From NCBI GenBank assembly GCA_012839215.1, contig DUNV01000061.1, positions 1 to 56,091 of the forward strand: a stretch of 56,091 bases of DNA. Reading direction: 5' to 3'. The notes under the pieces were generated by a model. The model searched no databases. It was not told the origin of the DNA and saw only the letters and a program-made list of their open reading frames with translations. This stretch comes from Bacillota bacterium (GTDB lineage Bacteria > Bacillota > Dethiobacteria > DTU022 > UBA8154). The translations under genes and the position numbers were made by a program. This document shows, piece by piece, positions 1 to 56,091 of the stretch; position 1 is the first letter of the stretch, and each line of letters starts with the position of its first letter.

Positions 1-474
1 CAACAATTTTAATTCCAGCAGCAAAGTCCGTTCTTCCCCGGGCTCACCTTTTTCCGCAAAACCCGGCGCCCTTTGCCTCGAAGTTGCAAAGCTGCTGTTT
101 CCCCGTCCACCCCGGCCGCCCCGCGCCACAACCGCCCTCGTTCCCGGTTTTAATAAATCACCAAGCTGCGCACCATTCTCATCCTTGATCACTGTCCCGG
201 CGGGCACCTCTATCTCCAACGATTGGCCTCTGCTGCCATTCCTGTTCCTGCCCCGCCCGTGTTCGCCTCCCTCGGCCCGGAGGTGGGGGCGAAAACGGAG
301 ATGTATCAGCGTATTTTTATGCGACGAGGCCACAAGAACAACGTCTCCCCCATCCCCACCGTTGCCACCATCGGGTCCCCCATGGGGCACGAATTTCTCC
401 CTGCGGAAAGAGGCGGCGCCATTGCCGCCACGCCCGCCCCTGACAAATATTTTGACTTGATCGATAAAGGACAA
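1..474 (-). CDS. obg: GTPase Obg, N-terminal part (3' end lies beyond the left window edge)
   Basis: Absent from the ORF track because it runs off the window edge. The minus frame from TTG at 472-474 reads LSFIDQVKIFVRGGRGGNGAASFRREKFVPHGGPDGGNGGDGGDVVLVASSHKNTL..., the Gly-rich Obg fold. It lies downstream of rplU-prp-rpmA as in Bacillus. Confidence 0.85.
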   Translation of the reverse strand, partial: MSFIDQVKIFVRGGRGGNGAASFRREKFVPHGGPDGGNGGDGGDVVLVASSHKNTLIHLRFRPHLRAEGGEHGRGRNRNGSRGQSLEIEVPAGTVIKDENGAQLGDLLKPGTRAVVARGGRGGRGNSSFATSRQRAPGFAEKGEPGEERTLLLELKLL

Positions 475-519
475 ATTATCACACTCTATTTCAAAAAAAA
501 TCCCGGGTTCCCCCGGGTT

Positions 520-801
520 TTAAGCCAGTGGATAAACACTGACCTGTTTTTTTGTTTTACCCACACGCTCGAAGGCAACTGTACCGGCGGCCAGGGCAAA
601 AAGGGTATCATCCTTGCCCCTGCCCACATTAAGCCCGGGATGCACCCGCGTGCCACGCTGGCGAACAATGATGCTTCCGGGACTGACCAGCTGGCCACCG
701 TATCTTTTTACCCCCAGCTTTTTAGAATTGCTATCACGACCGTTCCTCGAACTGCCAACCCCTTTTTTATGGGCAAATAGCTGCAAATCAAATTTAATCA
801 T
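520..801 (-). CDS. rpmA: 50S ribosomal protein L27 with a cleavable N-terminal extension
   Basis: [33 protein letters not shown]... is canonical L27. The [10 protein letters not shown] prefix is the Firmicute pro-sequence. Confidence 0.95.
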
Positions 802-1150
802 TTTTTTCCTCCTCCCATACTTTCTCTGCTTGTTCCACGGAAATGTATTTTGGGTAAGACCTGGCTACCTCTCTTATACCCAGGAGCATTGTCTCAAAAA
901 GCAGGTTGAAATGCTCCTTTTTGTCTACATCAAGTTGTGCAGGACGGCAAAGGCTAAGGTAACCTTTTTTTAACTTTACCGGCGGGGAAAGCCCTAGCAG
1001 TTCCTCCATGGCATAAACTACCGTTTGTGCCAAAACGGAAACACCCGCACAAACGATATCGGCCCCTTGCGGGGCAAAAAGTGCGTGCCCCCTAATTTCC
1101 ACCAAAACGGGATTGTCATGGCTATCCCGTTTAACTTTGACGCGAATCAT
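794..1150 (-). CDS. prp: Ribosomal-processing cysteine protease Prp (YsxB family)
   Basis: 118-aa ORF between rplU and rpmA, overlapping rpmA by 8 nt. Contains the GHA...DIVCAGVS motif typical of Prp. Confidence 0.85.
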
Positions 1151-1159
1151 TGCGCCTCC

Positions 1160-1474
1160 TTAGGCGGGTTCTATCTTTTCAATTTTTACAAGGGTAAAGG
1201 GCTGCCGGTGACCCTGCTTTTTGCGGTAATTCTTTTTAGATTTATATTTAAAGACGATGATTTTTTTCCCTTTACCATGGGAAAGCACCCGGCCGGAAAC
1301 TCTGGCACCCTCTAAATAGGGGGTACCGACGCTGACGTCCTCCCCGTCCTGAATAAGGAGTACCTTTTCGAAATCAACCCCGGAGCCTTCCCCGATGGGC
1401 AACTTTTCCACCTTGCAGCTTTCGCCTTCGGATACTTTGTACTGTTTCCCGCCGGTTTCGATGATCGCATACAT
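1160..1474 (-). CDS. rplU: 50S ribosomal protein L21
   Basis: [18 protein letters not shown]...[26 protein letters not shown] is canonical L21. Confidence 0.95.
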
Positions 1475-1477
1475 AAA

Positions 1478-1565
1478 TTATTTCGCCCCTTTTCGCCTAG
1501 ACTCGCCAGCCAAGGGTACCCCTTGAGGGGATTTGACAAACCCTGCCTGAGCGGTTGATGACACT
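1478..1565 (-). promoter_or_regulatory. rplU 5' leader, candidate L21-leader-type autoregulatory RNA
   Basis: About 90-nt untranslated leader between the promoter and the rplU ATG. It contains the hairpin CCCCU-CA-AGGGG and flanking complementary GC-rich segments. The call rests on position only; no covariance model was run. Confidence 0.35.
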
Positions 1566-1570
1566 GAAAT

Positions 1571-1599
1571 ATTGTAGCATGTCAAAAAATCGTTGTCAA
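1571..1599 (-). promoter_or_regulatory. Sigma-A type promoter of the rplU-prp-rpmA operon
   Basis: The minus strand reads TTGACA (1599-1594), a 17-nt spacer, then TACAAT (1576-1571). Confidence 0.55.
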
Positions 1600-1730
1600 C
1601 TGAGCAGCGCCATCCCCGGAGCCGGGAACTGATCCCCCCCCAACGCCACCCGGGTTGGATAGTAAATAGTAGCCGATGGCATAGATAGAAAAGCCTTTTA
1701 CATACAACGCCGGTTCCCAATTTGTGCTGT

Positions 1731-1877
1731 TTAAGTAATATATTCACCGTCAAACATTGGGGTTTGGTTTGAGGCAATAAAACCGACCTGATCCCCGTGG
1801 TAACGATAGACAATGCAGGAGGGCCTGCCTTGGATCTTCTGCGGGATTGGGATGGTTATTTTAATGGGATTGTTCAT
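1731..1877 (-). CDS. Hypothetical small protein (48 aa), below the track length cutoff
   Basis: ATG at 1875-1877 to TAA at 1731-1733 gives MNNPIKITIPIPQKIQGRPSCIVYRYHGDQVGFIASNQTPMFDGEYIT. The frame is also open upstream to a TTG. The SD is weak and I recognise no family. Confidence 0.25.
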   Translation of the reverse strand: MNNPIKITIPIPQKIQGRPSCIVYRYHGDQVGFIASNQTPMFDGEYIT

Positions 1878-1957
1878 CCAGCCAATTTTTCCTTTATAGC
1901 CCAAACAAATAATACCATGTTTCCCCGTGCCCGGCTATCCCTGCCATCTTTTCAGCT

Positions 1958-3151
1958 TTATACGCTGACTATCTCCTCAGGGTAAACCACAAGCTTTTCC
2001 AGGTGGCGGCCATTAAAATAAACGGTGTTTTCTATTCCCGCTATGGCCGATCCTTTAAAGAGGATTTTTGGTTCCAGGGCAAAAACCATCCCCTCTGCCA
2101 GGGGATAGTGCTGCCTGGCGGTGAGTACGGGAAGCTCGTCCAATTCAAGCCCTACCCCGTGGCCGACAAAACCGGCCTTTTCACTACCATAACCCATAAA
2201 ATTTTCCTCGTAACCCATTTCCCTGGCCAGGTCAAAGGCCAACTTAGCAAGTTCAGAAGAGGGAACTCCCGGCTTGGCCGCCTCAATAACTTCATCGTGG
2301 ATAAGCAGTGCATCCCGGTGAGCCTTCTTTAGGGCCCCGGGGGGATCGCCTAAACAGAAAATCCGGGTGTTGTCCACACAGTAACCACCATATACAGCAA
2401 CATAATCCACAAGGACAACATCGCCCTTCTCTATCACTTTCCTGCCGGGCCCTTGGGGGTAAGCAGGGGATAGCCCCGGACCCCCGGTAGGTCCATCGAA
2501 GAATGATGAAAAGGTAATATTGGCTCCCGACATGATATGGCCATAAAAGACCTCCTGGTTGTACTGGCGCATACGCACGGCCCCCTGGTGCCCCAAGGTG
2601 CGCGCCAGATGTTCCAGATCTGCGGCAAACTCGATTTCCCTTTTCCCGGCCTTTAGAAAATGGGGTACGGCCTGCAGCATTTTTTGGCTTACCTCCGCCC
2701 CTTTTCTCATAATTCCCAGTTCATAGGAACTTTTGTACATGCGCAGCTCCCTAATCAACAAGGAAATGTCTACCAGTTCCGCGCCGGTAAAAGTATCCCG
2801 GTAGCGTAAATAAAGGGCTGTTGGCAAAACGTCCAGCTCCATGCCTAATTTTTTAAAGGAACCGGCTATCTCCTGCACCTTGGCAGGGAGCTCCTTAAAA
2901 CCCCTTTGGTATTCCACCCGGGCAAGGGGTGTTTCCATTTTGGCCCTATCAAAACTCCTGGTAACCAGGTAGCAAGCCTCCCCTTTTGCCGGAACAACGA
3001 GGTGCCCCTTCTGGCAACTGCCGGTAAAATAAAAGAGGTCTGCGTTTTGTGTGATCAAGGCACCATCGATCCCTTTTTTCTGCAACTCGCCTTGCAGTTT
3101 GGCAATCCTGCTTTCAATTTCCTTTTTCGGTGTGGTTTCCAAAGTTTCCAT
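1958..3151 (-). CDS. M24-family Xaa-Pro aminopeptidase (creatinase-like N domain plus pita-bread fold)
   Basis: 397 aa. The C-terminal half has VLVDYVAVYGGYCVDNTR, HGVGLELDE and the ALEP...IENT metal-ligand pattern of M24B peptidases. Confidence 0.85.
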   Translation of the reverse strand: METLETTPKKEIESRIAKLQGELQKKGIDGALITQNADLFYFTGSCQKGHLVVPAKGEACYLVTRSFDRAKMETPLARVEYQRGFKELPAKVQEIAGSFKKLGMELDVLPTALYLRYRDTFTGAELVDISLLIRELRMYKSSYELGIMRKGAEVSQKMLQAVPHFLKAGKREIEFAADLEHLARTLGHQGAVRMRQYNQEVFYGHIMSGANITFSSFFDGPTGGPGLSPAYPQGPGRKVIEKGDVVLVDYVAVYGGYCVDNTRIFCLGDPPGALKKAHRDALLIHDEVIEAAKPGVPSSELAKLAFDLAREMGYEENFMGYGSEKAGFVGHGVGLELDELPVLTARQHYPLAEGMVFALEPKILFKGSAIAGIENTVYFNGRHLEKLVVYPEEIVSV

Positions 3152-3246
3152 GCCTCCTGTTACGATTCTGTTCCCACACCTTTATTCTACCATGATTAAC
3201 CTATTTGACGCGGGAAAAACACCCCTTAAATAGCCATTTGGCGACA

Positions 3247-3275
3247 TTGAACAAATTTTCCCACGGTATTATAAT
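3247..3275 (+). promoter_or_regulatory. Sigma-A type promoter
   Basis: TTGAAC (3247-3252), a 17-nt spacer, then TATAAT (3270-3275). Confidence 0.5.
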
Positions 3276-3326
3276 CGAAAAGGGGGTGTTTTAACAGTAG
3301 AGCAAAAATTCTGCCAAAGCTGCGCC

Positions 3327-3575
3327 ATGCCTTTGGACGGTACTAAGGAAATGTACGGGACAAACAGCGATTGCTATGCGGATGGGCAATTTACCGCCGA
3401 TTGTTCTATAGAAGAAATGATTGAATTTTGCATCCCCCATATGGTTTCCGCAAATCCGCAGATCGGTGAGGGAAAAGCCCGAAAGATGATGAAAGAACTT
3501 TTCCCACCCTTAAACGCTGGCGGAAGCAGGGGAAACCAAAGCCGGCCGGAGCACAACTGCCCGGTCGGCTTTTGA
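3327..3575 (+). CDS. Putative zinc-ribbon domain protein (Zn_ribbon_2-like), probably degenerate
   Basis: MPLDGTKEMYGTNSD...DGQFTADCSIEEMIEFCIPHMV matches the CQSCGMPL...YG family. The first CxxC (CQSC, 3312-3323) lies in frame upstream of the only ATG. See findings. Confidence 0.5.
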   Translation: MPLDGTKEMYGTNSDCYADGQFTADCSIEEMIEFCIPHMVSANPQIGEGKARKMMKELFPPLNAGGSRGNQSRPEHNCPVGF

Positions 3576-3607
3576 AAATAGTATATCAATTCCTACCGAT
3601 AAAAGTC

Positions 3608-4219
3608 CTAGTCGTCAAATGCCTCGCTGACCTTCCATTCCTTCCAAATATTGCCTACGAGATCTGGGCTTGGTTTAAGAGTTTTCTTTCCTGGTTTCCA
3701 TCCTGAAGGGGTTGCCTCAGCCCCTTGCGATTCCCGAACGAGTTGAAAAGCCTTGATTTGGCGAACCGATTCACTGATATTTCTTCCCACCGGGGGGGTG
3801 AGAACCTCGAACCCCTGAATGATGCCGTCCGGATCGATGATAAATCTGCCCCGGGTTTCCACACCCGTGTCTTCATCGTAGATCCCATACATTTTGCCTA
3901 TGCTGCCATCCTGATCAGATAGCATCGGGAAGGGAATATCCTTATTAATCATTTTAGACAGTTCATGCTCATTCCACATTTTATGCACGTAGATGCTATC
4001 GACGCTGATGGTCAGCACTTCCACACCGAGCTTTTGCATTTCTTCATATTTTTCAGCAACTGCTGAAACTTCAGTTGCTCAAACGAAGGTAAAATCACCC
4101 GGATAGAAACAGATAAGTACCCATTTACCAATATATTCGGAAAGACTGACATTCATAAATTTGCCCTGATAATATGCCGATGCGGTAAAATCAGGTGCCG
4201 CCTTGCCGACTTTCACCAT
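3608..4219 (-). CDS. prxU: Selenocysteine-containing peroxiredoxin (AhpC/Prx1 type) with in-frame UGA at 4079-4081 (codon 47)
   Basis: Track ORFs 4079..4354 and 3608..4039 share one frame. Read through, they give [11 protein letters not shown]...[38 protein letters not shown].... A strong SD (AAGAGGAGGGG) sits 8 nt before the ATG at 4217-4219. A hairpin follows the UGA immediately. Confidence 0.85.
4056..4078 (-). promoter_or_regulatory. SECIS-like stem-loop directly 3' of the prxU UGA
   Basis: The mRNA reads UGA-GCAACUG-AAGUUUCAG-CAGUUGC, a 7-bp perfect stem. An alternative upper stem CUGAA/UUCAG puts GU at the apex. Confidence 0.6.
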
Positions 4220-4605
4220 AACATTCCCCTCCTCTTTTAATGGTAGCACGCCCTGGGAAACGGCTTCATCCACCTTTGGCTTTTTGATTTCCGGCCGCTG
4301 GCAACCAGGCCTAAACTCCTCTGCCAATAACTTTGACCTCCTTATCATAATCATTTTTAAGGAATATTGTTTTGCAACTGATTAAGGGTATTATACTATA
4401 CCATCCCAAAAGAAACAACGATTTTATAACAATTTTTGAAGGTAGAGTGACGGAGGTGGCAAGGGGGCGGGGTTGCTGCCACCAATACTGATATCTTTGA
4501 TCTGTTCCCCGTAGATTTCGGAATATGTACTGGTGATAGCACCCTCGTCCCCTTATCATTCTGGGATGAGAAAATTTTCAGGAGGTTTGAATAAGGTCAT
4601 GACAG

Positions 4606-4911
4606 ATGGGGGAATTGCTAGAACAGATAGTTGTAAAAGTTAGTGAAATAGATACAAAAATAGAAAACTTGGATGCAAAGGTTGAAAGCCCGGGCGAAAA
4701 GATTGAAAGCTTGGGCGAAAAGGTTGAAAGCCTTAATGCAAAGGTAGAAAGCTTGGGCGAAAAGGTTGAAAGCCTGGAGCTGGAAGTAAAGGACATCCAA
4801 CTAACACCCGAAAATGAGACGAATAAAAATATTCGTTTGATTGTGGAAGGCCATTTTGGTTTAAACCGCGAAATAGGGTTGGTTGCCAGGGCGGATATAA
4901 ACGGGAATTGA
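4606..4911 (+). CDS. Heptad-repeat (coiled-coil) hypothetical protein
   Basis: 101 aa with KVSEIDT KIENLDA KVESPGE KIESLGE KVESLNA KVESLGE KVESLEL repeats. V/I sits at heptad position a and L at position d. The C-terminal tail has no family I recognise. Confidence 0.55.
   Translation: MGELLEQIVVKVSEIDTKIENLDAKVESPGEKIESLGEKVESLNAKVESLGEKVESLELEVKDIQLTPENETNKNIRLIVEGHFGLNREIGLVARADINGN
4636..4782 (+). repeat. In-frame 21-bp tandem repeat array (5 near-identical units at 4678-4782, preceded by 2 degenerate units)
   Basis: The unit is aaggttgaaagcttgggcgaa, repeated head to tail. The units are contiguous with no spacers, so this is not a CRISPR. Confidence 0.9.
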
Positions 4912-4925
4912 CGAAACAAGTGCAT

Positions 4926-4954
4926 AAAAAATCCTGCTCTCTGCAAACTGCAGG
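4926..4954 (-). terminator. Rho-independent terminator (minus strand)
   Basis: The minus transcript reads CCUGC-AGUUUGCAGAGA-GCAGG-A-UUUUUU. An alternative stem is CUGCA-GUU-UGCAG. Confidence 0.6.
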
Positions 4955-4969
4955 CCTTTAGCAAAATGC

Positions 4970-5044
4970 TCAGCAACCAACCGCTGCAGCCAGCATTAAC
5001 AAGACCATTAAAATGGAAATGCCAATAGCTACTATTTTCGGCAT
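4970..5044 (-). CDS. Micro-ORF (24 aa) resembling a lipoprotein signal peptide, ending Cys-UGA
   Basis: MPKIVAIGISILMVLLMLAAAVGC then TGA. The SD GGGGG is 7 nt upstream of the ATG. An extended -10 (TGtTAAAAT) lies at 5097-5105 on the minus strand. The terminator at 4926-4954 follows. Confidence 0.4.
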   Translation of the reverse strand: MPKIVAIGISILMVLLMLAAAVGC

Positions 5045-5150
5045 GATTATTCCCCCTTTCGCCTCAGCAAGTCGCGCTTCCATTAAAAACAGTTATATTT
5101 TAACATAAATTTGCTTTTTTGCACAGGTGCCTGGCACCTTCCGAAATTTG

Positions 5151-7655
5151 TTATCCTTCTTGTAGGTTTTTAACTTTCTCCACCAAAAAACCTGTCAGGG
5201 ATTCGGAAATCTCTTCGGTAAAGCCTTCCCCATAGATGCGGTAGGAAGGTTTTTCCGGATCGGGAAGTACGAGGGCCCACCCATTGGGGTAAAAGTATTT
5301 CACCCCATCAAAAAGTTCGATCCGTTCCGCCTTGCCCGGACCTTCCTCCACAAGACGCCTCATAACCCTCCCCTTTTGCCCCCACGGGCAGAATACTTCC
5401 CTTTGCTGCAAACGTATCCCAGGTATTTCCTCCAGCAGGTTCGAAAGGCTTTTTTCCTCCCGGGCCAGGCAGTCAAGAATTTTAAAAAGGGCAGTCATGG
5501 CATCGAGCTGTAGGTAATCTGCCGGGCGGTATTCCTTCTTGCCGGAGGACTCACCCCGCTGGGTTTCCCATAATTTTTCCTGAAAATGACGTGGCATTGT
5601 TTTGCTACGAAGAATTTGCCCCTTGTTTCTCCGGGCCAGTTCCTCATGGACCCATGAGGCAAAAAAGGGTTGGACAAGCGTAGGGGCTTTGCCTCCCCTC
5701 AAGATCAAAAGGGAAAGCAACGCCTGATAGATTTCACCGGATATTTCATACCCCTCACCATCAAACAAAAGCATTTCTTCGCCGCTGGGGGACATCCAAA
5801 GACCAAGATCGGCCTTTTCCTTGATAATATTTCTGGAAAAGTCCTTTTTTAGGCGGGCAAACTCGTCTTGTTGCCAACAGATAGGCTCTTTTTTACCCGG
5901 ATAGTGGGCAACAGTGAGCCTGCACTCCAGCTCCTGGAAAAGCGGGGTTAAAAAATTGTCTACATGGGGAGCGGGGAAGGCCAGCAGAATTGAAAAGTGG
6001 AAATCCCTGATACGCTGCACAGCCAAATCCCTTTGCAGCGCCCGGGCATAGATCCGATTATAGCCCGGAATTTGCTTGATCGTCCCCAAATTTTCCCTTA
6101 GGGCCCGGGGGAAATCATCCCGGGAGTGGATTTGTTCGAGCTTTCGTTCATCCCCATGGGAAAGCCGCAATCCCTCGTTATCAAAGAAAAGGATAACACA
6201 ATGCCCGGCATGCTCCGAGCAGGAATGAACATAGATGCCCCCCCTGGCCTGCATTTCATTGATGGACATGCGCAGTGCTGGTGCAAAAGTGGTCCCAATA
6301 TCTAAAACATCAGCACCACCAGCCATCAGGCCGGCATCGAGTACCCTTTTCAGGAGCTGGGAGGGTCCAAAGGAGTCAGCACCAGTTACCATGGGAACAT
6401 CCCCGCCCCTTAGGAAAGCAAAAGCGGATCCAAGCCGAAGAGTACTCTCCAGGGCCAGATCGCTGTGTATTTCCCCCTCAACCCCGCTACTGCCAAAAAG
6501 CGATCGCCGGGCTTTGCCCCCCCAAATCAAATTGTTATGCACAATGGCACCGCTTTCGACTCTTTTAAAAGGCCACAGTTTAACCCCGGGTTTCAGGAGC
6601 GCCCCGTCTTCCACAACAGTTTTGTCCCCGATAACTGCCCCCTCATAGATCATTGCCCCCTTGCCCAGCCTGGCACCTCCGGCGAGCATGCCGCCACGCA
6701 CCACTGCCCCTTCCCCGATGCTCACCTGCGACCAGGTAATACCCCGCTTAATTGAGGCTTTATCAGCCAGACGGCTATGGGAACCAATAGCCGTATAACC
6801 ACCCAAATACACATTCGGGCCAATGTAGCATCCCTTCCCTATATAGAGGGGGGAAACAAGACTTGCTGTTGGATCGAGCTGGACATCATCAGCAATCCAT
6901 AAGCCCGGTTTTTTTTCCCAGGCATGCAGATTTACCTTAACCTTTTTGCCAAGGACATCATAATTGGTCTGACGATACTGCTCCAGGTTGCCTATATCAC
7001 ACCAGTACCCCTCCAGGGAACATCCATAAAGGGCCTTTCCTTCTTTGAGGAGCAAGGGGAATAGATCTTTGCTAAAATCGAATTTTTTCCCCGGCGGTAT
7101 GTAGTCCAGCACTTCCGGCTCAATGATATATATTCCTGTGTTTACCGTATCGCTGAAAACCTCGCCCCAGCTGGGTTTTTCCAAAAACCTGATAATCTTT
7201 CCTTCTTCATTGACCATGACCACCCCATATTCCAGTGGATTATCCTGGGGGGTAAGCACGATGGTTACAAAAGCCCCTTTTTGGCGGTGAAAGGCGATGG
7301 CCTCGCCGAGATTTATATCTGTTAGGCAATCTCCGCTAATCACCAAAAACGTTTCGTCCAAAAAAGAGGATGCATTTTTAACGCTGCCAGCCGTGCCCAG
7401 GGGTTCGTCCTCTAAAAAATAATGGAGAGAAACTCCATGGGAGAGGCCATCCCCAAAGTAATCCCCGATTTGCTCGGGAAGATATTGGAGTGTTACTGCC
7501 TGTTCCCTGATCCCATGCTCTACCAAAAGTTCAATGATATACTCCATGATGGGGCGATCCATAAGAGGTACCATCGGCTTGGGTCGATCACAAGTCAGCG
7601 GGCGCAACCTGGCACCCTCTCCCCCGGCCATGATGACAGCTTTCAAAAAAAACAT
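5151..7655 (-). CDS. Sugar-1-phosphate nucleotidyltransferase (mannose-1-P guanylyltransferase-like) with a left-handed beta-helix, fused to a phosphohexomutase-like C-terminal half
   Basis: The N terminus [26 protein letters not shown] is the NTP-transferase signature. Hexapeptide repeats occupy the middle. The C-terminal 450 aa align in pattern to PGM/PMM (FGSSGVEGE...), but the active-site motifs are altered. Confidence 0.85.
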
Positions 7656-7805
7656 CCCCTTCCTGTTATTTTACGGTAACTTATTAGCTTTAATAGTTAT
7701 TATAACCGTAAGCAGGCCGGGTTAGCCTTCGGGAAAGCAAATCCCATTCCACCAGCAAAAAATTTTGTTTATGAGGTTTCCGTTAGAAAAAGGTATCCCA
7801 TTGGT

Positions 7806-10028
7806 TTACCTGGTAAGGCTTTCCAGCACGGCCCGTGCGCTGTCTTTATGGAGGGGCTCATTGTTGTTGCCGCATTTGGGGGAAATAATACACTTGGGGC
7901 ACCCATCCTGGCATGGGCACTCCCTGATAACCTCCAGGGCTTTGGCGGTAAGGACCTCATAATTTTGGTAAAGACGCCGAGAAATACCTATCCCCTCAGG
8001 AAAAGCATCATAAAGAAATAGCTGGCGGGAGGCCGTGCAAACTCCACCCAGATCCCAACGGTCACACATAGCCAGCAGGGGTGCAACGCCAATGAGCAGG
8101 TGCTCTACCGCATGTAGCCCACCGGCAGGATCATTAACTGCTAATTTACTAAAATTTATCCAGATTCCTTCCGTGGTATATTGAAGAGAAAGTGGTCTTT
8201 CCAGGGTGTTTTTTGCCAGCGTTTTACTGAAGGAACGCAGGTTATAACCGTAAACTTCTTCGTCGACCGTAACCCTGCCATAGTGCAAATCGTAGCCGGC
8301 AACCATTCTGGTCCCCAGGACTTCATCAATCTTTACCCTGGTTTCCCTGAGTGGTGTCGTGTAGGTATCCTTATCAAATGGTTTTAGCTTAATTCTGTGG
8401 AAACCCTCATCAAAATCAACAACTTGGTAGGATTCAGCCCGGTGAAGGAAGATGGCCCCGGGGTGGGCCTCGCTGTAAGCCTGCCTTCTGCTCAGCTCCT
8501 CAAGAACCTGCCCATCACAGATTAGCCTATAGCTGCTCCCCTCAATATCGCTGAGACTAACCTTAAAAAAAGAACCACTTCCGTTATAGCGATAACTTTT
8601 TGTGGAGGCAGATGGCCGTCTAGCCTGCTGGTGGCTCTGGAAGGGGCGGATGGCCTTTTCCCTAATGAGTTCACCCACCATACGCTCATATTCCCCCCCA
8701 AACCACCCTGCATCCTCTTTCACCAGGGGAAGCTCCTCGGCGGCGCACATGATATGATTTTTGAGAATCTGCCTGTTCTCCAAGGAAATAATGGCCTGTT
8801 CACTAGGTTCTTCAAAAAGGTAGTGGGGGTTGGCCTGAAGATAGGTATCGAGGGGGTTATCAAAAAGGATTTGCACAACCAGGCTTTCCTGTCCGAGGCG
8901 TCCAGCACGACCCGCCCGCTGATGAAAGGAGGAGATAGTCCCTGGGTAGCCCCCGAGTACCACCACATCCAACCCGCCTATATTGATACCCAGTTCTAGG
9001 GCATTCGTGGAGATAATACCGGCAATTTGTTTTTCTTTAAATTTCTTTTCCAGCTTTCTTCTATCCTCGGGAAGATAACCCGCCCGGTAGGGAACAATCT
9101 CGCGGTCCGTAACCAGCTTGTTGGCCCAGGCCGCCGTCAATTCAGCCATCTTCCTACTAACGGAGAAACAAAGGGTCTGCAGACCATGTTGCACGCTGGC
9201 GGCGGTCAGCTCCGCCGTTTGTAGATGCTGGGAATGATCAGGCTTTCGCGAGGTATCCCAAAAGAGGTACGTTTTTTTCCCCCGGGAACTGCCATCCCTG
9301 TTAACCAATTCAAAATCTTTACCGGTTAATAGCGCGGCGTGCTCCAGGGGATCGGCCATAGTAGCCGAGGAAATAATAAATTGCGGATCGCCCCCATAAT
9401 ATTCCAGGATCCGGCGCAAGCGGCGCAACAAAAAAGCCACATTGGTACCAAATATCCCTCGGTACCAATGTGCCTCATCAATAACAACAAGACGCAACTT
9501 GCGGAAAAAGCCCTTCCACAGCCTATGCCATGCTAGATAATAATGCAAGGCATGGGGATTGCTGAGAATGAGACGTGAATTTTCCCGTATGGACCTGCGC
9601 CTTTCCTTAGGCGTATCGCCATCATAAACGGCGGCCCCCAGCTGGGTAGATGTTTCCTTCTCTAACTCCCTGATCTCCTTGAGCTGATCGTAGGAAAGCG
9701 CCTTCATGGGATAAAGGATCAAGGCAGAAGAGTTAGGAACTTTCAGAAGCTGTTCGAATATAGGTATGGTGAAAGCAAGGGTTTTGCCGGAAGCAGTGGA
9801 GGTAACCAGAGCCACGTTGCTCCCGGAACGCACCTTTTCGATCACTTCGGCCTGATGGCTGTAAAGATATATCTGCTTCCTGCGCAGATACTGCTGCAGG
9901 GCAGCAGGCAATTTACTACTTAGCTTGCCATACCGGGGAGGCACCTCTGCCTTTTCAATAATGGTAGCAACTTGTTTCCTCAGCTCTTTACTGCCTTGAA
10001 TAGTACTAATAAGGTTCCGAATGGACAT
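7806..10028 (-). CDS. DEAD/DEAH-box helicase with a C-terminal DUF1998 4-Cys zinc module (MrfA/YprA-like)
   Basis: Contains TSTASGKTLAF (Walker A), VVIDEAH, QRAGRAGR and the C-terminal CPCQDGCPKCIISPKCGNNNEPL. Confidence 0.85.
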   Translation of the reverse strand: MSIRNLISTIQGSKELRKQVATIIEKAEVPPRYGKLSSKLPAALQQYLRRKQIYLYSHQAEVIEKVRSGSNVALVTSTASGKTLAFTIPIFEQLLKVPNSSALILYPMKALSYDQLKEIRELEKETSTQLGAAVYDGDTPKERRRSIRENSRLILSNPHALHYYLAWHRLWKGFFRKLRLVVIDEAHWYRGIFGTNVAFLLRRLRRILEYYGGDPQFIISSATMADPLEHAALLTGKDFELVNRDGSSRGKKTYLFWDTSRKPDHSQHLQTAELTAASVQHGLQTLCFSVSRKMAELTAAWANKLVTDREIVPYRAGYLPEDRRKLEKKFKEKQIAGIISTNALELGINIGGLDVVVLGGYPGTISSFHQRAGRAGRLGQESLVVQILFDNPLDTYLQANPHYLFEEPSEQAIISLENRQILKNHIMCAAEELPLVKEDAGWFGGEYERMVGELIREKAIRPFQSHQQARRPSASTKSYRYNGSGSFFKVSLSDIEGSSYRLICDGQVLEELSRRQAYSEAHPGAIFLHRAESYQVVDFDEGFHRIKLKPFDKDTYTTPLRETRVKIDEVLGTRMVAGYDLHYGRVTVDEEVYGYNLRSFSKTLAKNTLERPLSLQYTTEGIWINFSKLAVNDPAGGLHAVEHLLIGVAPLLAMCDRWDLGGVCTASRQLFLYDAFPEGIGISRRLYQNYEVLTAKALEVIRECPCQDGCPKCIISPKCGNNNEPLHKDSARAVLESLTR

Positions 10029-10098
10029 TTTTCCTCCTACCCCGCCGGCAATTAGATCCTTTATGCGGCAGAATCTTGGTTTGAAACCTTTGTTTTAT

Positions 10099-11724
10099 CT
10101 ATGTTTCTCTCAACATTCTGCGTAACAGTTTTCCGGAGGAGCTTTTGGGAATTTCATCCAAGATTTTAATGCTTTTCGGGCATTTGAAGGCAGCAAGGTG
10201 TTGCCGGCAAAGGGCAATCAGTTCTTCTACCGAGCTTTGTTCGCCATCCTTCAGGGCGACGAAGGCAGCAACCTCCTCGCCATAGAGTTCATCGGGAATA
10301 CCTAGACATGCCGCGTCCTTTACCGCCTTGTGGCGATAAAGGACTTCCTCTATCTCCCTGGGGTAGATATTCTCACCGCCTCTAATGATCATATCGGTTT
10401 TACGATCGACGATAAAGAAATAACCATCCTCATCAAAATAGCCAATATCTCCCGTATAAAACCATCCATCCACAAAGGCAGCCTCGGTGGCCCCGGGATT
10501 TTTATAATACCCCTTCATAACATTTTCACCGCGGACGATTATCTCTCCCCGCTCGTTGGGGCCGAGAAATTTTCCTGTTTCATCTACCACCCGCATTTCA
10601 TTTCCCAGGGGCAAACCCACCGAACCAATCTTTCTATAGCCGTCGTCTTGACCATAAACTGCCTTTCCCGGCGGCGGCAAAAGGTTAAATGTAGAACGGC
10701 AGGTCGTTTCTGTCATCCCGTATCCCTCGATGACCGGCACTTGAAAAGTGGTTTCAAACTTTATTTGCACCTCCCGGGGGACAGGGGCTGAACCACAAAA
10801 AACAATCTTCAAGTGGCTGTCCTCCGGCCTATCCTCTGCTGTCCTTTTGTTTAGCAACATGGAAAGCATTGTGGCCACGGTCCCTGTATATGTTACTCCG
10901 TAATCGCCGATATGTTTGAAAAAGTTTCTTACGCTAAATCTCCTAGGCAGCACAATGCTCCCACCGTGATAGAGTGGTGTCATAACTGTGACGATCTGCC
11001 CGTTAATATGGAAAAGGGGCATAACACACATGGCGCGGTCCGCTTCCTTCAACCCCATGCGGGCCACGATCCAGTGAGCGTCAATGATCATATTATGGTG
11101 TGTGAGCATGGCCCCTTTGGGCCTACCAGTCGTCCCGGAGGTATACATAATCTGTGCCACATCGTCAGGTGCCAGGGGGACATCTAATATCTCCTGCCGA
11201 AGTTCTGTTTTCTCCCGCGCCAGGAGGGGGCGGGGACTGATCAGCTTCCCGGTGCCCATTTTGGGTGAAAATCCTTGCGGCAAATCCCAGGCTAGTAAAA
11301 TAATGTCGAGCTTTTCCGCCAGCAACACTTGCTCTGCCTGCTGCAGGCAATCCTCTGAGGCAAACAGGGCCACGCTATCCGAATTGCGCAAAATATAACC
11401 GATCTCCTCAGTTTTTAGGTTGATATTCAAGGGAATGATCACCGCACCCAGTTGAATAATGCCAAAGTAGGACCACAGATATTCAGGGCTGTTTGACATA
11501 AAAATTGTCACCTTATCCCCCGGTCTGATACCCTGGTTCCAAAGCAGATTGCTCACCCCGTTGACCTTCTCCAAAAATTCATCATAGGAATATCCTCTTT
11601 TTACCATAGGATCGTAAAGGAAAGGTTTTGCACCATAATAGGAACACCTGTCGTGCAGCAACATGCGGCAGGTCATCTTTTCCTCCAACACCGGCAACCC
11701 TGCTGGTTTCATGTAGTTTTCCAT
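10099..11724 (-). CDS. AMP-dependent acyl-CoA synthetase/ligase (long-chain fatty acid-CoA ligase-like)
   Basis: Contains MYTSGTTGRPKGAMLTHHN, GYGMTET, YTGDIGYFDEDGYFFIVDRKTDMIIRGGENIYP and SSGKLLRR. Confidence 0.9.
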   Translation of the reverse strand: MENYMKPAGLPVLEEKMTCRMLLHDRCSYYGAKPFLYDPMVKRGYSYDEFLEKVNGVSNLLWNQGIRPGDKVTIFMSNSPEYLWSYFGIIQLGAVIIPLNINLKTEEIGYILRNSDSVALFASEDCLQQAEQVLLAEKLDIILLAWDLPQGFSPKMGTGKLISPRPLLAREKTELRQEILDVPLAPDDVAQIMYTSGTTGRPKGAMLTHHNMIIDAHWIVARMGLKEADRAMCVMPLFHINGQIVTVMTPLYHGGSIVLPRRFSVRNFFKHIGDYGVTYTGTVATMLSMLLNKRTAEDRPEDSHLKIVFCGSAPVPREVQIKFETTFQVPVIEGYGMTETTCRSTFNLLPPPGKAVYGQDDGYRKIGSVGLPLGNEMRVVDETGKFLGPNERGEIIVRGENVMKGYYKNPGATEAAFVDGWFYTGDIGYFDEDGYFFIVDRKTDMIIRGGENIYPREIEEVLYRHKAVKDAACLGIPDELYGEEVAAFVALKDGEQSSVEELIALCRQHLAAFKCPKSIKILDEIPKSSSGKLLRRMLRET

Positions 11725-11769
11725 CTGCTATGCTCCCTTCTTTTAGCCGAAAAAACATATTTTTAAAAG

Positions 11770-11795
11770 AAAAAAACCCCCGTGTATCATGAGGG
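11770..11795 (-). terminator. Rho-independent terminator after tRNA-Gly
   Basis: The minus transcript reads CCCUC-AUGAUACAC-GGGGG-UUUUUUU. The stem is 5 bp including one G-U pair. Confidence 0.5.
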
Positions 11796-11810
11796 TTTTC
11801 TCATTATTTT

Positions 11811-11884
11811 TGGAGCGGGTGATGGGAATCGAACCCACACGACTGGCTTGGGAAGCCAGGGCTCTGCCACTGAGCTACACCCGC
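11811..11884 (-). tRNA. tRNA-Gly (anticodon CCC) with encoded CCA
   Basis: GCGGGTG-TA-GCTC-AGTGGCA-GAGC-C-CTGGC-TTCCCAA-GCCAG-TCGT-GTGGG-TTCGATT-CCCAT-CACCCGC-T-CCA folds into a cloverleaf by hand. Confidence 0.9.
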
Positions 11885-12564
11885 CTGATCTCCAGATAAC
11901 GTTCAAGTTTACGCTTTACCCTTTGCAGCGCGTTATCGATAGATTTGACATGTCTTCGCAATTCCGTGGAAATTTCCTGATAAGATTTACCCTCGAGGTA
12001 AAGCATTAAAACGCGCCATTCCAGGTCGCTCAAAATTTCTCCCATTTTAAATTCGATATCGAAATATTCCTCACGGTTAATCATCAGCTCTTCCGGATCC
12101 GTCACCTTGGTCCCGGAAAGGATATCCAAAAGGGTGCGATCGGAGTCTTCGTCATAAATGGGCTTATTCAAGGAAACATAGGAGTTAAGAGGGATATGTT
12201 TTTGCCTGGTCGCCGTTTTTATCGCCGTGATAATCTGCCGTGTAATGCAAAGTTCAGCAAAGGCCCTGAATGAGGAAAGCTTGTCACCCCTGAAATCGCG
12301 GATCGCCTTGTAGAGGCCGATCATTCCCTCTTGAATAATATCTTCCCTGTCTGCGCCGATTAAAAAATAGGAGCGTGCCTTGGCCTTGACAAAATTCCGA
12401 TATTTGTTAATGAGATACTCCAGAGCGATGTCGTTTCCTTCCTTGGCTTCCCCGGCAACTTCTTCATCTGTTTTTTGTTCGTATTCTTCAGTCCTAAGAA
12501 AATTTAGTTCCGCGCATGCACTATTTTCCTCCCCCAACCCTTGTGCCGTCAAGCCCACTAACAT
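11875..12564 (-). CDS. sigH: RNA polymerase sporulation sigma factor SigH
   Basis: YLINKYRNFVKAKARSYFLIGADREDIIQEGMIGLYKAIRDF...ATRQKHIPLNSY...RHVKSIDNALQRVKRKLERYLEI is near-identical in pattern to Bacillus SigH. The N-terminal start is uncertain. Confidence 0.9.
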   Translation of the reverse strand: MLVGLTAQGLGEENSACAELNFLRTEEYEQKTDEEVAGEAKEGNDIALEYLINKYRNFVKAKARSYFLIGADREDIIQEGMIGLYKAIRDFRGDKLSSFRAFAELCITRQIITAIKTATRQKHIPLNSYVSLNKPIYDEDSDRTLLDILSGTKVTDPEELMINREEYFDIEFKMGEILSDLEWRVLMLYLEGKSYQEISTELRRHVKSIDNALQRVKRKLERYLEIRRV

Positions 12565-12689
12565 CGCCTCCGTTGCTATATTGGGAGAACTCCTACTTCG
12601 CTATTATATCTTATGCCCCAAGTAGCGTCAAGCCTTTCTTGCGGCAATGTTTGGCCATGGTTTAAAGCCGAAAAGTCCCCAGGTAGAGC

Positions 12690-13193
12690 CTACCGGCGAC
12701 GCCATTTTTCCAGAAATGTTCTCGTCCGATGGGAAAGCCTTTCGTCCAGGGATTCCCTTGGTGGCGGCAAGTCAAAATGTTTTCTCAGATCCACCCGGTA
12801 ATCCTCCAGGAGCTCTCGCAGTTCCCTGGAGGAGATCCTGCGCCCTCCTTTCCAAAGAACAAGATTTTGTTCGAGATGATCAGAGGAGGCAACCTCTACT
12901 TCTTCCCCCAACTCCCGCAAATCGGACACCAATCGCTCTATAAAGGAATCGGCCGTCTGCCCCTCGGCAGTAAAAACTACCTTGATGTTTTTTCCTTCCA
13001 AATGGGAATGGGCTTTCCCTTTGACCTGATAGGCATCATAAACGATAATGATTTTTTCCCAAAGCAGGGGTACAAATTCATCAAGGATATCAGCCAGCTT
13101 GGCCCTAGCAGCGTCCAGGTTCTCCTGGCATAAAACCTCCAGATCAGGCCAGTTGTTAATAATGTTATACCCATCTACAAGAAGCAAGGACAT
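12690..13193 (-). CDS. yacP: NYN-domain ribonuclease YacP/Rae1 family
   Basis: MSLLLVDGYNIINNWPDL.... Positioned between rlmB and sigH as in Bacillus. The start is taken at the ATG at 13191-13193 rather than the longer track ORF (to 13277), which overlaps rlmB. Confidence 0.8.
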   Translation of the reverse strand: MSLLLVDGYNIINNWPDLEVLCQENLDAARAKLADILDEFVPLLWEKIIIVYDAYQVKGKAHSHLEGKNIKVVFTAEGQTADSFIERLVSDLRELGEEVEVASSDHLEQNLVLWKGGRRISSRELRELLEDYRVDLRKHFDLPPPRESLDERLSHRTRTFLEKWRRR

Positions 13194-13212
13194 TTTTATT
13201 CTCCTACAGTAA

Positions 13213-13983
13213 TCAACCCCCAGGTCCCCGCTGCCGGAAAATTTCATACATAATAATACCCGCGGCCACAGCAGCATTTAGGGAGGAAACCGCCTGCCCC
13301 ATGGGAATGCGCAGCAAAAAATCACATTTATCCCTCAATAATCGGGACAGACCTTTGCCCTCGCCACCGATAACAAGTACGAGGGGGAGTCGAAAGTCAG
13401 CCTTAAAGAAGGGCAGATCTCCATCCATGTCCGCTCCCATGATCCATAGCCCTTCCTTTTTGAAAAAGTCAACATCCCTAGCCAGGTTGACCGTTCGGGC
13501 AACCGGTACATGCGCCAGAGCACCTGCAGAACCTTTAAAGACAGCCGGGGTCACCCCGCAGGCCCTGTCCCGGGGGATGATTGCTCCCCCTGCGCCGGTC
13601 AGGGCTGCCGTCCTGAGCAGTGAACCGAAATTATAGGGATCCTGCAGATGATCCAACATGAGCAGAAAGGGTAGCCCGCCCCCATGGCGTGCCCGCTGTA
13701 GCAATTCCCCTGATGTAAGGTATTGATAAGGGACCAAGGAGGCAACAATTCCCTGGTGCTTTTCCCCCGGGGCCTTTTGTTCCAGTATGGCACGGGGCAC
13801 CTGCCTGACGGGGATCCCCTTTTCCGCGGCAAGTTTTTTGATCCGCCTGATAATACCCCCATCGATCCCCTCTTGAAGGCTTATTTCCCGGACAGGTAAA
13901 AACCCCTTCAATGATTCCAGCACGGGGTGACGCCCGAAGATTAAATCAGATTCTTCTTTTTTTATCCCGTTTTTTTTCCTCAC
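13213..13983 (-). CDS. rlmB: 23S rRNA (guanosine-2'-O)-methyltransferase, SpoU/TrmH group 3
   Basis: Contains FGRHPVLESL, LDHLQDPYNFGSLLRTA, LVIGGEGKGLSRL and SLNAAVAAGIIMYE. Confidence 0.85.
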   Translation of the reverse strand: MRKKNGIKKEESDLIFGRHPVLESLKGFLPVREISLQEGIDGGIIRRIKKLAAEKGIPVRQVPRAILEQKAPGEKHQGIVASLVPYQYLTSGELLQRARHGGGLPFLLMLDHLQDPYNFGSLLRTAALTGAGGAIIPRDRACGVTPAVFKGSAGALAHVPVARTVNLARDVDFFKKEGLWIMGADMDGDLPFFKADFRLPLVLVIGGEGKGLSRLLRDKCDFLLRIPMGQAVSSLNAAVAAGIIMYEIFRQRGPGG

Positions 13984-14041
13984 CAGTTTTCCTTTTTGAA
14001 AAATATAATACCCGGCAAAGTAAGTTTATGCAGTTGGAACG

Positions 14042-14860
14042 CTAATAATTTCTTTTTAAAATTTCCAGGGCTTCATTCCTGGTGGGCACCCTTCCCCGAC
14101 AATCCTTGTGCTGAAAATCGTTTTCCGGACAATAGCCCAAAACCCGGCAATTGGGGCCCGCCTGGGCGAAAAGATCGGGGGCGGCCTCTTTGCACAAGGC
14201 CAACATCTTGTTGGCCATATCCCTTATTTCCGCCTGTGCATTTTTGCAGCACCTGATCGCAAACCAATCCATCAGTGCATGTGCATTCATACCAATAAGG
14301 CCCTTAAATTCGGTTGCCTGCGGTTTAAGATAGCGCAGGTCCTCTTCAGGTATACTTTTCTCTACACCACGGGCATACCATGCCTCGATAAGCCTTAAAA
14401 TTAGATCCGCCTCGACCTGTAAATCCACATCCGGCGGTTGAAGATCCTTTAAAAGGTTACCCAGAGGTGTTCCATCCTTGGCCCGGAGCCTGTCAATAGG
14501 AATTTCAAAATTCAATGACAGGCCCCTAATACCTTTGGGCAGGACCATATCAAAAGAACGTTTGCCTTTTTTGTCAGTCCGGCCGGATTTAATAATATAT
14601 GAGGCAATTCTTTTCCTGACCAGCTGTGTTTCAGTAACCCGGGAATAGCCCTCCACGCCGAAAATAAAATAGTCAAACTCCACAGCTGCCTTGTGCCCGC
14701 TGTTGATAATGTTGTAAACCAATCTTTTATCATAGGGAGAGGCGATTATTTCATCTAGGGATCGTTCTGATTTAACAAACTTTGCGGCGATATCGGTGTA
14801 TATTTTCCCTCCACCGGCAATTAAAACCACCTTGCCATCCCCTACGCTCATAAGATTCAT
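14042..14860 (-). CDS. ThyX-family (flavin-dependent thymidylate synthase-like) protein with substitutions at conserved positions
   Basis: SGHKAAVEFDYFIFGVEGYSRVTETQLVRKRIASYIIKSGRT compares with the canonical GHxxxxEH...SRxxxxQxxRHRxxSxxxxSxRY. The start is chosen at MNLMS (14858-14860), just after the cysS stop. Confidence 0.7.
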   Translation of the reverse strand: MNLMSVGDGKVVLIAGGGKIYTDIAAKFVKSERSLDEIIASPYDKRLVYNIINSGHKAAVEFDYFIFGVEGYSRVTETQLVRKRIASYIIKSGRTDKKGKRSFDMVLPKGIRGLSLNFEIPIDRLRAKDGTPLGNLLKDLQPPDVDLQVEADLILRLIEAWYARGVEKSIPEEDLRYLKPQATEFKGLIGMNAHALMDWFAIRCCKNAQAEIRDMANKMLALCKEAAPDLFAQAGPNCRVLGYCPENDFQHKDCRGRVPTRNEALEILKRNY

Positions 14861-14867
14861 GCCATTT

Positions 14868-16292
14868 TCACTTCTCCCCGCCATAGACTTTCCAGCGAAC
14901 ACCTTGTGGCGTATCTTCGAGAAGGATATTTTTTTCCCTTAGCTGATCGCGGATGGCATCAGCAAGTTCCCAGTTTTTCTCACGCCTGGCTTTTTCCCTG
15001 GTGTTGATCAATTCTTCTATTTCTTGATCGAGATCGGAGACAGTTTCCAGCCCTTCGGTAAGAAAGCCAAATATTTTATCAACTTCCTGGTAAAAGGCTA
15101 GTATGGGTTGTAAAACATTGCGTTTTTGCTCCGCAAAGCGATCAAGATAAACATTGGTCTTTCTGGCCAGTTCAAAAAGCACGGCTATTCCTTCAGCGGT
15201 ATTAAAATCATCATCCATCACTTCGATAAAGCGTTCCCTGCTGGCCCCCAAAAAATCCAGCAACTCCTGCTCTTCATCGCGCAGATCACCTTCGGGTACC
15301 TTTTCCAGACGCTCCTGCAACTTATAAAGGAGGGTGGTAAGTCTTTCTAGTGCCCTCCCGGCCTGATCGAGATGTTCCCGGGAAAAGTTGATAGGACTGC
15401 GGTAGTGAGAGGAAAGCATAAAGTAACGCAGGATCATCGGATCAACTTCCTTCACCAGCTTCCGCACCGTTAGAACATTGCCCAGGCTTTTAGACATTTT
15501 TTCTTCATCAATATTCAGGTAGCCCAAGTGGAGCCAATGCCGGGCAAAAGGTTTGCCTGTGGCGCCCTCGCTTTGGGCAATTTCATTTTCATGGTGGGGA
15601 AAAATAAGGTCCTGCCCGCCCCCGTGGATATCCAGTGTATCACCCAGGTAGGCCATGGACATCGCCGAACATTCAATATGCCATCCCGGGCGCCCCCTGC
15701 CCCAGGGACTTTCCCAGGAGGGCTCACCAGGCTTCGCTTTTTTCCAAACGGCAAAATCCATGGGATGACGTTTTCGCTCGTCGATCTCCACCCTAGCCCC
15801 CAGCGATAATTCATCCAAATTTTGATAGGAAAGTTTTCCGTAAGAGGCAAAAGAATCAATATGGTAATAAATATCACCATCGAGTTCGTAGGCTAGTCCT
15901 TTTTCCATCAGTTTTTCTATCAGTGCGATGATCTGGGGAATATGTTCGGTTGCCCGGGGATGATGATCAGCCGGCCATATCCCCAGGGCCTTTGTATCCT
16001 CCTCGTAAGCCTGGATAAACCTGTCCGCCAGCTCGCTTACGGAAACCCCCTGCTCAGCTGCCCTCCGGATCATTTTATCATCCACATCGGTAAAATTCTG
16101 CACAAAGGTAACCTCAAAACCACGGTATTGGAGATAACGCCTGAGTACATCGAAAACAAGAAAAACCCGGGCGTTACCGATATGAAAATAATCATAGACG
16201 GTGGGCCCGCAGGCATAAATGCCGATTTTCCCCTCCTGCACAGGTTGCAAAGGGTCCTTTTTTCTACTGAGTGTATTATAGAGCCTGATCAA
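14868..16292 (-). CDS. cysS: Cysteine--tRNA ligase
   Basis: Contains the HIGNAR (HIGH) and KMSKSLGN (KMSKS) motifs over a full-length class I pattern. Confidence 0.95.
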
Positions 16293-16785
16293 TTTTTATC
16301 CCCCCACTATTTTGCAATATAGTGATCGCCTGAGCGGCAATCCCCTCTCCCCTGCCGGTAAAGCCAAGCCTTTCCGTCGTGGTGGCCTTGATGGAAATAG
16401 CCTCCCTGGGCACATGGAGGGCTCCGGCGATATTCTGGCGCATTTCATCTATGTACATGGAAAAACGAGGCCTTTCGGCCACGATCACGCTGTCTACATT
16501 GCCAACAGTATAACCGGCCCCCCTAAGCAAAGCAAGCGTCTCTTTAAGAAGTAAAAGGCTGGAAATCCCCTTAAAACGGGGATCCCCAGCAGGAAAGTGC
16601 CTACCAATATCCCCTAGGGCTGCCGCGCCCAAAAGGGCATCTATGATGGCATGAACAAGCACGTCAGCATCGGAATACCCTGCCAGTCCATAGGAAAAGG
16701 GAATCCTGACCCCACCGAGAATGAGCGGTAAACCCTTAGCCAGGGGATGAACATCATAGCCGATACCAATTCTGTAGTCCAGCAC
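16276..16785 (-). CDS. ispF: 2-C-methyl-D-erythritol 2,4-cyclodiphosphate synthase
   Basis: Contains RIGIGYDVHPL..., GYSDADVLVHAIIDALLGA and DIGRHFP. A GTG start at 16783-16785 gives the usual MLDYRIGIGYD N terminus. The track ORF extends to 16854. Confidence 0.9.
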   Translation of the reverse strand: MLDYRIGIGYDVHPLAKGLPLILGGVRIPFSYGLAGYSDADVLVHAIIDALLGAAALGDIGRHFPAGDPRFKGISSLLLLKETLALLRGAGYTVGNVDSVIVAERPRFSMYIDEMRQNIAGALHVPREAISIKATTTERLGFTGRGEGIAAQAITILQNSGGIKIDQAL

Positions 16786-16816
16786 CGTGTAAACACGCCC
16801 CCCACAGGTTTCCTTA

Positions 16817-17521
16817 TCAGAATGGATAAAGGACCCGGGCAATTTCCAGATCATGCGGGGTGGTCAGCTTGATATTGCTGTAATCACCCGGAACAACTTT
16901 AACAGGCATGCCCATCCTCTCCACAAGAACAGCATCATCGCTGCCCGCAAAACCATCTCCCCGGGCCTTAAGATGGGCCCCCCAAATTATGGAGAAACGA
17001 AAACATTGGGGTGTCTGTGCCAGCAGCAAATGTTCCCGGGGCGGCGTATCCTGCACAAACCCTGCTTCGTCAATCCTTTTGACAGTATCCTTGGGTGCCA
17101 CCCCGACAAGTGCTGCGCCCAGCTCCCCGGCGGCAAGCAGGGCACTTCGGACAAGCGAACCGGAAACCAATGGACGTGCGCCATCATGGATACAGATAAT
17201 CGTCTCGCCCGTGATACCCTTGCCACGAAGAAAAGTAAGTGCATTAAAAACCGAATCCTGCCTTGTCCTGCCGCCCGTAACAGGAAAAAACAGTTCCTTT
17301 ACTTCGCTAAAATACGGTAGTAAAATCAGGTCCCTGAAATATTCTTCCTCCCCGGGGGCAATAACCGGAATAATGCGGGAAAAAAGGCCCAGATCCGTAA
17401 ACACCTCAAGGGTATGGGCGAGTACCGGCCTTTTGCCTAACAAAAGATAGGGCTTATTAGCATCCCCTCCCATGCGTTTTCCCTGCCCCGCCGCGGGTAC
17501 TATCACCACCGGATCGGCCAT
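16817..17521 (-). CDS. ispD: 2-C-methyl-D-erythritol 4-phosphate cytidylyltransferase
   Basis: Contains VVIVPAAGQGKRMG, IHDGARPLV and AQTPQCFRF. Confidence 0.9.
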   Translation of the reverse strand: MADPVVIVPAAGQGKRMGGDANKPYLLLGKRPVLAHTLEVFTDLGLFSRIIPVIAPGEEEYFRDLILLPYFSEVKELFFPVTGGRTRQDSVFNALTFLRGKGITGETIICIHDGARPLVSGSLVRSALLAAGELGAALVGVAPKDTVKRIDEAGFVQDTPPREHLLLAQTPQCFRFSIIWGAHLKARGDGFAGSDDAVLVERMGMPVKVVPGDYSNIKLTTPHDLEIARVLYPF

Positions 17522-17572
17522 AAAATACCCCCTATTACGCAAAAACTTTTTCTGTGAACCTGGTTTTAACAG

Positions 17573-18670
17573 TTAAGTAGTGATCTTTTCGGTATAGGCC
17601 AGCTTAGGCTTGGCGAAGATCATGCGGCCGGCCGCCGTCTGTAGAACGCTGGTAACCAATACTTCGATAGTATCACCAATAAAGCGCCTTCCACCTTCCA
17701 CAACGATCATTGTTCCATCATCAAGATAAGCCACACCCTGGCCGATTTCCTTGCCGTCCTTGATGATATGGGCCTGCATTTCCTCCCCGGGAAGAACTAC
17801 CGGCTTGACCGCGTTGGCCAACTCATTGATGTTCAGCACGCTGACACCCTGCAATTCGCAGACCTTGTTCAGGTTAAAATCGTTGGTGAGGATAGCATAA
17901 CCATCGTCCTGGGCCAGCTTGACTAGTTTACTATCGACCTCGACAATTTCATCATAATCCTTGTTAATAATGCTTATCTTAATGTCCAGCTCTTTTTGCA
18001 TTTTGTTGAGGATATCCAACCCGCGCCGGCCACGGTTCCTTTTGAGAAGATCGGGGGAATCAGCAATATGCCTCAGCTCCTCCAGGATGAAACCGGGAAC
18101 GAGGATCTCTCCTTCCAGAAAGCCGGTCTTGCTGATATCGAGGATGCGCCCATCGATAATAACACTGGTATCGAGTACCTTTCCCGATCCGGCCCTCCTT
18201 CCTACATGCATGACGGATCGTTTCATAAAGTGGTTGGTCAGGAATGAAAACTCATCCTTGCGATTAAGGATAAAGGTCACGCCCAGGTAGGCCAGAAGCA
18301 GGGTCACCAGCGGGGAAAGGTAAGGGCCAACCCAGGGAATTCTCCCTAGTGGGAAATTCAGTAGAACCCCGATTAAAAGGGCGATAAGTAAACCGCAAAC
18401 CCCCAAAACAATATCCCTTGTGGGGATCGTTTTCAGCTTGCCATCCGACCAGGTAGCAAACTTCGAAAAACTATCAGCTACTGTGGGCGTAATAAAATAA
18501 AAGATAAGTCCAAAAATGGTTCCTCCCAAGGCGGAAAACCAGATCCCCGAGGGAAGGAGAAAAGGAAATCCTGTGGCAATAATAGGCGAGGAAACAGCAA
18601 CCCTAAAAAGTTCAAAGCCACAAATAAAACCAATTATCGTCAGAAAAAAACGAATAACAGTCCTTAACAT
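17573..18670 (-). CDS. yacL: PIN/TRAM-domain membrane protein YacL
   Basis: N-terminal TM helices are followed by a PIN domain (VLDTSVIIDGRI) and a C-terminal TRAM-like domain. Conserved position upstream of ispD. Confidence 0.85.
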   Translation of the reverse strand: MLRTVIRFFLTIIGFICGFELFRVAVSSPIIATGFPFLLPSGIWFSALGGTIFGLIFYFITPTVADSFSKFATWSDGKLKTIPTRDIVLGVCGLLIALLIGVLLNFPLGRIPWVGPYLSPLVTLLLAYLGVTFILNRKDEFSFLTNHFMKRSVMHVGRRAGSGKVLDTSVIIDGRILDISKTGFLEGEILVPGFILEELRHIADSPDLLKRNRGRRGLDILNKMQKELDIKISIINKDYDEIVEVDSKLVKLAQDDGYAILTNDFNLNKVCELQGVSVLNINELANAVKPVVLPGEEMQAHIIKDGKEIGQGVAYLDDGTMIVVEGGRRFIGDTIEVLVTSVLQTAAGRMIFAKPKLAYTEKITT

Positions 18671-18815
18671 TCTTTCACCCCCTTTCCGGCCTATATTTAT
18701 GCCATACTGCTTTTTTTACTATATTATAACCTATATTTTTGCCCTGTTACAAGAAAAAATATACCCCTCCCCTATAATAAAAACCCTAAAGGCCGCCCGG
18801 GTAATTTGTTTGTAA

Positions 18816-18841
18816 CAAAAAAGACATCTCTGCGATGTCTT
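18816..18841 (-). terminator. Rho-independent terminator of carD
   Basis: The minus transcript reads AGACAUC-GCAGA-GAUGUCU-UUUUUG, a perfect 7-bp stem. Confidence 0.7.
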
Positions 18842-18881
18842 TCTAGACAACAAAAATTGTGCAAACAAGAAATTTTCCCGT

Positions 18882-19397
18882 TTAATTTGTTTCACCATCG
18901 GCGCTGTCTTCGTCATTTTGGTGATTAAAAAGTCTCTCCAGATAAGAAACGATTTCATTTCTATCTATGCCCTTGACCATCAACAATTCGCTCATTAAGA
19001 TCTGCTTGGCGCTTTCCAACATTTTCCTTTCACCCGAGGAAAGGCCTTTTCTCCTCTCACGCAAAAGAAGGGTCCGCACAACTTCGGCCACCTTAAAAAT
19101 ATTCCCGCTTTTAATTTTGTCCATATTGGCCCTGTAGCGCCGATTCCAATTTGGATTAGTAATTTCCTCCATGTTTTCAAGGATTTCGAACACTTCCTCT
19201 AGGGCTCCCTTGCCAATCACATCACGCAAACCAATTCTTTCTACATTGTCCAGGGGGATCATTACCTTAATGTCACCCACCGGCATATTCATAACATAAT
19301 ACTTTTTCCGATCGCCCAGTATTTCTTTCTCTTCGATTGATTCAATTACCCCGGCACCGTGCATAGGATAAACAACCTTATCTCCAATGTTAAACAT
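18882..19397 (-). CDS. carD: CarD-family transcriptional regulator
   Basis: MFNIGDKVVYPMHGAGVIESIEEKEILG...YYVM is the CarD_CdnL_TRCF N domain. Confidence 0.9.
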   Translation of the reverse strand: MFNIGDKVVYPMHGAGVIESIEEKEILGDRKKYYVMNMPVGDIKVMIPLDNVERIGLRDVIGKGALEEVFEILENMEEITNPNWNRRYRANMDKIKSGNIFKVAEVVRTLLLRERRKGLSSGERKMLESAKQILMSELLMVKGIDRNEIVSYLERLFNHQNDEDSADGETN

Positions 19398-19441
19398 TTA
19401 ACAACGTCCTCCTTAAATCTTAGGGGGCATATGGTTGTACT

Positions 19442-19470
19442 ATTTTAGCACAGATCGTGCTACTTGTCAA
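19442..19470 (-). promoter_or_regulatory. Sigma-A promoter of carD
   Basis: The minus strand reads TTGACA (19470-19465), a 17-nt spacer, then TGc-TAAAAT (19447-19442). Confidence 0.6.
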
Positions 19471-19663
19471 ACAAAATAAAATTTGAATTTTATCACATGC
19501 AGAACAGAATGTCAACACCGCTGATAGAGCAATAAAGTGGCGCATTTGCGGCGTTTACGCAAGAACAAGCCATAAAACCACCCATAAAATAGTTTTAGAT
19601 AAATTTAGCAAATTTTCAAAATAGGGATCTTTTCGCGATCCCTGCAGATTACTTACCTGAAAG

Positions 19664-19693
19664 TTGACAACGTTAAAAAAAAACAAGTATAAT
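19664..19693 (+). promoter_or_regulatory. Sigma-A promoter
   Basis: TTGACA (19664-19669), an 18-nt spacer, then TATAAT (19688-19693). Confidence 0.6.
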
Positions 19694-19728
19694 AAGTTTG
19701 CTACTTTAGAAAAGAGGTGCTGAAAAAT

Positions 19729-20133
19729 ATGGTTATCAGGAATAAGGAAGTCGTCTGTCTTTTTCAGGATAAGGTTTCGGAGCTGCTCCTCAGGCATCGC
19801 AGCATTCTTGATACGCTTTCCAAGCACCAGGAATCTGTAGCCCGGGTAAACAGGGCTATCAGCAAAACCGTGACCGGCTGCGGATGTATTTCTATCCATG
19901 CCTATAAACAGGAAATCCCGCCGGGTGTTACCCTGGAAGATTGCCGTAAATACATGGATCCCCACCTGGATGGCGATCTGTGTGAAAACTGCCGGGAAAC
20001 AATTCAAGAAGAAATTGGCAATAACCTCTTTTACCTCGCCGCCCTTTGCCACCTTCTAAACATTGATCTCGAAAATATCTACCATAAGGAATATGACAAA
20101 CTTAGCGCACTGGGATATTTTCACCTTTTATAA
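19729..20133 (+). CDS. Cys-rich hypothetical protein with a MazG-like C-terminal helix pair
   Basis: The SD AGAGGTG is 9 nt before the ATG at 19729. The C-terminal QEEIGNNLFYLAALCHLLNIDLENIYHKEY resembles the MazG/NTP-pyrophosphohydrolase EExGDxLFxL motif. Contains GCGC and CENC pairs. Confidence 0.55.
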   Translation: MVIRNKEVVCLFQDKVSELLLRHRSILDTLSKHQESVARVNRAISKTVTGCGCISIHAYKQEIPPGVTLEDCRKYMDPHLDGDLCENCRETIQEEIGNNLFYLAALCHLLNIDLENIYHKEYDKLSALGYFHLL

Positions 20134-20174
20134 AAAAGGGCTTGTTGGCAAATGTCAATTATGGCACACTTTCT

Positions 20175-21560
20175 TTAACCAAGGACAAGATCCAAAGCCT
20201 CGGCAACAGTGGAAACACCGGAAATTTCAATATTTCCGCCCAAATCGCCAATATTATCCTCAAAACTGCTACTAAGGTTTCCATTGGGTACAAGACAGCG
20301 CCTGAAACCCATTTTTATTCCTTCCCGAAGGCGCTCCTCCAGCCTGCTGACAGGGCGCACCTCTCCGGTAAGCCCAATCTCCCCTATGGCTAGGGTATTG
20401 GGTAAAACAGGCCTATCCCGGAAACTGGAGGAGATACTGAGTGCCACCCCAAGATCCGCGGCCGGCTCCGTTACCTTGACCCCGCCTACGGCATTGGCAA
20501 AAATATCGCCATTATAGAGTTGCAGGCCAAGCCTTTTTTCCAGGACGGCAATAATCAATGCCACCCTGTTATAATCGAGTCCGGTAAAAACCCGGCGTGG
20601 GTTTCCCCCATAATAGGATGGCGTCACCAGGGCCTGGATCTCGACCAGTAAAGGCCTCGTGCCCTCCATAAAGGGCACAACGACAGAGCCGGCTGTATCC
20701 CTGGGCCGCTGTTCCAGGAACAGGGCAGAAGGGTTGTCCACCTCCGTGAGCCCCCGCGACTCCATGGTAAAAATACCGATCTCATTCGTCGAACCGAAGC
20801 GGTTTTTTATTCCCCTGAGGATACGGAAATTTTGATAACGTTCCCCCTCGAGGTAAAGAACACAATCGACCATATGCTCGAGCAGCCGTGGACCGGCTAT
20901 CGTTCCCTCCTTGGTTACATGTCCCACAATAAAAAAGGTGAACTGGCAGCCTTTGGCCATCTGCACAAGGGAGGCAGTAACCTCCCGCACCTGTACCACG
21001 CTTCCCGGAACTGTTCCCAGTTCACTTTTCATGATCGTCTGAATGGAATCCAGGATGACCAGATGGGGCATTTTTTGCAGGATCTGTTTTTCGATAGCCT
21101 TGTATTCGGTTTCGGCCAGCACCAACAAGGGCCCTTTCCGACCGGGGCATAGCCTGGCTGCACGCATTTTCACCTGCTGCAGCGATTCCTCTCCTGTTAC
21201 ATAGATGACCTTGTTCCCGGAATCGGCCAGCCGTAGGGCCACCTGTAAAAGCAGGGTTGATTTGCCAATACCGGGATCGCCACCGACGAGAATAGTCGAA
21301 CCCGCTACCGCACCCCCGCCTAGAACACGATCAAACTCACCGATACCCGTCAGAAAGCGCTCTTTCTCCAATGGGACAATCTCACCCAACAACTGCAACT
21401 CTCCCCCGCCCTCTAACGAAAAAGCACCCCTGGGTGCTTTTTTCAAAACACGTTCCTCTTGAAAAGTTTGCCAGCCCCGGCAGGAAGGGCAACGCCCCAT
21501 CCACTTGTAAGCCTCATAGCCACATTCCCGGCAGATAAAAAGCGTTTTTCCACTGGTCAT
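20175..21560 (-). CDS. radA: DNA repair protein RadA (Sms)
   Basis: Contains the zinc finger CRECGYEAYKWMGRCPSCRGW, Walker A GGDPGIGKSTLLLQ, KNRFG and a Lon-like C domain. The start is taken at the ATG at 21558-21560, just after the nfo stop. Confidence 0.95.
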   Translation of the reverse strand: MTSGKTLFICRECGYEAYKWMGRCPSCRGWQTFQEERVLKKAPRGAFSLEGGGELQLLGEIVPLEKERFLTGIGEFDRVLGGGAVAGSTILVGGDPGIGKSTLLLQVALRLADSGNKVIYVTGEESLQQVKMRAARLCPGRKGPLLVLAETEYKAIEKQILQKMPHLVILDSIQTIMKSELGTVPGSVVQVREVTASLVQMAKGCQFTFFIVGHVTKEGTIAGPRLLEHMVDCVLYLEGERYQNFRILRGIKNRFGSTNEIGIFTMESRGLTEVDNPSALFLEQRPRDTAGSVVVPFMEGTRPLLVEIQALVTPSYYGGNPRRVFTGLDYNRVALIIAVLEKRLGLQLYNGDIFANAVGGVKVTEPAADLGVALSISSSFRDRPVLPNTLAIGEIGLTGEVRPVSRLEERLREGIKMGFRRCLVPNGNLSSSFEDNIGDLGGNIEISGVSTVAEALDLVLG

Positions 21561-21564
21561 AATC

Positions 21565-22440
21565 TTAATCCCCCTGATCGGCAGACAAAGAATCCTGTTT
21601 TTCGCCAAGATATAGAGATAACTTTCGCAAATTGGTAATATCCCAATCCGTTCCATTTTCCGGAGTTTCCAGGATGGCAGGAAGTTCATCGGGCCAGGGG
21701 TGGCGCAAAAATGTTTTAAATCCCTCCTCCCCGATCAAACCCTTTCCCAGATGAGCATGCCGATCCCGGTGGGAACCGCAGGGAGTAGCCGAATCATTAA
21801 CATGCAGAACTTTAATATGTTTCATCCCAATATGGCGCCCAAGCTCCTGCAGTAATGCCTCCGCCCCCCCAGCAGTTGATAGGTTGTAGCCGGCCGCCCA
21901 GGCATGGGCTGTATCAAGGCAGACACCCAGCGATCGATCACCTTCCAGCCTTTGCAAAACATGGCCTACAGTGGCAAAGGATCCGCCCAGCGAGTGGCCA
22001 CTCCCGGCAGTGTTTTCCAGCAGCAGCTGCACTTCCTCCGGCCAGTGGATGCTTTCTTCTTTTAGGGTTTTTATAAACAGCTCCAGGCCCTCCCCAAAAT
22101 CCATACCACGGTGACTGCCCATATGGAGTACAACAAATGATGCCTGCAGGTAGGCAGCTCTCTCCATGGTTTCTCTCAACAATTTCCTGGATTTTTGGTG
22201 AAATTCCTTTTTAATCGCAGAAAGGTTGATAAGGTAAGGGGCATGGACGACGAGAGGATCAATATTATTCGTTTTCAATATGGCAGATCGTTTCCCTAAT
22301 TCTTCGGGGTTAAGTAGAGGGGAGCTCCAGGAGGTGGGATTGCCGGCAAATATTTGCACAGCTTGGCAGCCAATCTGTGCAGCACGTTCAACATTTTTTT
22401 CAAATCCGCCTTTCTGGGGCATATGTATACCGAGTCTCAT
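21565..22440 (-). CDS. nfo: Deoxyribonuclease IV (endonuclease IV)
   Basis: Contains HAPYLINLS, ENTAGSG, CLDTAHAWAAGY and HVNDS...GSHRDRHAHLGKGLIG. Confidence 0.9.
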   Translation of the reverse strand: MRLGIHMPQKGGFEKNVERAAQIGCQAVQIFAGNPTSWSSPLLNPEELGKRSAILKTNNIDPLVVHAPYLINLSAIKKEFHQKSRKLLRETMERAAYLQASFVVLHMGSHRGMDFGEGLELFIKTLKEESIHWPEEVQLLLENTAGSGHSLGGSFATVGHVLQRLEGDRSLGVCLDTAHAWAAGYNLSTAGGAEALLQELGRHIGMKHIKVLHVNDSATPCGSHRDRHAHLGKGLIGEEGFKTFLRHPWPDELPAILETPENGTDWDITNLRKLSLYLGEKQDSLSADQGD

Positions 22441-22528
22441 GATCAGATGTCGCGTCCTTTACTAATTCTCTAGCGCCAGTGATCATATCCAATAAAGAAC
22501 CCTCTGTCAAATTCTGCCGATTTTCCCG

Positions 22529-22990
22529 TCAATACAATTCCTGCAGGATGGCATTTATTACACCTTGCAAGGAGGCAAAAACCTCATAGCTGAGGCCCAC
22601 GCCGAACTTATTTCTTTCCTCAATTTTCACCCCAAAAAAAGTTATTTCCTGTGGGATTTTTCCGGGGAATGCCTCCTCCTTCATTTCAAAGATGGAAGAT
22701 AGGTGTTGGGCGTGGATGGTTTGCGAAAATATATTTACCAAATCTGTATCCTGGGGAAAATGCCGTCTGATAAATCCCTGCTGGCCAAACTCCCCTAGAT
22801 AAGCATCAATAACAATTAGTTTATCCGTACCGGCAACCAATTGGGCAGACATTTGTCCCGGATTCCCAAGTTCCTCGATTACAACCCATTCCGGCAGGAT
22901 TTCCCGGCGCAGACGTCGCACGATATGGATGCCGACACCTTCATCGAAGGCAAGAATATTGCCACATCCAATAATCTTAATACTCTTCAA
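22529..22990 (-). CDS. Hydrogenase maturation endopeptidase (HyaD/HybD/HycI family)
   Basis: TTG start with a GGGGGGG SD. IIGCGNILAFDEGVGIHIV, VIDA and TIHAQH match the metal-ligand pattern of the family. Confidence 0.7.
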   Translation of the reverse strand: MKSIKIIGCGNILAFDEGVGIHIVRRLRREILPEWVVIEELGNPGQMSAQLVAGTDKLIVIDAYLGEFGQQGFIRRHFPQDTDLVNIFSQTIHAQHLSSIFEMKEEAFPGKIPQEITFFGVKIEERNKFGVGLSYEVFASLQGVINAILQELY

Positions 22991-23142
22991 TTTGTTCCCC
23001 CCCTTTCTGATTATTCTTATCTCTGCCCCAAAAAACTGTCAACGGGAAAGATTCTGAAGATATTATCCAAAAAAAAATAATACACAGAAATGTTTCCTAT
23101 AATAGTGACTATTTTCAAAATAAATGCTGCTTTTTTATTATA

Positions 23143-23895
23143 CTATTTTCTACCCATTTCGGCAAGAATTTTTTCCGTGGCCTCCCTGGGAGAAGGATGT
23201 TCGATGATTGGCCTCCCAATAACCAGGTAACTGGCACCTTTCTCAAGGGCGCGGCTCGGCGTCATGATGCGCTGCTGATCCCCTGAGGCCGCCCACGCAG
23301 GCCGCACACCCGGGGTAACGATAACAAAGTCATTACCAATTTCCCGGCGAATAGCAGCTGCCTCCAGGGGGGAAGCAATGATACCATCCAACCCTGTTTC
23401 CCTGGCCATATGGGCAAGATAGAAAACATGCTCCTCAAGTTCCCTGGGGGATCCTGTCATCTCCTGCAGCATTTTCTGGTTAAAGGAGGTCAGAACAGTA
23501 ACACCAAGAATGAGGGGACAGGGGACACCCAATTTCAGGGAAATATTCTTAGCAGTTTCAACAGTACGCAGGGCCATTTCTCGCCCGCCGCTAAGATGAA
23601 TATTGAACATATCCACGCCGTGCTCAACGGCTACCTTTGCTGTTGAGGCGACTGTATTGGGAATGTCATGAAATTTTAAATCTAGAAAAATGCGTACGCC
23701 GATCTTTTTTAGACCATTAATGACCCTGGGTCCACAGGAAACAAAGAGCTTCAAGCCAATTTTAAAAAAGGTTATGGGAGGAGATAAGCGGTTTGCCAAC
23801 ATGTAAGCATCTTCTTCATTGTCTACATCCAATGCCACGATTATTTTTTCTGCCAACTGTTCTATTGTTTTTTGTTCCCTTGACAAATTCAACAC
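23143..23895 (-). CDS. pyrF: Orotidine 5'-phosphate decarboxylase
   Basis: Contains IIVALDV, FFKIG, FLDLKFHDIPNT and VIGRPI. Confidence 0.9.
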   Translation of the reverse strand: MLNLSREQKTIEQLAEKIIVALDVDNEEDAYMLANRLSPPITFFKIGLKLFVSCGPRVINGLKKIGVRIFLDLKFHDIPNTVASTAKVAVEHGVDMFNIHLSGGREMALRTVETAKNISLKLGVPCPLILGVTVLTSFNQKMLQEMTGSPRELEEHVFYLAHMARETGLDGIIASPLEAAAIRREIGNDFVIVTPGVRPAWAASGDQQRIMTPSRALEKGASYLVIGRPIIEHPSPREATEKILAEMGRK

Positions 23896-23958
23896 GCACC
23901 TTTCCTGCTATTTCAAGCCTGGGCCCCTTAATGTGCATTCAACGTTGTTGCAATTGTA

Positions 23959-24873
23959 TCATCCATGAGCCACCCCGATGATCCCTTCCAGGGAGGGAAG
24001 GTTCATCCTTTGTAGATAGTTTTTCAGCTCCCCCGTTAGCCGCAGGATCGTCAGCGGATCGGAAAAGCTGGCGGAACCAATAGCCACCGCTGCTGCACCG
24101 GCCATAAAAAATTGCAGGGCATCATCCAGCGCTTCAATGCCCCCCATGCCTATGAGGGGAATTTCCACGGAGGCATATGTCTCATAAACAAGGCGCACAG
24201 CTAGGGGTCTCATGGCTGGACCTGAAAGGCCCCCAATTTTGTTACCCAAAAAAGGGCGCCGGGAAACGGTATCTATGACCATACCCTGAAAAGTATTCAC
24301 TAAGGAAAGGATATCGGCACCGCCATCTTCAGCGGCGCGGGCAATCTCGGTGATATCGGTTACATTAGGGGTCAGCTTGACGATAAGGGGCAATGTACAA
24401 ACCCGGCGTACTTTCTCCACTAACGAAGAAAGAGTTGACGGGGTCGTACCAAAAAAAATGCCGCCCCTTTGCACGTTTGGACAGGAAACATTCAATTCAA
24501 TAGCTATCAAAACGTCCCCGGCAGTGCAAAGCTCCCGGGCCAGGATGACATATTCTTCCTCCGTGTCGCCGGCAATATTGGCGATTAACTTCACCTGAGA
24601 TTTTTGCAGACGGGGCAGCTCCCTGGATAGAAAAACATCTAGGCCGGGATTTTGCAGTCCAATAGCATTTAACATCCCGGCAGGGGTTTCCACAATGCGG
24701 GGGGGTGGGTTGCCCTTTCGGGGCATAAGAGTAAGTCCATTGATAACGATGGCCCCGAGATCCCGGAGATCCATCAGGGAGGCGAACTCCTCACCAAAAC
24801 CAAAAGTCCCGGAGGCAGCCATAAAGGGGGTTTTAAGTTTCAGGGGCCCCAGCCTGGTGCCAAGATCGATCAT
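23959..24873 (-). CDS. pyrD: Dihydroorotate dehydrogenase B, catalytic subunit
   Basis: Contains LKTPFMAASGTFGFG, ELNVSCPN, GLSGPA and GGI. Follows pyrK. Confidence 0.9.
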   Translation of the reverse strand: MIDLGTRLGPLKLKTPFMAASGTFGFGEEFASLMDLRDLGAIVINGLTLMPRKGNPPPRIVETPAGMLNAIGLQNPGLDVFLSRELPRLQKSQVKLIANIAGDTEEEYVILARELCTAGDVLIAIELNVSCPNVQRGGIFFGTTPSTLSSLVEKVRRVCTLPLIVKLTPNVTDITEIARAAEDGGADILSLVNTFQGMVIDTVSRRPFLGNKIGGLSGPAMRPLAVRLVYETYASVEIPLIGMGGIEALDDALQFFMAGAAAVAIGSASFSDPLTILRLTGELKNYLQRMNLPSLEGIIGVAHG

Positions 24874-25692
24874 CTACCACACCACCTCATAGGGATTAAA
24901 AACCGGGCCATCCCGGCAAACCCGTTTAAAAACCGTATCACTGTCCCCAACCTTTATCTCGATTGGGCAACCATGGCAAGCCCCCACACCGCAGGCCATC
25001 CTTTCCTCGAATGAAAACTGCATATCAACTTTTTTATCCCGGTACATCCCCGCCACCCTTTGCATCATGGGCCTGGGCCCGCAGGCAAAAACCTCTTCAG
25101 GTCTGAGCCCTCTTTGTAGGTGGGATCGATGCAGATCGGTCACAAGGCCCGCAAAACCGCCCGATCCATCTTCAGTAGCAAGATTAATTTCCACCCCGGG
25201 AGGAAGAAAATTTTGCACCGGGATTTTCTCCAAACCCCGGGAAACCCCATAATAGAGTACTACCCTTTCCCGAACTTCCTTTAGTCGGCGCGCTAAAAAC
25301 AGCAACGGCGCCACCCCCACTCCCCCACCAAGCAAAACCGATATTTTGCAGTTTTCCCGGGGCCTAAAGCCATTGCCCAAAGGCCCCAGGCAATCCAGCA
25401 TATCACCCGGGCAAGCCCTGCTAAGAATCCTTGTCCCGGCACCCCGCAGCCGGAAAATAATCTGTAGAAACCCTTCCCCAGGTGAGGTCCCGGCAATACT
25501 AAATGGCCTTCTCAGAAAGGGAGCAGGGCCCTCCCCAACCCTGATATGTAAAAAATGGCCGGGCAGGGAACCTGTTGCCAGGTTTTTTTCTTCCAATAAC
25601 AACGAAAAGCAATCGATCGCCAATTTTTCAACCCGCAACACCTTAGCCTTGCATAAGAGCACCCTAAATCGACTCCCTGTGAGTGGCAGCAT
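24874..25692 (-). CDS. pyrK: Dihydroorotate dehydrogenase B, electron-transfer subunit
   Basis: An FAD/NAD-binding fold plus the C-terminal 2Fe-2S motif MACGVGACHGCP. Overlaps pyrC by 29 nt. Confidence 0.85.
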   Translation of the reverse strand: MLPLTGSRFRVLLCKAKVLRVEKLAIDCFSLLLEEKNLATGSLPGHFLHIRVGEGPAPFLRRPFSIAGTSPGEGFLQIIFRLRGAGTRILSRACPGDMLDCLGPLGNGFRPRENCKISVLLGGGVGVAPLLFLARRLKEVRERVVLYYGVSRGLEKIPVQNFLPPGVEINLATEDGSGGFAGLVTDLHRSHLQRGLRPEEVFACGPRPMMQRVAGMYRDKKVDMQFSFEERMACGVGACHGCPIEIKVGDSDTVFKRVCRDGPVFNPYEVVW

Positions 25693-27007
25693 CCACTGTC
25701 TCTTTAAAATCCCGGGAAAAACCCTTTACCTTGCCGGCCAGCATCTTGATATCCCCACTGACCATAGTTAGTACAGGGTACCCCTTCAGGGTCCAACCCT
25801 GAAAAGGTGTATTTTTCCCCTGGGAATAAAAATCGTTTCTTTCCACCCGGCGCTCCTGCTGCAGATCAATAACAACCAGGTCTGCCTCCGCACCCGGGAC
25901 CAGGGTTCCCCCCGGAATATTTAGAATGCGGGATGGCGCGATGGAAAGAAACCCGACGAGCTGTTCCCAGGAAATGCGCCCCTTGGACAATAACTGGCTA
26001 AGAATCAGGGGAAGTGCGGTTTCCAGGCCGACAACGCCAAAGGGCGCCCCCAGAAAATCTTTCTCTTTATCCAGCTGCCTGTGGGGCGCATGATCAGTGG
26101 CAACTACTCCAATGAGGCCATCGGATAGGGCCTGCTGAAGCGCTGTTCGATCTGCCGCCCCCCTTAAGGGGGGATTCATCTTCGCATCTGTGGAAAAGCC
26201 CTCCACTGCCTCTTCAGTTAGAAATAAATGATGTGGAGTAACTTCGGCAGTAAACATAATTCCCCTTTCGGCAGCCCATTTAAGCAATGCCACACTTTTT
26301 CGCGAACTGATATGTGCCAGGTGTAGTTTTCCACCAACTTCCTCCTGCAGCAAAAGATCCCTGGCCACCATGGCCGCCTCGGCTGCAGGCCTAATGACAG
26401 GCAATCCCAGGCGGTAGCCGACAGGGCCGGCGTGGACAACCCCCTGATCGGCAATGGTCAGATCCTCGCAATGTGAAATGATCGGCAGCCCCAAAGACAT
26501 GGCAACCTGCATGGCCCCCCGCATTAGGCCCCCATCCATAACCGGCCAACCATCATCGGAAAAGCCCCTGGCCCCTTCCTCCGCAAGTTCCCACATATTG
26601 GCCAGCTCTTCCCCCCGGGAACCCTGTGAAATAGTCCCAATGGGATAAACACGGGCCAGATCGGCCCTGCGGGCACGCTCCTTTATATAGGAAATAACAG
26701 TTTTGTTATCAGCGGGGGGAAGCGTATTGGGCATGCAGGCCAGGGAGGTAAAACCTCCGGCCACTGCTGCCGCACAACCGCTGGCAATGGTCTCCTGGCT
26801 CTCGCCCCCCGGTTCGCGGAGATGAACATGCATATCAATTAGGCCGGGAAGGATAATCTTTCCATCAAGATCAAGAGCAGGCACATCTACATTGCCGATG
26901 GACCTGGAAATTGCCTCGATCCTCCTGCCCCGTATTAATATTTCAGCAGGCCCCGACCATCCCGCCAACGGATCGTGCAGAATCCCGCCTCTTAGTAACA
27001 GCTCCAT
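25664..27007 (-). CDS. pyrC: Dihydroorotase
   Basis: Contains GLIDMHVHLREPG and ATDHAPH. Confidence 0.9.
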   Translation of the reverse strand: MELLLRGGILHDPLAGWSGPAEILIRGRRIEAISRSIGNVDVPALDLDGKIILPGLIDMHVHLREPGGESQETIASGCAAAVAGGFTSLACMPNTLPPADNKTVISYIKERARRADLARVYPIGTISQGSRGEELANMWELAEEGARGFSDDGWPVMDGGLMRGAMQVAMSLGLPIISHCEDLTIADQGVVHAGPVGYRLGLPVIRPAAEAAMVARDLLLQEEVGGKLHLAHISSRKSVALLKWAAERGIMFTAEVTPHHLFLTEEAVEGFSTDAKMNPPLRGAADRTALQQALSDGLIGVVATDHAPHRQLDKEKDFLGAPFGVVGLETALPLILSQLLSKGRISWEQLVGFLSIAPSRILNIPGGTLVPGAEADLVVIDLQQERRVERNDFYSQGKNTPFQGWTLKGYPVLTMVSGDIKMLAGKVKGFSRDFKETVDAATHRESI

Positions 27008-27937
27008 TTAAACCACCCTTTCGGAGATTAGCAAATCTAGTACAGCCATGCGCACATAGACACCATTTTGGATCTGTTTATGAATGAGCACTTTATCCGG
27101 GTAGGTTTTTTCCAGCAGGTGCAGGGCCCCAAGATCCATCTCCATCCCCAGGTTAACCGGGCCGGGATGCATAACAAAGGGAATCCTTTTCAGCGACGCC
27201 AGCCTTTTTATATTTAACCCATAGAGGGCCGCATAGGCACTGGCAGCAGGGAAAAGGTGCCGGTGGCGCTCCCTTTGCATTCTCAGAAGGTAAAGCACAT
27301 CGCTTCGCGGGAGTGCCTCGTCAAAACAATAGGTGTAATCAAAATTGGGATAGGCCAGTTCCGCGGACAGAAATGCCGGTGGCCCTGCAAGGGTAATCCG
27401 TGCGCCAAAGGCCGGCAGGGCATAAAAATGTGAACGGGCAACCCTGCTGTGCAAAATATCCCCAACGATGACCACCTCCAACCCGGAAAGGGCAACTTCC
27501 TCCTCCATCAAGGTAAAAACATCTAATAGCGCCTGCGTGGGATGCTGGTAACAGCCTTCACCCCCACTAATTAAGGGAATATCTATCAGTTGCCCCAGCT
27601 TCCCAAATAAACCGGGCTGGCCATGCCGAAAAATAAGGGCATCTGCCCCAAGGGCCTCCAAGGTTTTCAAGGTATCCTCCAGGCTCTCCCCTTTTTTTTC
27701 ACTATTATGGTCTGGGCGAAGATCAAGCACGCTGCCTCCCAGCCTGCGAACAGCCAGTTCAAACGAAACCCTTGTTCTGGTGCTTGGTTCCCAAAAGGCT
27801 ATCACAATGTTTTTGCCCTTTAAGGCACTATAGATCTTTCCCCGATCCCCAGCCTTATAAAAAGCAGCCCGCTGGAATATCTCCTCCATGGCAGGCACCG
27901 AAAGATCCTCGATTGATAAGAGGTTGTCGGGAAACAA
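27008..27937 (-). CDS. pyrB: Aspartate carbamoyltransferase catalytic subunit
   Basis: Contains EPSTRTRVSFE, HPTQALLD and HPGP. TTG start with the SD GGGAGGAAGGG. Confidence 0.9.
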   Translation of the reverse strand: MFPDNLLSIEDLSVPAMEEIFQRAAFYKAGDRGKIYSALKGKNIVIAFWEPSTRTRVSFELAVRRLGGSVLDLRPDHNSEKKGESLEDTLKTLEALGADALIFRHGQPGLFGKLGQLIDIPLISGGEGCYQHPTQALLDVFTLMEEEVALSGLEVVIVGDILHSRVARSHFYALPAFGARITLAGPPAFLSAELAYPNFDYTYCFDEALPRSDVLYLLRMQRERHRHLFPAASAYAALYGLNIKRLASLKRIPFVMHPGPVNLGMEMDLGALHLLEKTYPDKVLIHKQIQNGVYVRMAVLDLLISERVV

Positions 27938-28187
27938 GATAAACCCTTCCTCCCTTAGGTAGCATTTTCAAATAGTGTATCCAATACTACAGATGATTTG
28001 ATAGTATCAACATGATTGCCTTAATAGAAATATAATTCAACTGCATAAATTCAATTTTTCAATAATATCATACATTCGGCAAAACTTCCCTTTCTTCCTC
28101 CATCTTTTATTATTTTCAACAAAAAATTATGTTTTTGATTCATATTCTGTTAAAATAAAACAAGAAAAATTTATGGGGGTTTGTTTA

Positions 28188-29075
28188 ATGTTTAGGAATA
28201 ACAGATATGGTCACCTTTTCGCAGTCGTTGCCCTTTGCCTCCTCGTCTTTTTCTTTTCCAAATTGTTACCAACATCCTCCCCCCTGCCTGCAGCAGAAGA
28301 AAAAGAAACACCGGATATATATGGGGAGGAAAATCCCGGGGATCACTCCGGCGGGGGGGACCCGGGGGAGGAAAATATACCTGAACAAATGCCGGGGGCC
28401 CATGCCGGGCAACCCGAACAGTCATCAGCCGTGACGAATGAAGGAAGCGGGGGGGTTGAAGAAAATAAAACCCCAAATGAAACCCCACAGCAGGACGATG
28501 ATTCCCTCATCAAATTGCTGGGTTTTTTGCAAAGCCCCATCCCCGGTGCCAGGATAACCAGCAGGGATTCACAGCTTCCAGGGGCACCAAGAACATACCG
28601 CAACGGAACCCATGAGGGCCTGGATTATTATGATGGAGCCTGCGGGGTTCCTATCCAATATGGTAACCCGGTCTATGCAGCGGGTGAGGGAACGATTTGC
28701 CGCATCGATCACCATTATACGGAACTTGCCGAACAGGAAAGAAGTGACATATTGCAGGTAAGCAGTGAACTTGACGATACACCAACCGATATTTTGGATC
28801 AGTTAAGGGGGCAACAGGTATGGATTCAACACAGGGGTAATGTAAAAACAATTTATGCGCATCTGAGTAGTGTGGCGGAAGATCTTCAGGAGGGGGATCC
28901 CGTAAAGGCGGGGGACTTTATTGGAAACATTGGAAACTCAGGCACCAGCGACGGCATGAAAGGAACCACGGCAAATGCACACCTGCATTTCGAGATCTGG
29001 ATTGGGGAAAATTATTTAGGAAATGGGCTCCCAGCCGAAAAAACGAGAAAACTGCTACAAGAATTGCTGGAATGA
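28188..29075 (+). CDS. Secreted M23 (LytM-type) metallopeptidase
   Basis: A signal/TM segment is followed by a Pro/Gly/Glu-rich linker. GTHEGLDYY and NAHLHFEI are the M23 metal-binding motifs. An alternative ATG lies at 28173. Confidence 0.8.
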   Translation: MFRNNRYGHLFAVVALCLLVFFFSKLLPTSSPLPAAEEKETPDIYGEENPGDHSGGGDPGEENIPEQMPGAHAGQPEQSSAVTNEGSGGVEENKTPNETPQQDDDSLIKLLGFLQSPIPGARITSRDSQLPGAPRTYRNGTHEGLDYYDGACGVPIQYGNPVYAAGEGTICRIDHHYTELAEQERSDILQVSSELDDTPTDILDQLRGQQVWIQHRGNVKTIYAHLSSVAEDLQEGDPVKAGDFIGNIGNSGTSDGMKGTTANAHLHFEIWIGENYLGNGLPAEKTRKLLQELLE

Positions 29076-29091
29076 ATAAAAGGGTAAACCC

Positions 29092-30390
29092 TTATTCCTT
29101 TTCCCTCTGGGTAAGGTATCTGAGCATATTGCGATAGGCGCGATGCTGTATATTGAGCACCTCATTGATCACCTTATATTTTGCAGATAAACTGGAGGTA
29201 GATACCTTATACTGCCCGGCGAGGGTCTTCTGCGTCAGACTGAGCAGATGGTACCTGGAAAGAGCGTACTCTAACGCTGCTGACCAGGTCTCGACCTTAT
29301 GAATTAATGGATAGCGGGGATAAAAATTATTTAAAAAATCTATCCAGATAGCCTGGGCGTCCTCATAGAATGTCTCATTATAGCAACGGCTTAGGCGCAT
29401 ATTTTTCAGGGTACATTCCAAAACATCCTGCCAGGATTGCAGCCACCTTGGTGCCAGCAAGGGGTAATAGGAGAGATCGACATCGTGGAGGGAACCATCC
29501 ATAAATACACAAACCAGGCCTTTGATGCCCATGTTTTTCAGCTCTAGGAGCGCTTTCAGGCGCAACCTCTGCTTTATCCAGGGGTTCCTGACAAATTCAA
29601 GCAGATTTTCCTTGCCGCCTTCATTTCCCAATAGGCTGTAGAGGCGGATGGCCTTTTCCGCCACTTGTTCATTTCTTTGGTAGAGGGCTTGCCACAGAAC
29701 ATAACGCATATCCTGGTTATCCCGATAACGCTGCAGCATTTTTTCTTCCTCTACACAGATAACCCTATTGGCGGGCATGGCATTTTTCCCCGAGGGAAGT
29801 GTTTCCCTATCCTCTTCGCTTAGGGCAAAAAGAATATCCTCGGCCTCTTCCGCCATTTCACCCAAAGGGGAAACCTGCAGGTAAAGGTTAAGGTGATGGG
29901 GGGCCTTATTTACCTCATCCATTAGCCCAAAATTGATAGCCATCAAAAAATAGCAGCCAGTCAATGATGGATCAAGTTTGTTGACGATATGGGAAAAGAT
30001 CTTGTTGGCCTTCTCCAAACGATTCATCCTGCTCAACAGACAGGCTAAATTATAATGGTAAAGGGAATTTTCCGGCTCCACCTCAGTTGCCTTTCTAAAG
30101 AAAAGAAGAGCCTTTTCCAACCCGTTTCTCTGTAAATAGTAATTGCCTTTTTCAAAATAGTACCCCCCCGTTTGCCCGAAAGGCACTACCTTTGTATTTA
30201 AACCCCTCCGTAATTTCACCTTTCTCACCACTTTTGCAATTAATTGCTTTCCATGTATATATTTCCACCCAACAACAACAGTTATAATCCTTTTATTAAA
30301 TAATTTCGCTAAGGAAGAATTTTTTCCTGCCAGACCTGGAATTTTTTCAATCTCCCGGGCCCCCCTCATCCTTCCAGCCGGTGAAAACAC
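29092..30390 (-). CDS. Tetratricopeptide-repeat protein (true start probably downstream of 30390)
   Basis: Contains TPR units (YYFEKGNYYLQRNGLEKALLFFRKATEVEPENSLYHYNLACLLSRMN...). The track ORF overlaps the upstream gene by 44 nt. No SD-supported start was identified. Confidence 0.6.
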   Translation of the reverse strand: MFSPAGRMRGAREIEKIPGLAGKNSSLAKLFNKRIITVVVGWKYIHGKQLIAKVVRKVKLRRGLNTKVVPFGQTGGYYFEKGNYYLQRNGLEKALLFFRKATEVEPENSLYHYNLACLLSRMNRLEKANKIFSHIVNKLDPSLTGCYFLMAINFGLMDEVNKAPHHLNLYLQVSPLGEMAEEAEDILFALSEEDRETLPSGKNAMPANRVICVEEEKMLQRYRDNQDMRYVLWQALYQRNEQVAEKAIRLYSLLGNEGGKENLLEFVRNPWIKQRLRLKALLELKNMGIKGLVCVFMDGSLHDVDLSYYPLLAPRWLQSWQDVLECTLKNMRLSRCYNETFYEDAQAIWIDFLNNFYPRYPLIHKVETWSAALEYALSRYHLLSLTQKTLAGQYKVSTSSLSAKYKVINEVLNIQHRAYRNMLRYLTQREKE

Positions 30391-31333
30391 TTCTTCCTAA
30401 GTAGCGATTATATTTCGTCCACGAAGGTGGTTTCCCCTGGCTGGTGCCCATGACCTGCAAAAATTGTCTAAGCCTGGCGCTGACCAGATCGGCATGAAAG
30501 AGGGCAAACGCGTTTATCGTTCTCGGAGTTTCCGGGGAACCCCATTCCCTTTCCCCGTGGTGACTTACGAGCATATGTTCAAGCTCCAATTGTAAATGCT
30601 CGGGAAATGAAGGAATTTTGCCGATCTTCTCCCGTAAAATACCCAGGCCAATGATAATATGGCCAAGCATGCGGCCCTTATCCGTCTGTTGAAAGGTAAA
30701 GCTATCCTGATCATATTCCTCGATTTTACCCACATCATGAATAATAGCCCCTGTCACGAGCAGAGGAACAGAAATTTTTCCCGGGTATAGTTGGGCAATC
30801 TTCAAACAAAGCTCCACTACTTCCAGTGTATGCTCTAGGAGGCCTCCAAGATAATTATGATGGATTAGCTTTGCTGCCGGTGCCCTCAAAAACTTTTGCA
30901 AAATGATCTCGTCGGCAAACAACTGTCCAAGCAGCTCCAAAAGATATTTATTTTTGACATGCCTTTGTATCTTTTGCTGCAGGTCCTCCCACATGGCGAC
31001 AGGCTCCCTGGCAGCCACCCGCTGGAAATGGGCTCGGTTAATATTTTCCCTTTTAATCTTTTCGAAATAATTTATGATGATCTGTGGCCCCTGATACTCC
31101 TTCACTTCCCCGGAAACCAGGAGAACATCATCCTGCCTGATGGGTTCAGTGACCATGGAGCGATCCCAGATAATACCCTTTATGCTCCCGCTGACATCCC
31201 CCAGCATTAATTTCAAAAAAGAATCCCCTGCCCTCGATGGGGAGGAAAAGGCCAGTTCCTGGACATCAACAACGACAAACTGTGATTGCACAGGATTGCC
31301 GATCTTCAAATTCTTTACGAATTGCTTAGCCAA
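30347..31333 (-). CDS. OB-fold plus HD-domain 3'-5' exoribonuclease (YhaM-like)
   Basis: The N-terminal OB fold (FLKLMLGDVSGSIKGIIWD) is followed by an HD domain (LLEHTLEV...IIHDVGK...HMLVSHHG). Confidence 0.8.
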   Translation of the reverse strand: MAKQFVKNLKIGNPVQSQFVVVDVQELAFSSPSRAGDSFLKLMLGDVSGSIKGIIWDRSMVTEPIRQDDVLLVSGEVKEYQGPQIIINYFEKIKRENINRAHFQRVAAREPVAMWEDLQQKIQRHVKNKYLLELLGQLFADEIILQKFLRAPAAKLIHHNYLGGLLEHTLEVVELCLKIAQLYPGKISVPLLVTGAIIHDVGKIEEYDQDSFTFQQTDKGRMLGHIIIGLGILREKIGKIPSFPEHLQLELEHMLVSHHGEREWGSPETPRTINAFALFHADLVSARLRQFLQVMGTSQGKPPSWTKYNRYLGRSVFTGWKDEGGPGD

Positions 31334-31345
31334 GCGATCACCCCC

Positions 31346-32143
<798 letters not shown>

Positions 32144-32193
32144 CTAAAAACCTCCTTTTGTTTCGAAACCATATCCGGCCATACAAAACAGCC

Positions 32194-33174
32194 CTAGTTG
32201 TAATTATAGCCTTCCATAAGCTCATCAATGCTTTTTTTGATCAGACGGACCGCAAGGGGATGCCGCATGATCAGCATATCCATCCCGGAATGAAGTAGTG
32301 TCATGGCCGTGGCCGCCTCCCAGGCCATGGAACGTTCAGCTTGATCGCCCCAGGAAGGTTCTTCAGCCGCGGGAATGACCGCCTCCTTCTTGTTCCAGAC
32401 CTCATGTCCCACATTGCCGATCAAGGGCATGGCCAGCATCCTGTCGCCGCCCAAAACTCCGAGCCGAATCCTTTCCATAATAGAATAGCTGTACTCGATG
32501 CCATAGCCCAGTGCGGCTATGGTTGGATCCATGATGATGCGGTCCAGCAACGGCGGGCTTATCTCGGAGATGAGGATGTTCAGTTGTTTGGCAATATTGA
32601 TATCGATGGGGGATTGGGCAATCAGGGAATGCCCGTAGGCCATCGACGCCGTGGCTATCGTTTTGTAATTATCCGCCTCGGCAACTCCCAAAAGCAGGTT
32701 TTCCCCGGCGGCGGATTCCGCAAGGTCCCCAATAATCAGGTTATCCATTTCTGCCTTGCCACAACCGGTAACAATGAGTGGTACCTCCACGGCCCGGAGA
32801 ACCTTTTGCAACGTGGCGGCACATTGCTGGGCAGTAGCATCCCCCCTGTCCGGATCGGCACCTTTAAAATGAAGAGCAATCAGATCGGCCCCATAAACTT
32901 CGACACATTTTTTTGCCCAGGCAGCCGGATCAGCAAAAACATCCTCATAATAAGCCCGCAGGCTGCCCGGCCATTCTTCAGGGACAATGTCCCAGACTTC
33001 CATAGCGATAACAGGAGGGTGGGGAATCTCACCCTCAAAATGAAGAAAGGGCAGACTTGCTTCTCCTCCCACCTTGATAATGTGCCGGCGAGTTCCGCCT
33101 TCGGCACTGGTTGCCCCCAGGGTAACCTCCCTGACGCGGCTTCTATATTTTTCCCTATGAATCTCCACAACCAT
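32194..33174 (-). CDS. acsD: Corrinoid iron-sulfur protein small subunit
   Basis: MVVEIHREKYRSRVREVTLGA...IKVGGE...PPVIAMEVWD is the CdhD/AcsD pattern. SD AGGAAAGGTGG before the ATG at 33172-33174. Confidence 0.85.
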   Translation of the reverse strand: MVVEIHREKYRSRVREVTLGATSAEGGTRRHIIKVGGEASLPFLHFEGEIPHPPVIAMEVWDIVPEEWPGSLRAYYEDVFADPAAWAKKCVEVYGADLIALHFKGADPDRGDATAQQCAATLQKVLRAVEVPLIVTGCGKAEMDNLIIGDLAESAAGENLLLGVAEADNYKTIATASMAYGHSLIAQSPIDINIAKQLNILISEISPPLLDRIIMDPTIAALGYGIEYSYSIMERIRLGVLGGDRMLAMPLIGNVGHEVWNKKEAVIPAAEEPSWGDQAERSMAWEAATAMTLLHSGMDMLIMRHPLAVRLIKKSIDELMEGYNYN

Positions 33175-33196
33175 TATATTACCACCTTTCCTGCGC

Positions 33197-34528
33197 CTAG
33201 CGGGAAAAAGTTGCTTTGGCAAATTTCTGCAGCCCGGAAGCCTCGCGCGGCCCTACAAGAACATTCCAACCCGATTTTTCCTCAAGCCCCTCCCTGAGAA
33301 CGGCAACCGCCCCCGGAATGACGATCTCCCTGTGTTTTACCTTTTGTTTCAGCCCACTATCCTCTATGGCCCGGGCAATTTTTTCCGCGGTAAATTTATC
33401 GTCGGCATAAGCCGTCAGCACGGACGTGCCCTTTGTGTCCACAACAAGAATAAAGCTGGGGATGCGCGTAGCGCTTATCTCCCCCTCTATCAGGAAATAG
33501 GAAAGAGAAAAGTTTGTCGTGCAGTAGATGGGTGCATCTTCGCCCGCTTCTCCCACCATATACAATCCGGGTTCCACAGTAGCTGGTTTCTGCGGATCGG
33601 CATAGATATTTTCCCGCAGGGTGAGGATAGGCAGGATGTATTCCGGCCTGTCTGTTTTGATCACGACAATATCTGCATATTTTGTTATGCCTGAAACGAT
33701 CTCCAGCATCTCCTCACCCGGATCCTCCTTTGTCGTAAAGGAAATGGTAGGATAAGCAAAGGGACGGTATTTTTTCCGAATGGCAAGACGCCTTAGCTGG
33801 GTTAGATCGGCAAGGGTCTGATTGCCGGCAGACGTGCCGGGATCGAGTACCAATTGGCGAAAACCCGTTCTAACAATTTTGCCGGACAACGCGGCAAGGG
33901 CCTTCAGGCCATTGGCCCTGGCGACCAAGGCGCAGCCGTGGGCCTGAGCCAACTCGATCATCTGCGCATAATTGTCCTCGTTGGCGGCGTGGAGAAGCGG
34001 CTTCCGTACCGCGGACACCTTGAGGGCCGCTTCCATCGCTATGGTATTGCCGGCAATTAAAATCAGGTTTTTGTCTGTCCGGGCGGCCACTTTTTCTGCA
34101 GCAGCCTGAAAAACAGCCACATCTCCGGAGGCATTGCCTAGGGCAATCAAATCTATTTCATAATGCTGGCCAACCCGATCAAAAGAAAGTTTGTTTATTT
34201 TATCTACCTTTGCCTCCACATCCTCATAATCGTTAACAGTAACAGCAATGGCTGTAGGGTGATTGAAGCGTTTCTCATGGCGGAAAAGCTCCGTTTCATC
34301 CCCCACCTCAGTAATATTGTCACCGCTGCCAATCCCCACCAATTGGATAGGGGGCTCCGAGGCGGAAGACAAGGTTTCCCTGGCCTCCGCCGAGATGGTT
34401 GGGCAGGCATCAATGGAGGATTTACCATTGGCAAGAGCCATGGCAAAAGCAAGGCAGGTAGGAAAACCACATTTTTTACAATTTGTTTTAGGCAAAAGTC
34501 TAAAAATGTCAAGTCCTGTCAGGGCCAT
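33197..34528 (-). CDS. acsC: Corrinoid iron-sulfur protein large subunit
   Basis: MALTGLDIFRLLPKTNCKKCGFPTCLAFAMALANGKSSIDAC carries the Cx2Cx4Cx16C 4Fe-4S motif of CFeSP. SD GAAGGGGAGGG. Confidence 0.9.
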   Translation of the reverse strand: MALTGLDIFRLLPKTNCKKCGFPTCLAFAMALANGKSSIDACPTISAEARETLSSASEPPIQLVGIGSGDNITEVGDETELFRHEKRFNHPTAIAVTVNDYEDVEAKVDKINKLSFDRVGQHYEIDLIALGNASGDVAVFQAAAEKVAARTDKNLILIAGNTIAMEAALKVSAVRKPLLHAANEDNYAQMIELAQAHGCALVARANGLKALAALSGKIVRTGFRQLVLDPGTSAGNQTLADLTQLRRLAIRKKYRPFAYPTISFTTKEDPGEEMLEIVSGITKYADIVVIKTDRPEYILPILTLRENIYADPQKPATVEPGLYMVGEAGEDAPIYCTTNFSLSYFLIEGEISATRIPSFILVVDTKGTSVLTAYADDKFTAEKIARAIEDSGLKQKVKHREIVIPGAVAVLREGLEEKSGWNVLVGPREASGLQKFAKATFSR

Positions 34529-34610
34529 TTTTTCCCTCCCCTTCAAATGAATAATAAAGCAAGTTCTCTATTTCGCTACGCCTTATTTTTATTCCTGCCT
34601 GGAGCGCTGT

Positions 34611-34637
34611 TAAAAAAAAAGGCCCCTTGCGGGGCCC
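34611..34637 (-). terminator. Strong rho-independent terminator of clpC
   Basis: The minus transcript reads GGCCCC-GCAA-GGGGCC-UUUUUUUUU. Confidence 0.8.
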
Positions 34638-34651
34638 CAAAACCGGTATTT

Positions 34652-37162
34652 TTAAGATGCCGGTTCTTTTTGGACTACCCTAGTGGAATCCTCGGGAATA
34701 TCATCGGCAGATTTCTTCTCCTGGATACCTTTTTTGATAAAGGCTAACTTTTCTTTTTCCTTTTCTTTTTCCACGCCAATAATATCCCCGGCAGTAAATG
34801 TTCCACGCAGGAGCTCCTCGGATATTCCGTCTTCCAGCCTCTTCTGGATAACCCTTCTTAAGGGACGGGCACCATAGGCCGGTTCATACCCTTCCTTGGC
34901 CAAAAGCTCCTTGGCATCCTCCGAGACATGCAACTGCAGACCATAATCGGCAATACGCGAGGACAGCTCAGCAAGCATCAGGTTGACGATCTGGGAAATG
35001 TCCTCCTTGGAGAGGGTTTTAAAGACGATTAAATCATCGACCCTGTTTAAAAATTCAGGGCGGAAAACCCTCTTTAATTCATCGAGCAACCGATCTTTCA
35101 TGTTTTCATAATTTTTATCTATGTCATCGGGCTGGAAACCCATGACAGGCTGTTTTCTGATATAATTCGCTCCCACGTTGGAAGTCATAATGATCACGGC
35201 ATTGCGGAAGTTTACCGTCCGTCCTTTCCCGTCCGTCAAACGTCCATCCTCAAGTATTTGCAGTAGAACATTAAAGACATCGGGATGTGCCTTTTCAATC
35301 TCATCAAGCAAGATAACGCTGTAGGGTTTGCGCCGGACCTTTTCCGTCAGCTGCCCGCCCTCATCGTAACCTACATATCCCGGAGGTGCCCCAACCAGGC
35401 GGGAGGTCGTATGCTTTTCCATATACTCCGACATATCCAGACGGATCATGGCATCCTCGTCGCCAAACATGGCCTCGGCCAGGCTGCGGGCCAATTCGGT
35501 TTTTCCCACGCCGGTAGGCCCGAGGAAAATAAAGGATCCTATTGGCCTCTTGGGATCCTTCAGGCCGGCCCGGCCGCGCCTGATGGCCCGGGAAACTGCT
35601 TGCACTGCCTCGTGCTGGCCAATAACACGCTCATGCAGAATCTCCTCCATGCGCAACAGACGTTCGGATTCCTCCTCTGCCAGTTTTTTTACGGGAATCC
35701 CCGTCCAGCTGGAAACAATATGGGCAATATCTTCTTCTGTAACAACCGTCTGATCAGAGACAACCTTTTTTTGTTCCCATTCCTTTTTCATTTCCGTCAG
35801 CTTGGCCCTGAACTGCTGTTCCTTATCCCGCAACTGGGCAGCATGCTCAAAATCCTGGCTACGAACAGCAGCCTCTTTTTCCTGGCGGATATTCTCCATT
35901 TTTTCTTCCATCTCTTTTAAATTGGGCGGAGCAGTATAGTTGCGCAATCTGACCCTCGAGGCGGCCTCATCGACCAGATCAATAGCCTTATCCGGCAAAA
36001 AGCGGTCCTGTATATAGCGATCGCCCAACCTCACGGCAGCTTCCAGGGCCTCGTCGGTTATCTTGACCCGGTGATGAGCCTCGTAACGATCTCTTAATCC
36101 TTTGAGAATTTCCAGACTTTCCTCAGTGGTAGGCTCACCCACGACGATGGGCTGGAAACGCCTTTCCAAGGCAGGATCCCTTTCGATATATTTCCTGTAT
36201 TCATCGAGGGTTGTCGCTCCCACCGCCTGGAGCTCACCCTTGGCCAGTGCCGGTTTTAAAATATTGGAGGCATCGATGGCTCCTTCGGCGGCTCCGGCCC
36301 CAATAATGGTATGCAGCTCATCGATAAAAATAATGACATTCCCGGCCTGCTGCAGTTCCAACATCAGCTTGCGCAGGCGTTCCTCAAATTCGCCGCGATA
36401 TTTGGTCCCGGCCACGACGGCAGCCAGCTCCAGGGTAACCACCCTTTTGTCAAGTAGAATATCGGGGATATTGCCTTCGGTGATTCTTTGGGCCAGCCCC
36501 TCGACGATAGCCGTTTTGCCCACGCCCGGTTCGCCAATTAAAACAGGGTTGTTTTTCGTCCGGCGGCTAAGGATCTGGATTACTCTTTCGATTTCCTTAT
36601 CGCGCCCGACGACCGGATCAAGCTTCCCTTCCTTACCCATCTTCGTTAGATCGCGGCCAAAAGCATCTACCGTAGGGGTTTGGGGCACGCTTTTACCTAC
36701 TTTGCCCCCTCCCAACTGGGGTTCGCCGCCGAGCAACTGGATGACCTCACGGCGGGCCTTTTTCAAATCGATGCCCAGATTGGTCAGCACCTGGGCGGCA
36801 ATCCCTTCCCCTTCCCGCAGGAGACCCAGCAAAAGGTGCTCCGTCCCCACATAATTATGGCCAAAATTTTGTCCTTCCTCGATAGCCAGCTCAATAACTT
36901 TTTTGGCCCTAGGTGTATAGCTAATCCCCTGGATGATTCCTTTCTCGCCTTTACCGATTATCTTTTCCGCTTCGCCGCGAACCCTTGATAACTCAATACC
37001 AAGGTTTTGCAAAGCCCTGGAGGCAATTCCGGAGCCTTCCCGGACCAAACCCAAAAGGATATGTTCCGTTCCGATGAAATTATGATTTAATCTTTTTGCT
37101 TCCTCCTGTGCCAGCACAAGAACTTGTTGTGCCCTTTCAGTAAATCTGCCAAACATAAACAT
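34652..37162 (-). CDS. clpC: ATP-dependent Clp protease ATP-binding subunit ClpC
   Basis: Two Clp_N repeats, two AAA+ modules (GEPGVGKT and GPTGVGKT) and a UVR linker. Confidence 0.95.
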
Positions 37163-37184
37163 TTAGACTACACCCCTTTCCAAT

Positions 37185-38399
37185 CTATTTGTTGTAATCT
37201 CGTAAAATTTTTTGTATCTGAACCGCCCTTTCCAGGTCACGCTCGTACGCATTTAGGGGCCTTCCCTTAAGGTACTGCAGGCACCCGGGGCGGGTTACAA
37301 CCAAAAGTTCATTTAATATTTTGATGGGAATTTTTTTGATGAGGCCAAGATCTACCCCCAGGCGAACATCGGAAAGAAACTGCATCGTTTCCTGGGAACC
37401 AAGAAGATGGCCGTGAAGAAGAATGCCCAGGGCCCTCCCAGCCCGATCGGCCAGCCTTTCTCTTCCCTCATTGAGCAGCTGCTCCCTGGCCTTTTTTTCC
37501 TGGTTGATTAGTTGCCCGGCCACACCATAAAGGTTTTGCCAGATTTCTTCCTCCGACTGGCCCAAGGTGATCTGATTGGAGATCTGGAAAAGATTCCCGA
37601 TCATTTCTGTACCCTCGCCATAGATGCCCCGCACTGTCAGGCTAACCTGGCTGACAGCAGCCAGGATATGGTTAATCTGCCTGGTAATCACCAGGGCAGG
37701 AAGGTGAAGCATAACGGAAACCCTAAGGCCTGTTCCCACATTGGTGGGGCAGGCAGTCAGGTAGCCAATATTTTCATCAAAAGCGTAATTCGCCTTTGAC
37801 TCAAGGAGATCATCATAGCTGGACGCCCGGGTCCATGCCTCCTCCAATTGCAACCCCGGCAAAATACACTGCAAGCGAAAATGATCCTCCTCGTTGACCA
37901 TCAGGCTGATCTCTTCATCATTAGCAATGACCAATGCACGGGCATGGGTTTCCTTGGACAGCAAGGGACTGATTAAATGTTTTTCAACCAATACCTGCCG
38001 AAAAACAGGCGAGAGGGCATTGATGTTTAGGAAACGGAAATCCGGCAACTTTTGCTGATGCTCCCTAAAAATTGCCTCGGCAAGCTTAAAAACATTTTCC
38101 AACTGCTCATCCGAAGCAAGGGAAGGAAAAGGAAAATCGCAAATATTTCTGGCCAGCCTTACACGGGTGCTGATGATAATTTCCGCCTCCGGTCCGCTGC
38201 CTTCCATCCATTTGCTAAACAGTTCCCCTTTTCGTTCTTCTTCATGCTCTTCGAGTTCCCTTTTTTGCTGAATAATTTCTTCAAGGGGACTTTTTATTTC
38301 CTTAGGCTGTTCAGCCTGATTTTTTTGAAAAGCCTTATCACTGCTCAAGAGTTTCACCCCCCTTTTGCTGCCCGCTGCCTTCCAACCTGTAGATTTCAT
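37185..38399 (-). CDS. mcsB: Protein arginine kinase McsB
   Basis: Contains SKWMEGSGP...STRVRLARN and NEEDHFRLQ, the phosphagen-kinase fold. The track start overlaps mcsA by 62 nt, so a downstream TTG/GTG start is possible. Confidence 0.9.
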   Translation of the reverse strand: MKSTGWKAAGSKRGVKLLSSDKAFQKNQAEQPKEIKSPLEEIIQQKRELEEHEEERKGELFSKWMEGSGPEAEIIISTRVRLARNICDFPFPSLASDEQLENVFKLAEAIFREHQQKLPDFRFLNINALSPVFRQVLVEKHLISPLLSKETHARALVIANDEEISLMVNEEDHFRLQCILPGLQLEEAWTRASSYDDLLESKANYAFDENIGYLTACPTNVGTGLRVSVMLHLPALVITRQINHILAAVSQVSLTVRGIYGEGTEMIGNLFQISNQITLGQSEEEIWQNLYGVAGQLINQEKKAREQLLNEGRERLADRAGRALGILLHGHLLGSQETMQFLSDVRLGVDLGLIKKIPIKILNELLVVTRPGCLQYLKGRPLNAYERDLERAVQIQKILRDYNK

Positions 38400-38883
38400 C
38401 CCTTATTTTGGCCGCTTCCTCAAATGCCTCTTCCGCTACCCTTTTCTGTAGCTCCTGGCGCAGGTTTTCGATTTCCCTTTTAATCTTTACGTCGGCACCT
38501 GCCCTGTGGGGAACTTTGCCCATGTGTTTAGTATTTCCATGCAGGCGACGCAAAAGGGGAGTAAGCGTCTCCCCAAAGGCCTCATAGCAACGGCTGCAGC
38601 CGAAACGGCCAATCTGACCAAACTGTGCATGGGTCAACCCGCAGGTTCCACATTGAAGCCCCCCGGAAAAACCCTTCCTGGGAGCTCCCCCACCCCCTTG
38701 GGGAAAAAACCCCATTAATCCGGAAAAAAGCTGGTGCAGCGGAAACTTCCCTTCCAGGGGGAAACCTATTTCTCCCTTTTCCAGGGCACATGATTCACAA
38801 AGGTAAACTTCTTTCTTCTCACCATTGATAATTTGCGTAACGTGTACTGTAGCACTATTTTTACCACATGACTGACAAAGCAT
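38338..38883 (-). CDS. mcsA: Protein arginine kinase activator McsA
   Basis: MLCQSCGKNSATVHVTQIINGEKKEVYLCESC zinc fingers plus a C-terminal UVR motif (FEEAAKIRDEI). Confidence 0.85.
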   Translation of the reverse strand: MLCQSCGKNSATVHVTQIINGEKKEVYLCESCALEKGEIGFPLEGKFPLHQLFSGLMGFFPQGGGGAPRKGFSGGLQCGTCGLTHAQFGQIGRFGCSRCYEAFGETLTPLLRRLHGNTKHMGKVPHRAGADVKIKREIENLRQELQKRVAEEAFEEAAKIRDEIYRLEGSGQQKGGETLEQ

Positions 38884-38955
38884 CTTCTTTTCCGCCGGTA
38901 GTTTTTACCAGACGCCTTACCAGCGGCTTTTCCCCCCTTTCATTAGATTCAGGCC

Positions 38956-39423
38956 TTAATATACCTGCCCGGTAAGGACGATCAGCATATTCTTAAGTAA
39001 AAGGCTTCTTAGTAATGCCTGCCGGGGTTCCTCCTCGAGAATACCCAGCGTATCCAGAACGGTTTCCATGAGTTTTAGCTCCCGGAAGGAAATATATTTT
39101 TCCTCATAAATCTTTCGCAGAAGCATTTTTGCCTTTTCATTGCTGATCCGGCCACCCTGAATCTCCGGCATGAGCATTGATAGCAATTTTTTGGCCGATA
39201 AGTTTAGTTTTTTAATGCTGACAAAACCCTTGCCGCCCCTTTTACTCTCCACAAGAAAACCCTTTTCCAGGGTAAAACGTGTCTCAAGAACATAGTTTAC
39301 CTGAGAGGGAACACAACTAAATTTAGTAGCCAGTTCTTTTCTTTTAATTTCAATATAACCATATGCACTCAAAGTAAGAAGCTTTTTTAAATAATCTTCC
39401 ATAACATTGGCTAAATTACTCAT
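38956..39423 (-). CDS. ctsR: Class III stress-gene repressor CtsR
   Basis: MSNLANVMEDYLKKLL...VESKRGGKGFV. The start is at the ATG at 39421-39423. The longer track ORF would run through its own operator. Confidence 0.9.
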   Translation of the reverse strand: MSNLANVMEDYLKKLLTLSAYGYIEIKRKELATKFSCVPSQVNYVLETRFTLEKGFLVESKRGGKGFVSIKKLNLSAKKLLSMLMPEIQGGRISNEKAKMLLRKIYEEKYISFRELKLMETVLDTLGILEEEPRQALLRSLLLKNMLIVLTGQVY

Positions 39424-39481
39424 TGTGCGGCTCCATTTCTTTAAACTATGCCCCGGGTGGGCATAAAGGTGAAGATATCTC

Positions 39482-39498
39482 TTTGACCTTCTTTGACC
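39482..39498 (-). promoter_or_regulatory. CtsR operator (direct heptad repeat)
   Basis: The minus strand reads GGTCAAA-GAA-GGTCAAA, an exact match to the CtsR box consensus. It lies immediately downstream of a TATAAT. Confidence 0.8.
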
Positions 39499-39643
39499 TT
39501 TATGTTTATTATACCCCTTTGCACCACTGAAAAGGCAAACCCCATCCGGGCTCAATAATGAGTATATTTAAAGATTACCTAAAAAATACTCCCTATTACT
39601 TGTCCTTTATAAATAATTCTTCGTTTTATATTTTTGTTCTTTC

Positions 39644-39955
39644 CTACTTGTTTGATTCCTGCTGGTAATACCAGTCTTCCAGCTCCTTAAACGAAGGAAC
39701 CTTCTCTCCCCTTTGGCAAATGGTTTTAATGGCCCTGACGTAGAGGACCTGGTAAAAATAAAAATAAGAACAACAGCTGGTGCATAGATTTGACCAGAGA
39801 TGTTCCTGACCTAGCATTGACATAAGCAAACGTGTACAATTGGGGCACGGTTTCCAGCGATAAGCAAAGACCCATTCCCAAAAATTTTCCTGAAAGGCGG
39901 CAAGGTTATCTTCAAGTTTTTTCCTCTTTTTTTCTTGAAAACTAATGACTTTCAT
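39644..39955 (-). CDS. Cys-rich hypothetical protein
   Basis: SD GGGGGAAGTGA before the ATG at 39953-39955. MKVISFQEKKRKK...CPNC...CTSCC. I recognise no family. Confidence 0.4.
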   Translation of the reverse strand: MKVISFQEKKRKKLEDNLAAFQENFWEWVFAYRWKPCPNCTRLLMSMLGQEHLWSNLCTSCCSYFYFYQVLYVRAIKTICQRGEKVPSFKELEDWYYQQESNK

Positions 39956-40095
39956 TAATTTCACTTCCCCCTGGAACAGATAACCCGGGCGGGGCTTACT
40001 ACCCGGCACCTTTATATGATGGCCCAGTTCTGCCGGATTCATTCATCAGCCGGTCAAGAACACAATTTCCAGGGGGGGGAGGGCGGGGAGATCAT

Positions 40096-40827
40096 TTAAC
40101 CTGCCGGGTTTTCCAGTAGCTCATCTCCTTCCCAGCCAACCCCTATGATTCCTTCTAGGACAGCAAGCTTTTGCAAAAAATCAGGGGTATCAAACCTGGA
40201 GGGCAACTTTAGAACAAAATCAATTGTAACAACATTTTCCTGCAGGTTCTCAATGAATTGGGCCTCCCCAAAGTCCACCTTGACAACAAAGATTCCCAGT
40301 TCCCCAAGAACACCACCAACCCGCCCCAGGAGCCCCGGCTGGTAGATGCCTTTCACCCAGAGCCTGCGTAAACATCTTTTCCGTGCAAAGTAGCTATCCA
40401 TCCCCCGCAACATGATTAGACTAATCAAAACCGCCAGCGTGGCCAGTGCAGCACCGAGATAAAAGCCGATTCCCACGGCTAGGCCAATTCCCGAAACAAG
40501 CCAAAGTGTTGCAGCTGTAGTAAGCCCGATCACGGTATTACCATGGCGAAGAATTGTCCCAGCACCCAGAAAACCTACTCCGGTGACGACCTGGGCAGCA
40601 ATCCTGGACGGATCAACTTTTACGCCAAAATCGATCAATCCCCCGGAAAAACCGTAGGCAGAAACCAGCATAACCAGGGCAGAGCCAACAGATACCAGTA
40701 TATGGGTCCTAAAACCGGCTGGGCGATTTTGGCTTTCCCTTTCAAAACCGACAATTCCCCCAAACAGCAAAGCCAGAAAAAGGCGAAAGGCAACTTCCTG
40801 ATAACTAATCAGCCCCATATTAAACAC
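40096..40827 (-). CDS. MgtC/SapB-family membrane protein
   Basis: Contains RLFLALLFGGIVGFERE...AGFRTHILV and several TM helices, followed by a soluble C domain. Confidence 0.85.
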   Translation of the reverse strand: MFNMGLISYQEVAFRLFLALLFGGIVGFERESQNRPAGFRTHILVSVGSALVMLVSAYGFSGGLIDFGVKVDPSRIAAQVVTGVGFLGAGTILRHGNTVIGLTTAATLWLVSGIGLAVGIGFYLGAALATLAVLISLIMLRGMDSYFARKRCLRRLWVKGIYQPGLLGRVGGVLGELGIFVVKVDFGEAQFIENLQENVVTIDFVLKLPSRFDTPDFLQKLAVLEGIIGVGWEGDELLENPAG

Positions 40828-40908
40828 TTTCCCATCCGCATATTATTTTCCATTTTTTAATTTTATTAGAGCAGGCCGGGCCTGTCAACAACAGCAAAGA
40901 GGAAAACC

Positions 40909-41796
40909 CTACTTGCCAACAGGTATTTTCTGTTTATGATGCAGTGTCGGGGCAAAAAGATCGCCCATGTTGTGCAGGCGTGAAAGAATAGTACTGATGT
41001 TAAAAATGGAGGGAACAAGGGATGGTTCCGCCAGTTCCTCCCAAAGCAGGGGGGCAGAAACGGGGGCCCGCTTTTGGGGCCGTGGAGAATAGGGGGCTAC
41101 CAGTGTTTTACCCCGGGCGTTCTGTAAATGATCGAGATAGATTTTATCACCCCGGGAGGCAACTTTTCTTTCCGTTGTCGTTAAGTTTGGAAGTTCTTTT
41201 TCGACGGCTTTAAAAATATTTGCTGTGAAATCCCTAGCCTGTTCATAGGAATAAAGCGGTTCCAGGGGAAGGTAAACCTGAATCCCCCTGGATCCCGAGG
41301 TTTTTGGATAAGCCTTAAAACCTTCATCCTCCAATATTTTATGCAAAACCAGTGCAACCCGGCATACTTTTTCAAAGGGGGTTCCCAGAGGGGGATCGAG
41401 ATCAAAAACAGCAAAATCAGGCTTTTCGGGGGCACGCACAGTGGAAAGCCAGGGATGGATTTCCAGGCAGGCCTGGTTTCCCAACCAGGCAAGGGTTTCA
41501 GGCTCGCTGCAAACAAGGTAGCGTGTGATCTTTTCACTGCCTTGGAAGTTAACTGTTCTAACCCATGGTGGCGCCCCCTCCGGTATATTTTTCTGATAAA
41601 AACCTGGCTGCCCGATCCCCTTTGGAAAGCGCTGGAAAACCAGGAAACGGTTTTCCAAATGCGGCAACATAAAGGGGGCCACCTCCAAATAATATTTGAT
41701 GAGGTGATATTTGGTAATCCCTTCCCCGGGCCAGAGTTCCCTATCCAGATTGGTAAAGGAAATTTTCCTTCCGCCGACCATCGAAAGGGTACTCAT
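40909..41796 (-). CDS. ligD: NHEJ polymerase/primase (stand-alone LigD Pol domain)
   Basis: Contains ISFTNLDRELWP, FDLDP and KTSGSRGIQVY, the archaeo-eukaryotic primase motifs of LigD-Pol. Confidence 0.85.
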   Translation of the reverse strand: MSTLSMVGGRKISFTNLDRELWPGEGITKYHLIKYYLEVAPFMLPHLENRFLVFQRFPKGIGQPGFYQKNIPEGAPPWVRTVNFQGSEKITRYLVCSEPETLAWLGNQACLEIHPWLSTVRAPEKPDFAVFDLDPPLGTPFEKVCRVALVLHKILEDEGFKAYPKTSGSRGIQVYLPLEPLYSYEQARDFTANIFKAVEKELPNLTTTERKVASRGDKIYLDHLQNARGKTLVAPYSPRPQKRAPVSAPLLWEELAEPSLVPSIFNISTILSRLHNMGDLFAPTLHHKQKIPVGK

Positions 41797-42722
41797 GGCA
41801 ACAGCTCCTTACCAGATGATAAATGACTTATGCGTGGGGAACGAAGCTTAAGACCAGGGGTCCACTCACTGAAAGAAACCTTGAGGTGACGATTGGGTTT
41901 TGCCCAGACAATACTCCTGCCCGTTTGTGCCGGCGGGGCGTTGAGGAAAGGGGCTTCTTTTATTTCATTTTTCTTTGCCCATTGGAACCAGGAATCAAGC
42001 TCGGTCTCTGATAAACCGCTACTGACACTACCGATATAAGGAATTTTTGGGGGGATGTTGGGGGGATCGGCGGGGGGGCCTTCATCGAGCCCCAGAAGTA
42101 ACGAAACCGGTTTTTTCTCTTTAAGATATATTCCCCCGACAAGGGCCTCGATGTTCTGCAACAGCTTTGTTTTTATCCAGTAACTCGATTTCCGGGGGCC
42201 GGGGATATAAAAACTGTCCTTATTTTTAGCAACAACCCCCTCCATACCTCTTTCCGCAACTGCTTCGAGCAGGTTTTCCCCATCTGCATAGCTTTGCGTT
42301 CTATGCACAAGGTCATGTTGTTGCAGGGAGTTTTGCAATAATTCCTGGCGGGCTGCCCAGGGTCTGTCCAGCAACCAGATCCCTTCCCGCTGTAGAAGAT
42401 CAAAAACCATATAGTAAACAGGAATTCGGGGCAGTGCTGTTCCCCCATTCGCAAGGCTATTTTCCCTCCGCATAAGGGTGAAAAAAGAAGGCCTGCCTTT
42501 TTGCAAAGAAATTAGTTCCCCATCGAGCAGAAAACTGTGGGCTTTGACCAATTCCGGCAATATGGCCAGTTCCGGATACGTTGCTGTTTTGTCCCTCAGG
42601 CTTTTTCCCACGAGTTGCAGGCGGTTTCCATCCCAGGAGGCCAACAGCCGCATACCATCCCACTTAACCTGGTAGGCATAGGGTGCCCCTTTCGGCAATG
42701 TCCGGCTGGCCCGCGGTTCCAT
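41793..42722 (-). CDS. ligD: ATP-dependent DNA ligase (stand-alone LigD ligase domain)
   Basis: Contains motif I (YQVKWDGMR), EGVVAK and WIKTK. Overlaps the Pol gene by 4 nt. Confidence 0.85.
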   Translation of the reverse strand: MEPRASRTLPKGAPYAYQVKWDGMRLLASWDGNRLQLVGKSLRDKTATYPELAILPELVKAHSFLLDGELISLQKGRPSFFTLMRRENSLANGGTALPRIPVYYMVFDLLQREGIWLLDRPWAARQELLQNSLQQHDLVHRTQSYADGENLLEAVAERGMEGVVAKNKDSFYIPGPRKSSYWIKTKLLQNIEALVGGIYLKEKKPVSLLLGLDEGPPADPPNIPPKIPYIGSVSSGLSETELDSWFQWAKKNEIKEAPFLNAPPAQTGRSIVWAKPNRHLKVSFSEWTPGLKLRSPRISHLSSGKELLP

Positions 42723-42752
42723 GGGAACAACAATTTTAGCAAATATTTTTGA

Positions 42753-43556
42753 TCACCGCCGGGAGGCCGTTAGTTTTTTACCCTTTTTTTCCCGGGCTTT
42801 TTCCACGCTGGCCTCCAGGGCCTGCAAAAGATCTACAACCTTTTCCTCCTCAGCGGGAGGGGCAACAGCAATATCCTTGCCTTTTATCTTCGCCTCAATT
42901 ATTGCCAGTAGTTTTTCCCGGTAGGTATCATGATACTTCCCCGGGTCAAAGGAAGCCGCAAGGTTTTCGATAAGATCCCTGGCCATGGACATTTCCCTTG
43001 CACTAATTATTTCCTCCCCGGGAATATCGGGAAGATCCCGGGTGTTTCTTACCTCATCGGGATAATACATCGTTGAAAGCGCCAGCACATCCTTGTAAAC
43101 CCTTACTACAGCCGGTGTCTCCTTTGTGCGGATGGTAATAGCCGCCACGGCCACCTTACCCGTTTCGGACATAGCCCTGCGCAAAAGGGCGTAAGGTTTC
43201 CGGCCCGATCCATCGGGAGCGAGATAGTAACTGTTTTGGTAATAGACAGGATCTATTTCCTCAATGCTGATAAAATCCAGGATTTCAATGAGGTGATCGC
43301 TGGGGCCGGCAGCGGCCTTAAATTCCTCATCGCCAAGGATGACAAAAGACCCTTTTTCATATTCATAACCGCGGGCAAGTTCCTCCCAGGGCACCCCTTT
43401 CCCGCAGATAGGGCAGATTTTCCTATGCTCTACCGGGCTATGGCAAGGACGATGCAGTTGTCTAAATTTCAGGCTTTTGTTCTCGGTGGCGGCAAAAAGG
43501 CGAACAGGAATGTTGACAAGGCCAAAACCTAGGGAACCCTTCCACATGGCACGCAA
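42753..43556 (-). CDS. ku: Non-homologous end-joining protein Ku
   Basis: MRAMWKGSLGFGLVNIPVRLFAAT... is canonical bacterial Ku. TTG start at 43554-43556. Confidence 0.9.
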   Translation of the reverse strand: MRAMWKGSLGFGLVNIPVRLFAATENKSLKFRQLHRPCHSPVEHRKICPICGKGVPWEELARGYEYEKGSFVILGDEEFKAAAGPSDHLIEILDFISIEEIDPVYYQNSYYLAPDGSGRKPYALLRRAMSETGKVAVAAITIRTKETPAVVRVYKDVLALSTMYYPDEVRNTRDLPDIPGEEIISAREMSMARDLIENLAASFDPGKYHDTYREKLLAIIEAKIKGKDIAVAPPAEEEKVVDLLQALEASVEKAREKKGKKLTASRR

Positions 43557-43564
43557 AATAAAAT

Positions 43565-43598
43565 CCCCCTTTTACACTATTATCCCGGCAAAAGGGGG
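43565..43598 (-). terminator. Rho-independent terminator of trxA; its 3' arm doubles as the ku SD
   Basis: The minus transcript reads CCCCCUUUU, a 16-nt loop, AAAAGGGGG, then AUUUUAUUUUG. Confidence 0.7.
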
Positions 43599-43630
43599 TT
43601 GATATACAGGCATTCCATGCACTCTAATTA

Positions 43631-43990
43631 TTAAAGGTTCTTATCAATAATATCGCTCAGTTCTTCCTTTTTACGAAAACCGACGATAGTTTCCACCGGC
43701 TCCCCATCCTTAAAAAGCATCATGGTTGGAATACTCATAATCCCATAGCGCGAGGCCGTTTGATTATTTTCGTCAACGTTTACCTTTACGACCTTGAGCC
43801 TGCCTTCATAATCTTTGGCAACCTCCTCCAGGACCGGCGCCACCATACGGCACGGGCCACACCATGAGGCCCAAAAGTCCACCAAAACCGGTGAAGTGAA
43901 CTCTAACACTTCATTGGTAAATTGACCATCATTAACCTCAACAGGTTTTCCATTCATAGTTTTCCCGGCTGCCTTAAAGCCGGAAGACAC
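43631..43990 (-). CDS. trxA: Thioredoxin
   Basis: Contains the WASWCGPCRM active site. The start is either GTG at 43990 or ATG at 43957. Confidence 0.9.
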   Translation of the reverse strand: MSSGFKAAGKTMNGKPVEVNDGQFTNEVLEFTSPVLVDFWASWCGPCRMVAPVLEEVAKDYEGRLKVVKVNVDENNQTASRYGIMSIPTMMLFKDGEPVETIVGFRKKEELSDIIDKNL

Positions 43991-44007
43991 CTCCTCTGTA
44001 AAGTATT

Positions 44008-44997
44008 TTATGAGCCACTCTTTCCTGTAACTGGGGAAGCTGGGTTCTCTATATACCTTAGCGCCATGGTCGCAGCAACAGCCCCATCGGAAGCAGCGGT
44101 AACGACCTGGCGAAGCAACTTGCGCCGGATATCACCTGCGGCAAAAATACCGGGCAGTGAGGTCTCCATTTCCTCGTTGGTAATAATATAACCCTGGCTA
44201 TCCTTTTCTACACCTTCAACAAACCCGCTGCTGGGGAGTCGCCCAATGTATAGAAAAGCCCCATCGACATTTACTTCCTCTATAGAATTATCGGTAACCT
44301 TTTGCAAAATGATTGTTTCCAATTTTTGATCGCCTTTAAACTCCTTGACTACCGTATTGCCAACAAAACTAACTTTGGGGTTTTCCATCAGCTTGCCCCT
44401 AAGGGAAGAAACCGCCCGCAAGGTATCCCGGCGGTGAATGAGCAAAACCTTTTCGGCAAATCTGGATAGATAAAGGGCCTCCTCTACAGCAGCATCGCCG
44501 CCACCAATGACCGCAGCCCTTTTTTGCCGGAAGAAAGGTGCATCACACGTGGCGCAAAAGGAAATGCCTCTGCCGGAAAAAGCCTCCTCCCCCGGCACCC
44601 CAAGAGTGCGCGGGGTTGTCCCCGTGGCAATAACAAGGGTCCGTCCGGAATAAACCCCGGTGGAAGTTATAACTTTCTTGACCTCACCGAGGGGCTCGAT
44701 GGCCTGGACATCGATAGAAACCATTTCTGCGCCAAAGCGGCTCGCCTGCTTTTCCAGGAGCAGGCCAAACTCAAACCCACCGATACCTTCGGGAAAGCCG
44801 GGATAATTATCCAGCCTGTCCGTTAGCGTTATTTCCCCGCCGACCATTTTGGGTTCTATGACCAGCGTGCTCATCAGGGCCCTGCCGCCATAAATGGCCG
44901 CCGTTAGCCCGGCCGGACCGGCCCCAAGCACGATCATATCGTATATTTTTTCTGCACGGCTATTCCGAGAAACCATTTTTTCTCTCCTTATTCCCAA
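44008..44997 (-). CDS. trxB: Thioredoxin-disulfide reductase
   Basis: Contains GAGPAGLTAAIY, the CATCD redox centre and GGGDAAVEEA. Confidence 0.9.
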   Translation of the reverse strand: MGIRREKMVSRNSRAEKIYDMIVLGAGPAGLTAAIYGGRALMSTLVIEPKMVGGEITLTDRLDNYPGFPEGIGGFEFGLLLEKQASRFGAEMVSIDVQAIEPLGEVKKVITSTGVYSGRTLVIATGTTPRTLGVPGEEAFSGRGISFCATCDAPFFRQKRAAVIGGGDAAVEEALYLSRFAEKVLLIHRRDTLRAVSSLRGKLMENPKVSFVGNTVVKEFKGDQKLETIILQKVTDNSIEEVNVDGAFLYIGRLPSSGFVEGVEKDSQGYIITNEEMETSLPGIFAAGDIRRKLLRQVVTAASDGAVAATMALRYIENPASPVTGKSGS

Positions 44998-45157
44998 ACT
45001 TGTGCTATAAATTTACCAAATTTTTTAAAAGAAAGCAAGCATGCCGAACTACTGATTACAATTCAAGGGCAGGAATAAAATGGCTGGTTGTAGAATTTTA
45101 TGAAAATTAGTAAAGACTATCTTTAATAGCAATAAAAGCAATACAGGAGGGAAAAGA

Positions 45158-46897
45158 TTGCCTATCAATAAAAAGGAACCTGCAAGACAGCAATGGGAAA
45201 GGGCCTACCAGGAATGGCTCAGCAGCACAACCTTGGATGAAGAAAGCAAAAAGGAATTGCGCAAGCTAAAAGGCAATGATGAGGAAATCAGGGAAAGGTT
45301 TGCCCAAGAACTGGAATTCGGTACCGCCGGGTTGCGGGGTATCGTTGGCATGGGAACAAATAGAATAAACAAGTATACTATCCGTAGAACCACCCAGGGC
45401 CTGGCCAATTATCTGAATGAGCGTTACCCCCAAGAAAAGGAACGCAAAATAGCCATCGCCTATGACTCCCGCTGCAATTCCCGCCAGTTTGCCGAGGAGG
45501 TGGCACGGGTTGCAGCCGGAAACGGGATCAAGGCACTGCTATTTAGGGAAATGCGGCCAACCCCCCAGCTCTCCTTTGCTGTCAGGGAGCTGGGCTGCCA
45601 GGCCGGGGTCATCATTACAGCCAGCCATAACCCCCCGGAGTACAACGGTTATAAGGTTTATGGCGCAGACGGAGGCCAGGGAGCAACAAAATTTTCCGAG
45701 GACCTGTCTGCCAAAATTAGACCCCTAGATTACTTTCAGGATATTGCCATCCTTTCACGTGAGGAGGCCCTTGCCGAAAATCTTTGGGAATACATCGAAA
45801 AGGATTTCGATGATCTTTACCTGGATAAAATTAAAACCCTTTCCATGAACCCGGGTGATGATCGAATAAGAGTGGTATATACGCCGCTGCATGGAACAGG
45901 TTTTTTTCTCATCCCCCGGCTACTGGGGGAATTGGGCTACCCCCAGGTTTTTCTTGTGGAGGAACAAGCCACCATGGATCCCTCCTTCTCCACCGTGGGA
46001 TACCCCAACCCGGAAGAAAGAAAATCTTTTGATCTGGCCATGCAATTGGCAGAAGCAAAAAATGCCGATATAGTTCTGGCCACCGATCCGGATGCTGATC
46101 GGATCGGCTGCATTTTTAAAACTCCCGATCAGGGCTACACCATGCTCAACGGCAACCAGATCGGCGCCCTTCTGCTCAATTATCTCCTCGGCCAACTAAA
46201 AGCAAGGGATGCCATCCCCGCCGGCGGCGTGATGATAAAGTCCATCGTCACGGGAAACCTCGGCAAAAAGGTGGCGGCTTCCTATGGTGTGGAAACCATC
46301 GAAACGCTGACAGGTTTTAAGTATATCGGGGAAAAAATAGAGGAGTTTGCCTCGTCCGGGAAACACCATTTTCTATTTGGATACGAGGAAAGCTGCGGTT
46401 ACCTGACCGGTACATTTGTCAGGGATAAAGATGCCATCATTGCTTCGGCGCTACTCGTGGAAATGTGTGCCTACTACAAAAATAAGGGTCAAAGTATCCC
46501 CGAAGTTCTTGAGGAACTCTATAACAAGTTTGGATATTATTTGGAGATTGTGGAGCCCATCCAGCTGGAAACAGCAGCCCAGTCAGCCGAAATACTGCAT
46601 ACTTTCCGTGGCAAACCCCTGGAAATGATCGGCGGATTAAAAATTATAGAGCGAAGGGATTATAAAAGTGGCAAGTCTATAAATCTACAGACCGGGGAGG
46701 AAGGAAATCTTCTCCTGCCATCTTCGGATGTCCTCTTCTTCAACCTGGAAGGGGACTCCTGGTTTTCCATCCGCCCTTCTGGAACAGAGCCGAAAATGAA
46801 ATTGTATTTTTCCGTTAGTGCCCCCTCAAAAGAAAAGGCCCGGGCAAAGCTTGCTGCCCTCCGGGATGACGTCCTGACCCGATCGGGGCAAAAATAA
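45158..46897 (+). CDS. Phosphoglucomutase/phosphomannomutase (PgcA-like)
   Basis: Intact TASHNPPEYNGYK, DPDADR and GYEESCG motifs. TTG start with the SD CAGGAGGG. Confidence 0.9.
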   Translation: MPINKKEPARQQWERAYQEWLSSTTLDEESKKELRKLKGNDEEIRERFAQELEFGTAGLRGIVGMGTNRINKYTIRRTTQGLANYLNERYPQEKERKIAIAYDSRCNSRQFAEEVARVAAGNGIKALLFREMRPTPQLSFAVRELGCQAGVIITASHNPPEYNGYKVYGADGGQGATKFSEDLSAKIRPLDYFQDIAILSREEALAENLWEYIEKDFDDLYLDKIKTLSMNPGDDRIRVVYTPLHGTGFFLIPRLLGELGYPQVFLVEEQATMDPSFSTVGYPNPEERKSFDLAMQLAEAKNADIVLATDPDADRIGCIFKTPDQGYTMLNGNQIGALLLNYLLGQLKARDAIPAGGVMIKSIVTGNLGKKVAASYGVETIETLTGFKYIGEKIEEFASSGKHHFLFGYEESCGYLTGTFVRDKDAIIASALLVEMCAYYKNKGQSIPEVLEELYNKFGYYLEIVEPIQLETAAQSAEILHTFRGKPLEMIGGLKIIERRDYKSGKSINLQTGEEGNLLLPSSDVLFFNLEGDSWFSIRPSGTEPKMKLYFSVSAPSKEKARAKLAALRDDVLTRSGQK

Positions 46898-46953
46898 GGC
46901 AGCATAATAAGGAGACAAAAGACCCACCGTGGCTCAATCAGGGCTTTCGTGGC

Positions 46954-46982
46954 ATGACAAATAAAAAAGATCGTGTTATAAT
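46954..46982 (+). promoter_or_regulatory. Sigma-A promoter with extended -10
   Basis: ATGACA (46954-46959), a 17-nt spacer, then TGt-TATAAT (46974-46982). Confidence 0.55.
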
Positions 46983-47027
46983 GAGGCAACTTTAATATTG
47001 TCCCTCATGAAAAGGAGGTTTTTGCCC

Positions 47028-47249
47028 GTGGAAGAAAAAGTTAAAAAGTCGCTGGAAAAAGTTCGCCCGGCACTGCAGGCCGACGGCGGAGACGTTGTTT
47101 TTCTTGGAGTTGACCCGGACGGTACCGTCAGAGTACAGCTAACCGGGGCCTGCAACGGTTGCCCCATGGCCACCATGACCTTAAAACAGGGGATCGAACG
47201 CCTGCTCAAAAAAGAAATCCCCGAGGTAAAAAAAGTCGTCCAAGGATAA
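47028..47249 (+). CDS. NifU-like (Nfu C-terminal domain) Fe-S cluster protein
   Basis: VEEKVKKSLEKVRPALQADGGDVVFLGVD...GACNGCPMATMTL. The GTG at 47028 is 9 nt after AAGGAGG. Alternative starts are at 46998 and 47007. Confidence 0.8.
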   Translation: MEEKVKKSLEKVRPALQADGGDVVFLGVDPDGTVRVQLTGACNGCPMATMTLKQGIERLLKKEIPEVKKVVQG

Positions 47250-47277
47250 AATTTCTTATTCCCCGGAGGGGAACCCT

Positions 47278-48444
47278 GTGAACAAAGTATTGCTGATACG
47301 TTATGGTGAAATTGCCCTAAAGGGCAAAAACAGACCCTTTTTCGAGAAAAGGCTGGATAAAAACATAAAAACGGCACTCCGTGGGCTGGAGCCCTTCAAG
47401 CTAGTCTTCCAGCGGGGCCGTTTTTTTCTGCAGATCGCTGGGGAAAAATTTCATGCCGCCCAGGAACGGCTGCGCAAAGTTTTTGGCATAGTTTCCATCA
47501 GCCCATCCTCCACGGTCAGTCCCGGGCTCCCAGACATTTGCATCGAGGCACTGGCCCTTTTGGAAAAAAGTTTTCGGCCGGGAATCAGTTTTAAGGTTGA
47601 AACGCGCCGTGTAAATAAGCGTTTTCCCCTGACATCCCCGCAGATTAGCAGCCATGTGGGTGCCTTTATTCTCAAAAGCGGTTTGGATATAAAGGTCGAT
47701 GTACACCAACCCGAAATCCTCATCCAGATCGAGGTTCGTGATCAGGAGGCTTATCTTTTTTCCCAGAGGATCCCCGGGCCGGGAGGACTGCCTGTCGGCG
47801 TGACTGGAAAAGGGCTTTTGCTGCTCTCCGGGGGGATCGATAGCCCTGTTGCCGGCTATATGGCCCTCAAAAGGGGGATCACCCTGGAGGCCATCCATTT
47901 TCACAGCCCCCCCTTTACAGGGGAAGCAGCAATCAATAAGGCAGTCGATCTGGGCCGGGTCCTAGCCTCCTATGGTGGAAGAATCAGGCTCCACCTGGTA
48001 CCATTTACAGATATTCAAACACAAATCCGCATCCATTGCCCGGAGCCGATGACGATTACGCTGATGCGCCGATCCATGTTCCGCATTGCCGAAAGGCTGG
48101 CGGCGCAAAGGGGCATCGAAGTCCTCTTTACCGGGGAAAGCCTGGGGCAGGTGGCCAGCCAGACGCTGGAAAACCTGGTGGGCATTGATAAGGTTACCAC
48201 CATGCCCATTTTAAGGCCGCTCATTGGCTTCGATAAAGCAGAAATTATCGACATTTCCCGGGAAATCGGCACATACCCCGTTTCCATCCTGCCCTTTGAG
48301 GATTGCTGCACTCTTTTTGTGCCCAAACATCCCGTCACGAGGCCAAAAGCAGATGAGTTGGACAGAGCGGAGGAAAAGCTTCCACTGGATGAATTGCTGA
48401 CCTCCTGCCTGGAAAGGATAGAAACGAGAACAATTTACCCTTGA
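47278..48444 (+). CDS. thiI: tRNA 4-thiouridine(8) synthase ThiI (no rhodanese domain)
   Basis: Contains a THUMP region and the PP-loop LLLSGGIDSPVAGY. 388 aa. Confidence 0.9.
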   Translation: MNKVLLIRYGEIALKGKNRPFFEKRLDKNIKTALRGLEPFKLVFQRGRFFLQIAGEKFHAAQERLRKVFGIVSISPSSTVSPGLPDICIEALALLEKSFRPGISFKVETRRVNKRFPLTSPQISSHVGAFILKSGLDIKVDVHQPEILIQIEVRDQEAYLFSQRIPGPGGLPVGVTGKGLLLLSGGIDSPVAGYMALKRGITLEAIHFHSPPFTGEAAINKAVDLGRVLASYGGRIRLHLVPFTDIQTQIRIHCPEPMTITLMRRSMFRIAERLAAQRGIEVLFTGESLGQVASQTLENLVGIDKVTTMPILRPLIGFDKAEIIDISREIGTYPVSILPFEDCCTLFVPKHPVTRPKADELDRAEEKLPLDELLTSCLERIETRTIYP

Positions 48445-48618
48445 GGCAAATGCACGAATAGTACTAATGAACTAGGACCTATTTGCCTCTATCAATAAAG
48501 AGGATTTGTATCCTGATATAATACACCCCCTGATAGCAGGAAGATAATATTGGACTTAAGGCTGCCTACAAACCAATGTCGGCAGGACGTTGCAGATTTT
48601 TCTAGTGAGGTAAAAATA

Positions 48619-49800
48619 ATGATCAAGGAAATTTATCTCGATAATAGCGCCACCACGAAATTAGATCCCTCTGTCATGGAGGAGGCAGCCCGCGCAGCCA
48701 GGGAAGCTTATGGCAACCCTTCTTCCCTGCACCGCAAGGGAAGAGAAGGTGAAAGGGTGCTGACCGCTTCGCGCAAAACGCTGGCCGATCTACTCGGCGT
48801 GCGGGAAGGGGAAATCATCTTTACCTCCGGTGGGACGGAGTCCAATAACCTGGCCATCCTGGGTATCGCCAGGCGTTACCGGAGAAGGGGCAACCACCTC
48901 ATTACGACAGCAATAGAACACTCCTCGGTCCTGCGGCCTATTCAATTGCTGGAAGAAGAGGGGTTTGAGGTTAGTTACCTTTTACCGGATTCCAAAGGTC
49001 TCATCGGTGCGCGGGAGGTCCTGGAAGCAATCAAACCGGAAACAATCCTGGTAAGTGTCATGCATATCAATAATGAGGTGGGCTCTCGGCAGCCCATCGC
49101 CGAAATTTCTGCAGACCTCAAAGGAAAAAAACCCGATCTTCTTTTCCATGTGGATGCTGTGCAGTCCTTTGGCAAGGTTCCCCTGCCACCGGGCCTGGAG
49201 GGAATTGATGCCCTCAGCATCAGCGCCCATAAGTTCCATGGGCCCAGGGGAACAGGTGCTCTTTTTCTACGGGAAGGGGTGCAGGTAAAACCATTGCTCC
49301 TCGGTGGGGGGCACGAAAGGGGCCTGCGATCGGGAACAGAAAACACACCGGGCATTGCCGGCATGGCACTGGCCGCCAAGCAAAGTTTTGAGGGAATGGG
49401 ACAAAAAGCGGCAGAACTACAGGAAATGAAAAAACGGCTGCTAACCTCTTTAAAGACCAAACACCCCTGGATCAAAATTAATGGCCCGGAGATCGGGGAA
49501 AAAAAAGGCGCGCCCCATATCGTCAACATTTCTTTTCCTGGCCTTCAGGGGGAAGTTATCGTCCATGCCCTGGAAGAACACGGCATCTACGTTTCCACAG
49601 GTTCGGCCTGCCACTCTGGCGATACGGGAGGCAGCCATGTCCTGCAGGCGATGCGCCTCAGCCCGGAAGAAATAGCCGGAGCCATCCGCATCAGCCTTTC
49701 CCGGCACACCACGCCCGAAGAAATTGAAAATGCTATAGAAATAATCCATGAAACCATCTCCTGGCTAAAACAACTGCATGAAAAAATGGGCAAAGCCTAG
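48619..49800 (+). CDS. Cysteine desulfurase (NifS/NifZ type)
   Basis: Contains MIKEIYLDNSATT, SISAHKFHGPRG (PLP Lys) and the catalytic loop STGSACHSG. SD GTGAGGT 7 nt upstream. Confidence 0.9.
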   Translation: MIKEIYLDNSATTKLDPSVMEEAARAAREAYGNPSSLHRKGREGERVLTASRKTLADLLGVREGEIIFTSGGTESNNLAILGIARRYRRRGNHLITTAIEHSSVLRPIQLLEEEGFEVSYLLPDSKGLIGAREVLEAIKPETILVSVMHINNEVGSRQPIAEISADLKGKKPDLLFHVDAVQSFGKVPLPPGLEGIDALSISAHKFHGPRGTGALFLREGVQVKPLLLGGGHERGLRSGTENTPGIAGMALAAKQSFEGMGQKAAELQEMKKRLLTSLKTKHPWIKINGPEIGEKKGAPHIVNISFPGLQGEVIVHALEEHGIYVSTGSACHSGDTGGSHVLQAMRLSPEEIAGAIRISLSRHTTPEEIENAIEIIHETISWLKQLHEKMGKA

Positions 49801-49935
49801 GCGGCTGCTACCCTTCTATTTACGAGAACATCAAACTGAGAGGTTGCCAACTCCACTTTTTGAACTAAATGTGTACATTTGACGCAGCATCTACCCACCC
49901 TGAGTCTATAATTTGCTGTACCACCGGCAACATTT

Positions 49936-50133
49936 TCACGCCTCCCAATGGGAGCAAATTTTATGAATTCCCGGGTGCAGCTCAATGCTTGAACCGATGG
50001 CTTTATCAATCACCGTAAGAATGTTTTTATCCTTGCAGTTTGAATCCTTGTATTTTTCCACCAGCATGAGAACATAGTCGATGTTTACCTCTATCTGCCG
50101 GATTAGCCCACTCCCAAAGGTAATTCTGGATAA
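49936..50133 (-). pseudogene. hsdR: Remnant of a type I restriction enzyme R subunit (HsdR C-terminal region)
   Basis: The minus frame reads LSRITFGSGLIRQIEVNIDYVLMLVEKYKDSNCKDKNILTVIDKAIGSSIEL, then breaks. This matches my recollection of the EcoR124-type HsdR C-terminal domain. There is no N-terminal helicase/nuclease part, and the frame shifts near 49965-49975 into track ORF 49797..50009. Confidence 0.5.
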
Positions 50134-50230
50134 TTAGGCTGCCCATTGGATAAATTTTCGTGTATAATAAAAGGTAGACAATTAAGTTAATTTATTCCCC
50201 CAACTAATAAAGAATGTAGGGTGTCAGGAC

Positions 50231-51589
50231 ATGCCAAGATCTTTTAAATATTTTAGGTTAGTTTTCATTCTTTTTTGCCTGGTGTTTTTTTGCACCGGCA
50301 ATTGCCACCCGGCCCATGCCGCAAGGACAATTTTTAGCGTTGATTCATATGATTGGGCACCGCTTGGTTCCACTGTTACTGTTGATATCTACGTTGAGGA
50401 TCCCCGGCAGCTTTATGGATGCAGCTTTGAATTACATTATGATGAGAATATCGTCCGCGCCGTTAGCGTGGAAAAAGGCAATCTCCTTTTTGCTGAAGGC
50501 CATAGATTAAATGCTGATTTAAACAGGGCCGATGGGGGTATCATATCGATCTATTGGAACAACGTATACAATAATCCTGTTCCCTATGATGGACAACTTT
50601 TCCGCATTTCTTTTAGGGTTTTAAACGAGGGAGGAACCACGCTAACCCTGCGGGGCCTAAATCCGTTGGAAAAATACAGCAACGGGGCAAGCCCGGAGAT
50701 CCGGAATGGTTTCATCAACACATCAGCTACCGGAAACACCTCCCTGGGGATTAACACTGGCTCTTACCTGCCTGGTGCTATTCGCCAGATCTGGTATTCC
50801 ACAACCTTGTCGGCCAAGGGGGGCCGGACCCCCTATACCTGGTCGCGGACAAGTGGAAGCCTGCCACCGGGGCTAACCCTTGACAGCGATGGGACAATTT
50901 CGGGAACTCCTATTTCCACGGGCACCTATAGCATCACAATACGCCTCAGCGATGATAACGGCCACCAGATAAGCAGGACCTTTTATCTGACCGTACATGA
51001 CACCGGGGAAATTCCCTTGGCCATTACCAGCTACGCCACGCTAGATCGGGGAAGAAAAGGCAGTTCCTATACAGCCACCCTGTCGGCCAGAGGGGGCAAC
51101 ACACCCTATAGCTGGTCAAGAACAAGTGGGAGCCTACCCCCGGGCCTGACCCTGAACAGCCGCGGGGTAATTTCCGGGACCCCCACTGCCACGGGCACCT
51201 ACACCTTTACCGCACGCGTCACGGATGATAATAACGCCCGCCAGGAGGAGCAATTTCTACTCACTATTTTGGATACGGATACAGATTACCTTACCTCTGA
51301 TGAGGACCTTTTCAAAGTACTGCATATAACACGCAGCACCATGAAACTGGATCTTAGGCCGGATAATATGCCTTATACTATGCTTGTAAACAACGATGTA
51401 AACTGGATCAACCTTTCAATTGTCCCCCATCATCCTTCGGATTGGCTGCGCATCAACGGAACCTCTTATTACAGGGGATCCCTGCGGACAGTACCTCTCA
51501 GCAAGGGTACAAACCAGATCACCATTGGCATTTCTTCAACCGGGAACAATTATCATAATTACAGCCTGACCATTTATCGCCTGCCATAG
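50231..51589 (+). CDS. Secreted protein: cohesin-like domain, 2 He_PIG Ig-like domains and a cadherin-like beta-sandwich
   Basis: Signal peptide ending AHA. Cohesin pattern (GSTVTVDIYVEDPRQLYGCSFELHYDENIV). Two copies of ...TLSA.GG.TPY.WSRTSGSLPPGLTL.S.G.ISGTP...GTY. The C-terminal segment ends ...NQITIGISSTGNNYHNYSLTIYR. Confidence 0.75.
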   Translation: MPRSFKYFRLVFILFCLVFFCTGNCHPAHAARTIFSVDSYDWAPLGSTVTVDIYVEDPRQLYGCSFELHYDENIVRAVSVEKGNLLFAEGHRLNADLNRADGGIISIYWNNVYNNPVPYDGQLFRISFRVLNEGGTTLTLRGLNPLEKYSNGASPEIRNGFINTSATGNTSLGINTGSYLPGAIRQIWYSTTLSAKGGRTPYTWSRTSGSLPPGLTLDSDGTISGTPISTGTYSITIRLSDDNGHQISRTFYLTVHDTGEIPLAITSYATLDRGRKGSSYTATLSARGGNTPYSWSRTSGSLPPGLTLNSRGVISGTPTATGTYTFTARVTDDNNARQEEQFLLTILDTDTDYLTSDEDLFKVLHITRSTMKLDLRPDNMPYTMLVNNDVNWINLSIVPHHPSDWLRINGTSYYRGSLRTVPLSKGTNQITIGISSTGNNYHNYSLTIYRLP

Positions 51590-51630
51590 TTTTCCACACC
51601 TAGCCCTTAAAATTGCGGAGGAGGACGAAG

Positions 51631-53904
51631 ATGCCCATGCCGGAATCGAAAACAATCAATAAAATAAATAATCCTTTTAATAAGAAAAACAGAAATAGAA
51701 ACGGTGAAAGTTTTCCCATTCTACCGTTTTCGTTGCTATTATCGTTGTTGCTGTTGACCTTTGCCGCCTTTTCCCTCTGCCCGGCCATACAAACAGCACA
51801 GGCACAGGAAGTCGTCCATTTTTCCGATCGCCAACTGGAAGCAGCAGTTCGTCAGACACTAGATCGCCCAACAGGCATTCTGTCAGGCGCTGATCTTTCC
51901 CGCCTGCAAACGCTCAATGCTTCCCGGCAGGACATCACCGATCTTTCCGGGTTGGAGTATGCTGTCAATCTGCAAAACCTCAACCTTTATGAAAACAACG
52001 TGCAAAATTTGGCCCCCCTGGAGGGCCTCACCCGCCTGCAAATTTTGGATCTGGCCGGCAACAACATCGCCGGGATCAGTTCCCTGCAAAGGCTTACAGC
52101 ACTGGAGGAATTAAACCTCAGCCATAACAACCTTGGAAATATTGACGCCCTAAAAAATCTATCGCGCCTCAAAACGCTCCGGCTCGAAGGAAATCAAATC
52201 GGCACACTCGCCCCACTGGAGCCTTTACGCAACTTGCAAAGCCTTGCCCTAAGCGGCAACATAACGGACAAGAACGCCGCATCCCTCGCCCGGCTCACCA
52301 GGCTTGAACATCTGTCGATGACAGGAGGGCAGCTCAGCGATGGTACTTTTTTGTCCAATTTAAAGCAGTTGAAAACACTTGAGCTAGAGGACAACCGCAT
52401 TGCCAAAATCGATCCCCTCAAGGGCCTTTCGCGGCTGGAACAACTTTCCCTGGCAGGCAATCAGATAGAAGATCTTACACCCCTTAGTGGGCTGCGCCAA
52501 CTGAGGCAGTTGGACCTCAGTAATAACAGGATACGCGAAATAACCCCTCTTCTCAGGCTGCGCAATATCCAGTGGCTGGAGTTGCAAAACAATTTTCTGG
52601 AGCTGGCGGAAGGCAAACAGGCCCGCAAGGATGTAGATAAGCTATTAGAAACAGGCACAGAGGTCATCACCAACCCCCAAAAATTGCCGCTGTACCGTGG
52701 CAACGGACTCATCGTAGCAGCGGAGGGCTCCGGGGGTAAACTTTTGCGCACCCCCATAGAGAATTATTTTACCATACTCAACCGGAACGCCGGTTGGAGA
52801 ATCAAAGGTTTTACTGTAACGCACGAAGGAGGCAAACCCTTGGACCGCCTAGGCGAAGTGGGCCTCCGGACCACCGGCCTCCGGGGCACCAGCTCTTTCG
52901 CCTGGCAATCTATCAACCATGACAACAGCGTTGGCAATAAGGATACAGATTTTTTTACAATTACGTATCGCCAGTCCGGACCTGTCCAAATCGGGCTGGC
53001 CATGCAGATTTGGCCCGGTTACGCCGACGATTCTGAGCGGGCCTTCTATATATCCCAAGTCATTTTGGAAAATGTGGAGACGAAAGATCTTTATACCGTA
53101 GAATTGGAACGAACCCCGCCATTACAAAGCAACCAGGGTTCATCCCAAACAGACAGTGCCCTGCTGGATTTTCAGGAACAATCATCCCGCAACAAGGCAG
53201 CACTAAGGCGAGCCCTCGCCGGGGCCCTGGAACAGAGAGCCACCACGCTGGAAGTGCGCTATAGCGGCGAAACACTGCAGATGCCCAGGGAACTTGAAAA
53301 TATGTTGGAAGAGATCCTCGCTGAAGATGACTATTTACATTACTCCCAAAGCAGCCAAAAGATCAGCTGGGCAAAGCAACCTGGCGGGGAACTGCTCCTG
53401 GACTTCCGTTTCAACTATTTAGCCACCCGGGAGGAAGAAAATATCGTTAATTCCCAAGTAGACCGCATCCTCAAGGAAATCATTAAACCAGAAATGGATA
53501 AACACCAAAAAACAAGGGCCATACACGACTTTATCGTTGCCAACGTAGCCTATGACCTAAGTTACCGTGAACACTCGTCCTACTCTGCCCTTATCAAGGG
53601 CCGGGCCGTCTGTCAGGGCTATGCCCTGCTGATGTATAAAATGCTGCAGGGGGCAGGCATAGAAGTGCGAATTATTTCCGGCAGGGCAGGCGGGGAAGAA
53701 CATGCTTGGAACTTGGTCAGGCTGGACGGGAACTGGTACCATATTGACGCCACCTGGGATGATCCCGTACCCGATACCCCCGGAAGGATCCTTTATGATT
53801 ACTACAACCGCACCGATGCACAGATGGCAGCCACCCACACCTGGGAACGGGGCCTCTACCCGGCAGCACAAACAGCCTATCCACAAGAAAGACTGCCGCA
53901 ATAA
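51631..53904 (+). CDS. Secreted leucine-rich-repeat protein with a C-terminal transglutaminase-like Cys protease core
   Basis: SD GGAGGAGG before the ATG at 51631. Signal peptide ending AQA. About 10 LRRs of 22 aa (LxxLxLxxNxIxxIxxL). The C-terminal AVCQGYALLMY...EEHAWNLVRLDGNWYHIDATWDDP provides the Cys-His-Asp triad. Confidence 0.8.
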   Translation: MPMPESKTINKINNPFNKKNRNRNGESFPILPFSLLLSLLLLTFAAFSLCPAIQTAQAQEVVHFSDRQLEAAVRQTLDRPTGILSGADLSRLQTLNASRQDITDLSGLEYAVNLQNLNLYENNVQNLAPLEGLTRLQILDLAGNNIAGISSLQRLTALEELNLSHNNLGNIDALKNLSRLKTLRLEGNQIGTLAPLEPLRNLQSLALSGNITDKNAASLARLTRLEHLSMTGGQLSDGTFLSNLKQLKTLELEDNRIAKIDPLKGLSRLEQLSLAGNQIEDLTPLSGLRQLRQLDLSNNRIREITPLLRLRNIQWLELQNNFLELAEGKQARKDVDKLLETGTEVITNPQKLPLYRGNGLIVAAEGSGGKLLRTPIENYFTILNRNAGWRIKGFTVTHEGGKPLDRLGEVGLRTTGLRGTSSFAWQSINHDNSVGNKDTDFFTITYRQSGPVQIGLAMQIWPGYADDSERAFYISQVILENVETKDLYTVELERTPPLQSNQGSSQTDSALLDFQEQSSRNKAALRRALAGALEQRATTLEVRYSGETLQMPRELENMLEEILAEDDYLHYSQSSQKISWAKQPGGELLLDFRFNYLATREEENIVNSQVDRILKEIIKPEMDKHQKTRAIHDFIVANVAYDLSYREHSSYSALIKGRAVCQGYALLMYKMLQGAGIEVRIISGRAGGEEHAWNLVRLDGNWYHIDATWDDPVPDTPGRILYDYYNRTDAQMAATHTWERGLYPAAQTAYPQERLPQ

Positions 53905-53997
53905 CCCCTGGATTACCAAACAGAAACTAAATATTCCCGTCCAAGTAATCATAGGCATCACCTCCCCTACAAGGGAAAGTGACTAACCGCCAAACGG

Positions 53998-54021
53998 CAA
54001 CCCTCAAATTATTATAGCACA
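53998..54021. repeat. Direct repeat, copy 1 (caaccctcaaattattatagcaca)
   Basis: 24 of 25 positions identical to copy 2 at 54180-54204. The minus strand of the repeat reads TGTGCTATAAT, an extended -10. Confidence 0.8.
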
Positions 54022-54063
54022 AAAATTATCGCCTTCATCGTTTTCTGGGACGCCCCCAGGCAG

Positions 54064-54092
54064 TTGACGAATAATTCTGAGCGTGATATCAT
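54064..54092 (+). promoter_or_regulatory. Sigma-A promoter with extended -10
   Basis: TTGACG (54064-54069), a 17-nt spacer containing TGa, then TATCAT (54087-54092). Confidence 0.45.
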
Positions 54093-54098
54093 ATAATT

Positions 54099-54180
54099 AA
54101 CAAAAGGAGTTGCCGCTTTTGAACGGGCGGCTAGTCCGAATAAGGTCTAGACCGCCTTAACAGGCGGCCTTGTTATTTTC
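54099..54180 (+). ncRNA. Candidate orphan small RNA (three hairpins; the last is a terminator)
   Basis: H1 is GCCGC(54112-16)/GCGGC(54127-31). H2 is CTAGTCC(54131-37)/GGTCTAG(54144-50) with one mismatch. H3 is CCGCC(54152-56)-TTAACA-GGCGG(54163-67), followed by CCTTGTTATTTTC. No downstream plus-strand gene exists. I recognise no family. Confidence 0.3.
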
Positions 54181-54204
54181 AACCCCTCAAATTATTATAG
54201 CACA
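54180..54204. repeat. Direct repeat, copy 2 (caacccctcaaattattatagcaca)
   Basis: See copy 1. It carries one extra C. Confidence 0.8.
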
Positions 54205-54260
54205 TATTTTCGTATATCGGCAGGAGGAAAACATTAAACATCTATCGGTTTTTTCAATGT

Positions 54261-54301
54261 AAAAAATGGAGCGCACCTATCTATAAGGTAGGCAGGCTCC
54301 A
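54261..54301 (-). terminator. Rho-independent terminator of the minus-strand surface-protein genes
   Basis: The minus transcript reads UGGAGC...(partly paired interior)...GCUCCA-UUUUUU. Confidence 0.7.
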
Positions 54302-54340
54302 TAGAAATGCTGACATTTAATATTGGGGAACCGGTTTCCC

Positions 54341-55153
54341 CTAATCATCCCCGGTACTGCTACCACCACCTGACACCGGAAAGTCTTTAATTCCAATAAT
54401 CCCCGCCGCACACTGTGCGATAAGCAAAACATCATAAATCGTTAAATCACCTGGCTCTGCACCCTCGCCACGGCTGACGTTGCCGATATTTTTTTCCTCG
54501 GGAGTTAAACTTTTCTCCCCGATGACTGCACTCATAGCTATCACAGCATCAGCCACAGTAACTGATCCCGAATAATTCAGGTCCCCGTAGATTATTTTTA
54601 TATCTATTATCCCGCTCTCCACACTAGCAATGTTTATTGTATGTCCGCTGACATCAAAAGCTACAATATCTGTTATTTCAAATTCAAAGGGCCTTGAACC
54701 TTCCGACTTGTTATGCGTAAAGATGATATTGGCCAGTTGTAGTTGTAGTTGTTCGCCATTTTTCGGTTTTACAACGCATTGCTCTGCACCATCCTTAAGC
54801 ACATAAATACCCACATTAGCAGAAACTCCGTTTTTGGAAATATAGTAATCCATTTGCGTTTCTTTTGATAAACCTTTACCGGCAGTAATATCCGTTATTT
54901 TTACAGCATACCCTGCCTTGGGTATAACCTTAAATGATAGGGCAGCCACGGAGTCAAAGCCCTCAACTTCTATGGCTACCTTGACTTCCTTGTTCAGCCA
55001 CTGTACTTTCGATATTTCTATTTTTTCCTTCCCATCTGCAGCTTCAACCGTATTTGGCCCAGCCATGATGCCAGCTAACAAAAAATTTAGCAAACATAAA
55101 ATGAGAAAAACTGCTAAGGCCTTTTTCCCTAGGAAAATATATGCATGCTTCAT
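54341..55153 (-). CDS. Secreted protein with a cohesin-like domain and a C-terminal dockerin-like module
   Basis: SD AGGAGG 10 nt before the ATG at 55151-55153. Signal peptide ending VEA. A beta-rich cohesin-like region is followed by GDLNYSGSVTVADAVIAMSAVIG...GDLTIYDVLLIAQCAAG, two EF-hand-like dockerin segments of which the second is degenerate. Confidence 0.7.
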   Translation of the reverse strand: MKHAYIFLGKKALAVFLILCLLNFLLAGIMAGPNTVEAADGKEKIEISKVQWLNKEVKVAIEVEGFDSVAALSFKVIPKAGYAVKITDITAGKGLSKETQMDYYISKNGVSANVGIYVLKDGAEQCVVKPKNGEQLQLQLANIIFTHNKSEGSRPFEFEITDIVAFDVSGHTINIASVESGIIDIKIIYGDLNYSGSVTVADAVIAMSAVIGEKSLTPEEKNIGNVSRGEGAEPGDLTIYDVLLIAQCAAGIIGIKDFPVSGGGSSTGDD

Positions 55154-55182
55154 CAATAGCCTACCTCCTGTGATTAAAAAAT

Positions 55183-56091
55183 TTATTCTGTCATCGGCAG
55201 CACCGTAACAGCACAAACGGCAACATATTCCCCTTCTTCTGTGGTGGCACTGATAATAGTGTTTCCTTCCTTTAAAGGAGCTACAATTCCGCGCCCAACA
55301 GCATTTTTATATACCGTGGCTACACCAGTCTGGCTTGATTTCCAGCTAATACTTTTATTTGTGGCCATCTCTGGGCTGACATAGGCTGTTAAAATCCTCG
55401 GCGTGCTGCCTGCCACAAGCGTTAAAGTAGTAGCACTTAGACTAATCCCTGTAACAGGAGTATGGCCCTGCTTGACCGTTACCTTGCAGGTGTCCACATA
55501 GCCACCCTCCTCTGTGGCGGCAATAATAATAGCCGTTCCGGGGTTGACAGCCGAAATGACAGCTTCACCTTCGCCAGAGCCATAAACACCAGCAACAGAG
55601 GGAAAAGTAGAGTTCCAAATAATATTCCTGTTGATGGCATTTTCCGGAAACACTGTGGCTGCAATTGTTTCCGTTTCGCCCTCTTCCAGAAACAGTTCCC
55701 TGGTCTCCAGAGAAATTCCGCTGGCCGAAGCCAAAGAAATATTGATCACCTGCTGCCCGGCATCCCAATCGACCTCTGCCCCCAGGCTTTCGGCGAAAAA
55801 CCAGGCGGGTACCATGGTCGTACCCTTGATAAGCTGCGGCGCCACGTTGAGAATAACCTTTTCATCGTTGACAACGGCTATCCCATTATCAAGCTGAAGA
55901 TCCACTTTAATATTGCCCCTAGTGGCGGAAACTGTATTAGTTTCCTTTTCCCAGGAGATAACTGCACCCAGAAATTCATAAATAGGACGAAAGGGCAGCA
56001 TCGTTGTGTTCCCAAGACGGATCGGGGCTTGGGGCAGGGAAAGAAATTTGTCGTTAATCTTCACCCTGATTCCCCCTTCCGCTCCCTGAGC
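55183..56091 (-). CDS. Cell-surface protein (5' end outside the window): copper-amine-oxidase N-terminal-like domain plus two Big_2 Ig-like domains
   Basis: The frame stays open to the window edge (AQGAEGGIRVKINDK...). TTMLPFRPIYEFLGAVISWEKETNTV is the Cu_amine_oxidN1 pattern. Two Big_2-like units follow (GISL...L.L.EGET..I.ATV.PE.A.N..I.W.S). Confidence 0.75.
   Translation of the reverse strand, partial: AQGAEGGIRVKINDKFLSLPQAPIRLGNTTMLPFRPIYEFLGAVISWEKETNTVSATRGNIKVDLQLDNGIAVVNDEKVILNVAPQLIKGTTMVPAWFFAESLGAEVDWDAGQQVINISLASASGISLETRELFLEEGETETIAATVFPENAINRNIIWNSTFPSVAGVYGSGEGEAVISAVNPGTAIIIAATEEGGYVDTCKVTVKQGHTPVTGISLSATTLTLVAGSTPRILTAYVSPEMATNKSISWKSSQTGVATVYKNAVGRGIVAPLKEGNTIISATTEEGEYVAVCAVTVLPMTE

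Follow-up and report, generated by a model that had tools for sequence, protein, structure and literature searches.

A probable PrxU-type selenocysteine peroxiredoxin gene, interrupted by an in-frame UGA, in an uncultured member of the Bacillota

A selenocysteine (Sec)-containing peroxiredoxin, PrxU, was reportedly described from Eubacterium (Peptoclostridium) acidaminophilum by Sohling et al. in 2001, and the characterized protein is said to be a short form of 203 amino acids. In the SECIS element of E. coli fdhF, the loop G and U are located at positions +23 and +24. The Sec-peroxiredoxin family, with its TxxU motif, is counted as experimentally known in reviews (PMC13188914, PMC9312934). 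A distant parallel is offered by mammalian MsrB1, in which the selenenic acid formed at Sec95 is resolved by Cys4 on a flexible N-terminal segment, whereupon the resulting selenenylsulfide is reduced by thioredoxin (PMC1278935).

The window, i.e., the whole analyzed stretch of 56,091 nucleotides, contains a locus closely resembling the E. acidaminophilum gene (Table 1). Common to both are a UGA, predicted here to encode Sec, at the peroxidatic position of the PxxxTxxU motif, a Prx1/AhpC-type domain followed by a 1-cysPrx_C tail, and the absence of a C-terminal resolving Cys. In contrast to the E. acidaminophilum PrxU, the window gene represents a long form, extended at the N terminus by 36 residues, one of which is an invariant Cys. 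We consider it about 90% probable that positions 3608..4327 of the minus strand constitute one intact prxU gene for a peroxiredoxin of the Prx1/AhpC fold, whose peroxidatic residue would be Sec inserted via the UGA at 4081..4079.

Table 1. Positions of prxU and associated features in the window
Feature	Positions	Strand	Remarks
prxU long form, complete	3608..4327	minus	239 codons plus TAG stop (3610..3608); TTG start 4327..4325
Shine-Dalgarno AAGGAGG	4337..4343	minus	9 nt upstream of TTG start
N-terminal motif G8-C9-Q10-R11-P12	4292..4306	minus	Cys9 codon TGC 4303..4301
Internal Shine-Dalgarno GAGGAGG	4228..4234	minus	8 nt upstream of internal ATG
Internal ATG (Met37)	4217..4219	minus	Possible start of 203-aa short isoform
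Cys73 (TGT) in LICFYPG strand	4109..4111	minus	10 residues before predicted Sec; invariant column in alignments A1 and A3
UGA, predicted to be read as Sec	4079..4081	minus	Residue 83 in long form, 47 in short form; peroxidatic position of PxxxTxxU
First-named hairpin GCAACUG-AAGUUUCAG-CAGUUGC	4056..4078	minus	Window-specific alternative fold
Conserved bacterial SECIS hairpin (predicted)	4051..4068	minus	Stem UUUCAGC (4068..4062) and GCUGAAA (4057..4051), loop AGUU (4061..4058)
Thr206 (ACC) at usual resolving-Cys site	3710..3712	minus	EVCPxxW reads EATPSGW; aligned to 5zte and 1we0
Terminator-like GC-rich hairpin with U-rich tail	3538..3572	minus	36 nt after stop; -22.6 kcal/mol, z -2.7

The minus-strand open reading frames at 4079..4354 and 3608..4039 share a common frame and are parted by the TGA and 13 sense codons (4078..4040), just as an earlier, sequence-only reading had described. 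Its further claim, that the ORF track had split a single PrxU-type Sec-peroxiredoxin gene, gains support from a family profile score above the cut-off, TGA in all 80 related loci, Cys in distant homologues, and a covarying SECIS. Specifically, the NCBIfam profile NF040737 ("peroxi_PrxU"; cut-off 270), searched with U replaced by C, gave 394.4 bits for the 203-aa form and 404.8 bits with the extension included, the extended form matching profile positions 3 to 232 of 233. The family name assigned by NCBIfam to NF040737 is "thioredoxin-dependent peroxiredoxin." Pfam recognized AhpC-TSA (6e-39) plus 1-cysPrx_C in the read-through product; the AhpC model TIGR03137, whose cut-off is 272, reached 195.6 bits, which places the protein outside the AhpC or typical 2-Cys group. 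The best matches among solved structures were 2-Cys peroxiredoxins and AhpC (E values from 1e-47 to 1e-45). Like the typical 2-Cys proteins (5zte, Arabidopsis 2-Cys Prx BAS1; 1we0, AhpC), with which it aligns from end to end, the window protein displays the same fold and active-site loop, but it differs from them by a predicted Sec in place of the peroxidatic Cys, a Thr in place of the resolving Cys, and the N-terminal extension. The lack of the resolving Cys, already deduced from EATPSGW standing where EVCPxxW is usual, was evident throughout the family: in the 112 homologues scorable at this column, Thr occurred 98 times and Ala 12 times (110 together), whereas Cys occurred only once. By profile match and active-site motif, the predicted product is a new member of the known selenoprotein family PrxU.

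TGA occupies the peroxidatic codon in 80 of 80 related genomic loci (79 plus locus L021). The loci come from Clostridia, Syntrophomonadaceae, Dehalococcoidia, Desulfobacterales, Syntrophaceae, Spirochaetota, Nitrospirota, and Caldithrix, which amounts to at least seven bacterial lineages; because every locus has the TGA at the same codon, the shared position is, as judged from the alignment, far beyond chance. Cultured carriers include Calidifontibacillus oryziterrae ZYK (L015), Anoxynatronum buryatiense (L017), [Clostridium] ultunense (L024), and Desulfatibacillum alkenivorans (L045). Stop codons at differing positions in close orthologues, which the sequence-only reading had named as the mark of a decaying pseudogene, were looked for and none were seen. 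Five more distant homologues possess TGC or TGT at this codon, so that Sec/Cys pairs exist at the peroxidatic position. Among the best 120 protein-database homologues, the corresponding column contained W in 105, G in 1, and C in 6 cases, with W or G representing a TGA translated under genetic code 4 or 25. The N-terminal fragment ending at the window TGA was found as an exact match on public contigs, with a length of 82 aa on five and 91 aa on four of them, and the exact 143-aa C-terminal fragment was found on three. Public records annotate the window gene as two "AhpC" fragments, the first 82 or 91 aa and the second 143 aa long, and an exact protein look-up retrieved no full-length prxU product from them.

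Two overlapping hairpins downstream of the UGA had to be considered as SECIS. The one named in the sequence-only reading, GCAACUG-AAGUUUCAG-CAGUUGC (4078..4056), is indeed present and forms the local minimum-free-energy fold, with -10.5 kcal/mol versus -8.0 kcal/mol for the hairpin 4068..4051 that overlaps its 3' arm; conservation among the orthologues, in contrast, is confined to the latter, which is the predicted conserved SECIS. It begins 10 nt past the UGA and combines a 7-bp stem with a loop in which G and U occupy +22 and +23, counted from the U of UGA. In the stem (alignment columns 26 to 32 with 37 to 43), 98.2% of the cells are paired and 50 cells are changed on both sides; compensatory changes affect four of the seven pairs, at synonymous sites, a result reached by none of 500 shuffles. 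One pair, for example, appears as AU in 47, GC in 27, UA in 4, and GU in 1 of the loci, and in locus L058 two amino acid exchanges (A to S and A to G) preserve a U-G pair. The loops of the 80 sequences read AGTT (55), GGTC (22), GGTT (2), and AGTG (1), i.e., RGUY in 79 and AGUG in one, with invariant G and U. RNAalifold independently selected the core of this hairpin. Of five Cys homologues, four show either a degraded stem or a missing GU loop, whereas the stem is intact in the window. The features by which a SECIS is recognized, a conserved and covarying stem-loop inside the ORF shortly after the UGA and a small apical loop with a conserved G, were accordingly found in the window. As in the SECIS elements of E. 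coli fdhF and Moorella thermoacetica fdhA, the hairpin lies within the coding sequence approximately 10 to 11 nt after the UGA, and its small apical loop exposes G-U, with the first and last loop bases covarying as a pair (A..U or G..C). Unlike these elements, it has a different stem sequence, no evident bulged U, and no Rfam match, and the loop G and U are at +22/+23 rather than at +23/+24 as in fdhF. The Rfam search returned no SECIS model at the gathering score or at E values up to 10, only chance snoRNA-like matches, but these models are family-specific and cover other SECIS groups, and the non-match is therefore weak evidence. That the hairpin 4078..4056, starting directly after the UGA, is the actual SECIS appears very unlikely despite its lower free energy. 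Its z-score is only -1.23, with 19 of 200 shuffles folding equally well or better, and its stability is thus not beyond chance; its two variable pairs, both at third codon positions, fail to form in 40 and 37 of the 79 distinct orthologous sequences, and the invariant pairs are dictated by Ala, Thr, Glu, and Val codons. In addition, its 9-nt loop is devoid of any conserved feature, and RNAalifold did not predict it. Finally, it begins at +1 after the UGA, in mRNA covered by the decoding ribosome; when the ribosome is at the UGA, the mRNA directly downstream is already unwound, and a hairpin starting there would melt.

The gene as a whole also admits other explanations. If prxU were a decaying pseudogene or the TGA a true nonsense codon, fragments or nothing would be made, and both the public annotation as two fragments (82 or 91 aa plus 143 aa) and the absence of sel genes within the window are in line with this. 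We nevertheless regard it as highly improbable, as all 80 loci, which span several phyla, have the identical TGA at the catalytic codon and the covarying RNA hairpin sits at the canonical distance from it. Moreover, the UGA is the sole disruption of the frame, and in the alignment the protein is strongly conserved on each side of it; the window gene displays neither disruptions at nonconserved positions nor reduced constraint downstream, and no relaxed selection (dN/dS near 1) was seen beyond the TGA. In a contig from a metagenome-assembled genome, one might suspect that TGC or TGT had been misread or misassembled as TGA, but this is barely conceivable here: fragments identical to the window and bounded by TGA recur on several independent public contigs, for which reason a one-off read error seems unlikely from the records themselves, the 80 relatives also have TGA, and the window has kept an intact SECIS, in contrast to its decay in the Cys forms. 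Equally hard to credit is a genome-wide reassignment of UGA to Trp (code 4) or Gly (code 25), by which the residue would not be Sec. At the peroxidatic column, gene callers did translate to W in 105 sequences and to G in 1; however, of the 33 long ORFs in the window with a family match, 9 end in TGA, and UGA is therefore not globally reassigned. Further in-frame TGA codons are absent from the window genes, the hosts belong to lineages with genetic code 11 (Clostridia, Desulfobacterota, and others), and a peroxiredoxin with Trp or Gly as the peroxidatic residue of its PxxxTxxC motif would be inactive.

None of selA, selB, selC, and selD was detected within the 56-kb contig, all of which the window covers, by ARAGORN or by NCBIfam scans of 20 ORFs. 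The former reported tRNA-Gly only and no tRNA-Sec, and the latter assigned housekeeping functions (pepQ-like, sigH, rlmB, thyX, cysS, radA, pyrC, acsC, mcsB, thiI, nifS, and others). A scan of the window for same-frame ORF pairs joined by TGA yielded no other credible UGA-split gene; the TGA at 16864 was rejected as a second Sec candidate, as the upstream frame runs into ispF, which was recognized by eye from the translation. Judging from the prxU locus, the organism very likely decodes UGA as Sec. No conserved gene neighbors of prxU were found among 81 loci, the best cluster comprising eight of them, and prxU is therefore a stand-alone gene. The terminator-like hairpin following it was missed by the consensus terminator scan, whose loop criterion is shorter. 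On the upstream side, no minus-strand sigma-70 promoter passed the scan criteria. A PerR/Fur box at 4345..4359 with three mismatches was discarded, since six such boxes in the window versus 3.7 expected are not above chance; enrichment of the box upstream across the loci was weak (18% versus 8%).

Translation of prxU most likely starts at TTG 4327..4325, as deduced from the alignment, giving 239 aa with the predicted Sec as residue 83. In a set of 83 sequences, in which the window was joined by 78 TGA loci and 4 Cys-type loci, a start codon is located exactly eight codons before the conserved Cys in 80. Gene callers, too, took this TTG as the start of the 82-aa fragment on five public contigs, and anti-Shine-Dalgarno pairing at the long start is -8 kcal/mol or stronger in 93% of 80 sequences. 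The placement of the UGA at codon 47, counted from the ATG at 4217-4219 in the sequence-only reading, is numerically correct; it describes only a possible short isoform, whereas the conserved frame starts at the TTG. The Cys9 column is invariant in all 83 sequences (TGT in 42, TGC in 41), and synonymous variation is saturated in the Gly, Arg, and Pro codons of the GCxRP motif, a sign that selection acts on the peptide. Behind this invariant motif, the remainder of the 36-residue extension forms a variable and probably disordered linker. The AlphaFold2 model of a natural Cys-form long homologue (P0115) was confident for the body of the protein, with pLDDT values of about 61 for residues 1 to 20 and about 39 for residues 21 to 30.

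The internal site is likewise well preserved. Anti-Shine-Dalgarno pairing of -8 kcal/mol or stronger was obtained for 79 of 80 sequences, compared with 6% of control coding positions; the GGAGG core is present in 68 of the 80, its spacing to the ATG is 5 to 11 nt in 77, and the ATG itself is kept in 77. Two relatives, L086 and L087, have prxU genes with the short form only. The ATG at 4219..4217, read here as the ancestral start, is still equipped with a strong Shine-Dalgarno site. It is plausible, from the two ribosome-binding sites, that isoforms of 239 and 203 aa are made; alternatively, the internal Shine-Dalgarno site may be a mere relic of the ancestral start.

During decoding of the UGA, the hairpin 4068..4051 would stay folded at the ribosome, with its RGUY tetraloop exposing G and U, and, by analogy with the SECIS elements of E. 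coli fdhF and Moorella, it would recruit SelB-GTP-Sec-tRNA(Sec), so that Sec would be inserted and termination avoided. As expected from the family, the selenolate would then reduce H2O2 or organic hydroperoxides, becoming a selenenic acid that would be re-reduced by a thiol donor. For the long-form prxU genes, a more specific scheme can be put forward tentatively, at clearly less than even odds: of two in-frame isoforms, the long one would carry Cys9 on a disordered tether as a relocated resolving or relay thiol, which would form a selenenylsulfide with Sec83 that is reduced by thioredoxin. This bond could arise within one subunit or between neighboring subunits. In favor of the scheme are the invariant Cys9, the lost C-terminal resolving Cys, the variable linker of low pLDDT, and the two strong Shine-Dalgarno sites. 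In the window protein, as in MsrB1, a flexible N-terminal segment carries a Cys; in PrxU of the long form this residue is invariant, and the customary resolving Cys is missing. Fold and enzyme are unrelated, however, and a resolving role of Cys9 in PrxU is hypothesized by analogy. Docking of a partner or regulation may be alternative roles of Cys9.

With regard to annotation, the locus would turn two publicly recorded "AhpC" fragments into one intact gene for an antioxidant selenoenzyme, and homologues stand in the records with a catalytic-site Trp or Gly, the result of a gene caller's switch of genetic code. For SECIS prediction, the lesson is that, among the hairpins following a UGA, the one with the greatest local stability is not necessarily the SECIS; covariation across orthologues singled out a different, overlapping hairpin with a canonical GU loop. 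Apart from the lead provided by the N-terminal Cys and the double start, nothing new is added to selenoprotein biology. The presence of prxU very likely implies a Sec-decoding trait in this uncultured Bacillota lineage, relatives of which are named Dethiobacteria. The N-terminal Cys extension together with the double start offers a possible lead on how Sec-peroxiredoxins are recycled; if the proposal is true, the tethered Cys9 would constitute a resolving mechanism not described so far for peroxiredoxins, resembling that of Cys4 and Sec95 in MsrB1.

The ORFs at 4079..4354 and 3608..4039 (minus strand) share one frame and are joined by the TGA at 4081..4079 and 13 sense codons, as the sequence-only reading had proposed. 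Translation of 4219..3608 on this strand gives a peroxiredoxin of 203 codons interrupted by the in-frame stop, and at the site of the EVCPxxW motif of 2-Cys peroxiredoxins the product reads EATPSGW, in agreement with the claimed absence of a resolving Cys. When Cys was put in place of the stop, the product matched Pfam AhpC-TSA (6e-39), together with Redoxin and the 1-cysPrx_C tail; solved structures of 2-Cys peroxiredoxins and AhpC matched over the full length (E 1e-47 to 1e-45). The NCBIfam equivalog NF040737 'peroxi_PrxU' scored the Cys-substituted product at 394.4 bits (cut-off 270), which bears out its interpretation as a PrxU-type selenoprotein; the AhpC model TIGR03137 gave 195.6 bits, under its cut-off of 272. 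Sec-containing peroxiredoxin with a TxxU motif is an experimentally known prokaryotic selenoprotein, for which reviews cite Sohling et al. 2001 (PMC13188914, PMC9312934). The gene is a further member of the PrxU selenoprotein family, already recognised by a curated model. All sequence statements of the sequence-only reading were correct on re-reading; the corrections concern which hairpin is the SECIS, and the start codon, hence the residue numbering.

A scan of relatives with one genome per species yielded 80 loci (61-81% identity) from Clostridia, Syntrophomonadaceae, Tissierellaceae, Dehalococcoidia, Desulfobacterales, Syntrophaceae, Spirochaetota, Nitrospirota, Caldithrix, and others. TGA occupied exactly the same codon in 80 of 80, including locus L021 (FYPGDYTFV*). 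TGA otherwise serves as a normal stop codon in the window, where it terminates 9 of 33 long ORFs, and no other window gene was found to be split by an in-frame TGA. Exact copies of the N-terminal (82 or 91 aa) and C-terminal (143 aa) fragments occur on several public contigs as separate 'AhpC' pieces; the TGA is therefore not a sequencing error peculiar to this contig, and the split gene models are a genuine mis-annotation in public records.

The hairpin first suggested as SECIS-like, GCAACUG-AAGUUUCAG-CAGUUGC at 4078..4056 (minus strand), is present and represents the local minimum-free-energy fold (-10.5 kcal/mol in isolation), but it was rejected as the SECIS. It is unremarkable for its composition (z-score -1.23, with an equally good fold in 19 of 200 shuffles), and four of its eight pairs are invariant, all four involving bases fixed by Ala, Thr, Glu, Ala, and Val codons. 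Its two pairs at third codon positions fail to form in 40 and 37, respectively, of the 79 distinct sequences. Moreover, this helix begins at +1 after the UGA, within the part of the mRNA that a ribosome occupies while decoding the UGA.

An ungapped alignment (A2) of the 75 nt surrounding the UGA in the window and in 79 loci contains an overlapping helix with 98.2% of cells paired. Compensatory changes affect four of its seven pairs, both sides having changed in 50 cells, and one pair at synonymous sites occurs as AU (47), GC (27), UA (4), and GU (1). None of 500 shuffles and no slid register came near it, and RNAalifold independently predicted its core, not the helix proposed earlier. The tetraloop is AGUU in 55, GGUC in 22, GGUU in 2, and AGUG in 1; its G and U never vary, and the loop bases on either side mostly change together, as A..U or G..C. 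The stem begins 10 nt past the UGA, and the G and U of the loop fall at +22 and +23; the fdhF element, with G23, U24, and an 11-nt spacer, is similar. In isolation the hairpin folds at -8.0 kcal/mol, and once the 9 nt directly downstream of the UGA are masked, the window sequence folds as this structure (-8.5 kcal/mol). Its placement agrees with bacterial SECIS elements as defined in a review (PMC1088965); in Rfam no family matched the SECIS. On this comparative evidence, the hairpin at 4068..4051, rather than that at 4078..4056, is the predicted SECIS. In L058, a Syntrophaceae locus (6241-6315), the exchange of Ala98 for Ser and of Ala100 for Gly turns a G-C pair of the SECIS into U-G, and RNA pairing is preserved at the expense of protein sequence.

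TGC or TGT at the Sec codon was confirmed in the DNA of five Cys forms. In four of the five Cys homologues, only 4-6 of the 7 stem pairs remain or GU is missing from the loop (CUUG, AGUA, GGUA, GAUC), the degradation expected once the constraint is lifted, albeit in a small sample (n = 5). The Cys form L084 (1821-1865; TGC) keeps all 7 stem pairs with a GAUC loop (Val to Ile), as though Sec had recently been converted to Cys and the SECIS were now decaying.

prxU extends further upstream than initially read. The NF040737 profile holds 34 positions upstream of the Met encoded at 4219..4217, which had been taken as the start, and with the upstream frame added the score was 404.8 bits, the match spanning profile positions 3-232. 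This frame is open in all loci with enough sequence and follows M-[PA]-E-E-[FIL]-K-x-G-C-[QA]-R-P, or GCARPTGGPVGE in Deltaproteobacterial-type loci; after the GCxRP pattern come ~20 variable residues and then K-E-x...M-[IV]-K-V-G-K. In 80 of 83 sequences the codon exactly eight positions ahead of the Cys is a start codon (ATG 72, GTG 5, TTG 3); in the window it is the TTG at 4327..4325. The Cys itself is invariant (TGT 42, TGC 41), and the Gly, Arg, and Pro codons of the motif use all synonymous alternatives about evenly, including all six Arg codons, which shows that selection acts on the peptide, as a translated product, rather than on DNA or RNA. For the 82-aa public fragment, independent gene callers picked the same TTG. 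Given this TTG, its Shine-Dalgarno sequence, and the conserved start position, the predicted product comprises 239 aa with Cys9, Cys73, Sec83, and Thr206, the last replacing the resolving Cys.

Features of the prxU locus
Feature	Position	Strand	Remarks
Long start, TTG	4327..4325	-	9 nt after AAGGAGG (4343..4337)
N-terminal extension, 36 residues: GCxRP with invariant Cys, then variable linker	window 4220..4327; related loci L001-L085, upstream of the Prx domain	-	
Cys73 in LICFYPG, 10 residues before Sec	4109..4111	-	invariant in all Sec and Cys forms
Shine-Dalgarno sites, one reading frame	4228..4234 (internal ATG) and 4337..4343 (long start)	-	same positions in 80 loci
Conserved helix	alignment columns 26-32 with 37-43 = window 4068..4062 with 4057..4051	-	covariation
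Terminator-like hairpin after prxU	3572..3538	-	

The internal ATG, now Met37, is kept as ATG in 77 of 80 sequences with a strong Shine-Dalgarno sequence ahead. Anti-SD duplexes of -8 kcal/mol or lower form at this codon in 79 of 80 sequences, upholding the Shine-Dalgarno support first claimed for it, and at the long start in 93%; of 2,320 control positions within these genes, 6% reach this value. The GGAGG core is found in 68 of 80 sequences, and the spacing to the internal ATG is 5-11 nt in 77 of 80. While the internal signal could alternatively be a relic of an ancestral start, its retention relative to the controls suggests dual in-frame initiation, and long-form genes probably yield two isoforms, of 239 and 203 aa. 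In some Clostridia (L086, L087) the gene has the short form only and is preceded by AT-rich non-coding DNA. No discussion of an N-terminal Cys extension with two Shine-Dalgarno-driven starts was found in the literature searched; this family-wide feature is the one mildly new element of the analysis.

An AlphaFold2 model of a natural Cys-form long homologue displayed pLDDT values above 90 for the peroxiredoxin body, ~61 for residues 1-20, and ~39 for the linker, and the low values of the N-terminal region fit a flexible tether. The C-terminal resolving Cys is lost across the PrxU family, and in MsrB1, another selenoenzyme, reduction of the selenenic acid by thioredoxin depends on Cys4, which lies on a flexible N-terminus (PMC1278935). 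By analogy, Cys9 on the PrxU extension is a candidate for a relocated resolving thiol, although we regard this role as rather doubtful. Short forms do without Cys9, which is thus inessential to PrxU chemistry in general; in these forms Cys73, at a position where structure alignments place Phe in typical Prx1/AhpC, could be an alternative resolving residue.

prxU is monocistronic, and no neighbour gene is conserved across prxU loci. No convincing PerR box was found for prxU: a 3-mismatch match at 4345..4359 (plus strand), overlapping the 5' region, was not above chance in the window, showed weak enrichment across loci, and was discarded. The interval separating prxU from the next gene contains, on the opposite strand, a putative 101-aa ORF (4606..4911, plus) with no NCBIfam match, in which a 21-nt (7-residue) unit of the form KVESLGE... 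is tandemly repeated in 5.5 copies (4656..4778); it looks like a coiled coil. An Rfam L21 leader (45.6 bits) is located at 1489..1566 (minus). The window is one entire MAG contig of 56,091 bp; neither tRNA-Sec nor, among the 20 ORFs tested, any sel gene was found on it, which says little for so small a share of the genome. The window also carries sporulation and housekeeping genes, and close SigH relatives are labelled Dethiobacteria. The gene for the gamma subunit of acetyl-CoA decarbonylase/synthase, acsC, at 33197..34546 (minus), indicates the Wood-Ljungdahl pathway in this sigH-carrying, sporulating Bacillota MAG.

At the Sec column, the 120 homologues from the protein database hold Trp in 105, Gly in 1, and Cys in 6 (closest full-length homologues). 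Trp or Gly at this column is TGA translated by callers that, on short metagenome contigs, had fallen back on genetic code 4 or 25. These calls and the two-fragment 'AhpC' calls are systematic mis-annotations of selenoproteins.

Follow-up and report, generated by a model that had tools for sequence, protein, structure and literature searches.

In cellulosomes, dockerin-bearing carbohydrate-active enzymes are gathered on a cohesin scaffoldin, usually together with a carbohydrate-binding module (CBM). The cohesin (PF00963, type I) is a nine-stranded beta-sandwich of the jelly-roll kind that binds the dockerin via its 8-3-6-5 sheet, and the type I dockerin is built of two duplicated segments, each a 12-residue Ca2+-binding loop followed by a helix. 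For cohesin-like folds outside cellulosomes dockerin binding is not obligatory. Catalogues of cohesin and dockerin modules from outside cellulosomes have existed for years, and to our knowledge almost none of these modules has an assigned role; a 2009 survey by Peer et al. reportedly traced cohesin- and dockerin-like modules of the non-cellulosomal kind across the three domains of life. Besides these, three described systems are among the closest to the locus presented here. OlpA and OlpC of Acetivibrio (Clostridium) thermocellum (PDB 3ul4, 4dh2) are small secreted proteins with one type I cohesin, which displays a dockerin-bearing partner on the cell surface, and a wall-binding module made of SLH repeats. 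The adaptor scaffoldin ScaB of Acetivibrio cellulolyticus joins cohesin and dockerin in one polypeptide, and proteins of its type bridge an anchor and dockerin-bearing components. In Ruminococcus flavefaciens FD-1, four SIGN-transglutaminase-like-Doc genes and one SIGN-LRR-Doc gene lie in one cluster, and the cohesin-dockerin system of that species repeatedly includes transglutaminase-like and LRR proteins (PMC2930009).

The locus of an uncultured anaerobic-digester bacterium (genome of 2.06 Mb) resembles non-cellulosomal cohesin and dockerin proteins, such as the Archaeoglobus fulgidus cohesin (2xdh), in that its modules reside on secreted proteins without CAZymes and in that both modules can share one polypeptide. 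Unlike in those systems, the modules here belong to a compact set of six syntenic genes, made up of a conserved core and of an accessory trio that is inherited together; the candidate anchor uses the domain Cu_amine_oxidN1, and the dockerin has an enlarged second Ca2+ loop. We suggest, at a probability somewhat under one half (about 0.45), that the locus encodes a small non-cellulosomal surface assembly, held together by cohesin-dockerin pairing, that would serve adhesion or display and not polysaccharide degradation.

The window, the whole stretch of 56,091 nucleotides that was analysed, holds the right-hand two thirds of this locus, which immediately follows mfd. The contig end truncates it, and two further cohesin genes, p0 and p5, sit upstream on two other contigs. 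One of these (C104) carries mfd and p0; the other (C154) carries p5 and the start of p4 and overlaps the end of C104 over 531 nt (95.1%) and that of the window over 642 nt (96.1%). The full order is mfd-p0-p5-p4-p3 on one strand, facing p2-p1 on the other. The initial annotation had seen four secreted genes in one row. All four open reading frames exist where it placed them and begin with signal-peptide-like hydrophobic segments, but they form two convergent operons, p1 to p2 and p4 to p3, and the four-gene unit gives way to one of six genes once p0 and p5 are added. Signal peptides are found in all six proteins. The domain calls bear out its picture of secreted cohesin, dockerin, Ig-like and LRR-transglutaminase proteins that cluster in a non-cellulosomal setting, and Pfam detects no glycoside hydrolase domain in p1, p2, p3 or p4, as it had claimed. 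Between the two operons, the convergent intergenic region (53905..54340) contains terminator-like hairpins of both, one of them at 54152-54167 on the plus strand, and a direct repeat of about 20 bp, CCTCAAATTATTATAGCACA, at ~53993 and ~54185. Directly 3' of p3, at the end of the minus-strand operon, an intrinsic-terminator-like hairpin with a U-run occupies 54260..54300 of the minus strand; the RNA fold of 54250-54345 on that strand pairs GGAGCCUGCCUACC with GGUGCGCUCC ahead of AUUUUUU (z-score -3.3). Promoter scans gave nothing informative.

Four of the locus proteins (p0, p1, p5 and p3) have an N-terminal cohesin, and the sole dockerin of the locus is that of p3, directly behind its cohesin. 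HMM searches recover the domains proposed for p1, p2 and p4, whereas p3 (54341..55153, minus strand), an accessory protein encoded by the last gene of its operon, has no match in Pfam even at E<=10, be it as the whole protein, as split halves or as the isolated C-terminal 90 residues, and none in NCBIfam. Taken literally, this result counts against the proposal that p3 unites a cohesin and a dockerin; more sensitive evidence restores it. The Pfam gathering cut-offs are 24.1 bits for Cohesin (PF00963) and 22.9 bits for Dockerin type I (PF00404), and two p3 orthologues pass the former (P0005 with 29.2 bits, L024 with 27.0 bits). A profile of the p3 family matches the solved dockerin 4uyp_B of ScaB (E 1e-4), plus other solved dockerins, as well as the solved cohesins 6kg8 and 2xdh (E ~1e-3), and hhalign aligns the family with Pfam-verified cohesin-dockerin tandems over 191 columns (99.3% probability, E 7e-21). 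The AlphaFold2 model from an 11-sequence alignment is of moderate confidence (pLDDT 65.8, compared with 40 from the single sequence) and has nine strands in the cohesin part. In a Foldseek search with this model all 50 of the PDB matches listed are cohesins, the best being 5nrm_A (E 4e-9, TM 0.80) and TM to target never exceeding 0.81; 2xdh is matched with E 1e-8 and TM 0.76, and the OlpA/OlpC cohesins are among the best structural matches. Given the profile-profile comparison, the orthologue scores and a predicted fold with only cohesins among its 50 listed matches, p3 is, as judged from sequence and model, a secreted, minimal and divergent cohesin-dockerin tandem of 270 aa.

By the AlphaFold2 model and Foldseek the cohesin module spans residues ~40-185 (54599..55036, minus strand), and the Ca2+ loops and the match to 4uyp_B place the dockerin module at residues ~186-262 (54368..54598, minus strand). 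The first dockerin loop is canonical, D191-L-N-Y-S-G-S-V-T-V-A-D202 (DLNYSGSVTVAD). The second runs from N225 to D241, 17 residues, with a five-residue insertion that is conserved in the close family, and helices are predicted at 200-210, 218-224 and 239-249. p3 shares with ScaB the union of both modules, and among solved structures the p3 family profile matches the ScaB dockerin best by sequence, C-terminal FPV motif included. Unlike ScaB, p3 is short, with a single cohesin, almost no linker to the dockerin and no X-module, and it has no enzymes to integrate. An AGGAGG stands 30 nt 3' of the p4 stop, and 3' of p3 there is no degraded remnant of the C-terminal extension that its orthologues carry. 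Close relatives are few: a word-indexed homologue search returned two among 5.8 billion proteins and its profile version four, metagenome and genome-contig scans added few loci, and an exhaustive HMMER search, with 32 matches at E<=1e-3 among 1.8 billion representatives, reached the family.

The core members are less divergent. For p1 (50231..51589, plus strand, 452 aa), the first gene of the plus-strand operon, Pfam recovers all three domain types that had been called, Cohesin (47.1 bits), He_PIG (100.9 bits in two stretches) and Cadherin-like (30.4 bits). Its orthologues, at 48-60% identity, adjoin p2 in G004/L026, G005, G006, G009, G011, G028, G030 and G032. The second gene, p2 (51631..53904, plus strand, 757 aa), has GGAGGAGG 6-8 nt upstream of its ATG at 51631 and encodes at least some ten LRRs, a region of about 280 aa that has no domain assignment, a helical region and a transglutaminase-like core. 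LRR_4 scores 114 bits in seven stretches of two repeats each and Transglut_core 58.5 bits (cut-off 23), and the triad residues, C in CQGYA, H in HAWN and D in DATWDD, line up with their counterparts in PDB 9crn_A (E 2e-7). The earlier reading of p2 as about ten LRRs with a Cys-His-Asp core thus stands, and by sequence the protein is a member of the transglutaminase-like core superfamily (PF01841) with its triad intact. Its C-terminal half belongs to a widespread Firmicute family in which fusions to Big_2, Big_5 or SLH occur elsewhere. A class 1 internalin (NF033189 and relatives) was considered and rejected: p2 is an LRR protein and not an internalin, because the best score, to which the LRR region alone contributes, is 129.7 bits against an NCBIfam cut-off of 1600. 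p2 and p4 contain no dockerin, therefore nothing found plugs either of them into a cohesin, and the tie of p2 to the cohesin proteins is genetic, through its operon with p1 and its synteny with p4. As in R. flavefaciens FD-1, transglutaminase-like cores and LRR domains are genetically linked to a cohesin-dockerin system. Unlike there, both are fused in one dockerin-free protein whose link to cohesins is by operon and synteny only, and the host is, by present evidence, not cellulolytic.

p4 (55183..>56091, minus strand) lies upstream of p3 in the same operon and is partial in the window; its N-terminus was found on C154, and in the strain variant L045 the full length is 331 aa. Pfam confirms the proposed Cu-amine-oxidase-N-like domain (Cu_amine_oxidN1, 101 bits) and the two Big_2 stretches (57.8 bits). 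It is the most conserved protein of the locus, with orthologues that are 61-82% identical and always adjoin p2. Of the genes outside the window, p0 encodes a cohesin (47.8 bits), He_PIG and a cadherin-like domain, and p5 a cohesin and Cu_amine_oxidN1 (107.5 bits), with no SLH. The p5 cohesin scores 18.6 bits in this genome, under the cut-off of 24.1, and 23.8-30 bits in orthologues. In the same genome Cu_amine_oxidN1 is fused to NamZ, to Amidase_3 with SH3b, to GH18 and to GH26, and SLH proteins are present elsewhere. The surfaceome of D. reducens includes PF07833 proteins, and the same study describes this domain as frequent in wall hydrolases (PMC4137172). Since its fusion partners elsewhere in the genome are peptidoglycan hydrolases, Cu_amine_oxidN1 looks like a wall-binding domain and p5 like a wall anchor. 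In being small and secreted, with one cohesin and a putative wall-binding module, p5 resembles OlpA and OlpC; these, however, bind the dockerins of enzymes, whereas the partner of p5 would be a putative non-enzymatic adaptor. Because it has Cu_amine_oxidN1 and no SLH, p5 is at most an analogue, and not a member, of the OlpA/OlpC/SdbA type of anchoring scaffoldin.

Relatives retain this neighbourhood. Several genera of the family have the core, p1, p2 and p4, in synteny, and all six genes follow mfd in identical order in G005 (L017), G004/L026 and G007. Adjacency of p2 and p4 is the most widely conserved feature, seen in four genera of the family and in more distant relatives at 49% identity, in either orientation. 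p0, p5 and p3 are together in all five genomes with p3, across two genera, including G030, of a different genus, where they stand on their own contig; G006, of the same genus, has mfd-p4|p2-p1 and none of the three. p0-p5-p3 is thus an accessory module whose genes always come and go as one. The core trio is kept by at least six genomes that lack p3, in which the locus therefore offers the p1 cohesin no dockerin as a partner. For the same reason the core function cannot be to tether p2 through the p3 dockerin, as had been proposed, and p0 and p5, the strict companions of p3, are likelier partners for that dockerin. A small cohesin-only protein is also found beside a p3-like cohesin-dockerin protein in another family of the class.

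All three Pfam cohesin matches of the genome lie, with p3, in one locus of ~9 kb, as do the matches of a custom cohesin HMM, a clustering that is more than chance. A genome-wide scan with PF00404 has as its sole match a 970-aa S8 subtilase (Peptidase_S8). No further dockerin of the p3 type was found in the genome by a custom HMM, which also missed the dockerin of the subtilase. That dockerin is present in 29 of 33 genomes of the family and cohesins in 14 of 33; being the more widespread, it is clearly independent of these cohesins. Across the class, proteins that match the p3-type dockerin occur in 39 of 149 genomes. In a congener (G005) the repertoire is larger, with 26 cohesin and 12 dockerin matches. 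Among nine proteins scanned at two of its loci are a Coh-SLH anchor and others that combine cohesin and dockerin; the modules are accompanied by LRR, Ig-like, beta-propeller and Shr-HID domains, and a GH domain is absent from all nine.

How might these proteins work together? In the assembly that we favour, p5 would be the wall-bound anchor, functionally analogous to SLH anchors with a single cohesin, such as OlpA and OlpC, and the Ca2+-dependent dockerin of p3 would plug into the cohesin of p5, or into that of p0. The hypervariable p3 cohesin would be left exposed and could capture a second dockerin, either that of another p3, giving head-to-tail chains, or that of the S8 subtilase. p4 would display its Ig-like domains on the wall, and p2, beside it, may be a cysteine peptidase or cross-linker that is targeted by its LRRs. 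That the locus encodes a cellulosome, or some other enzyme complex for polysaccharide degradation, is very improbable and was rejected, given that it has no CAZyme: cohesin and dockerin modules are present, and surveys of digester MAGs treat them as markers of polysaccharide degradation (PMC7038595), but no GH, CE, PL or CBM domain occurs in any of the six proteins, the whole genome has one or two dockerins, and the only one at Pfam level sits on a peptidase. Far less easily set aside is a surface-protein island without internal pairing, in which the cohesins would be only N-terminal structural or ligand-binding adhesin modules, the p3 dockerin would be a Ca2+-stabilised domain that binds something else or nothing, and the neighbourhood would reflect shared regulation or joint acquisition. 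Several observations sit badly with it, namely the strict company of p3 with p0 and p5, the cohesin-only gene that adjoins a cohesin-dockerin gene in another family, the gathering of the genome's cohesins in one locus, the dockerin being the most conserved part of p3, and the large, functional-looking repertoire of G005 with its Coh-SLH anchor. It is nevertheless possible, though we lean against it: many genomes have the S8-subtilase dockerin and no detectable cohesin, therefore a dockerin of this lineage need not have a cohesin partner; genomes that lack p3 still conserve the p1 cohesin; three of the four locus cohesins are weak or partial Pfam matches; and the dN/dS of the p3 cohesin, ~1.3 and not significantly above 1 (p 0.32), fits relaxed constraint.

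The wide conservation of the p2-p4 pair raises a different reading, namely that the core remodels the wall or surface layer, an LRR-directed p2 peptidase or cross-linker acting on or with the wall-bound p4 and p1, and the cohesin-dockerin trio being a later, dispensable addition. The intact triad of p2, the strong purifying selection on p4 (dN/dS 0.12), the company of Cu_amine_oxidN1 with peptidoglycan hydrolases in the genome and the bare core of G006 are all in its favour. We regard it as unlikely to be the main function, as it leaves the p1 cohesin and the gathering of all cohesins here unexplained, and the transglutaminase-core subfamily of p2, whose closest solved structure is 9crn, has no known substrate; it is, however, compatible with the paired surface assembly.

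The evolution of p3 bears on what such an assembly could do. p3 is the fastest-evolving gene of the locus, with 27-41% identity within the genus, as against 71-82% for p4. Compared with strain variant L045, all 22 amino-acid differences fall in the cohesin module (dN/dS 1.28), and the dockerin module has zero nucleotide changes; in the p3 family as a whole the dockerin is likewise the best-conserved part, as measured by invariant columns. Between strains the p3 cohesin has 25 non-synonymous and 5 synonymous changes and p4 has 9 and 22 (Fisher p 2.6e-5), a contrast with p4 that alone is significant, as omega above 1 is not. One of the 22 substitutions lies in predicted strands 3, 5, 6 and 8, versus six in the other sheet (Fisher p 0.11). 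A bolder extension, which we consider a long shot, takes p3 as a self-assembling protomer, its dockerin plugging into p5 and then into the next p3, to give a chain or coat whose variable outer surface would help to evade phage or predators, or would serve in partner recognition, in digester aggregates. Exposed cohesin faces, as well as the variable C-terminal domains of orthologues, could then be swapped or diversified between strains. If true, cohesin-dockerin pairing would here be put to a new use, as a polymerising device for surface variation, and Cu_amine_oxidN1 would be a previously unrecognised scaffoldin anchor.

The locus offers a minimal syntenic test case: it has four cohesins with a single dockerin adjacent, its candidate wall anchor is of a new type, and it yields a clear hypothesis on the partners, in which the dockerin of p3 pairs with the cohesin of p5 or of p0. 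Highly divergent cohesin-dockerin tandems can escape Pfam entirely, and it can be misleading to count cohesins and dockerins in digester MAGs as a sign of polysaccharide degradation. The frozen dockerin and the fast-changing cohesin of p3 point to surface variation, which is worth testing at the population level.

The four secreted-protein genes at the end of the window belong to a larger locus. The source genome is a MAG of 2.06 Mb in 156 contigs, of which the window is one entire contig. We find the four genes where the initial annotation had placed them, but they are split over two strands. p1 (50231-51589) and p2 (51631-53904, with GGAGGAGG ahead of its ATG) lie 41 nt apart on the plus strand, and p4 (55183 to beyond 56091, extending past the contig end) and p3 (54341-55153, with AGGAGG ahead of its ATG) lie 30 nt apart on the minus strand. 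The two operons are convergent, with a spacer of 435 nt, a hairpin followed by a U-run 3' of p3 (z -3.3) and a plus-strand terminator-like site at 54152-54167. Two copies of CCTCAAATTATTATAGCACA, ~190 nt apart (53993-54204), flank G+C-rich hairpins and this terminator-like site; the bracketed segment may represent an sRNA unit or a small element inserted there. In one relative (L046, a Logan SRR31357140 contig, 2683-3423) a gene for a short-chain dehydrogenase has entered the spacer that separates p3 from the convergent p2, marking the spacer as a site of gene gain.

A genome-wide Cohesin scan returned three matches: p1, one on contig C104 and a weak one on contig C154. C104 carries glmU-prs-ctc-pth-mfd, then p0, a 383-aa paralogue of p1 (Cohesin 47.8 bits, He_PIG, Cadherin-like), and the start of the following gene. 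p5, a protein of 301 aa that scores 18.6 bits for Cohesin and 107.5 bits for Cu_amine_oxidN1, is on C154 (1872 bp), which also encodes the N-terminal part of p4. Given that C154 (1-1872) overlaps the end of C104 (8459-8989) over 531 nt at 95.1% and the window end (55450-56091) over 642 nt at 96.1%, it is a strain-variant contig joining the two; co-existing strain variants caused the assembly to break inside the surface-protein locus. The true locus is mfd-p0-p5-p4-p3 facing p2-p1. It holds all cohesins of the genome detectable by Pfam or custom HMM, and each of its proteins begins with a signal-peptide-like segment. On contig C129 (~11049-11324), the C-terminal region of a Cu_amine_oxidN1 protein of 349 aa is cohesin-like by eye (...FEIAIGAPFVKGIHSYQLRFFYNPELIKIKDIK...). 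Pfam detects no Cohesin there at E<=0.001, and the region may represent a cryptic fifth cohesin, one that lies away from the locus.

Pfam recovers the domains initially called in three of the four window proteins: p1 (Cohesin 47.1 bits; He_PIG 100.9 bits, two stretches; Cadherin-like 30.4 bits), p2 (LRR_4 114 bits, seven double repeats; Transglut_core 58.5 bits) and p4 (Cu_amine_oxidN1 101 bits; Big_2, two stretches). The transglutaminase-like triad proposed for p2 (CQGYA, HAWN, DATWDD) aligns with that of the transglutaminase-like protein 9crn_A. Likeness of its LRRs to internalins is at the repeat level only (NCBIfam ~130 vs cut-offs >1000), and its C-terminal half falls within a large family of secreted Firmicute proteins with a transglutaminase core, uncharacterised so far, whose other members are fused to Big_2, Big_5 or SLH.

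p3, whole or split, has zero Pfam matches, and a 5.8-billion-protein index holds p3 itself and one variant, 91% identical, nothing more. Exhaustive HMMER searching finds a small family (P0003-P0006, 38-52% identity) and, more weakly, many proteins matching its C-terminal third. Among its relatives, P0005 reaches the Pfam cut-off for Cohesin (29.2 bits), and P0013, P0015 and P0020 carry a Pfam-significant Cohesin directly followed by Dockerin_1. In the alignment the first Ca2+ loop of p3 is canonical (D191-L-N-Y-S-G-S-V-T-V-A-D202); the second, N225 to D241, has five extra residues and precedes a conserved FPV motif. The close-family profile matches solved cohesins 6kg8, 6kgc and 2xdh over positions 36-173 (E ~1e-3) and the solved ScaB dockerin 4uyp_B over positions 174-248 (E 1e-4), while hhalign against Pfam-verified tandems gives 99.3% probability (E 7e-21, 191 columns across both modules). 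AlphaFold2 reached pLDDT 40 without an alignment and 65.8 with one of 11 rows, the latter model showing a sandwich of nine strands and, at the C-terminus, three helices; cohesins make up 50/50 of the PDB matches listed by Foldseek, including 5nrm_A (E 4e-9, TM 0.80), OlpC, OlpA and the A. fulgidus non-cellulosomal cohesin. Together these results identify p3 as a genuine, very divergent cohesin-dockerin tandem, as first read by eye. Its orthologues continue after the dockerin with a proline-rich linker and 100-230 additional residues; window p3 ends without this extension, and no remnant was found downstream.

Synteny across 33 genomes of the GTDB family upholds the neighbourhood proposed initially, though at six genes rather than four, p0 and p5 lying beyond the window. 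The same six-gene order follows mfd in G005, G004, G007 and a metagenome contig near-identical to G004 (L026). The locus has two layers, a core (p1-p2 facing p4) and an accessory trio (p0-p5-p3). The core occurs without the trio in a congener (G006, mfd-p4|p2-p1) and in G009, G011, G028 and G032 of two other genera, and the p2-p4 pair is kept in more distant relatives (L048, 49% identity; L049). In L048 (GCA_036681025.1 contig, 42-8891) p2 and p4 share one orientation, and after them come two unassigned proteins, one with DUF8042, and flagellar flaG and fliD. The trio is complete in all five genomes with p3, and in G030, of a different genus, sits on its own contig away from the core. Elsewhere in the class, in a different family, a p3-like cohesin-dockerin-He_PIG protein adjoins a small cohesin-only protein; proteins matching the p3-type dockerin occur in 39/149 genomes of the class. 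Relatives are labelled 'uncultured Dethiobacter sp.' or 'Bacillota bacterium' MAGs from anaerobic digesters.

The accessory genes evolve fastest, p3 most of all: identity to the L026 orthologues is 81% for mfd, 79% for p4, 69% for p2, 60% for p1, 52% for p0, 45% for p5 and 27% for p3. Against a third strain variant (L045, an ENA assembly contig, 96.7% nucleotide identity to the window), the p3 cohesin (residues 40-185) shows 24.5 non-synonymous and 5.5 synonymous differences, a dN/dS of 1.28 that is not significantly above 1 (p 0.32), and 22 amino-acid changes, many of them charge swaps. Its ratio of non-synonymous to synonymous differences departs significantly from that of p4 (dN/dS 0.12; Fisher p 2.6e-5), and the 255-nt dockerin part is unchanged (probability at the p4 rate 1.4e-4). 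The cohesin pattern may reflect relaxed constraint, diversifying selection or cassette exchange.

Apart from that of p3, the sole dockerin of the genome, canonical and C-terminal, is on a 970-aa secreted S8 subtilase (Peptidase_S8; C40, 3082-5994). This protein is present in single copy in 29/33 family genomes, many without a detectable cohesin, and cohesins occur in only 14/33; its dockerin must thus be independent of these cohesins, making any model that needs it as the partner less likely. p5 is a plausible wall-bound anchor, since Cu_amine_oxidN1 occurs in at least 12 proteins of the genome, fused to NamZ exo-muramidase, Amidase_3 (with SH3b and AMIN), GH18 and GH26, and since PF07833 proteins were found at the surface of Desulfotomaculum reducens, the domain being common in wall hydrolases (PMC4137172). 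It would be analogous to single-cohesin SLH anchors, with Cu_amine_oxidN1 as its module. We favour, at a probability of about 0.45, a small non-cellulosomal surface assembly in which the p3 dockerin would bind the cohesin of its constant companion p5, or that of p0, leaving the variable p3 cohesin exposed. This trio would be laid over the older p1-p2-p4 core, whose functional link would be genetic and not through a dockerin. The leading rival is that the genes simply form a surface-protein island whose members do not pair through cohesin and dockerin. Another takes the core as a wall or surface remodelling unit around the transglutaminase-fold enzyme, and is compatible with the assembly that we favour. 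Dockerin-bearing components of the transglutaminase-like and LRR kinds recur in Ruminococcus flavefaciens (PMC2930009); p2 has no dockerin. A cellulosome reading of the locus is excluded.

Scans of G005, a congener with a genome of 4.1 Mb, give 26 matches to cohesin and 12 to dockerin. Among nine proteins scanned at two of its loci (L043, C30:318000-330000; L044, C17:192000-206000) are a Coh-SLH anchor, others that combine cohesin and dockerin, Shr-like HID-dockerin proteins, an NHL propeller with cohesin, and purple-acid-phosphatase-like and LRR proteins; none of the nine has a glycoside hydrolase domain. This is a much larger non-cellulosomal network within the same genus. Non-cellulosomal cohesin-dockerin proteins are already known; what this analysis adds is a compact, syntenic locus built in two layers, the cohesin-Cu_amine_oxidN1 fusion as a candidate anchor, the minimal, Pfam-invisible tandem with its enlarged second Ca2+ loop, and the evolution of p3, a frozen dockerin joined to a fast cohesin.
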